Below are positions 1-64,000 of a DNA stretch of 64,000 bases, piece by piece. The notes below the pieces were generated by a model. It made no database searches. It was not told where the DNA came from and saw only the letters and a program-made list of their open reading frames with translations. Numbering within the stretch: the stretch's first letter is position 1; each line of letters starts with the position of its first letter. The translations under genes were made by a program, and so were the position numbers. This stretch comes from an uncultured Chloroflexia bacterium (GTDB lineage Bacteria; Chloroflexota; Limnocylindria; Limnocylindrales; CSP1-4): contig CAVYBU010000027.1 of NCBI GenBank assembly GCA_963766735.1, positions 1 through 64,000 on the forward strand, in the 5' to 3' direction.

Positions 1-18
1 AGTGGTCGGGCCTGGACC

Positions 19-42
19 TGGCGCGCCCGGAGGGATCCGAAC
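19..42 (-). repeat. Copy of tRNA-Arg 3' end (att-like site)
   Basis: tggcgcgcccggagggatccgaac matches 1916-1939 (tggcgcgcccggagggattcgaac) at 23/24, same orientation. Confidence 0.85.
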
Positions 43-199
43 ACGCAGGAACAACACGCGTCGCACCGCGGTATCACACGGACGATGCATGACGCGCAGG
101 AGGGACCGGTGGGCCGCGCGGCGTACCCATTGGGTTGGCGCTCACTGGCTGGGTCGACGTATGTGGTCGTCCAGTCGATGGGCCCCTTCGCGTCCGCCG

Positions 200-712
200 T
201 CAGGCCGCGTAGCCGCCCCGCAGCGCGGCCAGGATGTCCTGCCATTCCCGGTCCTGGGGATCGCCGGCGCCCCGGGCGAGGATGGTGCCGTCGCGGGTCA
301 CGACCAGTGCGTGGACCTCGTCACCACCCGGGATCGCAAGGGACCGCTGGAACCTGCCCACGTCGGTGTAGATCGTGATCGTCCGGGCGAGGACGTCCGG
401 GTCGCCGATGCCCGACGTCATGCCGCCATCGATGAATCGCCGGACCGGCCGCCACGCGGTGGCGAGGACGGGCAGCTCCACCACGGCAACGGGCAGCGCG
501 CCGGTGTGGCCCCGAGGCGTCGGGGGCACGCCATCCGCCACGGCACGAGCGATCCAGCGGTCCACCCGGGCCTGGTGCCATTGTCGGAACGCCACGACGG
601 CCAGCGTCCGTTCGGCGGGGAACTCGCGCGGGAGCGCAAGCTCCACGCCCAGGAGCGAGCGACCGGTGACGGCAGGGAAGCGGGCGGCGGTCCCGCCGGC
701 GTCGGCGGTCAT
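200..712 (-). CDS. Hypothetical protein, possibly ATP10/thioredoxin-like
   Basis: ATG at 712 gives MTADAGGTAARFPAVTGRSLLG..LAVVAFRQWHQ..FIDGGMTSGI; globular, GC3-rich frame; family assignment tentative. Confidence 0.65.
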   Translation of the reverse strand: MTADAGGTAARFPAVTGRSLLGVELALPREFPAERTLAVVAFRQWHQARVDRWIARAVADGVPPTPRGHTGALPVAVVELPVLATAWRPVRRFIDGGMTSGIGDPDVLARTITIYTDVGRFQRSLAIPGGDEVHALVVTRDGTILARGAGDPQDREWQDILAALRGGYAA

Positions 713-737
713 CGCGGGGCAGCCCGTCTGCCGTGCA

Positions 738-1631
738 TCAGGAACCCGTCCCGGGATCGGGCAGGGGATCGACCCCGGTGAGCCCAGCGGCGAGCTCCCA
801 GAAGCGGCGGGCCCTGCCCGCATCGTGAGACTCCGGGCTGGAGTCGATGGGCCGCCGCTCTCCAAAGAACTGGCCCCCGACGCCCACGATGGACGGATCG
901 ACGGCCATGAAGGCGAGCGAGTCCGCGGCGGCATCCACCGACGTAGCGAACGGCATGCGGGGAAGGACGACCTGCATGAACCGCCGCTTGACGCCGTGGG
1001 CGCTGGCGGAGGCGGTCGCCGGCACGAAGCCCGGACACACGGCATTCGAGGTGATCGAGCGGGGCGGCAGGCGGCGCTGGAGCTCGTAGGCCAGCCACAC
1101 CACCGCGAGCTTGGAGTTCTTGTAGGCGCGGTCGGGCTGGTAGCCGCGCTCCAGCTGCGGATCGTCGAAGTCGAAGTCCACCGGGACGCCGCGCGAGTCC
1201 GGCAGGTGGAGCCGGGAGCTGACGAAGACGACGCGGGAGGAAGGCGACCGCTCGAGCAACGGCAGCATCAGGCCCGTCGTCAGGTAGGGCGCCAGGTCGT
1301 TGACGGCCAGCGTCTCCTCGAAGCCGTCCACCGTGACCCTGCGGGTCGGGCTCTGCTGCATGATGCCGGCGACGTGGAACAGGACGTCGATGGGCGCATC
1401 GAGCTCCAGCTGGGCGTCTGCGAACGCCCGCACGGCGGCCAGTGAGGAGAGGTCCACGGCCCGCGGTTCCACGAGAGCGCCGGGATGCCGCTGCCGGATC
1501 TCCGTCGCCGCGGTCTCCGCAGCAGACGGGGTCCGGGCGGTCAGCAGGACGCGGTGGCCGGCCGCGGCGAGCTTCTCCGCGGTGGCTCTCCCGAGGCCTC
1601 GCCCGCCCCCGGTGATCAGGATGGTCGTCAT
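738..1631 (-). CDS. SDR family NAD(P)-dependent oxidoreductase
   Basis: TGGGRGLG Rossmann motif, YKNSK catalytic YxxxK, CPGFV. Confidence 0.95.
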   Translation of the reverse strand: MTTILITGGGRGLGRATAEKLAAAGHRVLLTARTPSAAETAATEIRQRHPGALVEPRAVDLSSLAAVRAFADAQLELDAPIDVLFHVAGIMQQSPTRRVTVDGFEETLAVNDLAPYLTTGLMLPLLERSPSSRVVFVSSRLHLPDSRGVPVDFDFDDPQLERGYQPDRAYKNSKLAVVWLAYELQRRLPPRSITSNAVCPGFVPATASASAHGVKRRFMQVVLPRMPFATSVDAAADSLAFMAVDPSIVGVGGQFFGERRPIDSSPESHDAGRARRFWELAAGLTGVDPLPDPGTGS

Positions 1632-1915
1632 CGCACGACCATCGTAGTCGCGTGTCGCGGACGCGGGGCCTCAGCCTGCATCGGCGCTCGAGGGACGTCG
1701 GTCAGTGGGAGCGTCACGAATATTCGAGTCCCGGTCGCGCGGCACCAAACCTTCGGGGTCGTCTCTTGGGTGGTGACCGCATGGGCGCCGAACCGCGCGT
1801 CGCCCATGTCGCCGACTGACGCAACCGATGGCACCTTTCGCAGCGTCGCAACGGCTGGCGCGATCGCCAACCCATGGCGCCGCTGGTCAGTCACCTATGT
1901 CGCGACTCAGGACAA

Positions 1916-1992
<77 letters not shown>

Positions 1993-2074
1993 GCGGCCCG
2001 CGAATGATACCGCTGCCGCGCGACTGGGCACCAAAGCGACGTCCGATGCCCTTCGCCTTGCCGCACGCCTCCGG

Positions 2075-3035
2075 TTGCGGCACACTCCGCCGGTGCCCTT
2101 TGACGAGCTGTACCTGTACGACAGGCCGCGTCGACGCCCCCACGGGCGCCTGACGGCGGTCGCGTTCGTGGGTGCGCTTGTCGTTCTGCTGGCGCTCCCG
2201 GCGCCAGGGCCGAGCGGGCAGGTGCTGGACCTCGTGGGCGGTGACGATGCCGCCGCCATCGGCCAGGAGCCCGCGCCCGCGCAGCCGCAGGTCCCCTCGG
2301 CCGGGGCTCCGGGAGCGTTGGGCTCGCCGTCAACTGGTGCGTCGCCATCGCCGTCGCCGCTCGTCGAGAGCGCAGACCCCACGGCACCTCCGTTGGAGGC
2401 TCTCCGAGGGCTACGTCTGGCCCATCGCCCACCCACGTCTCACGCTTCCCTTCGGCCCAACGGTCTGGGGTTCCCGCTGGGTGGATGGCGAGCGCTTCCA
2501 CGATGGCGTGGACCTTGCCACCTTCTGCGGCGACCGGGTCCTCGCCGCGCACTCGGGCACGGTGCTCACGGCCGGTCGCCACTACGACGAGTACATGGGC
2601 TGGGTTGGCGACCTGGACCCGTACCTGAAGCGCCTGGAGCAGAAGAACCTCTGGAAGACGCTTCCGATCGTGGTCGTCATCGACGACGGCAACGGCTACC
2701 GGAGCGTCTACGCCCACTTCGGCAAGGTCACGGTCAAGAGCGGCCAGCAGGTGGAGGCGGGCCAGCTCATCGGCCATGAAGGCGCCACGGGCCGTGCCTC
2801 GGGCTGCCACCTCCACTACGGGCTGTTCTCGCCGTGGGAGCAGGACACCATGGCGATCCGCGCGGATGTCGTGAAGCGGATGAAGACTCCGAAGGAGGAG
2901 ATCGCTCGGATCGACCCGCTGTTGATCCTGCCGCCGAAGCCCGGCATCAACGCGCCGAAGACTCCAAAGCCGACGCAATCCGGATCCGCGCCCACGTCCG
3001 CCCCCGTGCCGGACGCGGCCGTCGGGATCCGCTAG
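2075..3035 (+). CDS. M23 family metallopeptidase with N-terminal TM (frameshift near 2405)
   Basis: TM and Pro-rich linker in the 2075 frame join GYVWP..HDGVD..YAH..HLH M23 motifs in the 2172 frame; one extra base in ctctccgag. Confidence 0.85.
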
Positions 3036-4492
3036 GCGTTCCGTCGGTACCGGCGTCCGACGAGGGACCACGCGGGCAGTCGCGAAAGCGCCTCCGCCAG
3101 GGACGGGCCCGCGCCGCCGTCCCGCCGCTCGATCGCCAGTGTCGCGGGCTTGTCGGCACCCGGTCGCGCGTCAACGCCCGTGAGGTCCAGGACCACGCGC
3201 CCGGGCTCGGCCTCGCCCAGCTCCGCCAGCAGGGCCGGCGGCCAGTCCGGGACGGGCGATTCCGTGTGGACCTCGCGCTCGGCACGCCAGCGGGGGTGCC
3301 GGAGGAGGATCGCGCGCCACCCGTCGGCCACCGCCGCGGTCACGCATCCGTCACCCGGGACTGGCGCCGCCGAGAGGTGTTCGCCGCGGGCCCAGAGCGC
3401 GGCCTGGTGGAGCAGCGCGTATTCGTCCAGGTCCGCGAAGTCGGAGAGCCGCTCGGCGGGCGACCCGTCGCCGAACACCGCTCGAATCGACGGCGCGAAC
3501 ACCTCGGCCAGGTCCAGGTCGATCGCCCGCACGGTCCGGTGCAGGTACACGTGCTGGTACATGAACAGGCGCGCCGTGAGGAACATCTCCAGGGCTCCGA
3601 CGCCCGACTCGTACAGCGTCAGGCCGCGGTCCGACACGAAGGTGTAGCGGCGGAGGCGTTCCGCGTCCACCGGGCCCATCGAGACCCCGGTGAGGTAGGC
3701 GTCCCGGCGCACGTAGTCAAGGTTGTCCACGGTGAACACGCCGGAGAGCAGCGGCTGGAGCGTCCGGACCCAGCCGGGCATGGACGCGTCCACCAGCGGC
3801 GGCTTGGAGATGAGGAACGAGACCCAGCGCGGGTCGATCGCCTCGCTGTCCGCGAACCGGTCCCGCTCCGCCACCGCACCCGGCGCCCGCCGCAGGGAGC
3901 GGATCAGGGGCCCCAGCTCCCGCTCGATGACGAGTTGCGAGAGGTCCTCGTGGGAGAGCGTCTTGGCGCCCGGCCGTCGAGGATCAACCGGGGCAGGGAA
4001 GTCGGCCAGGAACCTCTCGTCGAAGAAGTGGGCGAACGGTCCGTGCCCCACGTCATGGAGGAGGCCTGCGATCCGCAGCGTCTCGATGACGAGGCCCTCC
4101 GACGGGACGGCCTCACCTGGCGCCAGGGCGGGAAGGGCCGCGCGGAGGGTGGGGTAGAGGGAGCGCGCCCAGAGGCCCGCCTCGTGCATCACGCCCAGGC
4201 CGTGCGTGAACCTTGAATGCTCGGCGGTGGGGAAGACCCAGCGGGCGCTCTGGAGCTGGCTGATCCGGCGCAGGCGCTGGACCCAGGCCGTGTCCAGCAG
4301 GTCGTCCTCGGCCGCATCCTCCTCGTGGAGCCCTGCTGCGCGGGCATCCGCCGGGGAGAGACGCTTGGACAGCTCGACGTACCCGTGGATCGGGTCGCTG
4401 ATGAGGTTGACGGCGGCGAAGAGCAGGCGGCGCCCGCTGCGGTCGGCCGAGTCGGCCGCTACGGCACCCAGATCCTCTTCGTGCTCGTCCAC
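3032..4492 (-). CDS. HD-domain phosphohydrolase (dNTPase/SAMHD1-like family)
   Basis: DPIHG, QRLRRISQL, HSRFTHGLG, LLHDVGHGPFAH, DNLDYVRRD motifs; GTG start preceded by TAACCT -10. Confidence 0.92.
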   Translation of the reverse strand: MDEHEEDLGAVAADSADRSGRRLLFAAVNLISDPIHGYVELSKRLSPADARAAGLHEEDAAEDDLLDTAWVQRLRRISQLQSARWVFPTAEHSRFTHGLGVMHEAGLWARSLYPTLRAALPALAPGEAVPSEGLVIETLRIAGLLHDVGHGPFAHFFDERFLADFPAPVDPRRPGAKTLSHEDLSQLVIERELGPLIRSLRRAPGAVAERDRFADSEAIDPRWVSFLISKPPLVDASMPGWVRTLQPLLSGVFTVDNLDYVRRDAYLTGVSMGPVDAERLRRYTFVSDRGLTLYESGVGALEMFLTARLFMYQHVYLHRTVRAIDLDLAEVFAPSIRAVFGDGSPAERLSDFADLDEYALLHQAALWARGEHLSAAPVPGDGCVTAAVADGWRAILLRHPRWRAEREVHTESPVPDWPPALLAELGEAEPGRVVLDLTGVDARPGADKPATLAIERRDGGAGPSLAEALSRLPAWSLVGRRYRRNA

Positions 4493-5382
4493 CTCGAGAG
4501 GTTACCGCGCCGGTCGGCCGACTGGACGCGGAACGAGTACCAGTGCCCGTGCGCCCGCCGGTACAGGGTCAGCGCCTTGGCCGTCGTGTCGTTCCTGATC
4601 GTGCGCCACTTCCCGTTGCCCACCCGGTACTGGACATCGAATGATCGCAGGCCGGCCGTGTGCGTCTGGAGCCTCCGGTCTGCTCCGGTCCAGGCGAACC
4701 GGATCGTCGTGCCACTCCTGGTCAGCGATACGTTCCGCGCGACCGGGGCCGTATGGTCCTTCGACTCCGAGAACACCACCGAGACATACGTCTTCTTCGA
4801 CGCCGAGCGGTAGGCGAAGGCGATGCCCACGTAGTTGAACTTGGAGCTGAACATGAGCGAGCGGTGCGTGGAGCTGCCCTTCCAGAGGGAGTAGATGTTG
4901 GCCGCTGCCTGGCTGCCCCACGGGTACGTGCTGGCGCCGATGATCTCGCCGTAGCGATACCACTGGATGCCGCGGGCGGTGAACGCCCTCCCCACGTTGC
5001 CGCCGGCGGCGGTATGAGACAGGGTGTTGGTCGTGACCATCCTGGCCGCGCGGTCCGCGGCGACAGACGTCAACCTGGACCAGCTGCGGAGCGGGACGAG
5101 GCCCCGCGCGGCGCGATCCCGGTTGAGCCAGCTGAGCACCTTGGCGCTCATTGCGCTTGCAGTGGAGGTCGTCGTCGCGGCTGCGACGGGGCCGGGCAGG
5201 GTGCCCAGCATCACTATCAGGGCGAGGGACGCGGCCAGGACCGTGGCCGCGCGGCGGCGCGGGCGGCGGCGGGAGGCGCTCGGGGCGCCGGGGACGTGGG
5301 GGATGGCGGCGGCAGCGATAACGAGTTCTCCGCTGAGACGCGCATGCGGGGGGTCGGCGGCGCGGCACCCCAACCCTACCAA
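4459..5382 (-). CDS. Secreted CAP/SCP-domain protein with C-terminal Fn3-like region (start uncertain)
   Basis: Signal-like hydrophobic stretch; LNRDRAARGLVPL, LSH, GEII, WKGSSTHR, YVGIA CAP motifs. Confidence 0.85.
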   Translation of the reverse strand: MVGLGCRAADPPHARLSGELVIAAAAIPHVPGAPSASRRRPRRRAATVLAASLALIVMLGTLPGPVAAATTTSTASAMSAKVLSWLNRDRAARGLVPLRSWSRLTSVAADRAARMVTTNTLSHTAAGGNVGRAFTARGIQWYRYGEIIGASTYPWGSQAAANIYSLWKGSSTHRSLMFSSKFNYVGIAFAYRSASKKTYVSVVFSESKDHTAPVARNVSLTRSGTTIRFAWTGADRRLQTHTAGLRSFDVQYRVGNGKWRTIRNDTTAKALTLYRRAHGHWYSFRVQSADRRGNLSRWTSTKRIWVP

Positions 5383-5418
5383 ACCCCACCGAACCCCACC
5401 GAGCCCGACCCCATGCCC

Positions 5419-6444
5419 TCAGGGCATCGGGTACTGCGCGGCCGCACGGGCGTGCGTCGCGGCCAGGTCGGCGCGCAGGGCGGCGGGCGCCAGCACTTCC
5501 ACGTCGTCGCCCCAGGACAGGATCCACAGGCGGATCTCCACCGTGCCGGACACGGTGGCGCGCCACTCGATCGATCCGTCCCCAGCCACGCTCACGACCT
5601 GGCTCGGGTGCCAGGTTGCCTCCCGGACGCGGGTGGCGACTGACGGCGCGAACCGCAGGACGACCTCGGCCTGCGGCTGGTCCGCGATGATGTCCCACGC
5701 GCGCCGAAGCGTGTCGCCGATGGTTGGGGGCGGCCCCTCGAAGGTCCGCGGCAGGATCGTCAGGTCCAGGATCCGCTCCACCTTGAAGGTCCGGATCGCG
5801 TCGCGCGTCTCGTCGTGGCCGATCAGGTACAGCGCGTGCGTCTGGAGCGACGGCTCCAGCAGGTAGGGCCGCACTTCGCGCCAGCTGGTCTCCTTCTCCC
5901 CGCCGTCGTAGGCCGCGGGCGCATACCGGAAGCGGACGACCCGCCGTTCCGCCCACGCGCGGGTCAGGTCCTCCACGTGGCGGTTGAACCCGTCGTCCAC
6001 CGGCCGACTGGAGAGGTCATCCAGCGTCCGCTCCACGTGCTCGCGGAGGGCGTCGGGCAGCCCGTCCTCCAGCTTGGTGAACGCGGACGAGAGGTTGGGG
6101 TCGTACTTGTCGGCATAGCGGGTCACCAGGCGGGCCGCCAGGAACACGGCCATCGCCTCGGGCAGCGTGAGGCGCAGCGGTGGCAGGAACGCCCCCTTCT
6201 CCACGCCCCACCGGCCGCTCTCGCTCCAGAGCGGGATCTGCATCTCGTCCTCAAGCGCGTGCAGGTCCCGGTACACGCTCCGCACGGACATGTTCGTACG
6301 GCGGGCGATCTCGGCCGGCCTGACGCCGGTCTCGCCGTGACCCTGGAGCACGCGGAGCACGCTGAGCAGCCGGGCCAGCCGGTCGCGCTTGCCCTCCAGG
6401 CGATCGCCGTCCGGCAGGTACTGGTCCGTGCGGTCGTAGGTCAT
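5419..6444 (-). CDS. HTH-WYL-WCX transcriptional regulator (PafB/C-like)
   Basis: N-terminal HTH (SVRSVYRDLHALE), REVRPYLL..LYLIG..RTFKVERI WYL core, WILSWGDDVEVLAP WCX. Confidence 0.93.
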   Translation of the reverse strand: MTYDRTDQYLPDGDRLEGKRDRLARLLSVLRVLQGHGETGVRPAEIARRTNMSVRSVYRDLHALEDEMQIPLWSESGRWGVEKGAFLPPLRLTLPEAMAVFLAARLVTRYADKYDPNLSSAFTKLEDGLPDALREHVERTLDDLSSRPVDDGFNRHVEDLTRAWAERRVVRFRYAPAAYDGGEKETSWREVRPYLLEPSLQTHALYLIGHDETRDAIRTFKVERILDLTILPRTFEGPPPTIGDTLRRAWDIIADQPQAEVVLRFAPSVATRVREATWHPSQVVSVAGDGSIEWRATVSGTVEIRLWILSWGDDVEVLAPAALRADLAATHARAAAQYPMP

Positions 6445-6460
6445 CCGACGTCCCTCCTCG

Positions 6461-7645
6461 TCATCGCGTGGGTGGAGTCACGGTGATGGGCAGCCCGCGG
6501 TCCACCGCAATCATCCTGAACCGGAGGCTCGCGAGGACCGCGTCCTCCGCGAGGTCGAGCGCCGGCCCGGAGATCTGCCCGTCCACCTGGCCAAGCTGGC
6601 CGTCGGCGAAGACCCAGAAGTCCACGTGGCCGCGCCAGCGGGAGAGGTCGGTCTGACCGACCAGCAGCTCAACCTGCGGCAGCGCGTCACGGATCATCGT
6701 CCCATCGACCGCGATCCGGCAGGTTCGGGCGCGAGCTCCCTCGATGAACGCGATCCCTCGATCCTCGGCGACAGCCCGGTTGGCGGGGGTCAGGGCAACG
6801 AGCAGAAGCGTCCGGTCGAGATCCTCCCCGAGACCCCGGCCGGCTTCGGTCACGGCCCACGGGCGGCCGGGCGTCAGCTCCCAGGTCCGATCGGAGATGC
6901 GCGTCACGCCATGCTGGCCGAGGGTGAGGCGGGACGCCGCGAACCCAATCCATCGGACGTCCGTGCCGCTCCGGACGCCGCGGATGGCCACCTGTCCGGC
7001 GAACCTGTCGTCCTGGGTGGAATCCATCCGCAGGTCGATGACGGCGGTGGGTCCATAGAGGAGCACGTCGTTGCAGGGTGGCGGTTCGAGGTCAGGGTCC
7101 GTGGGCCCGAACCTCGAGGCGATCGAGACGCGATTGCCCAGGGCGAGCTCGTTGACGATCGCAACGGCCGAGAAGACGCTGCCGGCGGCAAGGACCATCG
7201 CAACGCCCAGGGCCGTGCCCAGCACGAGGCGCCGCCGTCGAAGGGCGGTCTCGCCCAGGTGACGGCGGGCCAGCCCAAGCCCGGCAAAGAGCCCCGTCGC
7301 GAGCAGCGCGACGAGCCACGGGTATGCAGCCTCCAGGGAGGGCATCAGCGTCTGGGGGCCTCGGCCGGTGAGCTGGCCTACGAGCCCGCCCAGGGACGGG
7401 ACGAGCAGGAGCATCGTGCCGATGGCCAGCCACGCGATGGCGGCGAACGCACGGCCACCACGGGCGACCGGTGGCCAGATCAGGGCCGCGATGGCGATGA
7501 GCATGGGGCCGGCCGCCGCGACGCCTACCAGGATGTCCATGGGGCCACCCGGGCGGTAGCCGCCCAGGATCAGCCCGAACGCCGCCAGCCAGAGGCCGGC
7601 CAGCGCCAACGCCAGGATCCGCAGCTCGATCGTCCTCACTCGCAC
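6461..7645 (-). CDS. Hypothetical multi-pass membrane protein with C-terminal extracytoplasmic domain
   Basis: About five hydrophobic helices then a soluble domain; GTG 7645 lies 7 nt after TAGACT. Confidence 0.75.
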   Translation of the reverse strand: MRVRTIELRILALALAGLWLAAFGLILGGYRPGGPMDILVGVAAAGPMLIAIAALIWPPVARGGRAFAAIAWLAIGTMLLLVPSLGGLVGQLTGRGPQTLMPSLEAAYPWLVALLATGLFAGLGLARRHLGETALRRRRLVLGTALGVAMVLAAGSVFSAVAIVNELALGNRVSIASRFGPTDPDLEPPPCNDVLLYGPTAVIDLRMDSTQDDRFAGQVAIRGVRSGTDVRWIGFAASRLTLGQHGVTRISDRTWELTPGRPWAVTEAGRGLGEDLDRTLLLVALTPANRAVAEDRGIAFIEGARARTCRIAVDGTMIRDALPQVELLVGQTDLSRWRGHVDFWVFADGQLGQVDGQISGPALDLAEDAVLASLRFRMIAVDRGLPITVTPPTR

Positions 7646-7734
7646 GAGGCCGAGTCTACTCACCCGCAAAGTACCCGGTCCGGCCGGGACCCCTGGGTCA
7701 TGGGCAACCGGGACCATCTCGCCTCATCATGGCC

Positions 7735-7865
7735 CCACTGCACCACGATGCAGTGCCCACAACCGAACACAACACCGGTGACGGTGGACTCCCTCCTCCC
7801 GCCGCCTCCGGTCAGCCCTCCGAAGCGACGCCGATCCTCCTCCCGGCGTCGCTTCGGCTGTGTGC
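7735..7865 (+). ncRNA. Candidate sRNA with two CCUCCUCCC hairpins
   Basis: CCTCCTCCC at 7792-7800 and 7836-7844, each over a hairpin loop; 14-bp stem 7820-7833/7844-7857; intergenic between divergent genes. Confidence 0.5.
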
Positions 7866-8010
7866 GTGGTGCGCAGGTCATGCGGGCTCACCGGTAGTCG
7901 TTCACCGAGGCGGCTCTGGTAGATTCGCGTGCGTCACGGTCATTCGCTCGCGTCACGGTCCCAGGCAGGCACGCAAGCGACCAATCCCGTGCCGATGAGT
8001 GAGGATCCCC

Positions 8011-9205
8011 ATGAGCGATCAGACGCCTGGCACCCCGAGCGAGCCGGGATCGACGCCCCCGACCCCGCCTTCGACCCCGCCCCCGATGCCCCCGACCCCG
8101 CCTTCGACGCCCGACAAGGCGCCGACCGAGGCGGTTCCGACCCCGGCTCCGACCGCGGCGGTGCCCGTCCCCGCGCCGGCTCCTCCCCCGACGGCGGCCG
8201 GTGGCGGCAACCGCAACGCCCTGATCGTCGGAGCGGTGGTCGTGGTGCTCGCGATCATCGTCGGCGCCTTTCTCCTGAACCAGGGCAATGCGACGTCGCC
8301 GGGCGCGACGGCGAGCGCCGGCGCCGAGTCGAGCCAGCCGGCGACCGAAGAGCCGACCGAGGAGCCGGCGACCGAAGAGCCGACCGAGGCCCCCACGCCC
8401 ACGCCCGATGCCTGCGCCCCTGAGAACCTCGCGCTCAAGACCGCCGGCGCGCTCACCATCGGCGCCGACAACCCGGCCTACCCGCCGTACTTCGCCCATC
8501 GCGAGGGCGGCAACACCCCGCCGTGGGAAGACTCGGACTACACGGGCGACCCGACGACCGGTGAGGGCTTCGAGAGCGCCGTCGCCTACGCGATCGCGGA
8601 CAAGCTCGGCATCGCCAGGGACAGCGTGACCTGGACCGTTGTCCCGTTCACAAACTCCTTCGCCCCCGGCGCCAAGGACTTCGACTTCTACATCACCCAG
8701 GTCTCGTACAAGCCGGAACGGGCCCAGGCGGCCGACCTGTCCGAGGGCTACTACACGGTCCTCCAGTCCATCGTCGCTCTCAAGGACAGCCCGCTCGCGA
8801 CGGTGACCTCGATCGCCGATCTCGCCGGGTACAAGTTCGGGGCCCAGGTCGGCACGACCAGCTACGACACGATTGTCAACACGATCAAGCCGACCAACGA
8901 GCCGCAGGTCTTCGACACCAACGATCTCGCGGTCGAGGCACTCAAGTCGGGGCAGATCGACGGCCTCGTCGTCGACCTCCCGACGGCGGATTTCGTCACC
9001 AACGTCCAGGTGGAGAACGCGGTCGCCGTGGGCAAGTTCGACACCGGCACGGCCGAGTACTTCTCGCTGGTCCTCGAGAAGGACAGCGCCGCTGACGCCC
9101 TGCGTCAACGCGGCGATCACCGCCCTCAACGACGATGGCACCTTCGCGGGGCTCGTCACCCAGTGGCTCCCGTTCCAGGATGGCGTCCCGGCCTTCCAGC
9201 CCTAG
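8011..9205 (+). CDS. Polar amino-acid ABC transporter substrate-binding protein (frameshift near 9087)
   Basis: SBP family 3 motifs (LTIGADNPAYPPY, GFE, GAQVGTTS, LKSGQIDG); C-terminus PLTPCVNAAITAL in shifted frame; GAGGA SD. Confidence 0.88.
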
Positions 9206-9226
9206 TCGAGCCGGGACCCTGACCTG

Positions 9227-10129
9227 GTGGCCGTGACCGGCGGCCCGTCCGACCGCGGCACCCGTACCCGGATGCCGCGGCGGGCGAGGCTGTCGCGGGC
9301 CCGCGACGAGGGAACACTCCGGTCGCTGACGATCACCATCGTCAGCACGGTCGTCTTCTTCGGCGTCCTCGGCTGGATCATCGTCAACGCGCCCGGATGG
9401 GAGGCGGTTCGCGAGAAGTTCCTGTCACCCAGGTACTTTGCGGAGGCGTTCGGCTTCATCGACGGCCAGTTCGTCTGGGAGCGCTCGATCGTCCGGTTCT
9501 TCGTCGTCAACATCCAGCTGTTCCTGATCGCGGAGGTCCTGATCCTCACGTTCGGCCTCCTGCTGGCGGTGTTGCGGAGCTTGCGGGGACCGGTCTTCTT
9601 CCCGATCCGCGTCCTGTCCACCGTCTACGTCGACGTCTTCCGCGCGATACCGGGGATCCTCGTCATCTACATCCTGGGTTTCGGGATCCCCGGGCTCGGG
9701 ATCAAGGGCACCCCAACCGGCTTCCCCTGGGCGGTCGTTGCGCTGACGCTGATCTACTCCGCCTACGTGTCCGAGGTCTATCGCGCCGGCATCGACTCCA
9801 TCCACCCCAGCCAGGAGGCCGCCGCCCGATCCCTGGGCCTGTCGCGCTTCCAGACCCTGCGCCACGTGATCATCCCGCAGGCCGTGCGCCGGGTGATCCC
9901 GCCGCTTCTCAACGATTTCATCGGGCTCCAGAAGGACACGGTGCTCGTGTCCTATATCGGCGTGGTCGAGATCTTCCGCGCATCCCAGATCAAGGCGGCC
10001 GCGACCTTCAACTTCACGCCGTATGTGGCGACCGCCCTGGTGTTCGTCGTCGTGACGATCCCGCTGGCGCGGTTCACGGACTGGCTCGTCCAGCGTGACC
10101 GGAAGCGCGGCGCGGCGGGCGCCCGATGA
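9227..10129 (+). CDS. Amino-acid ABC transporter permease
   Basis: YVDVFRAIP, AYVSEVYRAGIDSI, EAAARSLGLS EAA motif. Confidence 0.95.
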   Translation: MAVTGGPSDRGTRTRMPRRARLSRARDEGTLRSLTITIVSTVVFFGVLGWIIVNAPGWEAVREKFLSPRYFAEAFGFIDGQFVWERSIVRFFVVNIQLFLIAEVLILTFGLLLAVLRSLRGPVFFPIRVLSTVYVDVFRAIPGILVIYILGFGIPGLGIKGTPTGFPWAVVALTLIYSAYVSEVYRAGIDSIHPSQEAAARSLGLSRFQTLRHVIIPQAVRRVIPPLLNDFIGLQKDTVLVSYIGVVEIFRASQIKAAATFNFTPYVATALVFVVVTIPLARFTDWLVQRDRKRGAAGAR

Positions 10130-10893
10130 GCGACGGAGAGGTCCGGGCCGCACTCTCGATCCAGGGCCTGCACAAGTCCTTCGGCGACCTGGAGGTGCTC
10201 CGCGGTATCGATCTCGAGGTGGCCGAACATGAGGTCATCGCGCTCATCGGCGCCTCGGGGAGCGGCAAGTCCACGCTCCTGCGCTGCATCAACCTGATCG
10301 AGCCGATCGATGCCGGCCGCATCCTCATCGAAGGCGACGAGATCACCGCGCGGGACGTGAAGGTCGACCTGATCCGCCGGCGGATCGGCATCGTGTTCCA
10401 GGCGTTCAACCTGTTCCCGCACATGAGCGTGCTGGACAACGTCACGCTCGCCCCGCGCAAGGTGCTGCGACAACCGGCAGCCGACGCGGAGCGTGCCGCG
10501 AAGGCGTTGCTGGAGCGCTTCGGGCTGGCCGAGAAGGCCGGCGAGTTCCCGGACCGGCTCTCCGGCGGGCAGCAGCAGCGCGTGGCGATCGTGCGGGCGC
10601 TGGCGATGCAGCCGGACCTCCTCCTCCTGGACGAGGTCACGTCGGCCCTGGACCCGGAGTTGGTGGCGGAGGTCCTCAACGTCATCCGGGAGCTGGCGGC
10701 CGGCGGCATGACGATGCTGATCGCCACCCACGAGATGGCCTTTGCCCGGGATATCGCGAACAGGGTCTGCTTCCTGGATGCCGGCCGGATCCTGGAGCAG
10801 GGGACACCGGAACAGATCTTCGAGCAGCCCCGGGAGGCGCGGACGCGCCAGTTCCTGAACCGGATCATCGAGGCGGGTCGGCTGCAGGTCTGA
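10126..10893 (+). CDS. Amino-acid ABC transporter ATP-binding protein
   Basis: GASGSGKS, LSGGQQQR, LLLDEVTSALDPE; GlnQ-like. Confidence 0.96.
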   Translation: MSDGEVRAALSIQGLHKSFGDLEVLRGIDLEVAEHEVIALIGASGSGKSTLLRCINLIEPIDAGRILIEGDEITARDVKVDLIRRRIGIVFQAFNLFPHMSVLDNVTLAPRKVLRQPAADAERAAKALLERFGLAEKAGEFPDRLSGGQQQRVAIVRALAMQPDLLLLDEVTSALDPELVAEVLNVIRELAAGGMTMLIATHEMAFARDIANRVCFLDAGRILEQGTPEQIFEQPREARTRQFLNRIIEAGRLQV

Positions 10894-10933
10894 ACGTTCC
10901 TTGCCGCGTCGCGCGGTTCGTGGCATGCGCCAC

Positions 10934-11695
10934 TCAGCGGTCGAGCAGCGGACCCCGGCACGCGTCCACGAAGAACGAGAACAGCCGCTCGAAGGCCTTC
11001 GGCGTGGATTCCGTTCGCTCGGGATGGCATTGCACGGCCATCCGGAAGGGACCCTCCCGGCCCTCGAACGCCTCGACGAGGTCCCCGGCCGGGCTGGGCG
11101 ACCACGCCGCCGGCAGGTAGCGCGGAGACAGGTCTGCCGCCCGGACCGCCTGGTGGTGGTAGCTGTTCACGGTCAGGACAGTGCCGCCCACGCCGGACGG
11201 CGACAGGATCCGCGCCAGTCGCGTCCCTGGGACCAGTCGCAGCGGGTGGGTGAGCGCCGGGCCGTGTCCCCAGCCGTGACCCACGTGCCCGTCGACGTGC
11301 TGCAGGAGCGAGCCGCCTCCGAAGATGTTCATGGCCTGGAGGCCGCGGCAGATGCCGAGGACCGGGATGCCGCGCGCGTCTGCGGCGGCCCAGGCGGCCG
11401 CCTCCAGCTCGTCCCGGTCCGGCATCATGCCCACGGAGCCCAGGATCGCGGCCCCATAACGCTCGGGTTCGAAGTCCGCGCCGCCGGTCAGCAGGAGCCC
11501 GTCCATCGTCGCGAACGCCGCGGCGCGCTCCGAGGCGGACGATTCCGGGCCGAGCGCGATCACCGCGGCACCGTGACGCGCCATCGAGTCCACGTACAGC
11601 GCGTTCTTGCGGACGGCGATCGCGGGCTCAGCCTGGCGCGCGGCGTCCATGAGCGTGACGACGACCCGGGGCACGGGCCCGGAGGCAGGCGACAT
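10934..11695 (-). CDS. Gamma-glutamyl-gamma-aminobutyrate hydrolase family (peptidase C26)
   Basis: GLLLTGGAD, LGICRGLQ, VNSYHHQAV, VQCHPE. Confidence 0.93.
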   Translation of the reverse strand: MSPASGPVPRVVVTLMDAARQAEPAIAVRKNALYVDSMARHGAAVIALGPESSASERAAAFATMDGLLLTGGADFEPERYGAAILGSVGMMPDRDELEAAAWAAADARGIPVLGICRGLQAMNIFGGGSLLQHVDGHVGHGWGHGPALTHPLRLVPGTRLARILSPSGVGGTVLTVNSYHHQAVRAADLSPRYLPAAWSPSPAGDLVEAFEGREGPFRMAVQCHPERTESTPKAFERLFSFFVDACRGPLLDR

Positions 11696-11749
11696 GCGCG
11701 GAAGGATACCCGGCCGCACCCCTGCTCTCGTTCCCGTCTCCGGCCCCGA

Positions 11750-12301
11750 TCAACCCCCGCTTTCGTCCGGGGGCGGGCTCTCGGGCTCGTACTCCTCGTC
11801 GTCGCTCGGGGCGGGCGTGACCTCCTCGCCGCTCTCCCCATCGTCGAACGGGGGCACATACTCCCGGCCCGGAAGGATCTGCAGCACCCAGCCGGCCTGG
11901 AGCAGATCCGGCCTGTACTCCGCAGATTCCGGGTCCAGGGATGGATACGTCGCCCGGTTCCAGTAGGCGATGCTCCGCCCGTCCGTCTGGTGCCTCCGCG
12001 CGATCCGGACCAGGGTGTCGCCGCGGACGACGACGTAGGCCACGAACGTCGGTTCGGGCGTGGGCGTTGGGGGTCCGGGCGTCGGCGTCGGCGTCGGTTC
12101 GGGCGTTGGCGCAGGGCGTGGGGGTCGGGGTCGGCTCGGGCGTGGGCCGCACGGACGCGGGCAGGCATCCGCCGAGCGCCACGAGGCAGGCAAGCACGAG
12201 GAGCCCGACGGCAATCGGAGATCGGCGAGAGTGCGGCTCAGCGGCGCACGGCGAATCTCCGTGTGCCCTGGCCTGAGGGACCGCGAACGATTCTCGATCA
12301 T
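11750..12301 (-). CDS. LysM-domain lipoprotein (frameshift near 12115; start uncertain)
   Basis: Lipobox LVALGGC and PT linker in one frame; YVVVRGDTLVRIARRH..IAYWN..LQAGWVLQI LysM in the other. Confidence 0.75.
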   Translation of the reverse strand: MIENRSRSLRPGHTEIRRAPLSRTLADLRLPSGSSCLPASWRSADACPRPCGPRPSRPRPPRPAPTPEPTPTPTPGPPTPTPEPTFVAYVVVRGDTLVRIARRHQTDGRSIAYWNRATYPSLDPESAEYRPDLLQAGWVLQILPGREYVPPFDDGESGEEVTPAPSDDEEYEPESPPPDESGG

Positions 12302-12303
12302 CG

Positions 12304-15171
12304 TCAGGCGGTGTCCACCGTCGGGGGATCGACCGGGGTCGGCTCGGAGAGGGTGAACTCGGCGGCGAGGGCGAGGCCCTCCTCGGCCGTCGCCACGCGC
12401 CCGCGGCCTCGCCGCTTGGCCACGAAGCACGCCCGGTCGGCGGCGAGGAGCACCGCCTCCGTGTTGATGCCGTCCGCCGGGAAGGACGCCGTGCCGATGG
12501 AGGCCGAGATGTGCAGCCCCTCGGCGGCCCATGGAGTCCCGGGTCCTCCTGCCGCCGCCACGGCCGCTCCGACGCGCTCGGCGACGGGGGTGAGCCCCCC
12601 GGGGTCACTGCGCGCCAGGATGATCGCGAACTCGTCCCCGCCGTACCGGAACACGGTGTCCGATTCGCGGGCCGAGCCCAGGATCGCCATCGCGACCTCG
12701 CGCAGCAGCCTGTCACCGACCTGGTGGCCCAGGGAGTTGTTGACCGCGCTGAACTCGTCCAGGTCGATCATCACCAGCCCGAACGGTTCCCGCGACGCGA
12801 TGCTCCGCTCCAGCCGGTCCTTGAACGCGCCATGGTTCAGGAGCCCCGTGAGGGTGTCGGTGCGTGCCCTGACCTCGGCCGCCTGGAAGATCTCTGCATT
12901 GCGCAGCGCGATGGACACCTGCGCCGCGAACAGCTTGACGAGTTCGAACTCCTCCGCGTTGAACCGGACGGCCGTCCCGAGGCGCTCCAGGGTGAGCACG
13001 CCGACGGCGCCGGCCGGCCCCAGCAGCGGAACGACGATCAGGCTGCCCTCGATCTCCCCGGTGGCCCGGAAGTGGTTCACGCGCGGGTCATCCCGCTCGT
13101 CCTCGATCAGGACGGGCTCGTTGTGGTCCACGACCCAGGTGGCGATTCCCGTCTCGCCCGGCTCCCACGGTGCCAGGAATTCGTCGGCGTGGGTGCCGCG
13201 CGCGGTCAACGGCACGAGCAGGCCGGTGGGCAAGTCCACCACCTCGATCGCGATGTTGTCGCACTGGATGAGGGAGCCCAGCCGGTCTGTGATCTGCTCC
13301 AATACGCCCCGCGGGTCCAGCGTGGTCAGGATGGCCTCCGTCGTTCGCAGGAGCTCTTCCTGGGCTCGGAGCCGGCGCTCAAGGGCGCTCGACTGCTCGC
13401 GAAGCCGGGCCGTGGCATCCGCGTTCGCCATCGCCTGACCCGCGAACGTTGCGTAGATCATCAGCAGCCGCAGGTCGTCGTCGGTGAACTGACGGAGACC
13501 CTGCTTGGACAGCACGACCACGCCGAGGCACGTTCCCTCGTGGACCATGGGCGCGAGCAGCATCGACTCGTCGGCCTCCGCGTCCGTGCCTGGGATCGTG
13601 ATGGCCCTGGGGTCGTTGGCCGTGTCGTCCACCAGCTGCGGCACGCGGTACCGGGCAACCCATCCCGTGATCCCCTCGCCCACTGCGACGGCCAGGCTGT
13701 CGGCTGTCTCGTCGGAGTAGGCGTCGCCGTGTCCCAGCATCGCGACCGGGATCAGGTCCTGGTCGCGGACCCGGTAGACGCGCACGTTCTCGTAGTCGAT
13801 GAGCTGGCTGAGCTCGGTCGCGATCGTGTGGCCGATCGCGCCGACCTCGGTGAGCCCCGATAGCCGCCCGCCGAGACGCTGGATCGACTGGAGCTGGGCC
13901 GCCCACGCAGCCATCCGTCCGAAGGTGCGGGCAGACCTCACCGCGACGGCCGCGTCACCCGCCAGAGCCTCCGCCGCGTCGATGTCCACCTCGCCCCAGC
14001 GGTGGGCCCTCACATGACCGAGGTACAGCATGCCGTGGTGCTCATGGCCGTCCACCAGCGGCGCCGCGACCAGCGACTCGAGGCCCTCCTGGATCGCCGC
14101 TGCGCGGACCGGGCTACCGCGACGCGCGGCGTCTGCGCCAAGCAGCACGACCGGCCGGCGCGCGGGGATCTCCTGCTGGCCCTGCCGGGCCTCCTCGACA
14201 CCGCGGGCGAGTTCCACGAAGGACTCGGAGAAGCCGACGTTCCCGGGCGACGAGACGCGGCCCTCGGGGTCCCGCAGGATCACGGCGACATGGTCCGCGC
14301 CGAACAGGACGCGGGCGTGATCGCTGAGGTCACGGAGGACGTCGCTCACGTCCAGTCTCGACGCGAGGTCCGTGGCGATCCGGCGCAGCGCCTCCGAACG
14401 GCGGAGACGTCCCGATGCCTGCTCCGCTGCGGTCGCCCCGCGGACCAGGACCCCGAGCGTCCGCGCGATCGCACCGGCCAGCCGCTGACCGTCGTCGTGG
14501 CCCAGCTGCATGGCGCCCGCAAGGACGAGCACGCCCCAGGCCGCCTCGCCACCGGGGATCCGGACGACCAGTTCGTCCGTGCCCATGCCGAGGACGGGTG
14601 CGGGGCCCTCGACACCGGGTCGCGCGTGGATCGGGGTGGGTGACTCGAGGGCGAGGGTGAACAGGTTGCGCCCGGGTCTCACGGTCCGCGCCGCGGTCTT
14701 GCCGGAACCCTCGACGTCCGTCGCGCGTGGCACCAGCCCTCCTGGCCGCCGCTCCCAGATCCCGACGAGAGCCGCGCCGGTGACCTGGCGGATGTGCCTG
14801 CAGGCCTCGTCCAGGGCTGGGTCCAGCCCGGAGGGGAACGACGCTATCTCGGCCAGGTCGGCGAGCAGGTCCAGGCCCGCGGGAGAGTCCGTGAGCATCG
14901 TGGCGTCCGCGGCGCCTCGTCGAGACCCCCTGGACGGCGCCTGTCCCTCCTCGGGAACGGGCGCGCCGGCCGTGGCGGCCGTCAGGAACCGCTGGAGGTC
15001 AGCCGGGCGGTATCGCCGATCGCCACGGTCGTTGATCCGGTAGTAGCGAAGACGGCCTGCGTCGCTCCACGCCCTGACCGTGTTCGGGTGCACGCCGAGA
15101 ACGCGCGCCGCCTTCGTGACCGAGAGCGTCGCATCACCGGGGCGAGGGGTCTTGTTCGCCGATGCAGGCAT
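12304..15171 (-). CDS. Diguanylate cyclase with N-terminal MerR/excisionase-like HTH and multiple GAF domains
   Basis: LSVTKAARVLGVHPNTVRAWSDAGRL..GDRRY HTH; about four GAF repeats; DTLTGLLN and RESDTVFRYGGDEF. Confidence 0.92.
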   Translation of the reverse strand: MPASANKTPRPGDATLSVTKAARVLGVHPNTVRAWSDAGRLRYYRINDRGDRRYRPADLQRFLTAATAGAPVPEEGQAPSRGSRRGAADATMLTDSPAGLDLLADLAEIASFPSGLDPALDEACRHIRQVTGAALVGIWERRPGGLVPRATDVEGSGKTAARTVRPGRNLFTLALESPTPIHARPGVEGPAPVLGMGTDELVVRIPGGEAAWGVLVLAGAMQLGHDDGQRLAGAIARTLGVLVRGATAAEQASGRLRRSEALRRIATDLASRLDVSDVLRDLSDHARVLFGADHVAVILRDPEGRVSSPGNVGFSESFVELARGVEEARQGQQEIPARRPVVLLGADAARRGSPVRAAAIQEGLESLVAAPLVDGHEHHGMLYLGHVRAHRWGEVDIDAAEALAGDAAVAVRSARTFGRMAAWAAQLQSIQRLGGRLSGLTEVGAIGHTIATELSQLIDYENVRVYRVRDQDLIPVAMLGHGDAYSDETADSLAVAVGEGITGWVARYRVPQLVDDTANDPRAITIPGTDAEADESMLLAPMVHEGTCLGVVVLSKQGLRQFTDDDLRLLMIYATFAGQAMANADATARLREQSSALERRLRAQEELLRTTEAILTTLDPRGVLEQITDRLGSLIQCDNIAIEVVDLPTGLLVPLTARGTHADEFLAPWEPGETGIATWVVDHNEPVLIEDERDDPRVNHFRATGEIEGSLIVVPLLGPAGAVGVLTLERLGTAVRFNAEEFELVKLFAAQVSIALRNAEIFQAAEVRARTDTLTGLLNHGAFKDRLERSIASREPFGLVMIDLDEFSAVNNSLGHQVGDRLLREVAMAILGSARESDTVFRYGGDEFAIILARSDPGGLTPVAERVGAAVAAAGGPGTPWAAEGLHISASIGTASFPADGINTEAVLLAADRACFVAKRRGRGRVATAEEGLALAAEFTLSEPTPVDPPTVDTA

Positions 15172-15249
15172 GGAGGATTTGTCAAGCATGATGGGTACCG
15201 CCGAGAGGTTCAACGACTTCACAGGAGTTGCCAATAGGACAATGTTCCC

Positions 15250-15261
15250 ATCCACGTGGAT
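15250..15261. promoter_or_regulatory. Perfect 12-bp palindrome upstream of the cyclase
   Basis: ATCCACGTGGAT in an AT-richer intergenic stretch. Confidence 0.3.
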
Positions 15262-15314
15262 TCTGCGTCCGGCAACCCGAGCGCGGTGCCTCGGCGGTAC
15301 GGTCCCGCCTGGCC

Positions 15315-15656
15315 TCAGTTGCCGGGGCGCGACTCTCGGGGGCCGCCTGTCAAGCGGACGTAGAGCAGCGTCGCCAGGAGGCTTGCGAGGGCGATCCCGG
15401 CGACCAGCACGATTGCCGCCACCGGATCGCCCACCAGGCCCGGACCCTGGCCGCTGCTCCGCGGATCGCCGCCCGCGGCGGCCGTCGGCGCCGGCGATGC
15501 GGCGAGCGCGATGGCGGCGGATCCGAACAGGGGAATGACGAGCCCGAGGACGAGCCCGGAGGCGCGACCGAAGACCGCGATGATGACCGCGGACCAGCGA
15601 CGTGCCGCCGGCATCAACGGCCGCATGCCAGCCCACGGACGGCGCCCCCCGCTCAC
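15315..15656 (-). CDS. Small membrane protein
   Basis: Two hydrophobic segments flanking GGDPRSSGQGPGLVGDP; directly downstream of the 15658-16375 gene. Confidence 0.65.
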   Translation of the reverse strand: MSGGRRPWAGMRPLMPAARRWSAVIIAVFGRASGLVLGLVIPLFGSAAIALAASPAPTAAAGGDPRSSGQGPGLVGDPVAAIVLVAGIALASLLATLLYVRLTGGPRESRPGN

Positions 15657-15657
15657 G

Positions 15658-16375
15658 TCAGGCCACCGCGTCCACGACGGCCCAGAGCAGGCCGGCCATC
15701 ACCAGCAGGAAGCCACCGGCGAGGAGCAGCGGAGATCGCGATCGTGGTGCCCCGGCGCCCGCCGGCCAGGAGGCGCATCGCTTCCGCCGGCTCGAGCGTC
15801 GTGAGCACGAGCGGCCGACCGAGGCCGGGCCGAAGGATCGGGCCGCGCTCGGGGTCGATGGACGGCACGCCCAGGACCAGCGCGTGGTCGACGGAGCTCA
15901 CGTGCTCTACCCGGAGGCGAACCGGCGTCGCCGGGTCCGTGCCAGGTGGCACTCGGTCCGGGATCTCGCCCGCGGTGCCCTCTGACTCGCGCGTCATCAC
16001 CACCAGCCCCTCGTCCAGGGTATCGGCGTCGACTGCCATCGCCTCCAGGCCGCCCGCAATCTCGAACGGCACGACGTCCCGGCGGTCCTCGACAGCCGTC
16101 CATCCCGATCCCCGGTGCAGCTCCAGCCGCGTCCGCCGGAAGACCAATGGCCGCCCGGACTCGTCCTCGAACTCCTGTGTGGAGCCGATCCGGCCGCCCA
16201 CGGCCACGTACCGGGGAGCGCCGCGTGCCGCCAGCTCGATCGCGCGGGCGACGGGGACAACCGGGGTGGCGGCCAGGATCCGCCCGATCCGGGCTCCAGG
16301 TCCAAGCCTTCGCATGAGCAGCCACCCGGCGGCGATCGCGACGATCCCGGCGAGGACAGGGAGAAGGGGGGTCAC
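15658..16375 (-). CDS. Hypothetical membrane protein (frameshift near 15727)
   Basis: N-terminal TM; C-terminal TM LLAGGFLLVMAGLLWAVVDAVA* appears after removing one base; TATCAT 6 nt before GTG. Confidence 0.7.
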
Positions 16376-16653
16376 CAGGCGATGATAGCCGCCGCGGCGG
16401 CCCGAACCCGGTCGACGACTCGTCGCCCTCGGCGGCGGCGGCTACGCGCGGCTAATGGTCAGCTCAGAATCAAAGACCCGAAGGAACCTACTCGACGCGT
16501 GGGCGTTGATGTCATCGCCACCGCTAGCATCGCTCAGCACCTTCGGGCCACCGTCAACGCTACGCGGGGCCCGGGAACCGGTCAATCCACTTATCCACCC
16601 CGCACCGCCCGATTGCGGACCAGTTGTCCACCATGCTTCCACCGCGACGACGG

Positions 16654-17226
16654 TCAGGCGGTCGTACGCCCTGTCCGTGGATCGAGTGCCCGGACCTGCC
16701 CGGAGAAGCTGGTGAGGACCAGGTGGCCGCCGACCAGCTCGGCGGCCGCGACCACGTCCGAGTGGGCCACGCGCCACGCAACCTCGCCGTCGGCCTCCAG
16801 CGCGAACGTCTCGATCTCGGCCTGGAGGAGCACGTGCGGCAGCCGCGATGAGCCGAGGATCGCGACGATCGGCGACGCGGAGCGATGACTCCACCGCAGC
16901 GCGCCCGTCCGCGCCTCGAACGCGTAGGCATGGAACCCGAACACGATCACCAGGAGCCCCTCGGTGTCCCACAGGATCCCCGCGGGTTCGTCGCTGATCG
17001 TGGAGGCGAGACGCGCGGTCCAGGGGCCGGTCGGTGTATCCACGCGTACCTCGGCGCGACACCGGAGGTCCGGGTCGGGTCCAGACACCTCGCCGTGATC
17101 CACCAGGGGCCCGCCCCGCTCGGTGAGCGCGAAGACCGCGGCCCCCTGCCCGCTGCCGGCCCACCGGAAGCTGGCCCGCAGCCCGCCGGGGAACGACACC
17201 ACCGCACGGCGCGGCTCGATCGTCAT
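16654..17226 (-). CDS. Hypothetical protein with PQQ-like beta-propeller repeats
   Basis: YAFEARTGALRW, FALEADGEVAW, RALDPRTG repeats. Confidence 0.7.
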   Translation of the reverse strand: MTIEPRRAVVSFPGGLRASFRWAGSGQGAAVFALTERGGPLVDHGEVSGPDPDLRCRAEVRVDTPTGPWTARLASTISDEPAGILWDTEGLLVIVFGFHAYAFEARTGALRWSHRSASPIVAILGSSRLPHVLLQAEIETFALEADGEVAWRVAHSDVVAAAELVGGHLVLTSFSGQVRALDPRTGRTTA

Positions 17227-17242
17227 GTGAGGACGCGCCCGG

Positions 17243-17818
17243 TCAGGTGCTGGCGTCCTGCAGCGTGGTGGACGGCTGGGCGGGACTCGATCCCTCCGCC
17301 AGGACGTCCGCCTGCCTCCGCTCCTCGCAGATCGGCGCGACGTGCGCGTTCGACAGCATGCGCAGGGTGGCGGGCGGGACCGGGAACACGGCCGTCGGCG
17401 TACCCGCTGCGGCCCAGACGACCTGGAAGCGCCCGAGAGCCGGATCCATGACGACGCGCATGACTCGTCCATGGCCGATTGGCGGGATGCCGCCGATCGT
17501 GAAACCGGTCAGCTCCCGGGCCTCGTTGGCGTTGGCGCGGCGGATGTCGGAAGCGCCGGTGACAGCGGCCAGGCGAGCGAGATCCACGCGGTTGGGACCG
17601 GACACCAGGCACAGGAACGGTTCCAGGGTGCCGTCATCGGCCGGAGCCACGAAGACCAGCGACTTGACGATCTGGCCCAGCTCTGCGCCGACGGCTGCGG
17701 CAGCCTCCTCCGCCGTGTGCGTCGAAGCTGCAAAGACGTGCACGTCGAGGGTCACGCCCTTGCGTGCGGCGGCGTCCACGACGCTCTGGATCGGGGCGGG
17801 GAAGCTGGAGTCCGGCAC
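17243..17818 (-). CDS. YbaK/EbsC family aminoacyl-tRNA deacylase
   Basis: THTAEEAA, QIVKSLVF, TGFTIGGIPPIGH, WAAAG. Confidence 0.93.
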   Translation of the reverse strand: MPDSSFPAPIQSVVDAAARKGVTLDVHVFAASTHTAEEAAAAVGAELGQIVKSLVFVAPADDGTLEPFLCLVSGPNRVDLARLAAVTGASDIRRANANEARELTGFTIGGIPPIGHGRVMRVVMDPALGRFQVVWAAAGTPTAVFPVPPATLRMLSNAHVAPICEERRQADVLAEGSSPAQPSTTLQDAST

Positions 17819-17882
17819 GGCGGCGAGAGTCTACACGAAGCGCGCCCGCGACCATCGTTGGCGACCGGGTACGATCCGGCCC

Positions 17883-18629
17883 ATGGGCAGCCCGTCGAAC
17901 CCCGGCCCCGGTGCCCCGCCGCCGGGTCGCCACGCTCTTGTCATCGCCGACGGCGACGTTCCCGTCCGCGCGGCGCTGGACGCGGCCTGGCCCGGCTGGG
18001 ATGCCGCGGTGGAGGACATCGTGGCGGCGGACGGCGGGCTCGCTCGCGCCCGCGCGATCGGCCTTCGGCCGGACGTCCTGGTCGGTGACCTGGACTCACT
18101 GGACCCGGCGCTTCTCGCGGCGGCCGAGGCCGACGGGATCCCGGTCAGGCGTGCCCGGGAGGACAAGGACGAATCGGACGCGGAGCTGGCGCTGTTGACG
18201 GCGATCGAGCGGGGCGCGACGCGGATCACGGTCCTGGGCGCGTTCGGGGGTCCCCGGCTGGACCACGCGCTCGCCAACCTCTGGCTCCTTGCGCACCCCG
18301 CGTTGGAGTCGGCCGCCACCGTCCTGCTGGACGAAGGCTCGCGGGTGTTCCTGGTCCAGGCGACGGACCCGGCTGGCGGACGGCTGACATGCGCCCTGCC
18401 CGGGCCTGTCGGCGCGACGATCACGTTGCTTCCATTCGGCGGTGACGTGGCCGGGATCACCACGGCGGGCCTCGCCTATCCGCTCCGCGACGAGCCTCTC
18501 ACCGTGGGTCCGGCCCGCGGCCTCTCGAACGTCCGGACGGGCGCGGACGCGGCGGTCACGGTCCGGTCCGGCCGGCTCCTGGTTGTTGAGTCCGCCTTCG
18601 CGCCCGCCCGGCTATCCTCCCGGTCATGA
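17883..18629 (+). CDS. thiN: Thiamine diphosphokinase
   Basis: VAADGG, VGDLDSL, KDESDAELAL, GGPRLDHALANL, GLAYPL, RGLSN. Confidence 0.93.
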   Translation: MGSPSNPGPGAPPPGRHALVIADGDVPVRAALDAAWPGWDAAVEDIVAADGGLARARAIGLRPDVLVGDLDSLDPALLAAAEADGIPVRRAREDKDESDAELALLTAIERGATRITVLGAFGGPRLDHALANLWLLAHPALESAATVLLDEGSRVFLVQATDPAGGRLTCALPGPVGATITLLPFGGDVAGITTAGLAYPLRDEPLTVGPARGLSNVRTGADAAVTVRSGRLLVVESAFAPARLSSRS

Positions 18630-19111
18630 GCATTCAGGTGGTCGGCGCCCTGGCCCCCGAGATCGCACTCCCCGATGAGAACGGCACGCTCCATCGCCTG
18701 GCCGACCGCCGCGGCTCCTGGACGGTCGTCTACTTCTACCCGAAGGACGACACGCCCGGCTGCACGACCGAGGCCTGCCAGTTCCGGGACCTCAATGCGG
18801 ACATCGAGGGGATGGACGCAGCCGTCTGGGGCGTCAGCCCGGACGGATCCGGAAGCCACGCGGCGTTCCGCGCGAAGTTCGGTCTCCCGTTCACCCTCCT
18901 GTCCGACATGGACCACGCCGTCTCGGAGGCGTACGGTGCCTGGCAGGAGAAGACCAACTACGGCAGGACGTACATGGGGATCGGCCGCTCCAGCTTCCTC
19001 GTGGACCCCGACGGCCGCATCGCGGCGGCGTGGCCGAAGGTGAAGGCCGACGGACACGCTGCGCAGGTCCTGGAGGCCATCCGTGCCGCGCGGGCGGCAC
19101 GCGATGCCTGA
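18626..19111 (+). CDS. bcp: Peroxiredoxin BCP/PrxQ
   Basis: YFYPKDDTPGCTTEAC, GVSPD, RSSFLVD. Confidence 0.95.
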   Translation: MSIQVVGALAPEIALPDENGTLHRLADRRGSWTVVYFYPKDDTPGCTTEACQFRDLNADIEGMDAAVWGVSPDGSGSHAAFRAKFGLPFTLLSDMDHAVSEAYGAWQEKTNYGRTYMGIGRSSFLVDPDGRIAAAWPKVKADGHAAQVLEAIRAARAARDA

Positions 19112-19239
19112 ACCGGGCACGAAGGAGGTCTCGCCCGTGGGGGGAGACGAGCGAGACCTTGATCCAGAACCTGGCACGCTGCCAACGTCCCGGTAACGGG
19201 GCTCCAACGCAACCGCAACGAAGCCCGCGAGGTCCGCAG

Positions 19240-20040
19240 ATGTCCGATGTGAACGCCCGCCGGTCGCACGCCTGGCGCCCGGAGCGCTTCATGGTCATCG
19301 CCGCCCACCCGGACGACGCCGACTTCGGGCCCGCGGCCACGGCCGCCCGCTGGATCGACGAGGGGTCAACCGGCTGGCTGGTGTGCTGCACGAGCGGCGA
19401 CGCGGGCGCGGACGACTGGCGGGCAGACCCGTTCGAGCTCGCCGCGGTCCGGGAGGCCGAGCAGCGGGCCGCCGCAGACGTGGTCGGCTACGCGGGCGTC
19501 AGCTTCCTGCATCAGCCTGACGGCGCCGTGTCCAACGACCTCGCACTCCGCGAGCTGCTGGTCCGGGAGATACGGACCATGCGCCCTGATGCCGTGCTGG
19601 CCGTGGACCCTGAGACCCTGTTCTACGGGGACGGGGGGGTCAACCACGCCGATCACCGGGCAGCCGGCCTCGCGGCGGTCGATGCGGTCTACCCGGCGGC
19701 ACGGAACGCGATGGCCTTCCCCTGGCTCGCACGGGACGGGCTTGAGCCGCACGTAGTCCGGCGCCTCTACCTCTTCTGGTCGAACCACTCGTCCGCGTGG
19801 GTCGACGTTACCGGCACCCTGGACCGCAAGATCGACGCCCTGCGTGCCCACGGGAGTCAGCTCCGCCACCCGGAGCGCCTGGAGCCGCGGATCCGCGAGT
19901 GGGCCCGTGAGGAAGGTGAGGCGATCGGGGTGGCGGCCGCAGAGGCCTTCCGCGTGATCGTCATCGAGGACGACGACGAAGAAGGGCCCACCCACGACAC
20001 CCCGCCGGACACGGAGGGCGCCGCGCCCGGTCCTGGCTGA
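19240..20040 (+). CDS. PIG-L family deacetylase
   Basis: AHPDD, TSGDAG, REAEQRAA, NHADH, ALRAHGSQ. Confidence 0.93.
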   Translation: MSDVNARRSHAWRPERFMVIAAHPDDADFGPAATAARWIDEGSTGWLVCCTSGDAGADDWRADPFELAAVREAEQRAAADVVGYAGVSFLHQPDGAVSNDLALRELLVREIRTMRPDAVLAVDPETLFYGDGGVNHADHRAAGLAAVDAVYPAARNAMAFPWLARDGLEPHVVRRLYLFWSNHSSAWVDVTGTLDRKIDALRAHGSQLRHPERLEPRIREWAREEGEAIGVAAAEAFRVIVIEDDDEEGPTHDTPPDTEGAAPGPG

Positions 20041-20049
20041 GAAACCCTC

Positions 20050-21926
20050 CTAGTCGGTGGCGAGCAGAATCGCGCGGGCCCGGCCCCAGGCGTTCCAGAT
20101 CTCCCCGAGACCATCGGCTTGCGGCCCAAGGGCGTCGACCACGGACCCGAGGGAGAGGTCGTCCGCCCGACTGGCCAGCCACGCGTCCGCCGCGACGTTC
20201 GCCCCGGCATAGAGCCCGGCGATCTCCCCTTCCCGGGGCCAGATGCGGATCCGCATGGGATCGAGACCGGCATAGCCCACAGCAAGGGAGAGATCGCGTG
20301 CGGCGGGCACCCGGGCGTCCGCGAACCCGCCGAGCCCGTCGTACCGGAAGCCGAGCGACGACAGCGCTCGCACGATCTCGCGGCGTTCCGCGTGGGTGAA
20401 CAGCTGCCAGAACGGATCGTCGTCCGGGAGGTCCAGGAACCCAGCCTCGATCGCGCGTGCGACGATCGCGTCCACGAGAGCCGAGACGCGCAGCCGCCAC
20501 GTGGCGACCCCAGCCGGATCATCGTCGGCGAACGCGGCCACAGCGCGCTCGCGCGCAGCCCGATCGCCGCGCAACACGCGGATGATGACCGGCAGCCCGG
20601 CCGGTTCTCGTCGGAGCCCTCGGGTGAGCCAGGGTCCGGGGCCAGGTCGGGCTCCGTGAGCCACGCGCCGGCGAGGGGATGCAGCGTCTCGGCCGCTTCG
20701 GGCTCGGCGGCAGGAGGCTGGACAGCCGCCAGGGCGAGCTCCTCGCATCGCGCCAGCTCCTCGCGCGCGTCCCGGCACTCCTGCTCGGTTACCTCGGCGC
20801 TGATCCTCGCGGCGTCAGCCTCGGCTGCCAGCCGCTCGAGCGCGGGCAGCCGCTCGCGGAGCTCGGCCGTGGCCGTCTCGACGAGGCGGAGGGCTGTCCG
20901 GCTGTCCGTGTTGGTGCGGTCGATTGCCCTCAGCCAGTGACGGGCTGCCGCCTCGGCCTCGTCGGGCGTGCCCGCCGCCGAGCTCGCCGTCCTGTACGCC
21001 GCGTGGAGCTCGCTCTTCATCGCAGCGACGATACGGGGGTCCGACGCCTCGCGGGCCTTGTCAATCTGCTCGTGCAGGTCATCGATCGCCCGCCTGGCGT
21101 CGCGCACGGCATCCGCCGCCGCACGCCCTCGCTCGCGCGCCGCAGCCGCCTCCACGCAGCGCTCATCGGCTGCGGTCCGGGCCGGATCGCATGGGCCTGC
21201 CGTCAGGGTGTTGCCGACCGGATCCGGTGCGGTCGACGGCGGTGCCGCCGGGGATGGCTTGCGGGTCTCATCCGCGCCGGCCTCCCCGGCGCCGGCAATC
21301 GTGAACCCCACGGCGGCCGCGGCCAGGGTGGGCTGCACCTCGTGGGCCGGGGGTCGGGCCCGGACAAGCCACTCCGACGCAGGCCGTCCGAGATCCATGA
21401 CGGCAGTCGGCTGCGGCCCTGCCGCTTGTGCTGTGAACGCCGATCCGTTCGCAGCGGCCATCGCCACCGCGGCCGGGACCGGCGGTGCCGGCACGGTGTC
21501 GCGCCAGGGGTTGCCGCGCATCACGGATGAGGTCCCGCCGAGCGGCGCGACCGGAAGCCCGCCGACGACGGGGATGGCCACTGCCGTGGTGGCGAGCATC
21601 GCCGGGGCGGATGGAACGCGTGTTCGTATCGGCGAGGTGATGGCCGGCGCCTCCGGCCCGGCGGTGAGGAAGGTTCCGGGGGCGGCGTCGACGCTGTCCG
21701 ACCAGGCCGCCTCATCGGGGGAACCGGGCGGCGACGGGCGGCTGCGGACCGCCTCTGGATCCGCGAGCGTGACGGCTCGTCGTACCCCGATCGAGTTTGG
21801 GGCGATCGTGACCCGCACCTCGCGCCGTGGGGCGGGTCGGGAGCGGGCCGCCGCCAGGAACGCCGCGCCGAGCGCGCAACCGAGGATGAGGCCGAGGGCC
21901 AGGAAGGCGATCTCGGACGAACTCAC
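20050..21926 (-). CDS. Hypothetical membrane-anchored coiled-coil protein (frameshift near 20605)
   Basis: N-terminal TM, Ala/Pro-rich and coiled-coil regions, then globular C-domain PAGLPVIIRVLRGDR in shifted frame; GGGAG SD. Confidence 0.7.
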
Positions 21927-22234
21927 TGTTCTCCCTTGCGGACCCTGGATCGAGGCACCGATCGTCCGCCAGCGTAGCTGCGCCACATGCCGGCGTCAAC
22001 CGTTCCGGACGCTGGAAGACCGCACCTCAGCCGCCCGCTGCCCGCTCCCGGCGATGACCGGGAGCTCTCGGATCGCCGGCCAACAGCCATCCGGCCCCGG
22101 CCGCTGCCCACGCGACCCCCCGATTGCAGTGCACGCATGGCCCCGGCTTGGTAGATTCCCACGCGTCGGTGGCAAGGCCACCGACGGTTCCCCGTCGCCC
22201 TGCCGAGTCCCCGCAGAAGAGGCGTACCCCCTTC

Positions 22235-24070
22235 GTGACCCTCGACCAGACCCAGGAATTCCTCGTCCAGCCGGTCGACGCGTCCTGGCTCCAGTGCAAT
22301 ATCGAGTGCCAGGAGGCGTGCCCAGTCGGCACGAACTGCCGGGGCTACCTCAATCTGGCCGCCGAAGGGCGGTTCGAGGAGGGGTACATCCTGGCCCGCG
22401 AGCCGAACCCCGTCGCAGCGATGTGCTCGTACGTCTGCTCCGCCCCGTGCGAGCGCGCGTGCCGGCGCGGCGACATCGACCGCCCGCTTGCGATCCGCGC
22501 CATGAAGCGGTTCCTCGTGGAGTGGCACGAGGCGTCTGGCATCCCGGACGTCATGCCCGCGATCACGCCGCGCGAGGAGCGTGTCGCCGTGGTGGGCGCC
22601 GGACCGGCCGGTCTCGCGGTGGCCCGGGAGCTCGCGAGCCAGGGCTACCAGGTCACGGTCTACGACAGCCTCCCGTATGGCGGCGGCACGATGCTCATCG
22701 GGGTGCCGGCCTTCCGGCTCCCACGCGAGGCGATCGAGATGGATGTCCGCCTGGTGGAGCGTCTGGGCGTCACGTTCGTGTTCGACACCACGATCGGCAT
22801 CGACATCCCGTTCGCAGACCTCCAGCGGGACTTCGACGCGATCGCGATCACCGCGGGCGCCATGAACCCGGTCTACCTGGACCTGCCCGGCGCGGACCTC
22901 GACGGCGTGCAGTACGGCATCGACTTCATGAAGAAGGCCAATCTGGGCCAGGAGCTGTCGGTTGGCCGCAACGTGGTGGTCATCGGCGGCGGCTACACCG
23001 CGATGGACTGTTCCCGCACCAGCCTCCGCCACGGCGCCGAGCACGTCACCATCGCCTACCGCCGCACGCGGTCGGAGCTGGTGGTGGACGAGGAGGAGCT
23101 GGGCGAGACCGAGCGCGAGGGCGTGACCCTGGACTTTCTCGTCAGCCCGATCGAGCTGGTCGGCGAGGACGGCAGGCTCACCGGCGTGCGCTTCATCCGC
23201 AACAGGCTGGGCGAGCCGGATGCATCAGGTCGCCGCTCCCCGGTGCCGATCGAGGGCTCCGAGTTCGTCGTCCCGGCGGACACCGTCATCCCGGCCGTGT
23301 CCCAGTCAGCGGATCTCAGCTTCCTGCCGGTGGACTCCAGCTTTGAGGTCAACCGCGGGCGACTCAAGGTGGACCCGGCGACCTATGCCACCAACATCCG
23401 TGGCGTGTTCGCCTGTGGTGACTTCGTGACCGGCCCCACCACCCTGATCGAGTCGGCCGGGCACGGCAAGAAGGCCGCCTACGCCATCGACCGCTACCTG
23501 GATGGTCGGACGGACGTGACCGTCACCCCGAACGTGAAGATCACCAGCTCCTGGCGCCACGACATGCCCGAGCTGTACGACGTCCTGCCCCGGCAGCACA
23601 TCCCGATGGTGGACCTGCCGGCCCGGATGCCGTCGGTGGACCCGGCGGTCAACTTCAGCACCCCGGTGGAGCTGGGGTACGACGCGACCGCGGCGGTGGC
23701 CGAGTCCACGCGCTGCCTCATGTGCAACTACAACATCTGGTTCGATCCGTTCCGGTGCGTGCTCTGCGGCGCCTGCGCCGACGTGTGCCCCGAAGGCGTC
23801 ATCCACATGGTGGATGTGAACCAGCTCAAGACGGAGGGGCTGCTGCCCGAGGTCGAGGAAGCCTACGGCTGGTCGCAGGGTGCGGCCATGATCCTCGACG
23901 AGGAGCGGTGCATCCGCTGCGCACTGTGCGTGAAGCGGTGCCCCTTCGATGCCATCACCATGGAGCGCTTCGAGCTCCAGGAGATCTCGAGCGACGGGCG
24001 GCTCTACAAAGAGTCGTATCGTGACGCCCAACTCGCCGGGACGGCCGGCGTGGCAGGAGGAGCCAGGTGA
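22235..24070 (+). CDS. GltD/NfnB-like FAD/NAD(P)H oxidoreductase with extra C-terminal 2[4Fe-4S] ferredoxin domain
   Basis: [73 protein letters not shown]. Confidence 0.92.
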
Positions 24071-24795
24071 GTTTCCTCGAGCGGGTCGACCAGTCCATCA
24101 GGCGCAGCCCCGTCTGGCGGTCGATCTTCCGCAACCCGTATCCCGACGACGAGCGGTCGCGGGCATACGCGGTCATGAACAACGTGTTCCTGCACCTGCA
24201 CCCCGTGCGGGTCAGGCAGCACGCGGTGAAGTTCGCCTACACCTTCTGCCTCGGCGGCCTCAGCTTCTTCCTGTTCCTCGTGCTGACGGTCACCGGCGTC
24301 TACCTGATGTTCTTCTACGTGCCCTCGGACACGCAGGCGTACTCGAACATCCTGGACATCCAGAGCAAGGTGGCGTTCGGCCTGCTGACCCGGAACATCC
24401 ACCGGTGGGCTGCCCACCTGATGGTGTTCTTCGTCTTCCTGCACATGATGCGGGTCTTCTACCACGGGGCCTACAAGCCGCCGCGGGAATTCAACTGGGT
24501 CGTCGGCGTTGTGCTTCTGTTCCTGACGATCATGCTCAGCTTCACCGGCTACCTCCTGCCGTGGGACCAGATCGCGTACTGGGCCATCACCATCGGTACC
24601 AACATGGCCGGCTATGCGCCGCTGTTCAACACGCCGTCGAAGCTCCTCCTGCTCGGTGGCATCGAGGTGGGGCAGAACACCCTCCTGCGGTTCTACGTGC
24701 TTCACATCATGGTCTTCCCCCTGGTTGCCGCGATCTTCCTGGCCGTCCACTTCTGGCGGATCCGGAAGGACGGCGGCATCTCCGGGCCGCTGTGA
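24067..24795 (+). CDS. petB: Cytochrome b6-type N-terminal subunit of a Rieske/cyt b complex
   Basis: FCLGG (heme ci-type Cys), [35 protein letters not shown]. Confidence 0.93.
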
Positions 24796-24810
24796 GCCGA
24801 GGCTGATCAG

Positions 24811-25428
24811 ATGACAGACACCAAGCAGCCGACCGAGGGCCGCGTGGTCACGCCCGTCGATCCGGCACGACGCACGGAGATCGACAAGCAGCGGGTGCCC
24901 ATGTCGGCGCGGCCATACCGCCTCCTGGCGCTGGTCAAGCAGGATGCGGTGGTCCGGGTCCAGAAGGAACCCGACGACACGGTCATGACCTGGCCGCACC
25001 TGCTCGCCATCGAGTTCATGGCCGCGGTCCTGATGAGCGTGTTCCTGCTCCTCATGGGCCTGATGATGAACGCGCCCCTGGAGGACCTGGCGAACGGCAA
25101 CATCACGCCGGCCGTCGCCAAGGCGCCGTGGTACTTCCTTGGGCTCCAGGAGCTGCTGGCCTACTTCCACCCGACCGTCGCCGGCGTGCTCGTGCCGACG
25201 TTCGTGCTGGTTGGCGCTGCACTCATGCCGTTCATCGATCGCGGCAACATCCGGGCCGTCCGGCCCTCCGAGCGCAAGACGGCCGTGGTGCTGTTCTCGC
25301 TGTTCTGCGCCCTCGGGCTGTTCGTCACCTTCGTCGGGATCTTCTTCCGGGGCCCCGGCTACTCGTTCGTCATCCCGTACCTCGAGTTCTTCTCGATCGG
25401 GACGCCGGGCCTCCACTTCGCCCTCTGA
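24811..25428 (+). CDS. petD: Cytochrome b subunit IV-like
   Basis: TWPHLL, APLEDLAN, KAPWYF (PEWY equivalent), PFIDR. Confidence 0.88.
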   Translation: MTDTKQPTEGRVVTPVDPARRTEIDKQRVPMSARPYRLLALVKQDAVVRVQKEPDDTVMTWPHLLAIEFMAAVLMSVFLLLMGLMMNAPLEDLANGNITPAVAKAPWYFLGLQELLAYFHPTVAGVLVPTFVLVGAALMPFIDRGNIRAVRPSERKTAVVLFSLFCALGLFVTFVGIFFRGPGYSFVIPYLEFFSIGTPGLHFAL

Positions 25429-25447
25429 TCGGAAGGGATCCGAGCGC

Positions 25448-26122
25448 ATGAGCAACCACCAGGTCGAACCGGCCAGCAAGCCCCAGGCGCTGACCACGGA
25501 GGCTCTCAAGGCCCTCCGGCACGAGCAGGTCCAGGGCATCTCCCGGCGGGAGCTGCTCCGGGGATCGCTTGCCGCAGGCATGGGCCTCTGGCTGCTCGAG
25601 GTCAGCGCCGGCACGATCGGCTTCCTGTGGCCGAACCTCGAGGGCCAGTTCGGCGGGGAAGTGCGCGTCGGCACGCTGGACGAGATCCTGGTGGCCAACG
25701 CCACCTTGCCCATCAACGAGGGCTTTCCTGCATACGTGTCCGCCGCGAAGGCGTTCGTCATGCTGGTGAACCCGTCCCAGCAGCGATTCATCCCCGGGGA
25801 GGATCCGACCGGCGACGGTACGGACGTCAACGTCCGTGCGCTCTACCAGCGCTGCCCTCACCTGGGCTGCAAGCCCAATCCGTGCGAGAAGAACTTCTGG
25901 CTCGAGTGCCCGTGTCACGGGTCCCGCTACGACCGGCTGGGTGTCAAGGCTGCCGGCGCGCAGTACGGGCCCGCCCCGCGCGGCATGGACCGGTTCGCGG
26001 TCCGCGTCGATGCGGATGGCGTTCTTGTCGTCAACACCGGCAAGATCACCCTCGGCCCTCTGCCCGTCGCGGTTGGCCAGCCCGGGATCGAGCCGCCGCT
26101 CACGCCAACCGGATGCATCTGA
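25448..26122 (+). CDS. petC: Rieske 2Fe-2S protein
   Basis: Tat-like SRRELL plus TM; CPHLGC and CPCHGSRY boxes; GPAPRGM. Confidence 0.93.
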   Translation: MSNHQVEPASKPQALTTEALKALRHEQVQGISRRELLRGSLAAGMGLWLLEVSAGTIGFLWPNLEGQFGGEVRVGTLDEILVANATLPINEGFPAYVSAAKAFVMLVNPSQQRFIPGEDPTGDGTDVNVRALYQRCPHLGCKPNPCEKNFWLECPCHGSRYDRLGVKAAGAQYGPAPRGMDRFAVRVDADGVLVVNTGKITLGPLPVAVGQPGIEPPLTPTGCI

Positions 26123-26162
26123 TCACGCCTTCCACCCGCCACTCCGCCCACCGAGGAGTCCG

Positions 26163-27251
26163 ATGACCGACCAGACCGGCCGCCAGCCCGAGGAGCGCCT
26201 CCCCGCGCCACGGCCGTCGTCCGCTCCGGTGCCGGCCGAGCGCTTCTCGGCGCCGCCGTCGGCCCACCGCAACGACCTGACGCCCGAGCGCGCCGCGAAG
26301 ATCGTCCGCCAGTCGGCCAGCGCGCGCTGGGTGGGCTTCCTCGCGGTGACGGTCGTCGCCCTGTTCGTCATGGGCTACTACTTCTACGAGACCGGGCTGC
26401 CGAACGGGCTGACGCAGTCGCGCCTGGACACGGCCCTGGAGGACCAGCAGGTCACCTCGGTGGAGCGTGGCTACAACATCTACCAGGCCAACTGCGCCCA
26501 ATGCCACGGCGTGGAAGGCGAGGGCGGCAAGGGACCCACGCTGAACCGCCAGGACAAGCTGTTCGCCCACCTCAACCCGGAATACCTCGAGAACATCATG
26601 GTGGCCGGCGGGCGCTACGCCTGCGGCACGGCAGACTCGATCATGCCGATCTGGTCCAATACGGGGAACCCGGCGGGCCCGCTCAACTACAAGCAGGTCG
26701 AGGACCTCATCGCGTTCATCCGGGCCGAGAAGGGCCACGAGTACCGGGTGATGGACCCCGACCTGTTCGAGCCGGTGGTCGATCCGGCCACGGGCCAGGA
26801 GATCACGTTCGAGGGCTGGGTGGATCCGGCCTACCTGCCGGAGCCCGGTGCCACGCCGTTCCCGGCCTGCTGGTCGGACGAGTTCAGTGCCCCGGCGGCG
26901 TCGTCCGCGCCCGGGGAGTCCCCAGCGCCGGGGGCGTCGACGGCACCCGGCGCGTCATCGGCCCCGGCCGGGACCGTCCTGAAGGTCGTCGCGTCCGGCA
27001 TCGCCTTTGACGTCAAGGAGCTCAGCGCCCCGGCCGACGCCGATTTCCAGATCGACTTCGACAACCAGGACGCGGGGATCCCGCACAACATCGAGATCAA
27101 GGACGCCAGCGGCACGAGCGTGTTCAAGGGCGAGATCTTCAACGGCGCCGCCGTCAAGACGTATACCGTGCCGGCGCTGGCCGCCGGTACCTACCAGTTC
27201 ATCTGCACGGTGCATCCGAACATGCTCGGCACGCTGAAGGTCGGGAGCTGA
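26163..27251 (+). CDS. Membrane-anchored cytochrome c fused to a cupredoxin domain
   Basis: TM, CAQCH heme motif, IMP distal Met, Ala/Pro linker, PHN..CTVHPNM type-1 copper site; GAGGAG SD. Confidence 0.9.
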   Translation: MTDQTGRQPEERLPAPRPSSAPVPAERFSAPPSAHRNDLTPERAAKIVRQSASARWVGFLAVTVVALFVMGYYFYETGLPNGLTQSRLDTALEDQQVTSVERGYNIYQANCAQCHGVEGEGGKGPTLNRQDKLFAHLNPEYLENIMVAGGRYACGTADSIMPIWSNTGNPAGPLNYKQVEDLIAFIRAEKGHEYRVMDPDLFEPVVDPATGQEITFEGWVDPAYLPEPGATPFPACWSDEFSAPAASSAPGESPAPGASTAPGASSAPAGTVLKVVASGIAFDVKELSAPADADFQIDFDNQDAGIPHNIEIKDASGTSVFKGEIFNGAAVKTYTVPALAAGTYQFICTVHPNMLGTLKVGS

Positions 27252-27255
27252 GACC

Positions 27256-28743
27256 ATGGCACAGACCGGCCCCCCCGACACCCACAACGTCCCGGCACGC
27301 CACCGGCGCATCTTCTTCGGCCTGTTCGATGCGGACGGCTGGAGCTGGGCGATCGTCAAGGCGTCCTTCTGGTTCGTCACGATCATCACCCTCCTCGGGT
27401 ATATCCCCGACCGCGCCTACTACTTCACCGTGCAACGGACCGTCGACCTCTGGCCGTTGGCGATCTCGTTCGCCACGCAGCCAACTGCCGAGAACACGCT
27501 GCTCAGGTGGTCGCCGATCAACTTCTGCCCGCCCGAGAACGAGACGCTGCCGTGTCCGGTGCCGATTGGGGCAACGCTCCCGTGGCATCCGGCACCGCCC
27601 GAGGTCCAGCTGCCGGCCGCCCGGGTCGACGGGTCGACGGCCGTCATCGGCCAGACCTACCTCTACGCCGGCGGCAGCGATGGCCAGGCGGCAGTCGCCA
27701 CGACGTACGTCTCGCACGCCGTCGGGACCGGGAACCTGGACACGTGGTCCGAGGGGCCGGCGCTCCCCGAACCGCGATCCGACGCCGCGACCGTCGTGGT
27801 CGGCAGCACCCTCTATCTCCTCGGCGGCTACGGGCCCGATGGCGCCCCCACCACCACCGCCTACAGCATCACCGTGGAGAACGACGGGACGCTGGGCGAG
27901 TGGAAGGCCGAGGATGCGCTGGCGCTCCCCGAGCCGCGAGCCGGCGGCAGCGCGGTTGGGATATCGGACGGGATCGTGGTCATGGGCGGGACCGATGGCA
28001 CGGCGCCCACACGCGGCGTGTGGAAGAGCCAGCATGACGCCTCGGGCGTGCTCGGGCCATGGGTGGCCCAGCAGCCCCTGTACGAGGAGAACGTGGACGG
28101 GGTCGCGATGCATGTCGGCGACATCGTCTTCGTCATCGGCGGCCGGAATCTCTCTGGCGATCCGGTGACGACGGTTCAGCAGGGCCTCGTGGGGGGCGGC
28201 CCGAACGCGACGGCCGAGGATCCGAACGTCATCGATGCCTGGCGGGCAAGCGAGCAGACCAACCTGCCGGTCGCGCGGACGGACATGTCCGGGTTCAGCG
28301 CGAACGGCGCGCTCTACATCCAGGGAGGCGCCGATGCCTCCGGACCCAAGCCCGAGACCTGGTGGGCCACCCCCGACGCCGAGGGCGTGATTGCGGAGTG
28401 GAAGAACCTGCCCGAGCTCGACCTGGGTGAGGGCGTCAGGGGCTCCGGCGGGGTCGCCTCCGGATCGCATGCCTTCATCATGGGCGGGGAGACGACCGGC
28501 GGTCCGACGGCCGGCATCGCGCGCGCCAACCTGGCGCCGCAGGAGCCGTTCTTCCAGCTCGGCGTGCTGGGTGCCACGATCCCGGGTCTCAAGCTGGACG
28601 GCGAGGTTGGCCAGCAGATCGGCTACCTGAACGCGGCCGGCGTGGGCACGGTCAACTTCATCGCCCTCCTGCTCGTCGGCTGGGGGTTCGCGCACAAGGA
28701 CCGGGTTCGCGAGATCCTCGCGAAGCGCCGCCGCAAGGGCTGA
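27256..28743 (+). CDS. Membrane-anchored Kelch-repeat beta-propeller protein
   Basis: Repeated LP.PR..Y/VxxGG..W units; TMs at both ends; starts 4 nt after the cyt c gene. Confidence 0.85.
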   Translation: MAQTGPPDTHNVPARHRRIFFGLFDADGWSWAIVKASFWFVTIITLLGYIPDRAYYFTVQRTVDLWPLAISFATQPTAENTLLRWSPINFCPPENETLPCPVPIGATLPWHPAPPEVQLPAARVDGSTAVIGQTYLYAGGSDGQAAVATTYVSHAVGTGNLDTWSEGPALPEPRSDAATVVVGSTLYLLGGYGPDGAPTTTAYSITVENDGTLGEWKAEDALALPEPRAGGSAVGISDGIVVMGGTDGTAPTRGVWKSQHDASGVLGPWVAQQPLYEENVDGVAMHVGDIVFVIGGRNLSGDPVTTVQQGLVGGGPNATAEDPNVIDAWRASEQTNLPVARTDMSGFSANGALYIQGGADASGPKPETWWATPDAEGVIAEWKNLPELDLGEGVRGSGGVASGSHAFIMGGETTGGPTAGIARANLAPQEPFFQLGVLGATIPGLKLDGEVGQQIGYLNAAGVGTVNFIALLLVGWGFAHKDRVREILAKRRRKG

Positions 28744-28802
28744 GCCGCGGCCTGACCAGCCGCGCTCAGCCGGGGAGCGGGCAGCGACCCGACCAATCGA
28801 GC

Positions 28803-29171
28803 TTAGCCGGGGAGCTGGCCCTCGCCCGGCTCCACCGGACCCCGCTTGACGTCGAGCCCGAGCCGCTGCCAGCCATCGATGCCGCCGGCCACGTTCCCCA
28901 CGTCCTCCCATCCCTGCTGCAGCAGGTAGCTCGTCACGCCCGTCGAGCGGCTCCCGGACTGGCAGATCACGAGGATCGGCCGGTCCTTCGGGATGTCCTG
29001 CAGGCGGACTCCCAGCTGGGACATCGGGATGAACAGGCAGCCCTCCACCCGGACCTGCCGGAACTCGTCCAGCTCGCGGACGTCGAGAAGCAGCGCGGGC
29101 CGCACGGGGTCACGCCGCCGGATGTCCGCGTACAGCGGGTCGAGAGCGGGGATTGCCTGGGGGCGGTTCAT
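28803..29171 (-). CDS. Rhodanese-like protein
   Basis: LLDVRE, ICQSGSRS, VAGGIDGW. Confidence 0.92.
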   Translation of the reverse strand: MNRPQAIPALDPLYADIRRRDPVRPALLLDVRELDEFRQVRVEGCLFIPMSQLGVRLQDIPKDRPILVICQSGSRSTGVTSYLLQQGWEDVGNVAGGIDGWQRLGLDVKRGPVEPGEGQLPG

Positions 29172-29611
29172 GCAGGTCCGGTCCTCTGTATGGTCGGGGC
29201 GACGTGGGGGAGCTCCGGTCGCGCGAGCCGGGCATCGATGTCGGCAAGGAGGGCGGGCAGGTCCACGCCCCAGGCGACGGCCGCGGGCTCCGCGAGGGCC
29301 AGGTGCCGTCGCGCGCCGGCGAGGTTCTTCGCAACCCCAGCCGGGTTGCCGCGGCCGGCGTGCACGTACGCGGCTGCGACCTTGATGAGGCCCTGATGAA
29401 GCGCGCGCTCCGGGAGATCGTCGCTGCCCATCCAGGCCGGCTCGAGAGCCTCGTGAGCGGCGAAGAACTCACCCCGGGCGTACGCGGCGAGACCCTCGTC
29501 GAAGGCGGCCCGTCGCGCCTCGAGTGGAAGCGGCCGGTAGGCCTTGTCGCGATCGCCCTGCCGGACGAGGCCGGCGCGGACCGGGCGCTCGGGAAGCGGC
29601 ACGGGAGGCAT
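29168..29611 (-). CDS. DUF309 family protein
   Basis: GEFFAAHEALEPAW..QGLIKVAAAYVH..GN. Confidence 0.88.
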   Translation of the reverse strand: MPPVPLPERPVRAGLVRQGDRDKAYRPLPLEARRAAFDEGLAAYARGEFFAAHEALEPAWMGSDDLPERALHQGLIKVAAAYVHAGRGNPAGVAKNLAGARRHLALAEPAAVAWGVDLPALLADIDARLARPELPHVAPTIQRTGPA

Positions 29612-29641
29612 GCCCCGAGTGTACCGGTGAGGACGCCGGGG

Positions 29642-30097
29642 TCAGGCGCGTGCTGAGTCGTCCGGGAGGGTCGCGAGGGGCCGCCGGCCGGCGAAGCCCT
29701 CGTTCGTATCGTGCCAGAAGCCCACGCGTTCCTCGCCGAGACGCCAGCACAGCCACGCCTGCCGTCCGCTGACGAGGGCCGGGAAGTCAAGGAGGCCGGT
29801 GGGGATGTCGCGCAGGACGATGCCGCGCTCGTCGAGCCAGGCAGCATCGGCCTGCATCTGGTCCACGAGGCCGCGCATCCGGAGGCGCAGCCGGCGAAGC
29901 TCCGGATCGTCGCCCTCGGCGTCGCCCTGCGCCGTGGGTTCGTCGGCCATCAGGTCCTCGACCAGGGCGCCCTCACGATCCCGGTAGGCATCTCGCAGGC
30001 CGACGAGCTCCGCGCGCTCATCGCGCAGGCGGCTGACCACCACCGCGAGGTCGGGGACCAGCCGGTTGGCGTCTTCGAGGGAGTACATGCGGGACAC
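29642..30097 (-). CDS. DUF2203 family protein
   Basis: YSLEDANRLVP, LRDIPTGLLDFP, LCWRLGE..WH..GFAGRRPL; TACAAT 6 nt before GTG. Confidence 0.88.
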   Translation of the reverse strand: MSRMYSLEDANRLVPDLAVVVSRLRDERAELVGLRDAYRDREGALVEDLMADEPTAQGDAEGDDPELRRLRLRMRGLVDQMQADAAWLDERGIVLRDIPTGLLDFPALVSGRQAWLCWRLGEERVGFWHDTNEGFAGRRPLATLPDDSARA

Positions 30098-30236
30098 GCT
30101 GCGATTGTACCGACGAGACCGGCACGGGTCGGAGACGGGTCCCAATGGGCCCGTGGTGGGGGTGCGCCATGGCACCAAGGGGCCATGGACGTGATTGGAC
30201 GGGGGGCTGACACTGTGGCGACGCACCGGAGGTCCC

Positions 30237-31769
30237 ATGCCCGCGCCCGCGCCCGCCCTTACGCCCACGCCCACCCGCCGCTCGCCAATCCTCGCCGCGA
30301 CGGTGGGAGTGGCCCAGCACGTGTCGATCCATCGGACGCGGCCGGCGCTGGTGGCCATCGTGGTGGCCATCGCCCTGGTTGTCACGGCTGTCCTGGGTTC
30401 CGGGCCTGCGCCCGCCCTTGGTGCCACGACCCTGACGGCGAAGTGCACCTCCAACCTGCGGACCAGGGCGACCACGTCCTCCCAGCGGCGGGTCACGATC
30501 CCGGCGGGCACCCGCCTGGTGGTGACAGCCACCGTCACCGGCGGGCGATGGTCCGTCAGCTGCGGCGGCCGTTTCTCGAGCAACCGCTGGTACCGCATCT
30601 CGTCGATCAACGGGAAGTCGGTCAAGGCCCGCTACGGGATCAGCTACCTCTACATCGCGACGGGGCTCGTCCGTACCGCCGCCCCGACCGCAACGGCCAA
30701 GACGATGACGGCGAAGTGCACCTCCAACCTGCGGACCAGGGCGACCACGTCCTCCCAGCGGCGGGTCACGATCCCGGCGGGCACCCGCCTGGTGGTGACA
30801 GCCACCGTCACCGGCGGGCGATGGTCCGTCAGCTGCGGCGGCCGTTTCTCGAGCAACCGCTGGTACCGCATCTCGTCGATCAACGGGAAATCGGTCAAGG
30901 CCCGCTACGGGATCAGCTACCTCTACATCGCCACGAGCCTTGCTCGCGCCTACGTGGCCCCCGCGCCGGCCCCCGCGCCCACGCCGACTCCCAAGCCGAC
31001 CCCCACGCCGGCCCCGACGCCCACGCCGACACCCAGCCCCACGCCAACCTGGATCGAGGGCATCGACGTCAGCCACTGGCAGGGGACCATCAACTGGACG
31101 AAGGTCGCCGCGGCCGGCAAGCGGTTCGCGTTCCTCAAGGCCTCCGAGGCGACCGACTACGTCGACACCACCTACCCGACCAACCGGGCGCGCGCCAACG
31201 CCGCGGGGATCCTGGTGGGGGCCTACCACTTCGCGCGCCCGGCCGCGCCGCTGAGCTCTGTGACCGCCGGGGGAGACGCGACCGCCGCCGAGGGTGACGC
31301 GATCGCCGCCCAGGCCGTGACCGCCGCCGAGGTTGACGCGATCGCGGAGGCGGACCACTTCGTCGGCACCGCGGCACCCAGGCGTGGGGATCTGCTCCCG
31401 GTCCTGGACCTCGAGACCACGGGGGGTCTTGACGTCCCCACCCTCCAGGTCTGGGTCCGGGCGTTCATGGAGCGCGTCCACGAGCGCACTGGGATCCGCG
31501 CGATGATCTACGTCTCGCCGTCGTTCTGGAAGACGTACATGGGCGACACGAGGTGGTTCGCGGACAACGGGTACCCGGTCCTGTGGATCGCGCACTGGAC
31601 GACCGCGACCCAGCCCGCGATGCCGGCCTCGAACTGGGGCGGCGACGGCTGGACGTTCTGGCAGTACACGTCCAGCGGTCACGTCGATGGCATCGGTGAC
31701 GGCGTAACGACGCGCGTGGACCTGAACCGCTACCGCTACAAGGACTTCACGCCCGCGCTCGTGCCCTGA
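30237..31769 (+). CDS. Secreted GH25 lysozyme with two N-terminal SH3-like repeats
   Basis: GIDVSHWQG, FLKASE, GAYHFA, VLDLE, LWIAHW, WTFWQYT, VDLN; duplicated NLR..WYRI modules. Confidence 0.92.
   Translation: MPAPAPALTPTPTRRSPILAATVGVAQHVSIHRTRPALVAIVVAIALVVTAVLGSGPAPALGATTLTAKCTSNLRTRATTSSQRRVTIPAGTRLVVTATVTGGRWSVSCGGRFSSNRWYRISSINGKSVKARYGISYLYIATGLVRTAAPTATAKTMTAKCTSNLRTRATTSSQRRVTIPAGTRLVVTATVTGGRWSVSCGGRFSSNRWYRISSINGKSVKARYGISYLYIATSLARAYVAPAPAPAPTPTPKPTPTPAPTPTPTPSPTPTWIEGIDVSHWQGTINWTKVAAAGKRFAFLKASEATDYVDTTYPTNRARANAAGILVGAYHFARPAAPLSSVTAGGDATAAEGDAIAAQAVTAAEVDAIAEADHFVGTAAPRRGDLLPVLDLETTGGLDVPTLQVWVRAFMERVHERTGIRAMIYVSPSFWKTYMGDTRWFADNGYPVLWIAHWTTATQPAMPASNWGGDGWTFWQYTSSGHVDGIGDGVTTRVDLNRYRYKDFTPALVP
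30433..30931 (+). repeat. Direct repeat, 2 x 226 bp, period 273 bp
   Basis: 30433-30658 vs 30706-30931; only one (synonymous AAG/AAA) difference seen. Confidence 0.95.
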
Positions 31770-31833
31770 TCGGGGAGCCGGCCTCCCCAGCAGAGCCGGC
31801 CTCCCAGCCAGAGCCGATAGACTGCTCGGCACG

Positions 31834-33615
31834 ATGGAGTCGAGCGCCATGACCGCGTCCCCGCACCGCCACGATGGCACGCGACCGGGCCCCAACGCGC
31901 TCATCGACCTGATCCGCGCCTCGGTCATCGGGGAGGACGAGGCGGTCGCAGGACCGTACGGGATCCGCCGCGTGACGTACGCGGACTACACGGCGTCCGG
32001 CCGCAGCCTCTCGTTCCTCGAGGACTACATCCGCGAGGCGGTCCTGCCGCTGTACGCGAACACCCACACCGAGAGCTCCGGCACGGGGCTCCAGACCAGC
32101 CGCTTCCGCGAGGAGGCACGCCGCCTGGTGCTCGAGGGCGTGGGCGGGGACCCGGAGCGGCACGCGGTCATCTTCGTGGGTTCCGGCTCCACCGCTGCGA
32201 TCAACCGCCTGGTGGACGTGCTCCAGCTGCGTCTTCCGGCCGACCTCGCAGACCAGTGGGACCTGCGCGCGCACATCCCGGCCGACCAGCGCCCGGTCGT
32301 GTTCATCGGCCCCTATGAGCACCACAGCAACGAGCTGCCGTGGCGAGAGTCGATCGCGGACGTGATCACGATCCACGAGGACCGCGACGGCGAGATCGAC
32401 CTCGCGCAGCTTGCCGAGGAGCTCGTCCGGTACGCGGACCGGCCCCTGAAGATCGGCAGCTTCTCGGCTGCGTCCAACGTGACCGGCATCGTGTCCGACA
32501 CGGCTGCCATATCGCGGCTCCTCCACGAGCACGGGTCGCTGTCCTTCTTCGATTTCGCGGCCGCGGCGCCCTATGTCGAGATCCAGATGGACCCGGCGGA
32601 CGATGCGCAGGCGTCCATGGACGCGGTGTTCATCAGCCCGCACAAGTTCATCGGCGGACCGGGCACGCCCGGGGTGCTGGTGGCGCGCCGGGACCTCTTT
32701 CGCAACCGGGTGCCGAGCATGCCCGGAGGCGGCACCGTCGCCTACGTCAACACGGTCGAGCACGTGTACCTCACCGAGATCGAGCACCGCGAGGAGGGCG
32801 GCACGCCGGCCATCGTGGAGTCGATCCGCGCCGGCCTCGTGTTCGGGCTCAAGGCCGCGGTGGGCACCGAGGCGATCCGGGAGCGCGAGGCGGACTTCAT
32901 CGGCCGGGCCCTTCATCGCTGGGGGACCAATCCCGCCATCGAGATCCTCGGCAGCCACCAGGCGGAGCGCCTCTCGATCGTCTCGTTCGTCGTCCGCCGG
33001 GAGGGCAAGTACCTGCACCACAACTTCGTGGTGGCGCTGCTCAACGACCTGTTCGGGATCCAGTCCCGGGGCGGGTGCTCGTGCGCCGGGCCGTATGGAC
33101 ACCGGCTGCTGGGCATCGACGTCGCGACCAGCCACGAGTTCGAGCGCGAGATCACCCGCGGCTGCGAGGGGATCAAGCCCGGCTGGGTGCGGGTGAACTT
33201 CAACTACTTCATCGGCGAGGAGGTGTTCGACTTCATCCTGGATGCCGTGGACCTGGTGGCGAGCGAGGGCTGGCGACTGCTGCCCGATTACGCGTTCGAC
33301 CCCGCGACCGGTCTCTGGCGCAACCGGGCGGGCCTGCCGGAGCCGCCGCTCTCGCTCCGCGACATCCGCTATGACGACGGCGCGATGACGTGGGCAGCGC
33401 ACCGGCACCGGGAGCCGGTCGGCCGCCTGGAGGAGTACCTGGACGAGGCACGGGTGCTGCTCGCCCGACCACCGAGGGCGCTCGCCTCGCCGACGATCGT
33501 CCCGGGCGAGGTCGGGCCCGACTTCGAGGACTTGCGGTGGTTTCTCTTCCCGGAGGACGTGTCGCCGGCTGAGGCGGACATGCCGCCCATCGAGGCGGGC
33601 GCAGGCGATGGCTGA
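31834..33615 (+). CDS. Class V PLP aminotransferase (cysteine desulfurase-like)
   Basis: YADYTASGR, YANTHTE, EHHSN, ASNVTG, SPHKFIGG, EEGGTP, SRGGCSCAG. Confidence 0.92.
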   Translation: MESSAMTASPHRHDGTRPGPNALIDLIRASVIGEDEAVAGPYGIRRVTYADYTASGRSLSFLEDYIREAVLPLYANTHTESSGTGLQTSRFREEARRLVLEGVGGDPERHAVIFVGSGSTAAINRLVDVLQLRLPADLADQWDLRAHIPADQRPVVFIGPYEHHSNELPWRESIADVITIHEDRDGEIDLAQLAEELVRYADRPLKIGSFSAASNVTGIVSDTAAISRLLHEHGSLSFFDFAAAAPYVEIQMDPADDAQASMDAVFISPHKFIGGPGTPGVLVARRDLFRNRVPSMPGGGTVAYVNTVEHVYLTEIEHREEGGTPAIVESIRAGLVFGLKAAVGTEAIREREADFIGRALHRWGTNPAIEILGSHQAERLSIVSFVVRREGKYLHHNFVVALLNDLFGIQSRGGCSCAGPYGHRLLGIDVATSHEFEREITRGCEGIKPGWVRVNFNYFIGEEVFDFILDAVDLVASEGWRLLPDYAFDPATGLWRNRAGLPEPPLSLRDIRYDDGAMTWAAHRHREPVGRLEEYLDEARVLLARPPRALASPTIVPGEVGPDFEDLRWFLFPEDVSPAEADMPPIEAGAGDG

Positions 33616-35029
33616 TCGCACCCTCGCGGTCCTCGGCCTGGACGTCGGGACGACCGAAGCCAAGGCTGCCCTCGTCGGGCTGGACGGGCGCCTCCTTGGC
33701 CTGGGCCGCGCGGCGTACCCGATGGACCTGGGGCCGGGCGGCCGCGCCGAGCAGGACCCGCACCTGTGGCGGGACGGCCTGGCCGAGGCCGTCGCCACGT
33801 TGGAGCCGGTCGCCGCGGGCGGCCCCGAGGCGCCCGAGATCCTCGCGATCTGCTGCGTCTCACAAGGCCCGACGCTGGTCGCGGTGGACGAGGCGGGCGA
33901 GCCCGTGCGCCCGGCGATCACGTGGCAGGACCGGCGGGCCGGAGGCACCGGGTTCGGGCTGCTGCCGAAGATGGCCTGGCTTGCGCGCGAGGATCCGGAA
34001 GCCGCGGCGCGGGCGGCATGGCTGGTGCCGGCCTGGGACGCGATGGGCCTGTGGCTCAGCGGGGAGGCGGCCTCATCCCTCCAGGGTCACGAGACGGTGC
34101 CGTCCGGCGCGGAGCTCGCGGACGCCGGGGTTCGGGCCTCGCAGGTGCCTCCGGCGCGGCCGTTCGGGGCCCGGCTGGGCTCGCTGACCGCCGCCGCCGC
34201 AGAAGTCCTGGGCCTGCGCGCCGGGATCCCGGTGGTCTCCGGCGTCAACGACGGGGCGGCCTCGATGCTGGGCGCAGGCCTCCGTGCGGCAGGCGACGCC
34301 GTGGACACGGGCGGCACGTCCGGGGGCATCGCGATCTACGCCGACCACCCGATCACGCTCCCGGTCGCGGGCCTCTACCAGGCGCCGGCGCCGCTGCCCG
34401 GGCGCTGGGCGGTGGGCGGTGCGATGGCCGCGCTGGGGGCGTCCGTGGGCTGGCTGCGGAGCTCCGTGCTGGGCGACCGGTGGTCCCCGGAGGAGCTGTT
34501 CGCCGAGGCGGCGTCCGTGCCGGCCGGGGCGGATGGCCTGATCTTCCTGCCCTACCTGGCGGGGGAGCGGGCCCCGATCTTCGACGAGGCGGCGCGCGGG
34601 GCGTTCGTCGGCCTGACGCTGGCCCACGGCCGCGCCCACCTGTTCCGCGCCGTGCTGGAGGGTGCCGCGTTCGCGATGCGCCACGTGGCCGAGCCGCTGG
34701 CGGCGGCGGGGGCACCCGCATTGGAGCTCCGCCTGGCCGGTCGGCCAAGCCCCGGCGACCTCTGGGCACGCATCAAGGCGGATGTGCTGGGCGTGCCGGC
34801 GGTGATCCCGGCCGTCGGCGAGACCGCGGTCCTGGGCGCGGCGATCATCGCGGCCGCGGGCGTGGGGGCGGTGCCGTCGCTGGAAGCGGGCGTGGCGTCG
34901 ATGGTGTCGATCGCCCGGCGACTGGAGCCGGACCCCGCGACGCGGGCGGCGTACGACGGGGCCTTCGACGTCTACCGGGCGCTCTATCCGGCGCTGAGGC
35001 CGCTGCAGCGGGACGATGGGGCCCGGTAG
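33608..35029 (+). CDS. FGGY family carbohydrate kinase (xylulokinase-like)
   Basis: GLDVGTTEAK, AEQDP, WQDRR, FLPYLAGERAP, RAVLEG, IKADVLG. Confidence 0.92.
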   Translation: MADRTLAVLGLDVGTTEAKAALVGLDGRLLGLGRAAYPMDLGPGGRAEQDPHLWRDGLAEAVATLEPVAAGGPEAPEILAICCVSQGPTLVAVDEAGEPVRPAITWQDRRAGGTGFGLLPKMAWLAREDPEAAARAAWLVPAWDAMGLWLSGEAASSLQGHETVPSGAELADAGVRASQVPPARPFGARLGSLTAAAAEVLGLRAGIPVVSGVNDGAASMLGAGLRAAGDAVDTGGTSGGIAIYADHPITLPVAGLYQAPAPLPGRWAVGGAMAALGASVGWLRSSVLGDRWSPEELFAEAASVPAGADGLIFLPYLAGERAPIFDEAARGAFVGLTLAHGRAHLFRAVLEGAAFAMRHVAEPLAAAGAPALELRLAGRPSPGDLWARIKADVLGVPAVIPAVGETAVLGAAIIAAAGVGAVPSLEAGVASMVSIARRLEPDPATRAAYDGAFDVYRALYPALRPLQRDDGAR

Positions 35030-35098
35030 TCCCCTGACGCAGAGCCGCTGGCGGTCACGCGGACTCCGCGGCGGCGCGGTGATAGCATCCGCGCCAGA

Positions 35099-35262
35099 GC
35101 CTTCGGGGCAGGGTGCGATTCCCGACCGGTGGTAGGGTCCCGAAACGCGGGACGAGCCCACGAGCGGCGCAGCGGCAACAGGGTCCGCGGCGTGCAGCAG
35201 ATCCGAAGACGAGGTCCGCCTCGTCCGCCGGAGCCGACGGTACAGTCCGGATGAGAGAAGGC
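35099..35262 (+). promoter_or_regulatory. FMN riboswitch (RFN element), structurally variant
   Basis: cttcggggcagggtgcgattcccgaccggtggt..agcccacgagc..gatc..cggagccgacggtacagtccggatgagagaagg; P1 gccttc/gaaggc; upstream of a vitamin-type ABC transporter. Confidence 0.93.
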
Positions 35263-35342
35263 CAGGGCCGGCACGAGCCGCCGCGGTTCGTGCACGTGCG
35301 CCTCCTGCCCCGTGCTGCTCGATGCATGTACGGAGGTGGTCG

Positions 35343-36296
35343 ATGGCGACGCAGGAGGCCCCCGCAGCGGGATCGCCCGCGCTCGCGCATGTCCACGCCC
35401 CCGTCCCGCCTGCCGGCATCAGAGTCGACGGCGTCTCGCTGACCTTCCGCGGCGCCCGCACGACCCACGTCCTGGACGACATCGATCTCGCCCTCCGGCC
35501 GCGCGAGGTGGTCGCGCTCATCGGCCCCAACGGCTGCGGCAAGAGCACGCTCCTGCGGGTCCTGGGCGGGCTGATCCCCGCCGACGCCGGCGCCGTGACC
35601 ATCGACGGGGACCCCGTGACGGGCCCGGACCCTCGGGTCGGGCTCGTGTTCCAGGAGCCACGACTGCTCTCCTGGCGGTCGGCGGAGGACAACGTCCGCT
35701 TCCCGATGGAGCTCGCGGGCTGGTCGAAGGCGCGCCAGGCGGCGCGGGCGGAGGACCTCCTGGGCCTCGTGGGCCTGCGGGAGTTCGCGGGCGCCCGTCC
35801 GTCGACCCTGTCCGGTGGCACGCGGCAGCGGGTGTCCATCGCCCGAGCCCTCGCGCTGGAACCCAGCCTCCTGCTGCTGGACGAGCCGTTCAGCGCGCTC
35901 GACGCCCTGACCCGCGAGCGCTTCAACGTGGAGCTGCTCCGCCTGTGGGATCGCACGGGGACCACGATCGTCCTCGTCACCCACAGCATCCCGGAGGCGG
36001 TGTTCCTCGCGGACCGCGTGGTCGTCCTCTCGCCGCGCCCCGCCCGGGTGGTTGCGGACATCCGGGTGGAGCTGCCGCGACCGCGTCGTGTCGCGGACCT
36101 GGATTCCGCGTTCGTGTCCCACCTGGCCGCAGAGGTTCGGACCCACCTCGTGGACACCACCGACGACAGCATCGCGATGGAGGAGGCCCGGTCCGCCATC
36201 GAGGCAGGTGTCACTCCGGGTCGGGCCCGTCACGCGGAGACCGCGCCGGGCACTCCCGCCTGGTTCGACCCGTTCCGCCCGGAGGACGAGGCGTGA
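35343..36296 (+). CDS. NitT/TauT-family ABC ATP-binding protein (riboflavin uptake inferred)
   Basis: GPNGCGKS, LSGG, LLDEPFSALD; follows the FMN riboswitch. Confidence 0.93.
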   Translation: MATQEAPAAGSPALAHVHAPVPPAGIRVDGVSLTFRGARTTHVLDDIDLALRPREVVALIGPNGCGKSTLLRVLGGLIPADAGAVTIDGDPVTGPDPRVGLVFQEPRLLSWRSAEDNVRFPMELAGWSKARQAARAEDLLGLVGLREFAGARPSTLSGGTRQRVSIARALALEPSLLLLDEPFSALDALTRERFNVELLRLWDRTGTTIVLVTHSIPEAVFLADRVVVLSPRPARVVADIRVELPRPRRVADLDSAFVSHLAAEVRTHLVDTTDDSIAMEEARSAIEAGVTPGRARHAETAPGTPAWFDPFRPEDEA

Positions 36297-37048
36297 GGCG
36301 CGGCGCCGGCTTCGTGCTTCCCGTTGTCGCCAGCCTCATCGTGTTCGTGCTCGTCTGGCAGCTGGTCGTGTTCGTCACCGGCTACCAGTCGTTCATCCTG
36401 CCCGGTCCGTACACCGTGCTCGAGCGGTTCACGATGGCCTGGGCCGACGGCACGATGTGGCCCCACACGCAGACGACCCTGGTGGAGGTCCTGCTGGGCT
36501 TCGCGATCGGCGCGACCATCGGGCTGGTCACCGGCATCGGCCTCGCACGCTCCCGCCTGGCGGAGCGGCTCCTGAGCCCCTACCTCGTGGCCGCCCAGGC
36601 AACGCCGGTCCTCGTCCTGGCGCCGCTCATCGTCCTCTGGTTCGGCAGCGGGCTGGCGTCCAAGCTCGTCATCTGCACCCTGATCGTCTTCTTCCCGGTT
36701 GCCGTGGCCACGATGGTCGGCATCCGGTCCGTGGACCCGCGGCTGCTGGAGATGGCGAGCAGCTTCCGCGCCACCAGCTGGCAGACGATCACCCGCGTAG
36801 AGGTCCCGGCCGCCCTGCCCGCGATCCTCGGCGGTCTCCGCGTCGGCATCACGCTGGCCGTCATCGGTGCCATCGTCGGCGAGTGGGCCGGCGGCGAGTC
36901 CGGGCTCGGCGTGCTGATCAACATCGCCCGAGGCTCCCTGTTCGACATCCCGCTCATGTTCGCCGCCCTGCTCACGCTCGCGCTGGTCGGGGTGGCGCTG
37001 TATCTCGTCATGGTCCTCGTCGAGCGCCGGCTGGTCGGCGAGCGATGA
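36293..37048 (+). CDS. ribX: ABC permease, RibX-like
   Basis: ILPGP, PAALPAILGGLR, GAIVGEW; symbol inferred from riboswitch context. Confidence 0.85.
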   Translation: MRRGAGFVLPVVASLIVFVLVWQLVVFVTGYQSFILPGPYTVLERFTMAWADGTMWPHTQTTLVEVLLGFAIGATIGLVTGIGLARSRLAERLLSPYLVAAQATPVLVLAPLIVLWFGSGLASKLVICTLIVFFPVAVATMVGIRSVDPRLLEMASSFRATSWQTITRVEVPAALPAILGGLRVGITLAVIGAIVGEWAGGESGLGVLINIARGSLFDIPLMFAALLTLALVGVALYLVMVLVERRLVGER

Positions 37049-38133
37049 GCCACGCCCCCCGCGCCCAGGAGGTCCCGATCAAAGTGGTCCAGTCGTCGCG
37101 CCGCACCGCCCTTCAACCGCTCGCCGCCCTGGCGACCGTCGCCGCGCTCATGGTCGCCGCATGCGGAGGGAGTTCCGCATCCCCGTCCGCATCCCCGTCC
37201 GCGTCCCTCATGCCCTCCCCGGCCGTGGAGCCCGTCCCGCTCACGGTGGGCCTGGGCTACATCCCGAGCGTCCAGTTCGCCCAGTTCTACCTCGCCCAGC
37301 AGGCCGGCTACTACGCCGATGCGGGCCTGGAGGTCACGCTCGAGAACAAGATCGACCCGGACCTCATCACGCTCCTGGGCCAGGGCGCGGTGGACATCGG
37401 TAGCGGCGACGGCACGTCCGTGATCCCTGCCGTCAGCCAGGGAATCCCGGTCGTGTACACCGCCACGCTGTACGGCACGTTCCCGGCGGTCGTCGTGGCG
37501 AACGCCGCGTCAGGCATCAGGACTGCCGCGGACCTCAAGGGCAAGACGATCGGGATCCCGGGCAAGTACGGCACGTCCTGGATCCAGCTCCAGGCGCTGC
37601 TCCAGTCCGCGGGCCTCACCACCGACGACGTGGAGATCCAGCTCTTCCCGGACTACGGGCAGACGGCGGCCCTCCAGCAGGGTGCGGTCGATGCCGCGAC
37701 GGGCTTCGCCAACAACGAGCCGATCGTGCTGAAGCGCGCCGGCATCGAGACCGTGGTCCTGGGGATCGACGACAGCATCGCGCTGCCGGGGCCGGGCCTC
37801 GTGACGGGAACCGCGACGCTGGCGTCCAAGCACGACGCCCTCGCCGCCTTCACCGCCGCGACGCTGCGCGCCATGGAGGAGATCACCGCCGACCCGCAGA
37901 AGGGCCTGGACGCGACGTTCGCCAGCGTGCCGGACCTGGCGACAGACCCCGCGCTGCAGCGCGAGATCCTGGACGCGACGATCGCCACCTGGAAGAACCC
38001 GCGGACCGGCGGGGCTCTCGGGTCGATCGACCGCGCCGGGTGGCAGCAGTCGCTGGACTTCATGAGCGGGCTGGGCCTGGTGCCGAACGCGATCACCGTG
38101 GACCAGCTGGTGGACGAGTCGCTGCTGCCCTGA
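37045..38133 (+). CDS. ribY: NMT1/THI5-like substrate-binding lipoprotein, RibY-like
   Basis: Lipobox VAAC, GYIPSVQFAQFYLA, DLKGKTIG, GFANNEP; symbol inferred from context. Confidence 0.85.
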   Translation: MSHAPRAQEVPIKVVQSSRRTALQPLAALATVAALMVAACGGSSASPSASPSASLMPSPAVEPVPLTVGLGYIPSVQFAQFYLAQQAGYYADAGLEVTLENKIDPDLITLLGQGAVDIGSGDGTSVIPAVSQGIPVVYTATLYGTFPAVVVANAASGIRTAADLKGKTIGIPGKYGTSWIQLQALLQSAGLTTDDVEIQLFPDYGQTAALQQGAVDAATGFANNEPIVLKRAGIETVVLGIDDSIALPGPGLVTGTATLASKHDALAAFTAATLRAMEEITADPQKGLDATFASVPDLATDPALQREILDATIATWKNPRTGGALGSIDRAGWQQSLDFMSGLGLVPNAITVDQLVDESLLP

Positions 38134-38159
38134 GGGGGCCGTTCGAGGCCGTCGTCGAA

Positions 38160-38191
38160 GAAGCCGGGTCCCCGTCGGAGGACCCGGCTTC
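38160..38191. terminator. Hairpin between convergent genes
   Basis: 12-bp stem gaagccgggtcc/ggacccggcttc. Confidence 0.75.
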
Positions 38192-38240
38192 GGCTGTGTC
38201 GCCCGGGCGTGTCGCCCGGGCCTCTGTCCTGGCGCCGAGC

Positions 38241-39267
38241 TCAGGCGCCGCTGTCGGTGTAGACGAGCGTTCCCTGGTCGCGTCAGCGTGATCGTCAGCT
38301 GGTTACCCGCGACGGCGTAGCTCGCCGCCGTGCCGATCCCGATGATGTACAGGTCGGAGTACGAGCCGTCTGCGCAGGCCACCGTCGTGGTGGGCCCGGG
38401 GGTGATCGTCAGATCCCCCGCCGCCGTGGCCGTGTAGCCGCCGTTGACGGTGTTGCAGTCGGCCTTGGCGGAGAACGTCCCGTCGGTCATGAACTCGATC
38501 GTGTAGTTCGCCTGCTGGTCGGGGGGCACCACGCCCTGGAAGGCCGGGTCCCTCAGCGTGATCGCCGTCAGCTGCCAGGCCTTGCCCGTGAGGTCGCCGC
38601 CCGGCGTCGGTGTCGCCGTCGGTGCCGGGGTCGGCTTGGGCGTCGGCGCCGGGGTGGGGGCGACCGTCGGCTTCGACGTGGGGGCCCCCGTGGGCGTCGC
38701 GGTCGGCTTGGCAGTCGGCGTCGGTGACGGGGTCGGCTTCGCCGTTGGCGTGGGGGTCGGCTTGGCCGTTGGGCTGGCGGTCGGCTGCTCGGTCGGCTGC
38801 TCGGTCGGCGGTTCGGTGGCCGCGGGTGTGGGCCCACCGGGGATGCCCACGACGAAGGTCATCGTGCCCTCGTCGTTCAGGGTGATCGTCAGCGTGTCGT
38901 CTGTGATCACGTAGTTCTTCGCGCGGGTCAGACCGTGAGCGAACAGGTCGCCGAACGATCCCTCCGGGCACAGGGCGAGCGTCGAGATCCCGGGGTTGAT
39001 CGTCAGGCTGTCCCGGCGGTTCGTCTCCCAGGTGCCCGCGATCTGGTTGCAGTCGGCCGTCCCGCGGTACTTCCCGTCGTCGTTGAAGGTGATGACGTAC
39101 TTGCCCTGGTTCTCGGGCGCGATGACGCCCTGGTACGCCGGCACCTTCTCGGTGATCGCGGTCAGCTGCCAGTCCCTGCCCGTGAGCTGGTCCGAGCTGC
39201 TCGAGCCGCAGGCGGCCACGATGGCGGCCGCGGCGGCGGCAAGCGCGATGAGCGTGATCTTTCGCAT
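38241..39267 (-). CDS. META-domain lipoprotein, two domains with PT linker (frameshift near 38280)
   Basis: Lipobox VAAC; twice LTG..WQLTAIT..ADCN..TT.AC; end DQGTLVYTDSGA* restored by removing one base. Confidence 0.85.
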
Positions 39268-39430
39268 GCAGCTGCTCCTGGTGTGGTGTTCGGTGTCCGT
39301 TGAGTACTTGAACCGGCGCCGACGACTTGCTCAGCCGGTTGCGGCAAGCCGAAGGATGTGCATAAGCGCGCGGAGCCGGGCGGTTGATGCGTCCGCGGCG
39401 CCACCGGCGCCACGGGGTAGAGTTGCACGG

Positions 39431-39505
39431 GGGCCCGTAGCTCAGCGGTAGAGCAGGGGACTTTTAATCCCTTGGTCCTGGGTTCGAATCCCAGCGGGCT
39501 CACCA
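39431..39505 (+). tRNA. tRNA-Lys(TTT)
   Basis: GGGCCCG/CGGGCTC acceptor, GGGGA-CTTTTAA-TCCCT anticodon arm, GGTTCGAATCC, CCA. Confidence 0.97.
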
Positions 39506-39611
39506 CGCTCCGGATCGGGCGCGGGACGGCCCCTCCGGGCGATCCGGAGGGGCTGGAAACCTGCGCCGGCCGAGTCGGCGATCCCTTCCACGGGTGCCAG
39601 CGGCCCAGAGA

Positions 39612-40385
39612 CTACGGGGCCGGGACGAGCGTGATCTGGTTCTCGCCGCCGGCGGCCTTCAGGGTGAGGATGTTGCCCGTCTGGTCGAACGTCGTCGAGG
39701 CCTGGAGAGCCGCCAGGAACTGCTGCTCCTGCTGGTTCACCGCCTCGTCGGCGCACGCCCGCATCGTCGAGGCGAGGGGGCCGATCTTGAGGGTGGTGCC
39801 GTCGAGCGTGTACCCACCGCTGTACTCGTTGCAGCCTGCGGATCCCGAGACCTGGTCGGCCGTGAAGATCGCGGTGAGCATGCTGCCTTCGACCGGCGAG
39901 ACGACGGCCTGATTGCCGTTGTTGTAGCCGGTGACGTCCCACGACCCCTCGAGCGGGTTCGCGGCGGCGGCGGCGTAGACCAGGATCGACTTGCCGGAGC
40001 CGTCGAACAGGGTCAGCGCGTCGCTGGTGGCGGTGAAGGTGGCAGCATTGGCCAGGTTGGCGAGATATGCCTGCTCCAGCGCGGTCTTGTCCGGGTCGCA
40101 GGCCATCGCCGTGGTCGCAGCGGGCCCGACCTTGATCGTCGCGTCGGAGATCGTCACCGCGGCGTTGTAGACGTTGCAGCCCGAGAATCCGCTGACCTTG
40201 CCGTCGGCGAACTTCGCATCGACCCGCGTCCCATCCGGGACGGCGGTGGCGGTCCCGGAGACGTCGTACGTCGTGAGGGCCCAGCTGGTTCCGTCGATCG
40301 TCCCGCCGGTCCCACCGGAGGCCGAACAGGCGGTGACGGTAACGGCGATGGCCGCGATGGCCAGTCCGGTCATGATCTTGCGCAT
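39612..40385 (-). CDS. META-domain lipoprotein, two domains
   Basis: Lipobox VTAC; SGFSGCN..TTAMAC and SGSAGCN..STMRAC. Confidence 0.9.
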   Translation of the reverse strand: MRKIMTGLAIAAIAVTVTACSASGGTGGTIDGTSWALTTYDVSGTATAVPDGTRVDAKFADGKVSGFSGCNVYNAAVTISDATIKVGPAATTAMACDPDKTALEQAYLANLANAATFTATSDALTLFDGSGKSILVYAAAAANPLEGSWDVTGYNNGNQAVVSPVEGSMLTAIFTADQVSGSAGCNEYSGGYTLDGTTLKIGPLASTMRACADEAVNQQEQQFLAALQASTTFDQTGNILTLKAAGGENQITLVPAP

Positions 40386-40695
40386 CTGAGTCCCTTCGAA
40401 GCATGGGGTAGACAAGCATCTCGAACGCAGCGACACCACCCCGCATCGCCGCGGTCCGCTCGGCAGGCTAGCACAAGAGTCCAAGGATGAACCCGACGAT
40501 CGATTGCCGATGATTGCGTTCCCCGGCAGGCTGCCAAAACCCCGGCCTGGGTGTGTTGGCGAGCGCCGCGGGCGAGGACCCGGCGAGGCGCGCCCGGCGA
40601 GGCCGCCGGTGAGCGAGAGGTGAGGGGCCGGCCCGAGCGGGTTATCGCGTACGCTTGTGCCGCAACATCGTCCGAACCAGGGAGGGTCGTGCATC

Positions 40696-42202
40696 GTGCC
40701 GAACGGAAAGCCGAACATCGTCGTCTTCTGGGGCGACGACATCGGGATCACCAACCTGTCGTGCTACAGCGATGGGCTGATGGGCTACCGCACGCCCAAC
40801 ATCGATCGTGTCGCCAACGAGGGCATGCGGTTCACGGATTCCTACGGGGAGCAGAGCTGCACCGCCGGGCGTTCCGCGTTCATCACCGGTCAGAGCGTGT
40901 ACCGAACCGGCCTGTCCAAGGTGGGCATGCCCGGCTCCGACATCGGCATGCCGGACGAGGATCCGACGATCGCGGAGCTGCTCAAGCCGCTGGGCTACGC
41001 GACGGGGCAGTACGGCAAGAACCACCTGGGCGACCAGGACAGGCACCTGCCGACCGCACACGGGTTCGACGAGTTCTTCGGCAACCTGTACCACCTCAAC
41101 GCCGAGGAGGAGCCCGAGCACCGGGACTATCCCAAGCCCGCGGACTTCCCGGACTTCAAGAAGAACTACGGGCCGCGTGGCGTTCTCCGCTGCAAGGCGA
41201 ACCCGGACGGCACGCAGACGATCGAGGACACCGGACCGCTCACGAAGAAGCGGATGGAGACCATCGACGACGAGATCATCAGCGGCGCCATCGACTTCAT
41301 CGAGCGCAAACATGCCGAGGATGTCCCGTTCTTCCTGTGGGTCAACACCACCCGCATGCACTTCCGGACGCACGTGAAGCCGGAGAGCGTGGGCCAGTCC
41401 GGGCGGTGGCAGTCCGAGTACCACGACGCGATGATCGACCACGACCGCCACGTGGGCCAGGTGCTGGACACTCTCGACGAGCTGGGGATCGCGGACGACA
41501 CGATCTTCGTGTACTCGACCGACAACGGCCCGCACATGAACAGCTGGCCGGACGGCGCGATGACCCCGTTCCGGAGCGAGAAGAACACAAACTGGGAGGG
41601 CGCGTTCCGCGTCCCGCAGATGATCCGGTGGCCGGGAAAGATCCCGGCGGGCGTGGTCTCCAACGAGATCATCAGCCACATGGACTGGATGCCCACGTTG
41701 CTCGCGGCCGCGGGCGACCCGGACGTCACGGAGAAGCTCCTGGTGGGTCACGAGGCGGCCGGCAAGACCTTCAAGGTCCATCTCGACGGGTACGACTTCC
41801 TGCCCTACCTGACCGGCGAGACCGACAAGGGGCCGCGGATCGAGTTCTTCTACTTCAGCGACGACGGCGACCTGGTCGCCACGCGCTACGACAACTGGAA
41901 GCTCGTGTTCGCGGAGCAGCGGGTCGCCGGGCACGCTGCAGGTATGGGCGGAGCCGTTCGTGATGCTCCGTGTCCCGCTCATGTTCAACCTCCGCACCGA
42001 TCCCTTCGAGCGGGCACACACCACGTCCAACACGTACTACGACTGGCTCCTGGATCGCGCCTACCTCGTCATCCCGTCGCAGAGGATCGTGGGCGACTTC
42101 CTGGCCACGTTCATGCAGTTCCCGCCACGCATGAAGGCGGCGAGCTTCACGGTCGACCAGGTGATGGACAAGATGGAAGCCGCGATGCAGGGCGGCCGCT
42201 GA
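40696..42202 (+). CDS. Arylsulfatase, Cys-type (frameshift near 41930)
   Basis: WGDDIG, SCTAGRSAFITG, GKNHLGD, STDNG, NWEGAFRVP; C-terminus FNLRTDPFE in shifted frame. Confidence 0.92.
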
Positions 42203-42209
42203 GGACAGC

Positions 42210-43133
42210 GTGAATCCGCTTCCCTCATGGCGCGAGGGTGACGCGAAGGGCGTCATCCTCGCCTTCGTGGAGCAGGTCACGGCGGAGGGGTCCCCGGGGT
42301 TCGTCCCGCCGGCCGCCCGCGTCGCCGTGTTCGACAACGACGGCACGCTGTGGTGCGAGCGGCCGATCTACCCCCAGGCCCTGTTCCTGCTGGACCGCCT
42401 TCAGGCGCAGGCCGCCGCGGACCCGGAGCTCGCGTCGCGGCCGGTCGTCCGGGCGCTCCTCGCGGGTGACGTGCACGGCGCGTTCGCGCTCGGGCTGGAC
42501 GCCGTCGCGGGTGTCCTCCTCAACACCCACGCGGGCTTCACCGTCGACGAGTTCGCCGAGGCGGCGGCCGCGTGGCTCGACACGGCCGTCGACCCCCGGT
42601 TCGGCGTCCCGTACACGCGGCTCGCCTACCGCCCGATGCTCGAGCTGCTGGACCTGCTGCGGGCGAATGCCTTCCGGGTGTTCATCGTCACCGGCGGCGG
42701 GGTGGAGTTCGTGCGCGCGATCAGCGAGCCTGTCTACGGCGTGCCTCCCGACGACATCGTCGGGACGGCGGTCGAGGTCGACGTGCAACGGCGCCACGGG
42801 CACATGGAGCTTGTGAGACGCGCGGCGCTGGCCGGCGGTGCCGTCAACGAGGGCGAGCCGAAGCCGCGCGCGATCCAGACGCACATCGGGCGGCGCCCGA
42901 TCCTCGCCGCCGGAAACTCCGCGGGCGACGCGGAGATGATCGAGTACGCCACCACGGGGCGGCTACCGTCCCTGGGCATCGTCATCGACCACGACGACGC
43001 CGAGCGCGAGTACGCCTACGAGGGCCGATCCGCCACCGATCCCGGGGCGGAGCCGGTCCTCGAGACCGCCGCGCGCCACGGCTGGACGGTGGTGAGCATG
43101 CACCGGGACTGGTCGACGATCTTCGGGCCGTAG
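42210..43133 (+). CDS. HAD family hydrolase
   Basis: VFDNDGTLWCE, IVTGGG, AAGNSAGD, HDDAEREYAY. Confidence 0.9.
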   Translation: MNPLPSWREGDAKGVILAFVEQVTAEGSPGFVPPAARVAVFDNDGTLWCERPIYPQALFLLDRLQAQAAADPELASRPVVRALLAGDVHGAFALGLDAVAGVLLNTHAGFTVDEFAEAAAAWLDTAVDPRFGVPYTRLAYRPMLELLDLLRANAFRVFIVTGGGVEFVRAISEPVYGVPPDDIVGTAVEVDVQRRHGHMELVRRAALAGGAVNEGEPKPRAIQTHIGRRPILAAGNSAGDAEMIEYATTGRLPSLGIVIDHDDAEREYAYEGRSATDPGAEPVLETAARHGWTVVSMHRDWSTIFGP

Positions 43134-43142
43134 ACTGCGCCG

Positions 43143-44546
43143 ATGATCGATCCCGCCCGTCCCGCCCCTGCGCGCTTCCACGTCATGGCGAAGCCGACGG
43201 GCGCGATCTGCAATCTCGCCTGCTCGTACTGCTTCTTCCTCGACAAGGAGGCGATGACGCCCGGGTCGTCGTTCCGCATGTCGGACGAGGTCCTCGAAAC
43301 GTACGTCCGCGGGCTCATCGAGGCGCACCGAACGGACCGCGTGACGTTCGCGTGGCAGGGCGGTGAGCCGACGCTGATGGGCCTCGACTTCTACCGGCGG
43401 GCGGCGGAGCTGCAGGAGCGGTACCGCCGGCCGGGGATGACCTTCGAGAACACGATCCAGACCAACGGAACGCGGATCGACGAGGCCTGGGCGGCGTTCC
43501 TGGCCGAGCAGGGGTTCCTGGTCGGCATCTCGATCGACGGGCCGCGCGAGCTTCACGACGGCAACCGTGTCGACAAGGGTGGCAACGCCACCTTCGAGGA
43601 CGTCATGCGAGGCCTCCGCCTGCTCCAGGCGCACAAGGTCGAGTACAACGTCCTGACCACCGTCAACCGGCTCAACGCCGACTACCCGCTCGAGGTGTAC
43701 CGCTTCCTCCGCGACGAGGTGGGCACCGACTGGATGCAGTTCATCCCGGTGGTCGAGCGGCTCGACGCGGCCGGCCGGCCTGACCCGATGCACGGGACCA
43801 GGGTGTCATCCCGATCCGTCCGGGCGGAGCAGTTCGGCCGGTTCCTGACCACGATCTTCGACGAGTGGGTCCGGCACGACGTCGGGCGGGTGTTCGTGCA
43901 GACGTTCGAGGCGGCGATCCGCAACTTCCTCGGGGCGGCGGGCTCGGGATTGTGCGTTTTCAACGAGACCTGCGGCGCCGGGCTGGCGCTCGAGCACACC
44001 GGCGACCTCTACTCGTGCGACCACTTCGTGGAGCCGGAGCACCGGCTCGGGAACGTCCGCGAGATCCCGATGCTCGACCTCGTGGGCTCCGAGCAGCAGC
44101 GGGCGTTCGGGGCGGCCAAGCGGGACACGCTGCCGCGGATGTGCCGCGAGTGCGACGTCCGCTTCGCGTGCCACGGGGAGTGCCCGAAGAACCGCTTCCT
44201 GACGACGCCGGAGGGAGAGCCGGGGCTCAACTACCTGTGCGCCGGGTACATGTCGTTCTTCCGGCACGTCGACCGCCCCGCGCGGGTCATCACGCGGCTG
44301 CTCAAGACGGGCCGTGAGGCAGCAGAGGTCATGGCGCTGCTGCCCGCGTACGACGCGGAGCTGGCAGCAGCGGTCGCCGCGGCGGGGCGGAACGACCTGT
44401 GCCCCTGCGGCTCCAGGCAGAAGGTGAAGCGTTGCCACGGCAACACGACCGTGCCCGCCGGGCGCCCTCTGGCGTCGATCCCGCTGGGGATGCCGCGGCC
44501 GCCAGCGGTCCGCCGGTCGCCCCGAGGCGAGGCCGCAGCCGACTGA
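43143..44546 (+). CDS. Anaerobic sulfatase maturase (radical SAM/SPASM) with SEC-C tail
   Basis: CNLACSYC, WQGGEPTL, YSCDHF, CRECDVRFACHGECPK, GRNDLCPCGS. Confidence 0.95.
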   Translation: MIDPARPAPARFHVMAKPTGAICNLACSYCFFLDKEAMTPGSSFRMSDEVLETYVRGLIEAHRTDRVTFAWQGGEPTLMGLDFYRRAAELQERYRRPGMTFENTIQTNGTRIDEAWAAFLAEQGFLVGISIDGPRELHDGNRVDKGGNATFEDVMRGLRLLQAHKVEYNVLTTVNRLNADYPLEVYRFLRDEVGTDWMQFIPVVERLDAAGRPDPMHGTRVSSRSVRAEQFGRFLTTIFDEWVRHDVGRVFVQTFEAAIRNFLGAAGSGLCVFNETCGAGLALEHTGDLYSCDHFVEPEHRLGNVREIPMLDLVGSEQQRAFGAAKRDTLPRMCRECDVRFACHGECPKNRFLTTPEGEPGLNYLCAGYMSFFRHVDRPARVITRLLKTGREAAEVMALLPAYDAELAAAVAAAGRNDLCPCGSRQKVKRCHGNTTVPAGRPLASIPLGMPRPPAVRRSPRGEAAAD

Positions 44547-44654
44547 GGCAGGCGGCCAACCGGTCCGCGGCCGCGCGCCCCAGCGCCGACGGCTCGACAC
44601 CCTGCCGCCGGTGCATCTGCGATATTGACCGCTCACACACGGGAGGGGTAGGAG

Positions 44655-46334
44655 TTGGGACGCCGCTTCCCAATCCGGAAGGCCACGTTGCGCGAGGATG
44701 CCGTCGCGGGCCTCGTGCTTGGCGTGCAGAGCGTGCCCGACGGCCTCGCCACAGGGTTGCTCGCAGGGGTCAACCCGCTGGCGGGCCTCTACGCCTACAT
44801 GGTCGGCACGTTCACGGGTGCCCTGATCACCAGCTCCTCGTTCATGGCGATCCAGGGGACCGGTGCCATGGCGATGATCGTGACGGACATCCCCGGGGTG
44901 CACCGGTCCGCAGACGCCGAGCGGGCCCTGGTCACGCTCTCGGTGCTCACCGGCGCGATCATGCTCACGGCCGGGCTCCTGAAGCTCGGGTGGCTCCTGC
45001 GGTTCGTGTCCAACGCGGTGATGGTGGGGTTCATCAACGCGGTCGGCGTGAACATCGTCCTCGGCCAGCTCGCCAACTTCACGGGTTACGACGCCGAGGG
45101 CGCGAACCGCATCGTCCGGACCTTCAACACGCTCGTCAACCCGGGCCAGATCGACGTGCAGACGGCGGTGATCGGGTTCGCAACCATCGCCCTGATCCTC
45201 CTGTTCGAGCGGACGAGGGTCGGGGCCCTGGGGCTCGTGGTGGCGGTGGTGATCGCCTCGGCCGGCGCGCTGCTCCTCGGCTGGCAGGTCGCCACGCTCA
45301 ACGACCTCGGTGTCGTCGCCAGCTCGCTGCCGCGGCCGGAGGCACCGCTGCTCAGCATCATTCCCCCGCTGATCGTGCCCGCGGCGTCGCTGGCGTTCAT
45401 CGGCCTGGTCCAGGGCGCGAGCATCACCGCTAACTTCCCCAACGAGGACGGCAGCTACGGCGACGTGTCGCGCGACTTCGTGGGGCAGGGCGCAGCCAAC
45501 GTGGCCTCCGGGATCCTCCAGGGGATGCCCGTCGGAGGGTCGGTCTCGGCGTCGGCGATCAACAAGGCCGCCGGCGCCCGCTCGCGGCAGTCGCTCCTGA
45601 TCGCCGGCCTCGTGATGGCAGTCGTGATCGTCGCCTTCGGGGAGGTGGTCGGCTACGTCGCCATGCCCGCCCTCGCCGGCCTGCTCATGCTCATCGGCTT
45701 CCGAACCGTCAAGCCGGACGACCTCAAGTCGGTGTGGCGGACCGGCAACGTCCAGAAGGTCGTCCTTGTGGTGACCTTCCTGCTGACGATGATCGTGCCG
45801 CTCCAGTACGCCGTGCTGGTCGGAGTCGGGGTCTCGGTGATCCTGTACGTCGTCCGGCAGTCGAACAAGATCACGATCCAGCGGTGGCAGCTCGATCCGG
45901 CCGGGCATGTCATCGAGATGACGCCCCCCGCCACCCTCGAGGCCGACGAGGTGGTCGTCCTCCAGCCCTACGGCAGCCTGTTCTTTGCCGCAGCGCCGGT
46001 GTTCGAGACGCTCCTGCCGGCCGTGACCGACGCCTCGCGCAACAGCGTTGTGATCGTCCGGTTGCGCGGCCGGACCGACCTGGGGACGACGTTCATGGAC
46101 GTGCTCTACCGCTATGCGCTGAGCCTCGCGGCGATGGACAGCAAGCTCGTCGTCGTGTCCACGAACGAGCGGATCGACGAGCAACTGGGCGTGTCCGGGG
46201 TCACGGCGGTGATCGGCACCGGGAACGTCTACGCCGGCGACCACCGGGTGGGCGCCGCCATCCGGCGCGCCTACGACGACGCGCTGGCCTGGGTGGCCGC
46301 CAATCGGGATCCCAACACCTTCGCCCCGAGGTGA
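44655..46334 (+). CDS. SulP family anion transporter with STAS domain
   Basis: DAVAGLVLG..VPDGLA, GLYA, VMVGF, GAANV, GSLFFAA. Confidence 0.93.
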   Translation: MGRRFPIRKATLREDAVAGLVLGVQSVPDGLATGLLAGVNPLAGLYAYMVGTFTGALITSSSFMAIQGTGAMAMIVTDIPGVHRSADAERALVTLSVLTGAIMLTAGLLKLGWLLRFVSNAVMVGFINAVGVNIVLGQLANFTGYDAEGANRIVRTFNTLVNPGQIDVQTAVIGFATIALILLFERTRVGALGLVVAVVIASAGALLLGWQVATLNDLGVVASSLPRPEAPLLSIIPPLIVPAASLAFIGLVQGASITANFPNEDGSYGDVSRDFVGQGAANVASGILQGMPVGGSVSASAINKAAGARSRQSLLIAGLVMAVVIVAFGEVVGYVAMPALAGLLMLIGFRTVKPDDLKSVWRTGNVQKVVLVVTFLLTMIVPLQYAVLVGVGVSVILYVVRQSNKITIQRWQLDPAGHVIEMTPPATLEADEVVVLQPYGSLFFAAAPVFETLLPAVTDASRNSVVIVRLRGRTDLGTTFMDVLYRYALSLAAMDSKLVVVSTNERIDEQLGVSGVTAVIGTGNVYAGDHRVGAAIRRAYDDALAWVAANRDPNTFAPR

Positions 46335-46483
46335 GCGGCTGCGGATCAGCAGCGCGCCGACGGCAGCCTGCGGCCAGATGGCCCGCCTTGGTGCATTTCG
46401 GACCTGCCGGGTAACGTAGGTCCACGGACCGTGCGGCCGCCCGGATCGCCTCGCAGATGCCGCGCGAACACATGGAGGATCAG

Positions 46484-48349
46484 GTGACTGCATCCATCGT
46501 CTCGGACAGCATTCGCCAGGCAAACGCAGCCCTGCTCGATGAGCTGCCATTCGATGACGAGCAGGACTTCGAGGATGCGAACCGGGGCTTCGTCGGCCGG
46601 CTGGACCCGTGTGTCGTCCGCGCCGCAGACGGCCGGGTCGTCTGGGACAACGAGTCATACCGCTCGTTCCTGACCGGACCCGCACCGGCGTCGGTCAACC
46701 CGAGCCTGTGGCGCCAGTCGACCCTCAACACCATCGACGGGCTGTTCGAGGTGGTCCCGGGCATCTACCAGGTCCGCGGCTTCGACCTCTCGAACATCAC
46801 CTTCGTCGAGGGCGAGACCGGCGTGCTCGTCATCGACCCGCTGATCAGCGTCGAGACGGCGGCGGCGGCCCTGGCCCTCTATCGCACGCACCGCGGCGAT
46901 CGGCCGGTCATCGGGGTCATCTACACCCATTGCCACGCCGACCACTTCGGCGGCGTCCGTGGCGTCGCGATCCCGGCCGACATCGAGGCCGGCCGATGCC
47001 CGATCATCGCGCCAGACGGCTTCCTTGAGCACGCCGTGGCCGAGAACGTCTACGCCGGCACCGCGATGACACGGCGGGCCGGCTACATGTACGGCGCCGC
47101 GCTCGCGCGTGGTCCCGAGGGCCAGGTTGGAGCCGGGCTCGCCCAGACGACCTCGACGGGCACGTTCTCGCTCATCGCCCCGACTGACAGCGTCACCCGG
47201 ACCGGCGAGGAGCGCGTCGTGGACGGGATCCGTCTGGAGTTCCAGCTCACGCCGGGAACCGAGGCTCCCGCGGAGATGAACATCCTGTTCCCCGATCACG
47301 ATGCCCTGTGCATGGCGGAGAACGCGACCCACGTCCTCCACAACATCCTGACGATCCGCGGTGCGGTGGTCCGTGATGCCCGGGTCTGGTCGCAATACAT
47401 CACCGAGGCGATGGATCACTTCGGCGACCGGATGGACACCGTCTTCGCCTCGCACCACTGGCCGACCTGGGGCCGGGAGCGCGCCCTCGGGTTCCTCGCC
47501 CTCCAGCGGGACCTGTACGCCTACCTCCACGATCAGACGCTGCGGATGCTCAACAAGGGCATGACCGGGATCGAGATCGCGGAGGAGATGGTCCTGCCGC
47601 CCGCGCTCGGGAACGCGTGGCACGCTCGGGGCTACTACGGCTCGGTGAGCCACAACGTCAAGGCCATCTACCAGCGCTACATGGGCTGGTACGACGGCAA
47701 CCCGGCCCACCTGTGGCAGCTCGTTCCCGTCGAGGCCGGCAAGCGCTACGTGGCGGCCCTGGGCGGCGCCGATGCCGTTCTTGCCCAGGGTCGCACCGCG
47801 TTCGCGGCGGGCGACTTCCGGTGGGCAGCCGAGCTCGTCAACCACCTCGTGTTCGCGGAGCCGGACAACGAGGCGGCCAAGGCGCTTCAGGCGGACGCTC
47901 TGGAGCAGCTCGGGTTCGGCACGGAGAACGGGACCTGGCGGTCTGCCTATCTCGCCGGCGCGACCGAGCTTCGGCATGGCTCGTTCGGCACGCCCATTTC
48001 CGCGGTCACGCCCGACCTCATGGCCGCGCTCACGCCAGAGCAGGTCTTCGACGCGATCGCCATCCGCGTGGATGGCCCGCGCGCCTGGGACGAGACGCTG
48101 GCGATCGGCGTCGTGCTGACGGATGTTGGCGTATCCCACCGCCTCGATCTCCGCAATGGGGTCCTCGTCCACCACCTCGCACCGGCCGATGGTGCCGACG
48201 TCATCCTCAGGGCCCCACGGGCCGCGTTGCCGGGGCTGCTGGCGGGTGTGACCGAGGGCATCGGGATCGAGGGCGATGCGTCGGTGCTCGGGCGGTTGAT
48301 GGCCGTCCTGGACGCCCCGGACCCGGACTTCGCGATCGTCACCCCCTGA
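46484..48349 (+). CDS. Alkyl/aryl sulfatase (SdsA1/YjcS-type metallo-beta-lactamase fold)
   Basis: PSLWRQ, YQVRGFDLSN, THCHADHFGG, GTEAPAEM, SHHWP, RGYYGS, FAIVTP. Confidence 0.95.
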   Translation: MTASIVSDSIRQANAALLDELPFDDEQDFEDANRGFVGRLDPCVVRAADGRVVWDNESYRSFLTGPAPASVNPSLWRQSTLNTIDGLFEVVPGIYQVRGFDLSNITFVEGETGVLVIDPLISVETAAAALALYRTHRGDRPVIGVIYTHCHADHFGGVRGVAIPADIEAGRCPIIAPDGFLEHAVAENVYAGTAMTRRAGYMYGAALARGPEGQVGAGLAQTTSTGTFSLIAPTDSVTRTGEERVVDGIRLEFQLTPGTEAPAEMNILFPDHDALCMAENATHVLHNILTIRGAVVRDARVWSQYITEAMDHFGDRMDTVFASHHWPTWGRERALGFLALQRDLYAYLHDQTLRMLNKGMTGIEIAEEMVLPPALGNAWHARGYYGSVSHNVKAIYQRYMGWYDGNPAHLWQLVPVEAGKRYVAALGGADAVLAQGRTAFAAGDFRWAAELVNHLVFAEPDNEAAKALQADALEQLGFGTENGTWRSAYLAGATELRHGSFGTPISAVTPDLMAALTPEQVFDAIAIRVDGPRAWDETLAIGVVLTDVGVSHRLDLRNGVLVHHLAPADGADVILRAPRAALPGLLAGVTEGIGIEGDASVLGRLMAVLDAPDPDFAIVTP

Positions 48350-48353
48350 CCGG

Positions 48354-49133
48354 TCACGCGGCCTCGAACGATCGCTTCGAGAGGCCGACGAAGAAGCCCT
48401 CGATTGCCGTCTTCGGGGCTTCGTCCGGCTTCGCCGCGGCGCCCAGGGTCACGAACAGCGGGGCAAGGTGCTCCACCGTCGGGTGCGCGTACGGCATTCC
48501 CGGGGCCTTGTCGCGGAACGCGAACAGCGTGTCGATGTCCCCGCGGGCCAGTGCCTCGGCGGCCCAGCGATCGAACTCGATCGACCACTGCGGGGCGCCC
48601 GGCTTGCCGGCGAAGTACTCGCCGATGTACGGGAGGCCGTGGGTCATGAACCCGGACCCGATGATCAGGACACCTTCGTCGCGCAAGGGCGCCAGCTGCC
48701 GGCCCACCTCGAACAGGTGCGCCGGATCCAGGTCCGGCATCGACATCTGGAGCACGGGTATGTCCGCTTCGGGGTACATCGCCATCATGGGCACCCATGC
48801 TCCGTGGTCCAGCCCCCGGGCTGGGCGATCCAGGACCGGCTCGTTCGCGGGCATCAGGGCCCTGACGGTCGCCGCCAGCTCGGGCGCGCCCGGGGCGCGG
48901 TACTCCAGGTCGTAGTAGCGCTGCGGGAACCCGTAGAAGTCGTAGACGAGCGGAACGGTGGTGGTCGCACCGATTGCCATCGGCGCGGTCTGCCAGTGGG
49001 CGCTGACGATGAGCACGGCCTTCGGGCGGGGGAGCGAGGCCGACCAGCCGGCGAGCTGGCCCATCCACAGGGGATCGTCCAGGAGCGGTGGCGCGCCGTG
49101 GCCGAGGTAGAGGGCGGGAAGCGGGTCGGTCAT
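48354..49133 (-). CDS. LigB-family extradiol dioxygenase (DODA/YgiD-like)
   Basis: GHGAP, VSAHW, YDFYGFP, GLDHGAWVP, GSGFMTH, AHPTVEH. Confidence 0.93.
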   Translation of the reverse strand: MTDPLPALYLGHGAPPLLDDPLWMGQLAGWSASLPRPKAVLIVSAHWQTAPMAIGATTTVPLVYDFYGFPQRYYDLEYRAPGAPELAATVRALMPANEPVLDRPARGLDHGAWVPMMAMYPEADIPVLQMSMPDLDPAHLFEVGRQLAPLRDEGVLIIGSGFMTHGLPYIGEYFAGKPGAPQWSIEFDRWAAEALARGDIDTLFAFRDKAPGMPYAHPTVEHLAPLFVTLGAAAKPDEAPKTAIEGFFVGLSKRSFEAA

Positions 49134-49236
49134 GGGGCTGGGCGTTCCTGCGGGGCGCTGTCATCCCCAACGGTAGACGACGTTGCTTGACTGCGCAACT
49201 ACAGATGCACGGTCCGGCCCAAGACGCTGCGGTCCG

Positions 49237-50487
49237 TCACCCGCGCCGCAGACGGCCCAGCAGCGATCGTGGCGATCTCGCGGCCCGGAGCCGCCGGGCC
49301 AGGGACGCGGCAAGCGCCTCGTACTCCTCGGGCCGGTTGTAGTGCTGGGCGGAGACGCGCACGATCGCGGTCGAAGGCGCTTCGCCTGTCGGGAGCGCCG
49401 CCGGGACGGGGAACGGGAACACCGCCACCTCGATCCGCTCCTCGTCGAACAGCGCCGCCTGGAGCGCCGAGGCCGCGACCGGCGTGGCCGCGAGGCCTCC
49501 CAGCGGCACTGCGGCCATCGACCCCAGCATCGTGTCCGGGGTGGGCGCCGGGACCTCGAGCGCCGTGCACAGCCGGTCACGGGCGTCCCGCGCGAGGGCT
49601 GCGTTCGCCGCCATCAGGCCCGGCCAGCCGTCTGCGTGCAACCCGCCGACGTAGCGGATCGCCGCCGGGATCGAGAGCCACGGCGTGGGATCGGTCGTGC
49701 CGGTCCAATCGAAGGTGAGCCGGAACCGGGATCGGTCGGTGCGGCCTGAGTTCGCGCCGTGCGACGTCACCAGGGGACGCATCGCCGGACGAACGTCGGC
49801 GCGCACGTGCAGCATGCCCGCACCCTTCGGCGCACACATCCACTTGTGCGCGTTGCCGGTCCAGTACGCCGCCCCCAGTGCCTCCAGGCCGACCGGCACC
49901 ATCCCGGGCGCGTGGGCCGCATCGACCAGCGTGTCGACGCCCCGCCGGTTCAGCTCCCGTACCAGCGCCGCGACCGGCAACACGAGGGCCGTCGGCGAGG
50001 TGACGTGGCTGACCAGCGCGAACCGGGTCCGCGGCTTGACCGCGTCCAGGTAGGCCTCCAGGGCCTGGGCAGGGTCCTGGATCGGGAAGGGGATGTGGAC
50101 GATGACGACGGTTGCCCCGTCCCGCTCTGCCGCAGCCCTGAGTGCGTTGAGCGTGGCGTTGTACTCGTGGTCGGAGGCGATGAGCTCGTCGCCCGGCTTG
50201 AACCGGACCGATGCGAGGACGGTGGACACGCCGGTCGTGGCGTTGGGGACGAAGGCGAGGCCGTCCGGGTCCGCCTCCAGGAACGCGGCCAGATCCGCCC
50301 TGGCCTGGTCCAGGTGCCCCTCGAGCTCGCGGTCCAGGAACCGGACGGGCTCCTGCTCCATCCGGTCCCGCCACGCTCGCTGGGCCTCAAGGACAGGCTC
50401 CGGGCACGCCCCAAACGAGCCGTGATTGAGGAACGAGATGTCCGGCGCCAGAAGCCAGGGCGATCGGTCGAAGGTGCGATGGGTCAC
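49237..50487 (-). CDS. Class V PLP enzyme (isopenicillin N epimerase/EgtE-like)
   Basis: FLNHGSFGACP, NATTG, SHVTSPTA, VDAAHAPG, GNAHKWMCAPKG; TATCGT 6 nt before GTG. Confidence 0.92.
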   Translation of the reverse strand: MTHRTFDRSPWLLAPDISFLNHGSFGACPEPVLEAQRAWRDRMEQEPVRFLDRELEGHLDQARADLAAFLEADPDGLAFVPNATTGVSTVLASVRFKPGDELIASDHEYNATLNALRAAAERDGATVVIVHIPFPIQDPAQALEAYLDAVKPRTRFALVSHVTSPTALVLPVAALVRELNRRGVDTLVDAAHAPGMVPVGLEALGAAYWTGNAHKWMCAPKGAGMLHVRADVRPAMRPLVTSHGANSGRTDRSRFRLTFDWTGTTDPTPWLSIPAAIRYVGGLHADGWPGLMAANAALARDARDRLCTALEVPAPTPDTMLGSMAAVPLGGLAATPVAASALQAALFDEERIEVAVFPFPVPAALPTGEAPSTAIVRVSAQHYNRPEEYEALAASLARRLRAARSPRSLLGRLRRG

Positions 50488-50536
50488 AGCGCGACGATAG
50501 CCCACCGCGCGGTCCGCCGGAGCCCCGGCAGTCGCC

Positions 50537-50983
50537 CTATCGGGGGTCGGACTCCTTGCTCGGCCCCGATGTCGCGGCTTCCTTCGCGTCGCCTGCTTCG
50601 GCCAGGTCGTTCGGGTCGTCCGCGCCGTCCGCGTCGGCATGCCCCCGCGGGGCCCCGTTCGGTTCTCGAGGTGGCTCTGGCAGGCTCGGTGCCGGCCTGG
50701 GCGTCACGTCGATGATCACGCCCTGGTCCGGCCGCCGGCCCCGCAGGACCCGCGCCAGGCGTTCCGGTCCGGCAACGAACGGCGCCACGTACAGCAGGAC
50801 CAGGATCGGCAGCAGGAGCCGGAATGGGCCCGGGAACCGCACTCCGACGAAGATGCCGAGCGCGTAGATGATCCAGGCGGTGGCCAGCGAGCGGCTCGGC
50901 CAGCCCGCGCGGTAGAGGCGCCAGACTGGCAGCAGCGCCAGCAGACCGGCGACGAGGAATGTGAGCAGCAGGGCGGGTTGCAT
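50537..50983 (-). CDS. Small membrane protein
   Basis: Three hydrophobic helices followed by IDVTP and a disordered tail. Confidence 0.7.
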   Translation of the reverse strand: MQPALLLTFLVAGLLALLPVWRLYRAGWPSRSLATAWIIYALGIFVGVRFPGPFRLLLPILVLLYVAPFVAGPERLARVLRGRRPDQGVIIDVTPRPAPSLPEPPREPNGAPRGHADADGADDPNDLAEAGDAKEAATSGPSKESDPR

Positions 50984-51092
50984 CGCGTGCCGATGATACG
51001 GCCCGGTCCCGGAGCGTGGTCCGACGAGGGGGGCGGGGGCGGCTCGTCGGCTACGATTGGGCGCCCCCAATCCCGCACCGGCCCTGATATCC

Positions 51093-52382
51093 GTGACCCT
51101 TCGTTTCCGCGCCTGGCTCTACCGCTGGGGCCCGATCCTGCCGCTCCTCATCGCCGAGGCCACCATCTGGCTCGGCTTCGGGGCGCTCCTGCCGATCCTC
51201 CCGATCTATTTCGTCGAGCACGGCGTGGATCTGCCGACCCTGGGGGTCGTGGTCGCGGCGTGGCCGGCGGCCCGGCTGATCGGCGAGCCGGTCTTCGGGT
51301 GGGTCGCCGACCGTTCCTCGCGCAAGATGATGATGGTCGTGGGGCTGTTGCTGACGGCCGGGGTCGCCGTCATGCCGCTGTTCATCGTCGGGCCTCTGGC
51401 GTTCATCGTCCTGCGAGGGCTCGCGGGACTGTTCGCCTCGATCTACGATCCGGCCGCCCGTGGGTACCTCGTGCAGGCCAACCCCCCTGAGCGCCAGGGC
51501 GAGACATTTGGCTACTACGGGGCCGCTCAGGTCGGCGGGTTCATGATCGGTCCGGCCATCGGCGGTATCGCCGCGTCGATCGCGGGCGACCCCACGGTCG
51601 TCTTCTGGGTGGCGGGTGTCACGGCCCTCATCTCGGCCATGCTGGTTGCAGCGCGGGTCCGCGACCTCCCGAACTCGCCGCGCGTGCATGCGACGGCCCC
51701 CTCTTCCGCGTCCGAGCACGCGCCGGTCGTCGCCGATGGTCCGTCCGGCGGCCGGCTCCTCAACCGCCTCCTGGTCGCCGCGATCGTGTTCAACGTCGGC
51801 AGCTTCTTCGCCAGCGGCAGCTACGAGGTGGTCTGGAGCCTGTACCTCACCAGCCTCGGGGCCAGCCTTGACGTGATCGGGCTGACGTTTGCCACCTTCT
51901 CCCTGCCGGTCCTGCTGCTGTCCCCGTTCGCCGGCCGCTTCATCGACCAGAAGGGCGGGTTCGTCGCGCTCGTCGTCGGGATGGCCGGGATCGCCGTCTG
52001 CGGGGTGCTCTACCCGGCCATCCCGGAGATCTGGTTCGTGGCAGTCCTTGGTGTGGCCGAGGGCGTCGCGTTCGCGCTCGCCTCGCCGGCGCTGTACATG
52101 CTGGTGGCCCGGGCCTCCCCGCCCGGCCGCAGCTCAACCGCCCAGGGCCTGTTCGGGGCGGCGGGGACCCTCGGCATGGTCGTGGCCTCGCTGGCGGCCG
52201 GCCTCCTCGCGGCGGAGGACCTGCGCTACCCGTACTACGCGGCCGGCATCGGCACGGGTGTGGCGCTGCTGCTGGGCCTCGCAGTCGGCCGCCGGCGGCT
52301 GTGGGAGGCGATGCAGCCCAGCCACCTGGCCCCGATGCCGGCGTCGACGGCCGCCCCGTCGCTCGAGGAGGTCCCGGGTTGA
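51093..52382 (+). CDS. MFS transporter
   Basis: About 12 TMs; GWVADRSSRK and GRFIDQKG motif A. Confidence 0.93.
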   Translation: MTLRFRAWLYRWGPILPLLIAEATIWLGFGALLPILPIYFVEHGVDLPTLGVVVAAWPAARLIGEPVFGWVADRSSRKMMMVVGLLLTAGVAVMPLFIVGPLAFIVLRGLAGLFASIYDPAARGYLVQANPPERQGETFGYYGAAQVGGFMIGPAIGGIAASIAGDPTVVFWVAGVTALISAMLVAARVRDLPNSPRVHATAPSSASEHAPVVADGPSGGRLLNRLLVAAIVFNVGSFFASGSYEVVWSLYLTSLGASLDVIGLTFATFSLPVLLLSPFAGRFIDQKGGFVALVVGMAGIAVCGVLYPAIPEIWFVAVLGVAEGVAFALASPALYMLVARASPPGRSSTAQGLFGAAGTLGMVVASLAAGLLAAEDLRYPYYAAGIGTGVALLLGLAVGRRRLWEAMQPSHLAPMPASTAAPSLEEVPG

Positions 52383-53290
52383 GCCCCACGTCCCGTCCAC
52401 GCGCCTGGATCGACGCGGTCCTGGCCGACGCGCCGCCGGCACCCACCGTGCTGGTGCTGGGCGGCTTCCTCACCTCGCCGCCCGTGTACCGGCCGTTCGT
52501 CCGGCGGCTGCTGGGGCGCGGTGTTGCCGACGTCGTGGTGGCCGGCGTCTGGACCCCGGACTGGCTGCTGGCGGCGGTTCATGGCCTGGGGCCGATCCTC
52601 ACCCGCTCCGGCCGGGCGCTGCTGGCGGCCTCGGAGCGGGCCGAGGCGGCGAGCCTGGGCGCACCCGTGCTGGTCATCGGGCACTCCGCGGGCGGGATGT
52701 CGGCGCGCCTGCTGACGTCGCCCGTCCCGTTTGCCGGGCGACGGCTCAACGCGTCGGGGCGGATCGGGGCGATCGTCACGCTCGGGACGCCGAACGTCGT
52801 GTCCGTTGGCGGTGAGATGGGCAACCGCGTGGGCGCGGAGGCCGCGGCGTTCGCCAACCGCGAGGTGCCCGGACCGTGGTTCGCACCCAGGGTGGGGTAC
52901 CTGGCCGTGGCGTCCACGGCCGTGGCCGGACGGCCGGACGGCACCCACGCCGAACGGCGTTCCTTGAGCACCTATCGGGGTCTGCTGCCGGATCCCACGG
53001 CTGGAGAGCTGGTGGGCGACGGGTTGATCCCGCTCGAGTCCGCGCTGCTGCCCGACGCCCCGGCGCTGGTCTTCGACGATGTGCGCCACGGCCAGTGGCC
53101 CGGGCGCGACTGGTACGGCTCGGACGCCCCGATGGATCGCTGGTGGCCGGTGGCCCTGGAGACATGGCGTGCGGCGCTGCGCGCACGAGCCGGGACGACG
53201 ACCGAGTCGGCGACAGGGGCTGCACCTGGGGCGGTACCCGCGGCCGCATCAGGGACGACGCCCGCGAAGGCGGCAGGTCGCACCTTTTGA
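52379..53290 (+). CDS. Alpha/beta hydrolase (lipase/esterase-like)
   Basis: IGHSAGG nucleophile elbow, IVTLGTP, GDGLIPLESA. Confidence 0.85.
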   Translation: MSPTSRPRAWIDAVLADAPPAPTVLVLGGFLTSPPVYRPFVRRLLGRGVADVVVAGVWTPDWLLAAVHGLGPILTRSGRALLAASERAEAASLGAPVLVIGHSAGGMSARLLTSPVPFAGRRLNASGRIGAIVTLGTPNVVSVGGEMGNRVGAEAAAFANREVPGPWFAPRVGYLAVASTAVAGRPDGTHAERRSLSTYRGLLPDPTAGELVGDGLIPLESALLPDAPALVFDDVRHGQWPGRDWYGSDAPMDRWWPVALETWRAALRARAGTTTESATGAAPGAVPAAASGTTPAKAAGRTF

Positions 53291-53322
53291 CGGATCGGGC
53301 GATCGGCAGTAGCGTAGGCAGT

Positions 53323-53397
53323 CGCGGGGTGGAGCAGCGGCAGCTCGTCGGGCTCATAACCCGAAGGTCGGAGGTTCGAATCCTTCCCCCGCAACCA
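53323..53397 (+). tRNA. Initiator tRNA-fMet(CAT)
   Basis: C1:A72 mismatch, TCGGG-CTCATAA-CCCGA with three G-C pairs, GGTTCGAATCC, CCA. Confidence 0.97.
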
Positions 53398-53410
53398 ACA
53401 CGCTTCTCCA

Positions 53411-53450
53411 GGAACCCCGGGACTCGACCACCCCGGGGTTCTTACTTTTC
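53411..53450 (+). terminator. Intrinsic terminator after the tRNA
   Basis: ggaaccccggg/cccggggttct stem then tacttttc. Confidence 0.75.
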
Positions 53451-53476
53451 CGGGTCCGGCGACAGAGCAACACGCT

Positions 53477-53534
53477 GAAAGACCCGCCCGAGAGGGCGGG
53501 TCTTTCGCTGTTCGGCGGGTCTTTCGCTGTTCGG
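53477..53534. terminator. Second hairpin with a tandemly duplicated 3' arm
   Basis: 13-bp stem gaaagacccgccc/gggcgggtctttc, GAGA loop; ggcgggtctttcgctgttc repeated with period 19. Confidence 0.65.
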
Positions 53535-53545
53535 GCCGAGCGGGC

Positions 53546-55012
53546 TCAGCCGGGTGGCGTGAACGTCGAGGCCATCGTCATGAGGCTGACGATCGCCGCG
53601 TTGGACTGGAAGACCTCGTCGCCGGGCGCGCCGATCGTCCGGAGCACGACCGTTCCCGCCGCCTGGACGTCCGCCAGGCAGGCGTAGCTCGCACTCCCGG
53701 CCGGGACGCTGGCTGCGTCAACCACGGCGATCGCGCTGACGCACGTCACCGGGGTGCCGCGGACGTCGACCTCGTACTGCGCGGACACGTTCCAGGTGGC
53801 CGGGTCCGTGGCGGCCGTGATCGCGTCCTGGTAGGACGCGTTCGCCAGGTCGGCCTGCACCGCGGCCTGGACCGCAGAGCCGTCCGGCGGGATGACGATG
53901 GGGTCAGGATCGAAGTACCGGCACGCGAGCTCCGGAGGATCCGTCACGGTTTCCCACTCACCCGAGTAGACGATCGTGGCGACGGCCGGAGCGCCGGGGG
54001 GCACGAGGGTGCACGAGGCGGTCGGTGGGACCTCGATGGGCGGGGCCCCGGATGGGGCAACGGACGGAGGAGCGGTCGGCGGCGGAGTGGGCTTGGGCGT
54101 CGGCTTCGGCGTCGGCTCCGGTGTCGCCGTCGGTGCCTCGGTTGGCTCCGGAGTCGGCGTGGCCGCCGGCGTGGCGCTCGCGCTCGGCTTCGGGCTCGCG
54201 GATGCGTCGGGTTCGACGTCAGGCGTGGGCCTGACCAGGGCCACGCGGAGCCCGCCCGACCGGTCCGTGAGGTTGAGGGTCGATCCGCGCGATTCGATGA
54301 ACGCCACCCCCTGGAGCGCCTTGAGGAAGGCCGTCTCCTGGTCCATGACCGCCGTGTCGCAGGCAAGGCTCGTGGTGGCCAGCCTGCCGACGCCGACCAC
54401 GTCGCCATTCGTCCCGTAGATCCCGCTGTACGCATTGCAGCCGGCAGAACCGCCGACGCTCACGAGCTGGAACGCGACATCGATCTGCGTGCCCTCGAGT
54501 ACCCCGACCACCGTTCCCGGGGTTGTTCCGTACGAGTCCACCCGCCACTTCCCCAGCAGGGGGTTGCGAGGCGCGGCGTTGAACACGAGCACGGTGTTCA
54601 GCCTGGCATCGAGGATAGTCAGCTGGCCACGGCGGACGCCGTAGAAGCGGCTCGAATCGAGCAGCGAGAGGTACTCCTGCTCGAAGGCCATGGCGGCCTC
54701 ATCACAGGCCATGAACGTCCCGGACAGCTGCGAGATGAGGAGGGTTCGTCCGCCGGCCCGGTACAGCCCGTTGAACTCGTTGCAGCCGGAATAGCCGCTG
54801 ACGCGGCTTGAATCGAACCTGACGTCCGCGTACTGGGTTTCCGGAAGGATCGTGAGCGACCCGTCCTGATCGTACGAATCCAGCACCCAGTGGGTGCCCT
54901 CGAGGGTGCCGCCGGTGACCTCGGCAGTGTCGCCGGTGCCCCCGCCGGCCGAGCAGGCGGTGATCAGGAATGCCAGGGCGACGAGCGCCCCGAGAGTCCG
55001 CTTCTTGGTCAT
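53546..55012 (-). CDS. META-domain lipoprotein, two domains plus PT linker and C-terminal domain
   Basis: Lipobox ITAC; SGYSGCN..TFMAC and GGSAGCN..TTSLAC. Confidence 0.88.
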   Translation of the reverse strand: MTKKRTLGALVALAFLITACSAGGGTGDTAEVTGGTLEGTHWVLDSYDQDGSLTILPETQYADVRFDSSRVSGYSGCNEFNGLYRAGGRTLLISQLSGTFMACDEAAMAFEQEYLSLLDSSRFYGVRRGQLTILDARLNTVLVFNAAPRNPLLGKWRVDSYGTTPGTVVGVLEGTQIDVAFQLVSVGGSAGCNAYSGIYGTNGDVVGVGRLATTSLACDTAVMDQETAFLKALQGVAFIESRGSTLNLTDRSGGLRVALVRPTPDVEPDASASPKPSASATPAATPTPEPTEAPTATPEPTPKPTPKPTPPPTAPPSVAPSGAPPIEVPPTASCTLVPPGAPAVATIVYSGEWETVTDPPELACRYFDPDPIVIPPDGSAVQAAVQADLANASYQDAITAATDPATWNVSAQYEVDVRGTPVTCVSAIAVVDAASVPAGSASYACLADVQAAGTVVLRTIGAPGDEVFQSNAAIVSLMTMASTFTPPG

Positions 55013-55033
55013 GACGTCAAAGGCAGTCGTGGC

Positions 55034-55300
55034 CTAGGCGGACTTCGACGCGACGTAGAGCGCGAACAGCCGCATGGCATAGCCGAACCCGGCGACGAGG
55101 AACGCGGCGAAGATCGGCGTGCCGACGGCGTAGGCCGAGATCGCAAAGGCTTCGAAGACGTTGAATGCCTCGCGCGACGCGAGGTCGACCCACCAGATCA
55201 CCCCGGCGATCACGGCGTAGATCACGAACACCCACCCGACCACGATGAAGAACGTGCCGATGGATGCCAGCCGGCGGGCGTCGTTGACGAGTTGCTCCAT
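55034..55300 (-). CDS. Small membrane protein
   Basis: GAGGGAG SD, ATG 55300, two TMs. Confidence 0.7.
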   Translation of the reverse strand: MEQLVNDARRLASIGTFFIVVGWVFVIYAVIAGVIWWVDLASREAFNVFEAFAISAYAVGTPIFAAFLVAGFGYAMRLFALYVASKSA

Positions 55301-55406
55301 GTCGTGCTCCCTCGTGGTGGGTGAGGCGGGATGCCTGAGGAGACAACGGTACCGGACCGGCGAGGTGGGCGCGACCCGGCTGCCCGTCATCTGGTGCGAC
55401 CGGAGG

Positions 55407-55934
55407 TCAGCCCTCGCGGACCTCGGCGGTGACCTTGATCTCGCCGGCCTTCTCGAGCTTGAGCGTGATCTCGACCGTGTCGCCGACCTTCAGCTCCTGG
55501 TTGAGGCCGATCAGCATGATGTGGTAGCTGCCGGGCTTGAGCTCCAGCGTGCCGCCGGCAGGGATCTCCACGCGCTCGACGGGCCGCATGCCCAGCATGC
55601 CGCCGGGGCTCATGCCCCCGGACGCCGCGGGGGAGTCCATCGGCATCGTGGACTCGGCCGGCATCGTCGACTCGGCCGGCATCTCCACGGTCTCGTGGAC
55701 CTCGGTGGACTTGGCGACCGTGCTCGACGCACCGATGAGCGCATCGGCGGCCGAGCCGGTGTTCTCGATGACCATGTAGGCGGCGCCGGCCGACGCCACC
55801 ATCGGCGAGTTGCGGACCCAGGGGTCCGTGACCTTGATCCCGCCGCCGCCGCTGTCACAGGCGGCGACCACGAGGGCGAGGGCGAGGACGGGAACGAGCC
55901 GCGCCAACGCGCGGCGGACGGAGATGCTGGCCAC
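55407..55934 (-). CDS. Copper chaperone PCu(A)C lipoprotein
   Basis: Lipobox VAAC, AAYMVIEN, EVHET..M, LKPGSYHIML. Confidence 0.93.
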   Translation of the reverse strand: MASISVRRALARLVPVLALALVVAACDSGGGGIKVTDPWVRNSPMVASAGAAYMVIENTGSAADALIGASSTVAKSTEVHETVEMPAESTMPAESTMPMDSPAASGGMSPGGMLGMRPVERVEIPAGGTLELKPGSYHIMLIGLNQELKVGDTVEITLKLEKAGEIKVTAEVREG

Positions 55935-55975
55935 GGGTTCCTCCTATGCGGTGACCGATGGGTTTGCGGCCGGGG

Positions 55976-56671
55976 TCATCTGCCGGACACCTCGCGCAGG
56001 CGATCGGCGATGAGCTCGGCGGGAGCGCCAAAGAACAGGTGGTGGCGGAGCGTGCCTTCGGCATCGACCAGGTAGGCCTCCGCCGAGTGGGCCATCGCGT
56101 AGCCGGAGGCCGAATCGGACTCGAGCTTCCGGTACGAGACCCCCCAGTCGGTGGCCGCCTCGGCGATCTCGGCTTCCGTGCCCGTCAGCCCGATGAAGCC
56201 CGCCTGGTAATAGTCCACGTACTGCTTCATGGCCGCGGCGTCGTCCCGGACCGGATCCACCGTCACGAAGACGACGGTCGCGTCCACGCCGGATGCCCTG
56301 ATCCCGGCGCGGAGCTCCGCGAGGGATGCCGGACACACGTCGGGACAGTGCGTATACCCGAAGTAGACGAACACCGGCTTGCCACGCATCGACGCCAGGT
56401 CGAACGGGCGGCCGTCCTGGTCGGTGAGGTGGAGCGCGGGCGCCGGACGGGGCGTGCCGTAGGCCGTGTCGCGGACGCCGAGGGGCGCCGGTGTGACGGC
56501 CTCGACCATGATGGGCGTTGCGGACGGCGACACGACCCCTGCTCCACACCCGCCCGCGACGACCGCGAGCAGGGCAACCGCGAGCAAGGCGATGACGCGC
56601 GGGACGGAGCATCGGAAGAGGCGCTCTCCCGGCGCCGAGGCGCAGGAGATCCTGGTTGTGGAGCGGCTCAC
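55976..56671 (-). CDS. SCO family protein
   Basis: FGYTHCPDVCP, VTVDP, YAMAHS. Confidence 0.93.
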   Translation of the reverse strand: MSRSTTRISCASAPGERLFRCSVPRVIALLAVALLAVVAGGCGAGVVSPSATPIMVEAVTPAPLGVRDTAYGTPRPAPALHLTDQDGRPFDLASMRGKPVFVYFGYTHCPDVCPASLAELRAGIRASGVDATVVFVTVDPVRDDAAAMKQYVDYYQAGFIGLTGTEAEIAEAATDWGVSYRKLESDSASGYAMAHSAEAYLVDAEGTLRHHLFFGAPAELIADRLREVSGR

Positions 56672-56720
56672 AAGAGCTCAGGGTACCGCCGGCCGCCGTC
56701 ACAGGTCGCGCGCCCGCGGG

Positions 56721-57506
56721 TCAGTCCCAGCGGAAGCGGCGGGCGGCGAGGACGGCGAACAGGACGGCCCAGCCGGTCAGGATCGCGAGCGGCTCGGTTG
56801 GGTCGCCCGTGGTGGTCCCGAACCCGATCGACAGGATCTCCGTGAGCGAGGCGGCCGGGAGGTCGGACGCGATGGACGCGACCGGGGCCGGCAGCCGGTC
56901 AAGCGGCAGCACGATCCCGCCCAGGATCAGCGACGCGAGGAAGAGCAGGTTCGCCAGCGCCAGCGTCGCCTCCGCGCGCAGCGTGCCGGCCATGAGGAGT
57001 CCGAGGCCCGCGAAGGCGATCGTCCCCAGCACCAGACCGGCGAGCACCAGCGGGACCGAGGCTCCGGCCCCCGGCGTCCAGCCCAGCAGTCCGGCGGCGA
57101 TCCCGACCAGGAGCACGAGCTGGACCAGCTCCACGATGACCACGGAGGCGGTCTTCGCAGCGACGACCACCGACGTCCCCGCCGGGCTCCCGCCCAGCCG
57201 CTTGATGACGCCGTACTGGCGCTCGAAGCCGGTCGAGATCGCGAGCGACACCATGGAGGCGGCGATGATCGCGAGCGCCACCGAGCCCGGGAGCAGGCGA
57301 TCGACCGGGCTCCCGGATGCCGTGCCGCCGCTGGTGTCGAACGAGCTGAAGACCAGGAGGACGCCGGCCGGGATCACGAACGTGATCAGGAGCCCCTCTC
57401 CCCGGCGGAGCACCAGCCGGAACTCGTACGCGGCCAGAGCCAGCGTCATCCGCAGCCAGGACGACGGCCGGGCCGGCACGCCGGCGCCGATCGGGAGCGT
57501 GCTCAT
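56721..57506 (-). CDS. ABC-2 type permease
   Basis: Six TMs; AISTGFERQYGVIKRLGGSP. Confidence 0.9.
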   Translation of the reverse strand: MSTLPIGAGVPARPSSWLRMTLALAAYEFRLVLRRGEGLLITFVIPAGVLLVFSSFDTSGGTASGSPVDRLLPGSVALAIIAASMVSLAISTGFERQYGVIKRLGGSPAGTSVVVAAKTASVVIVELVQLVLLVGIAAGLLGWTPGAGASVPLVLAGLVLGTIAFAGLGLLMAGTLRAEATLALANLLFLASLILGGIVLPLDRLPAPVASIASDLPAASLTEILSIGFGTTTGDPTEPLAILTGWAVLFAVLAARRFRWD

Positions 57507-58504
57507 GCCGCGCCCTCGGCCTCGGCGGCAACGTCCTCGCCGACAAGCTCCAGGTAGCGCTCCTCCAGGCTGGCGGATCCGAGGCGCAGCTCCGTGATGA
57601 GGAGCCCGTGCTCCGCGCACCATGCGGCGAGAGCCGCCACCAGGCGCGAGTCCCCGGCGTCGCGGAGCCCCTCCACCTCGTAGTGCGCGCCCGGGCCGGC
57701 CGCAACCACCCGGACGCGATCGCCCCAGGTGGCCAGTGCCGCGGCCAGCGCGCCCACATCGGCAGCGGCCAACGGAGTCGCGAGCCGGAACCGCAGCCGC
57801 GGGGCGCCCGCGCCGGTCAGCTCCGCCGGCGTCCCCAGCGCCACCAGCCGGCCGCGGTCCAGGACGGCGACGCGGTCGGCCAGCACCTCCACGTCGCCCA
57901 GCTCGTGGGTGGTCAGCAGGATCGTCGTCCCAGCGCCGCGAAGCGCGGCGATCCGCTCCCGTGTCGCCTGCTTGGCCGCGGGGTCCATGCCCGCCGTCGG
58001 TTCGTCCAGGACGAGGAGCTCCGGTCGCCCGAGCAGCGCCAGAGCAAGCCCCAGGCGCTGCTTCTCCCCACCCGACAGCCGGCGGAACCGTGTCCCGGCG
58101 GCGCGCTCGAGGTCCACCAGCTCCAGCAGGCGGTCCGGGTCCTCCGGGTTGCGGTAGAAGCGCGCGTACAGGCGCAGGGCCTCGCGAGGCGTCGTCCGCG
58201 GGTCGATGCCACCCTCCTGGAGCATGAGCCCGATGCGCGGCCGGAGCCGGGCGCCGTCCTTCGCGGGGTCCAGCCCCAGGACGCGCACGGCGCCGCTGTC
58301 CGCGTGGCGGTACCCCTCCAGGATCTCGACGGTCGTCGTCTTGCCCGCGCCGTTGGGACCCAGGAGCGCGAACAACTCGCCGCGGCGGACGTCGAAGGTC
58401 AACCCGGCCAGGATCTCGCGCGCCCCGTATCGCTTGTGGACATCACGGGCGCTGACCGCGAGCGCGGCGTCCGTATCGCCCGTATCGCCCTCATCGGCCG
58501 TCAC
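57503..58504 (-). CDS. ABC-2 type ATP-binding protein
   Basis: GPNGAGKT, LSGGEKQR, LDEPTAGMD. Confidence 0.94.
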   Translation of the reverse strand: MTADEGDTGDTDAALAVSARDVHKRYGAREILAGLTFDVRRGELFALLGPNGAGKTTTVEILEGYRHADSGAVRVLGLDPAKDGARLRPRIGLMLQEGGIDPRTTPREALRLYARFYRNPEDPDRLLELVDLERAAGTRFRRLSGGEKQRLGLALALLGRPELLVLDEPTAGMDPAAKQATRERIAALRGAGTTILLTTHELGDVEVLADRVAVLDRGRLVALGTPAELTGAGAPRLRFRLATPLAAADVGALAAALATWGDRVRVVAAGPGAHYEVEGLRDAGDSRLVAALAAWCAEHGLLITELRLGSASLEERYLELVGEDVAAEAEGAA

Positions 58505-59016
58505 GGCTTGATCCTGGCGTACTGGGTGTCGAAGTCCTCGGGGCGGACCTCGCCGATCTGGATCCCGCGGAGGATGCCGTCCTTGTCGATGAAGTAGGTC
58601 TGGGGAGGCGCCACCACGCGATAGGCCGCCGCGAGCGCCCCGTCGTCGTCGGTGACGGTGGGCCACGTGGCCCCGACGTCACCGACGAACTGCTGGGCCA
58701 GCGCGGCCTCGTCCTTGTACAGGACACCCAGCATGACGAGGCCGTCCGAGGGACCCAGCTCGTCGAGCCGCTGCTGGAACAGCGGGAACTCGTCGCGGCA
58801 GGGCGTGCACCACGACGCCCAGAAGTTGACGATGACGGGATGGCCCCGGTACGCGGCGAGGTCAATCGAGCTGCCGTCCAGCGCCGTGCCCGTGATGGTG
58901 GGGACCGGCTCACCGGTACGTGCCTCCGAGGCCGTGCCGCTCGGGCCGCAGGCGGCGACGAGCAGGAGCAGGGACAGGCTGAGGGGCAGAAGGGGGATGC
59001 GAAACGCGCGGGGTAT
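58501..59016 (-). CDS. TlpA/ResA-like thiol-disulfide oxidoreductase lipoprotein (apparent ATA start)
   Basis: Hand translation: (I/M)PRAFRIPLLPLSLSLLLLVAAC..VNFWASWCTPCRDEFP..PQTYFID; no ATG/GTG/TTG upstream of CxxC. Confidence 0.85.
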   Translation of the reverse strand: MPRAFRIPLLPLSLSLLLLVAACGPSGTASEARTGEPVPTITGTALDGSSIDLAAYRGHPVIVNFWASWCTPCRDEFPLFQQRLDELGPSDGLVMLGVLYKDEAALAQQFVGDVGATWPTVTDDDGALAAAYRVVAPPQTYFIDKDGILRGIQIGEVRPEDFDTQYARIKP

Positions 59017-59025
59017 CGGACGGCC

Positions 59026-60159
59026 TTACTGGGCTGTGACGGTCCCCGTCATGTTCGGGTGCACCGTGCAGACGAACGTGTACTGGCCGGCGGCCAGGGC
59101 GGGCACATCATAGACCTTGACGGCCGGGCCGCTGAAGATCTCGCCCATGAACAGCGACGCGCCGCCTCCGTCCTTGATCTCCACGTTGTGCGGCACCGGG
59201 TCCAGGTTGTCCAGGGCGAGCGTGAACGGCGCCCCGGCCGGGACGGTGATCGACGTCTCGAGGTACGCCACGTTCTCCGCGGTGAGGACCGCGTCCGCCG
59301 CAGGCAGGCTCGGTCCGGGCGTTGCCCCGCCACCCGCGCCACCACCGGCGCCACCGCTCGCGACCGGACCGCCGCTGGGGGCCGCGGTGCCGTCGCCCGA
59401 ACCGGTGAGTACGCCGGACGTGAGGATGATTCCTGCCGCCAGGAGCACGCCCAGAGCCGCGAAGGTCGCCTTGGGCCAGGAGGGTGCCTCGCCGGGGTCC
59501 AGGTGACCGGTCCGGTCCGCCTCCGCGACGGCGATGTACTCCTTGCGCGAGTCCCGCAGCCAGCCCAGGAGCACGACGCCCATCGCGATGCTGCCGAACA
59601 GCAGGGCCCAGCCGCCGACGATCATGCCGCCCACGAGCATGGTGAACCCGATGGAGACCAGCAGCGGTCGGAACGAGGGGGGCGGGACGTGGACGCCGGG
59701 CGGCGGCGTGCCGTCCGTGGGCACCGGCAGCGCGCCGGGTTGAACCTCGCCGGACTGCAGCTCACCCGCCGCGGTGGCCGCGGGATGAACGGCGTGGTCG
59801 TAGTCGCGGATCGCCTCACGCCCCCAGTAGAGGAGCGTGATCACCAGGACCACGACGCCGATCCACAGCCAGATCCCGCCGCTGAACAGCCCGAACAGCA
59901 GCATGAACGCGCCGAACGCTGCCAGCACCGGGGCGAACGACGGGCCGGGCATGTGGATGCCCTCCGGCGTGGCCGGCGGCTGGCGCCGGATGCCGCGGCT
60001 CGTCGGCCCGGCCGTGGCAAACCGGTAGACGGTCCAGGTCAGGTACAGGAAGACCAGCCCCGCCAGGGCGATGGGGATCAGCGCCACGAGGGCGCCCCAG
60101 TCCGGGACGATGAACTGTCCCGAGAGCTCGAGCAGCCCGGTCCAGAGTTCCTCGATCAT
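59026..60159 (-). CDS. Membrane protein with two oxidase subunit IV-like repeats and a C-terminal cupredoxin
   Basis: IHMPGPSFAP and VHVPPPSFRP each followed by a TM hairpin; PHN..CTVHPNM type-1 copper site. Confidence 0.85.
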   Translation of the reverse strand: MIEELWTGLLELSGQFIVPDWGALVALIPIALAGLVFLYLTWTVYRFATAGPTSRGIRRQPPATPEGIHMPGPSFAPVLAAFGAFMLLFGLFSGGIWLWIGVVVLVITLLYWGREAIRDYDHAVHPAATAAGELQSGEVQPGALPVPTDGTPPPGVHVPPPSFRPLLVSIGFTMLVGGMIVGGWALLFGSIAMGVVLLGWLRDSRKEYIAVAEADRTGHLDPGEAPSWPKATFAALGVLLAAGIILTSGVLTGSGDGTAAPSGGPVASGGAGGGAGGGATPGPSLPAADAVLTAENVAYLETSITVPAGAPFTLALDNLDPVPHNVEIKDGGGASLFMGEIFSGPAVKVYDVPALAAGQYTFVCTVHPNMTGTVTAQ

Positions 60160-60169
60160 CGGTGAGGGT

Positions 60170-60355
60170 TCAGCTCCGCTTGAGGCCGGCGAACAGGACG
60201 TAGGCCATGAGCGACATGGCGCCGCCGAGGGCGACCAGCATCGTAATGCCCGCGTAGTCCACCATCGCCGGGTCGACCGCGCTGGTGAACACAAAGTACA
60301 CCGCGGCGATGAACAGGAACACGATGCCCGCGAGGGCTGCGCGACGGGGGTTCAC
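60170..60355 (-). CDS. Small two-TM protein, CtaF N-half-like
   Basis: AAGGAG SD; FLFIAAVYFV..DYAGITMLVAL; position inside the cox operon. Confidence 0.7.
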   Translation of the reverse strand: MNPRRAALAGIVFLFIAAVYFVFTSAVDPAMVDYAGITMLVALGGAMSLMAYVLFAGLKRS

Positions 60356-60373
60356 GGTCGCTCCTTCTCCGGG

Positions 60374-61054
60374 CTACAGCAGGTACAGGATGGAGAACAG
60401 GAGGATCCACACGACGTCCACGAAGTGCCAGTAGAGCGACGTTGCCTCGACCATGTCGTGATGCTTGGCCGAGAACTGCCCTGCCATGCCGCGGTAGAGG
60501 ACCACCGACAGCATGAGGACGCCCCCGAAGACGTGGGCGCCGTGGAAGCCCGTGAGCGTGAAGTACGTGGTCCCGAACGTCGTGGAGCCCATCGTCAGGC
60601 CCTCGCCGATCAGGACGCTGTAGTCGAACGCCTGGAGCAGGAGGAACGTCACCCCCAGGACGACCGTGACCGCGAACGCTCGCACGAAGCCGCGGTGGTC
60701 GTCCCGCTGGATCGCCCAGACTCCCATCTGGCAGGTCGCCGACGAGAGGATCAGGATCAGCGTGGCCGGCAGGATCAGGTTGAGCGAGCCGTTCTCCGTC
60801 GTCAGCGCAAACGGGTTCAGCAGCTCCGCGTAGGCGGTCGGCGGCCAGACGTTCTGGAGGGAGCCGTTGACGACCTCCTGGTACCCGGCCCGGATGCTGA
60901 AGTAGGCCGCGAACAGGCCGGCGAAGAACATCACCTCGGAGGTGATGAACAACAGCATCCCCAGGACCGGCGTGCCGATCCCCCCGGAGCCGTGCCCCTC
61001 TGTGGCTGCGGCGTGGTCGGTGTGGGTGGTGAGGGCGGTGGCGTCGGCAGTCAT
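60374..61054 (-). CDS. ctaE: Cytochrome c oxidase subunit III
   Basis: LFITSEVMFFAGLF, LTGFHGAHV, YWHFVDVVW. Confidence 0.96.
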   Translation of the reverse strand: MTADATALTTHTDHAAATEGHGSGGIGTPVLGMLLFITSEVMFFAGLFAAYFSIRAGYQEVVNGSLQNVWPPTAYAELLNPFALTTENGSLNLILPATLILILSSATCQMGVWAIQRDDHRGFVRAFAVTVVLGVTFLLLQAFDYSVLIGEGLTMGSTTFGTTYFTLTGFHGAHVFGGVLMLSVVLYRGMAGQFSAKHHDMVEATSLYWHFVDVVWILLFSILYLL

Positions 61055-61068
61055 CGTCTCAGCCCCCT

Positions 61069-62691
61069 TCAGTGCCCGACCGTCCGGCCATGCCGGGCGT
61101 CGAAGACCGGTCGCTCGGAGCGGATCTCGGGCAGGTGGTCGAAGTTGTACGCGGGCGGCGGCGACGTGGTCGCCCACTCGAGGGTGTTGCCCTCCCACGG
61201 ATCGTCGCCGGCCACCTTGCCGTTGCGCAGCGAGATCAGTACGTTCCAGAAGAACGGCAGCATGCTGAACGCGATGATGAACCCGCCGATCGTGGCCGCC
61301 AGGTTGAGCTCGCTCCAGCCGGCGTTGCCCGCGTAGTCCGCGATACGGCGCGGCATGCCAGCCAGGCCCAGCTGGTGCATCGGGAAGAACGTCAGGTTGA
61401 ACCCGATGAACATGATCACGAACTGGAGCTTGCCCAGGGTCTCGTTGAGCATCCTGCCGGTCATCTTCGGGAACCAGTAGAAGATCCCGCCGAAGATGGC
61501 GAACACGGAGCCGCCGAACAGCACGTAGTGGATGTGGGCGACGACCCAGTACGTGTCGTGGATGGCGAAGTCCACCGGCACGGCGGCGGAGAAGGCCCCG
61601 TTGATACCGCCGATCAGGAACATCGTGAGGAACCCGAACGCGTACAGCAGCGGCGTCTGGAAGACCAGCTGGCCGCGCCACATCGTCGCGATCCAGTTGA
61701 ACATCTTGACCCCCGTCGGCACCGCGATCAGGAACGTCATCAGGCTGAAGAAGGGCAGGAACACGGCTCCCGTCGTGAACATGTGATGTGCCCAGACGGA
61801 GAAGCCGAGGGCGCCGATGGCGACGGTGGCGAAGATGAACGCCTTGTAGCCGAACAGCGGCTTGCGCGAGAAGACCGGCAGGATCTCGCTGATGATCCCC
61901 ATCGCCGGCAGGATCATGATGTAGACCGCCGGGTGCGAGTAGAACCAGAACACGTTCTGGTAGAGCACCGCGTTGCCGCCGTTGGCCGGGTCGAAGAAGT
62001 GGCCGCCGTAGTTGCGGTCGATGAACAGCATGATCAGCGCGCTGGTGAGCACCGGCGTGGCCATCAGCACGAGCACGCTCGTCACCAGGACCGTCCAGAC
62101 CAGGATCGGCATCCGGAACAGCGTCAGGCCCGGGGCACGCATCTTGAAGATCGTGACCAGGAAGTTGATCGCGCCCAGGATGGAGCTGGTCCCGATCAGG
62201 GTCAGGCCCATGATCCAGAGGTCCGTGCCGGTCCCGCTGTATTGGGAGCCCGAGAGCGGCGGGTATTCCGTCCAGCCCGACGCGGCCGCGCCACCCGAGA
62301 CCAGGAAGCCCGAGGCCATCAGGGCGCCACCCAGCGGCAGCAGCCAGAACGACAGCGCGTTGATCCGCGGGAACGCCATGTCCGGGGCGCCGATCTGGAG
62401 CGGCACGGCGTAGTTGCCGAAGCCCGCGAGGATCGGGATCACGAACAGGAACAGCATGAAGCTGGCGTGCATCGTGAACGCCTGGTTGTAGAACGCCTCG
62501 TCCACCAGCTGCAGCCCGGGCTGGGCCAGCTCGACGCGGACGACGAGCGCGAGGATGCCGCCCGCCACGAAGAACAGGATCGAGTTGATCAGGTACATGA
62601 TCCCGATCTTCTTGTGGTCGGTGGTCGTCAGCCACTCGTAGAGGCCGCCCCTGTATGCGGGAGCGGCGGGGCTGAGGGTCGTCGTGGCCAT
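61069..62691 (-). CDS. ctaD: Cytochrome c oxidase subunit I, type A2
   Basis: TDHKKIG, DMAFPRIN, FWFYSHPAVY, VWAHHM, VAHIHY, GMPRR. Confidence 0.97.
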   Translation of the reverse strand: MATTTLSPAAPAYRGGLYEWLTTTDHKKIGIMYLINSILFFVAGGILALVVRVELAQPGLQLVDEAFYNQAFTMHASFMLFLFVIPILAGFGNYAVPLQIGAPDMAFPRINALSFWLLPLGGALMASGFLVSGGAAASGWTEYPPLSGSQYSGTGTDLWIMGLTLIGTSSILGAINFLVTIFKMRAPGLTLFRMPILVWTVLVTSVLVLMATPVLTSALIMLFIDRNYGGHFFDPANGGNAVLYQNVFWFYSHPAVYIMILPAMGIISEILPVFSRKPLFGYKAFIFATVAIGALGFSVWAHHMFTTGAVFLPFFSLMTFLIAVPTGVKMFNWIATMWRGQLVFQTPLLYAFGFLTMFLIGGINGAFSAAVPVDFAIHDTYWVVAHIHYVLFGGSVFAIFGGIFYWFPKMTGRMLNETLGKLQFVIMFIGFNLTFFPMHQLGLAGMPRRIADYAGNAGWSELNLAATIGGFIIAFSMLPFFWNVLISLRNGKVAGDDPWEGNTLEWATTSPPPAYNFDHLPEIRSERPVFDARHGRTVGH

Positions 62692-62704
62692 CCCTGCTGC
62701 TCCT

Positions 62705-63551
62705 CTAGGGGTTCGCGCTTGCCGAGGGCGGCGGCGTGGGCGCCGCGGCAGCCTTCTCGATCTGGGCGGTGAGCCATCCGTCGAAGTCGGCCTTCGGCAG
62801 GGCGTGGACCTCGAAGATCATCGAGCCGTGGAACGCGCCGCACAGCTCCGCGCACTGGCCGCGGTACGTGCCGGGCTCCTCGACGGTGAAGCTGAAGACG
62901 TTCTCCTTGCCCGGCACCGCGTCCCTCTTGAACAGGAACTGGGGGACGTAGAAGGCGTGGATCACGTCTTCCGCCCTGAGCGTCACCGTGACCGGCTCGT
63001 CCACCGGAAGGACCATGCCGCCGTCCTCGCCCACCGGGAGGACCTGCGAGAACAGCGTCGCTCCGTTCGCGTCCAGGTAGTCGAAGTGCCACTGGTAGCG
63101 GGCAGCCACGGCCCGGACATGGACGTCGCTCGGGGGTTTGGCTTCGACGGTGTTGAGGGTCTGCCAGGACATCACGAACAGGGCCAGGACGATCGCGGTG
63201 GGGATCGCCGTCCAGATCACCTCGACCATGTTGTTGCCGTGGGTCTGGGGCGGGAGCGTCCTCGTCGCCGGGCTTGCGGCGGTACCGGAGCACCGTGAAC
63301 ACGATCGCGGCCTCGACGATCAGGAAGATCACCACCGCGATGTAGAACACGATGTCGTAGAGCGTCTTGGTGGCGACCGCGCGGTCCGTGACCGGCGTCG
63401 TGTTGCCGACCGGGAAGAAGCTGTCCCAGACCTGTTGCGGTGTGATTCCGGCCGCCGCCAGGACGGCGATCGTGGCGACCACAACCGCGATCGTGATCAG
63501 GCTGGCAACCAGGAGACCGGACCCGGTCCGGGACCGGGAGGGCATCGACAT
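62705..63551 (-). CDS. ctaC: Cytochrome c oxidase subunit II (frameshift near 63260)
   Basis: TMs, EVIWTAIP, DVIHAF, CAELCGAFHGSM CuA site; removing one G restores DETLPPQTHGNN; no cyt c domain. Confidence 0.93.
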
Positions 63552-63760
63552 CGGGTTCCTCGGATGGTGCGACCGGGTCATGGGCATGCCCGGCCAGCTC
63601 TGAGGTATTGCCGCCCGGGGACACGCGCCTCCCGTCACCGGGGGCGCCGGACCCGCGCACTATACCGGACGAACTGGTTTTGGGGGGCCAAATTGCCCGT
63701 GGCCTACCATGCCGTTCGGCCCCCGGATGTCGAAGCGCGGAAACGGGTGACAATGCGGGT

Positions 63761-64000
63761 GTGAATCCGACCCTGCTGGCGACCCGTCCGGGGCGCCCGA
63801 TACCAGCCGCGGCGAGGGCCGGCGCGGTCGCCTTGCTTCTCGCCGGCCTGGCCGTCGGGCCCTTTGCGCGATCGGCCCTGGCGCATGGGACGGAGATACC
63901 GCCGGAGCCCGACGTGCTCGCGTTCCTGCTCGGCTGGAAGGGCGATCCACTCATCTGGCTGCCCGTGATCGTCGCTGCGGTCCTGTGGCGCTCCGGCGTG
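63761..64000 (+). CDS. Probable CtaG-type cytochrome c oxidase assembly protein, 5' part
   Basis: Open frame VNPTLL..ALAHGTEIPPEPDVLAFLLGWKGDPLIWLPVIVAAVLW; divergent from the cox operon; truncated by window end. Confidence 0.6.
   Translation, partial: MNPTLLATRPGRPIPAAARAGAVALLLAGLAVGPFARSALAHGTEIPPEPDVLAFLLGWKGDPLIWLPVIVAAVLWRSGV

Follow-up and report, generated by a model that had tools for sequence, protein, structure and literature searches.

Does a flavoprotein gene of the NADP(H) type at the head of a Rieske/cytochrome b operon encode a part of complex III, and in which direction would electrons then pass through it? The question is raised by six same-strand genes at 22235-28743 of a 64,000-nucleotide stretch of DNA (the window) from a soil or sediment member of the Limnocylindria (Chloroflexota), which Pfam and the translations identify as one respiratory operon. 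In the literature we found no paper on this operon in Limnocylindria or Chloroflexi. Our reading, which we hold with slightly more belief than doubt, is that it encodes a b6c-type complex III carrying the oxidoreductase as a peripheral cytoplasmic subunit, with an Fe-S wire between NADP(H) and the b haems.

Organization of the operon

The open reading frame of the oxidoreductase spans 22124-24070. Its likely start is the GTG at 22235, with AAGAGG ahead of it at 22217-22222, giving a protein of 611 aa (22235-24070, plus strand) that was assigned through Pfam, translation, alignment and AF2/Foldseek. Five genes follow on the plus strand: cytochrome b6 (242 aa, 24067-24795; Cytochrome_B, 2.1e-45), subunit IV (205 aa, 24811-25428; Cytochrom_B_C, 2.5e-7), a Rieske [2Fe-2S] protein (224 aa, 25448-26122; Pfam, translation and alignment), and, by Pfam and translation, a fusion of a membrane-anchored mono-haem cytochrome c with a type-1 cupredoxin (26163-27251) and a Kelch beta-propeller membrane protein (27256-28743), which is the last gene of the operon. 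The gaps downstream of cytochrome b6 are 15, 19, 40 and 4 bases in order, and Pfam and the translations confirmed the series of closely spaced genes given in the original prediction. In the list of open reading frames, the Kelch gene is followed by minus-strand frames.

The promoter is presumed to lie in the intergenic region 21987-22234 (no strand assigned), as inferred from the list of open reading frames and the codon-position GC pattern; neither a sigma-70-like promoter nor a terminator on the operon strand was found in 19000-30000. A divergent minus-strand frame upstream of the operon (19857-21986) had no Pfam match. The PBP gene located upstream of the oxidoreductase in family f3 is absent from the window.

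The oxidoreductase and cytochrome b6 genes meet in a translational-coupling junction (24054-24070, plus strand; GGAGGA then GTGA) with the sequence GGAGGAGCCAGGTGAGT. The GTGA at 24067-24070 is common to the stop codon TGA of the former and the start codon GTG of the latter, and GGAGGA lies about 8 bases upstream, which confirms the overlap originally predicted. In relatives the gap is kept at -4 or 0 bases in 104 of 110 locus records, among which some genomes are counted twice; the conservation of the junction therefore exceeds chance. Contigs of relatives from metatranscriptome libraries cover the operon, one of them, of 504 bases, bridging the junction (23801-24303), and lend weak support to expression, a contig being no proof of a single transcript.

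Subunits of the complex III

Cytochrome b6 has the motif FCLGG, whose cysteine C61 (haem cn/ci) is invariant in all 32 sequences, and a conserved n-side N-terminus in which H43 and H45 are invariant. The Qo motif of subunit IV reads APWY (K104, A105, P106, W107 and Y108 invariant in 31/31 sequences), and its N-terminal n-side segment is almost invariant across the order. Both motifs had been predicted, and both are fixed in the sequences compared. The NCBIfam cytochrome b6 model gave 215.6 bits. ExtP (NF040969) scored 299 bits, above its cut-off of 290, yet no multihaem, porin or rhodanese genes adjoin, and this assignment was rejected; the setting of ExtP is the Geobacter selenite/tellurite cluster extHIJKLMNOPQS (PMC5877670).

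The Rieske protein carries a Tat twin-arginine leader (SRRELL) and the cluster motifs CPHLGC and CPCHGSRY. Nine of ten aligned rows have the S-Y signature, which Kao and Hunte (2014, PMC4122944) read as a sign of a high potential, above 260 mV. The cytochrome c-cupredoxin has one haem motif (CAQCH) and the copper site H...C-x2-H-x2-M, and the Kelch protein has hydrophobic segments at its N- and C-terminal ends. A haem-copper oxidase (COX1/COX2) is encoded in the same window at 61069-63319 on the minus strand.

Affiliation of the oxidoreductase

Pfam detected Fer4_20 (1.9e-15), Pyr_redox_2 (2.2e-27) and two Fer4 motifs in the oxidoreductase. An N-terminal Fe-S domain with two four-cysteine groups is followed by FAD and NADP(H) Rossmann domains, an RCLxC pair and a C-terminal 2x[4Fe-4S] ferredoxin domain, and no transmembrane segment was predicted. 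The YRR motif and the extra ferredoxin domain of the original prediction are thus both present, the former invariant in 40 of 40 aligned oxidoreductases, and we infer that NADP(H) would bind at the YRR Rossmann site beside FAD.

The top PDB matches by sequence were 9bov_A (1e-107), 9n5u_A and 8oh5_C, with NfnB (4ylf_B, 1e-88) and GltD (1e-65) ranked lower; the ferredoxin domain matched FwdF (5t5i_F). The AF2 model (pLDDT 78.8) gave a Foldseek ranking in agreement with the sequence ranking, and aligned with NfnB 5jca_L at a TM-score of 0.81 (target-normalised) and an rmsd of 1.9 A over 425 columns. By sequence and model, the nearest proteins are the large subunits of the Nfn-Bfu/Stn type (9bov, 8oh5), together with a FwdF-type ferredoxin.

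GltD-type families are among the NCBIfam and Pfam matches, which would make the protein the small subunit of glutamate synthase. Every such NCBIfam score, however, falls under its cut-off (TIGR01317, 204.7 against 447.7; TIGR01318, 270.9 against 482.95), NfnB-type proteins outrank GltD in both the sequence and the fold comparison, and the extra ferredoxin domain is not found in GltD. GltB was not found in this genome (93.85% complete), the sole match being one of 25 bits on another contig. Grouping with gltB-associated GltD had been named beforehand as a check, and the oxidoreductase does not group there; a GltD identity has a vanishingly small probability.

As the NfnB of an NfnAB pair, the protein shows the NfnB fold and the predicted FAD, NADPH site and two N-terminal [4Fe-4S] clusters, but an adjacent NfnA is absent, and this candidate was rejected. 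Pfam revealed no NfnA-like gene ([2Fe-2S]/FAD) in the operon, and the canonical nfnA-nfnB pair is elsewhere, where a DHODB_Fe-S_bind match (G000:C4:117805) adjoins a different paralogue at 118185-119483. These results bear on flavin-based bifurcation, by which electrons of NADPH would be split, the low-potential one going to soluble ferredoxin and the high-potential one to the b6 haems or quinone. The closest solved relatives (NfnI, NfnAB, NfnABC, StnABC) do bifurcate, and the two separate Fe-S modules, N-terminal and C-terminal, would suit such a split. With neither an NfnA-like nor a NuoF-like partner in the operon, and with published anammox models (Hauser et al. 2025, PMC12954380, in the available text) arranging all four clusters as one linear chain between haem and FAD, we consider it highly improbable, and the bifurcating flavin of the original prediction was not supported.

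The spread of the oxidoreductase to other phyla rests on papers and on the organism tags of cluster members. Proteins named for Brocadiaceae, Ca. Wunengus and Planctomycetota are 38-39% identical to it in end-to-end alignments. In the text available, Hauser et al. (2025, PMC12954380) name 9bp5 and 5t5i as structural homologues of the anammox subunits Kuste4570 and Kustd1483 and describe a path of four Fe-S clusters to FAD. Judged by sequence and model, the oxidoreductase belongs to the same protein family as these two subunits; the predicted relation to the anammox Rieske/cytochrome b oxidoreductases was borne out by the shared structural homologues and the Brocadiaceae identity.

Conservation and distribution

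Among 41 close genomes searched, 39 hold an oxidoreductase of 80-100% identity, with cytochrome b6 directly next to it in every one (39/39). The same adjacency was observed in 38/38 genomes of the class drawn from the phylum (16, 4, 16 and 2 genomes of families f1, f2, f3 and f4) and in 77 of 80 public loci, all 80 from close Limnocylindria; the remaining three stop at a contig edge within 61 bases of the oxidoreductase. The full six-gene set was found in 61 of the 80, always in the gene order of the window (61/61). Median identity in these loci is highest for cytochrome b6 (91.5%) and the oxidoreductase (87.7%; n=74), followed by subunit IV (83.3%), Rieske (71.0%), cytochrome c-cupredoxin (55.8%) and Kelch (50.8%).

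Two genus-level genomes have no oxidoreductase, and neither of them has this cytochrome b6. Both genes are also missing from seven genomes of two genera (g5 and g6) in family f1, and COX1 was absent in all five tested; this joint loss may reflect the loss of the whole aerobic respiration instead of a specific tie between the two proteins. In the small genomes (1.0-1.4 Mb) of family f2, this cytochrome b is the sole one in 15 of 16 genomes, and as the only complex III it must perform an ordinary Q cycle.

Outside the class, full-length homologues of the oxidoreductase (41-44% identity) occur in families f9, f16, f24, f28 and f46, unlinked from b6 operons: the two genes lie at 4.48 and 1.37 Mb in G151, 4.53 and 1.94 Mb in G311, 1.28 and 3.71 Mb in G177, and 3.63 and 3.48 Mb in G204 (oxidoreductase first). 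Loss of the linkage in relatives had been named beforehand as a refutation of the original prediction, and this partly holds outside the class: the linkage is kept within the class and not in these five Chloroflexota families. Families f8, f18, f27, f33, f40 and f48 hold cytochrome b6 at 55-64% identity and no oxidoreductase at E<=1e-105; the b6 clade is therefore not dependent on the oxidoreductase.

This distribution, in which the unlinked homologues stand beside unrelated genes (e.g. peptidase M20, MFS, NACHT), speaks for a protein that is co-transcribed but free, namely a soluble NADPH:ferredoxin-type oxidoreductase. The absence of a predicted transmembrane segment also speaks for this, as does the recurrence of the architecture across numerous clusters at 50% identity, some of them with fusions to a response regulator or rubredoxin; among ten longer homologues Pfam found response-regulator, rubredoxin, [2Fe-2S] and tandem forms and no cytochrome b fusion. 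However, the four-base overlap and the gene order are kept across the whole class, and the conservation of the oxidoreductase is on a par with that of cytochrome b6. In the sampled genomes, moreover, an unlinked homologue never occurs without a member of this b6 clade: both genes are in the same 10 of 11 genomes in f28, each is in 27 of 28 in f24, and the misses are genomes 73% and 77% complete. Anammox complexes containing both parts are also expressed, according to the available text of Dibrova et al. (2017, citing de Almeida 2016). A free oxidoreductase is, in our judgment, unlikely.

Proposed electron flow between NADP(H) and the b haems

According to the reading that we prefer, the complex would act as a quinol:cytochrome c/cupredoxin oxidoreductase feeding the haem-copper oxidase, with the oxidoreductase seated on cytochrome b6 from the cytoplasmic side. 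Four Fe-S clusters, two from the N-terminal and two from the C-terminal domain, would wire the flavin to the n-side haems bn/cn of b6. The normal Q cycle would be kept, with this wire as an added branch linking NADP(H) to the low-potential chain. A complex prediction of cytochrome b6, subunit IV (residues 11-179) and the oxidoreductase (residues 12-597) scored 0.27 and 0.24 against a mark of 0.32; it was monomeric and haem-free, had its own alignment for each chain and lacked the dimer-axis haem proposed for anammox.

Electrons might leave through the wire. Oxidation of quinol at Qo by a high-potential Rieske would drive the second electron through the low-potential b haems to NADP+, a direction that has been proposed for anammox. 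MenB scored above its cut-off in the genome and MqnA was looked for there and not found; because the S-Y Rieske signature and menaquinone suit this outlet better, we infer that it is somewhat favoured over the opposite direction. Against it, the genome encodes PntB (likewise 4/4 f2 genomes) and a complex I with an NADPH-type (Nfn/Stn-type) module around a split NuoI, for which reason it is not obvious that an aerobic heterotroph would be short of NADPH.

In the opposite direction, the complex-bound oxidoreductase would be an NADPH dehydrogenase: electrons from NADPH would reduce FAD and travel along the Fe-S wire to haem cn/bn and to the quinone at Qi. Complex III would then contain its own non-pumping point of entry, similar to NDH-2. 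An analogue is the proposed feed of FNR/ferredoxin into haem ci of the chloroplast b6f complex. The step from NADPH to menaquinone is downhill, the YRR motif and the haem cn cysteine are both invariant, and the joint loss with b6 and COX1 would tie the oxidoreductase to aerobic electron flow. On the other hand, such an inlet would duplicate complex I, itself equipped with the NADPH-type module, and would run in the energy-wasting direction, as argued by Hauser et al. (2025, PMC12954380, available text). We regard it as possible but doubtful.

A broader arrangement appears rather unlikely: the aerobic chain of Limnocylindria would be wired to NADPH both at complex I, through the Nfn/Stn-type module, and at its only complex III, the latter harvesting the surplus between menaquinol and the high-potential Rieske for NADPH, or bifurcating at the flavin, where the b haems would be the high-potential acceptor and ferredoxin would be reduced. 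If NADPH or ferredoxin were made at complex III, a cosmopolitan aerobe would provide the demonstration of a mechanism that has been proposed for anammox alone.

Comparison with known systems

In 2013 Kartal reportedly described the Rieske/cytochrome b complexes of anammox bacteria that include an NAD(P) oxidoreductase (in Kuenenia, Kuste4569-4574 and Kustd1480-1485). The operon shares with them a split b6 with the haem cn cysteine, a subunit IV of the P-W-Y type, a Rieske of predicted high-potential type and a flavoprotein that unites NfnB-like and polyferredoxin-like parts in one chain and has the structural homologues 9bov/9bp5 and 5t5i. On the p-side the anammox complexes have hexa-/octahaem cytochromes or an HAO-like enzyme, whereas here there are the mono-haem cytochrome c-blue-copper fusion and the Kelch protein, and the host respires aerobically with a haem-copper oxidase. 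Eight cysteines are present in the N-terminal Fe-S domain here and 6 in the rows of the Brocadiaceae proteins, which are candidates for the complex-bound ones.

The linkage of such oxidoreductases with cytochrome b in subfamily G is said to have been noted by Dibrova in 2013. Subfamily G has a short cytochrome b, CxGG and co-occurring large NAD(P)-binding Fe-S oxidoreductases (Dibrova et al. 2017, available text), and the APWY clade was defined by Kao and Hunte (2014, PMC4122944); as far as the text of these papers is available, members include Chloroflexi and Ktedonobacteria. Our operon agrees in CxGG, APWY, a mid-to-high potential Rieske signature and the oxidoreductase in the cytochrome b operon. 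Limnocylindria are outside those data sets, and the cytochrome c-cupredoxin/Kelch form and the class-wide fixation are undescribed in the available text.

The Nfn-Bfu large subunits (NfnABC 9bov/9n5u, StnABC 8oh5) match the oxidoreductase best over the NfnB-like core and the RCLxC/ferredoxin region after it but are 950-1180 aa long against 611 aa; the oxidoreductase lacks their N-terminal [2Fe-2S] and C-terminal formate-dehydrogenase-like domains, and its operon lacks NuoE/NuoF-like partners. Firmicute/heliobacterial b6c and cyanobacterial b6f share the split b6/subunit IV, the haem cn cysteine and Rieske, but have PEWY/PDWY and no flavoprotein gene where this operon has APWY and the oxidoreductase. 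Their b6 N-terminus ahead of the cysteine is about 26 residues shorter.

The oxidoreductase-cytochrome b linkage, the APWY clade and the anammox model are thus already published, and the operon adds no new kind of system. So far, arguments about the role of the NAD(P) oxidoreductase on Rieske/cytochrome b complexes have drawn on the genomes of anammox bacteria, on complexome data and on models. The simplest version seen here is that of Limnocylindria, with one haem c, one copper domain and an aerobic chain, and the 1.0-1.4 Mb genomes have no second cytochrome b. Since the version is the simplest and the subunit matches cytochrome b6 in conservation, this is a cleaner lineage for studying whether NADPH is produced or consumed by such complexes.

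Operon organization in the window

Six consecutive plus-strand genes were recognised by Pfam in the window: the oxidoreductase (OR), which matches Fer4_20 and Pyr_redox_2 and has two Fer4 motifs, then cytochrome b6 (24067-24795), subunit IV, the Rieske protein, a cytochrome c-cupredoxin fusion with one hydrophobic segment and a Kelch-repeat protein with two. No hydrophobic segment was found in the OR, whose start is likely the GTG at 22235, preceded by AAGAGG. The predicted overlap of the first two genes was confirmed: the TGA of the OR and the GTG of b6 share GTGA (24067-24070), GGAGGA lies just 5' of it, and the following gaps are 15, 19, 40 and 4 bases in order. The 5' neighbour is a divergent minus-strand ORF without Pfam match and the genes 3' of the operon are on the minus strand; therefore the operon unit is 22235-28743. 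The window contains many spurious ORFs because its G+C content is about 71%.

COX1, COX2, SCO1 and PCuAC are also present in the window. They are located on the minus strand at 55407-63319, about 27 kb from the operon, in an oxidase and copper-delivery neighbourhood that also includes a thiol peroxidase-like gene and a gene for a 441-aa protein with a C-terminal cupredoxin domain. Another minus-strand gene (12304-15657) encodes a 1117-aa protein containing a MerR-type HTH, three GAF domains and one GGDEF domain.

The operon is covered by metatranscriptome contigs from four libraries, belonging to relatives with 90-99% similarity. The OR/b6 junction is spanned by one contig of 504 bases, and further contigs run from subunit IV into Rieske and from Rieske into cytochrome c. 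This is weak evidence that the operon is expressed, because libraries can contain DNA and a contig differs from a transcript.

Conservation of the OR-b6 linkage

Through a search of 41 close genomes (same genus and one sister family), we found an OR of 80-100% identity in 39, and in all 39 the b6 match begins within 10 bases of the OR end on the same contig. Neither the OR nor its b6 was found in the other two genomes, which are 69% and 85% complete. In a phylum draw of 401 genomes, b6 adjoins the OR in 38 of 38 OR-bearing genomes of the class Limnocylindria (16 in family f1, 4 in f2, 16 in f3 and 2 in f4); the aligned part of the OR in f3 ends 0.9 kb before b6 because of an insertion. The genome tallies take in genomes flagged as unpublished (G078, G266, G212, G310, G380 and G184). 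Among 80 public loci, b6 directly follows the OR in 77 and the remaining three stop at a contig edge; all six genes occur in 61, and the gene order is that of the window in every one of these. Where the OR and b6 meet, 104 of the 110 locus records, which count some genomes twice, show a gap of -4 or 0 bases. Median identity to the window proteins across the 80 public loci was 91.5% for b6, 87.7% for the OR, 83.3% for subunit IV, 71.0% for Rieske, 55.8% for cytochrome c-cupredoxin and 50.8% for Kelch. In family f2, with genomes of 1.0-1.4 Mb, the cytochrome b of the operon is the sole one in 15/16 genomes.

Both OR and b6 were not found in seven f1 genomes of genera g5 and g6 (G190, G208, G217, G226, G244, G276 and G424; 91-95% complete), and COX1 was also not found in any of the five tested. 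Since COX1 is missing too, aerobic respiration may have been lost there as a whole, and these genera suggest an anaerobic branch inside the family.

The linkage expected in relatives holds inside the class but not outside it, where homologues are mostly unlinked. Full-length OR homologues occur in outside families f9, f16, f24, f28 and f46 (41-44% identity) and in f78, and the only one adjoining b6 belongs to G394 (f78), a Chloroflexota genome of another class with 47.5% G+C. This pair (locus L053, G394:C6:55000-72000; 8184-10860, minus strand) is composed of an OR homologue with 39% identity and a CLGG-type b6; no subunit IV or Rieske gene was found within 17 kb, and the two-gene locus looks like a "membrane-anchored dehydrogenase". 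In the complete or large contigs of G151, G311, G177 and G204, the OR homologue lies 0.15-3.1 Mb away from the b6 operon. Genes adjoining the unlinked homologues are unrelated. Among the genomes sampled, outside-class homologues are confined to genomes with the b6 clade of the operon: in f28 both genes occur together in the same 10 of 11 genomes, and in f24 each occurs in 27 of 28, the misses being genomes 73% and 77% complete. In the 401-genome draw, no OR was found in f8, f18, f27, f33, f40 and f48 despite a similar b6.

Identity of the oxidoreductase

Against PDB, the OR sequence matched the large subunits of NfnABC (9n5u_A, E 1e-107; 9bov_A, E 9.5e-108) and StnABC (8oh5_C, E 4.2e-93), NfnB (4ylf_B, E 1.2e-88), NfnI (5jca_L, E 4.7e-79) and GltD (6s6s_G and 2vdc_G, E about 1e-65), and its C-terminal 80 residues matched FwdF polyferredoxin (5t5i_F). 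Foldseek with an AlphaFold2 model (40-sequence alignment, pLDDT 78.8) returned the same order. Searching 1.84 billion cluster representatives revealed many full-length OR-like clusters (560-700 aa, 37-44% identity); members of three were tagged Nitrospinota, Thermincola and Planctomycetota/Brocadiaceae/Ca. Wunengus, and align with the OR end to end at 38-40% identity. All 40 ORs, whether linked or unlinked, grouped as one clade in a quick tree, separate from five same-genome paralogues (SH-aLRT 95); within this clade, the in-class sequences branch apart from those of other classes.

The source genome assembly G000 (3.6 Mb, 35 contigs, 93.85% complete) contains at least five GltD/NfnB-like genes, although the glutamate synthase large subunit GltB was not found (best PF01645 match 25 bits). 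A canonical pair of nfnA-like (DHODB_Fe-S_bind) and nfnB-like genes at G000:C4:117805-119483 is likely the true NfnAB. Given this pair elsewhere in the genome, the OR is not the NfnB of NfnAB, and given the undetected GltB it is not GltD either. A grouping with gltB-associated GltD would have refuted the original prediction; it was not seen, and GltD also ranked below the NfnB-type PDB matches.

In-class ORs contain eight N-terminal Cys (C21, C25, C29, C35, C64, C68, C72 and C76), with C21 kept in 33 of 35 rows. Five of the eight are kept in five outside-class rows and six in Brocadiaceae rows; no variation was seen at C494/C497 or at the eight ferredoxin Cys. Among distant family members, P0018 (730 aa) has an N-terminal response-regulator receiver domain and P0046 (697 aa) a rubredoxin-like domain.

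One paralogue, with 35% identity to the OR, was found in the complex I operon on another contig (L061, G000:C3:45000-59000). The order there is NuoB-NuoC-NuoD-NuoH, a NuoF-family ORF (L061:3895-5835), a composite ORF, NuoJ and NuoL; the composite ORF (within 5109-8492) starts with a NuoG-type [2Fe-2S] domain, continues with the NfnB-like core and a ferredoxin domain, and ends in a match to the NuoI C-terminus.

Membrane subunits and quinone

The haem cn Cys of b6 was kept in 32/32 sequences and APWY of subunit IV in 31/31. The n-side N-terminus of b6 is long and conserved, with H43 and H45 invariant, and the n-side N-terminal segment of subunit IV is almost invariant. In Kao and Hunte (2014, PMC4122944), APWY is the defining trait of a clade including Chloroflexi, whose Rieske signatures are of the mid-to-high potential kind. 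The Rieske signature is S-Y in the operon and G-F in the second cytochrome b cluster of the genome. MenB is present in G000 and MqnA was not found; therefore the quinone is probably menaquinone.

The second cluster (L060, G000:C8:136000-151000) comprises a NapC/NirT-like cytochrome, Rieske (low-potential G-F signature), cytochrome b with 47% identity to the window b6, subunit IV and a multihaem cytochrome. Cytochrome c maturation genes (ResB/CcsA/DsbD) adjoin it, and no OR was found beside it.

With 299 bits, the window b6 exceeds the cut-off (290) of ExtP, an NCBIfam equivalog for a selenite/tellurite reduction operon cytochrome b. However, the Geobacter ext cluster is wholly missing around it, and automatic annotation would give this b6 a wrong name.

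Proposed function and comparison with known complexes

Because of the conserved overlap, the b6-like conservation of the OR and the family match to anammox subunits, the best reading, which we consider fairly probable, is that the OR is a bound cytoplasmic subunit of the b6 complex. It would sit on the cytoplasmic side attached to the complex, and by homology with the published anammox models we infer that four clusters would wire NADP(H)/FAD to haems bn/cn. Flavin-based bifurcation at the OR, raised in the original prediction, was not supported since the partner for the second branch is missing. With the OR as a bound subunit, quinol electrons might reduce NADP+, as argued for anammox, and the high-potential-type Rieske and menaquinone allow the same argument here; however, PntB and the NADPH-type complex I module offer this aerobic heterotroph other NADPH routes.

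No paper describing the operon in Limnocylindria was found in the literature search. In the tree of Dibrova et al., subfamily G includes Ktedonobacter, Ilumatobacter, Nitrospina and anammox genera. For the anammox complex, Hauser et al. (PMC12954380) predict an additional haem b, with His43 of two Kuste4571 (Kuenenia) chains as ligands. To these systems we add class-wide counts of the OR-b6 linkage, the unlinked homologues of other classes that still co-occur with b6, the eight-Cys variant of the N-terminal domain, and the direct alignment of the OR to Brocadiaceae proteins.
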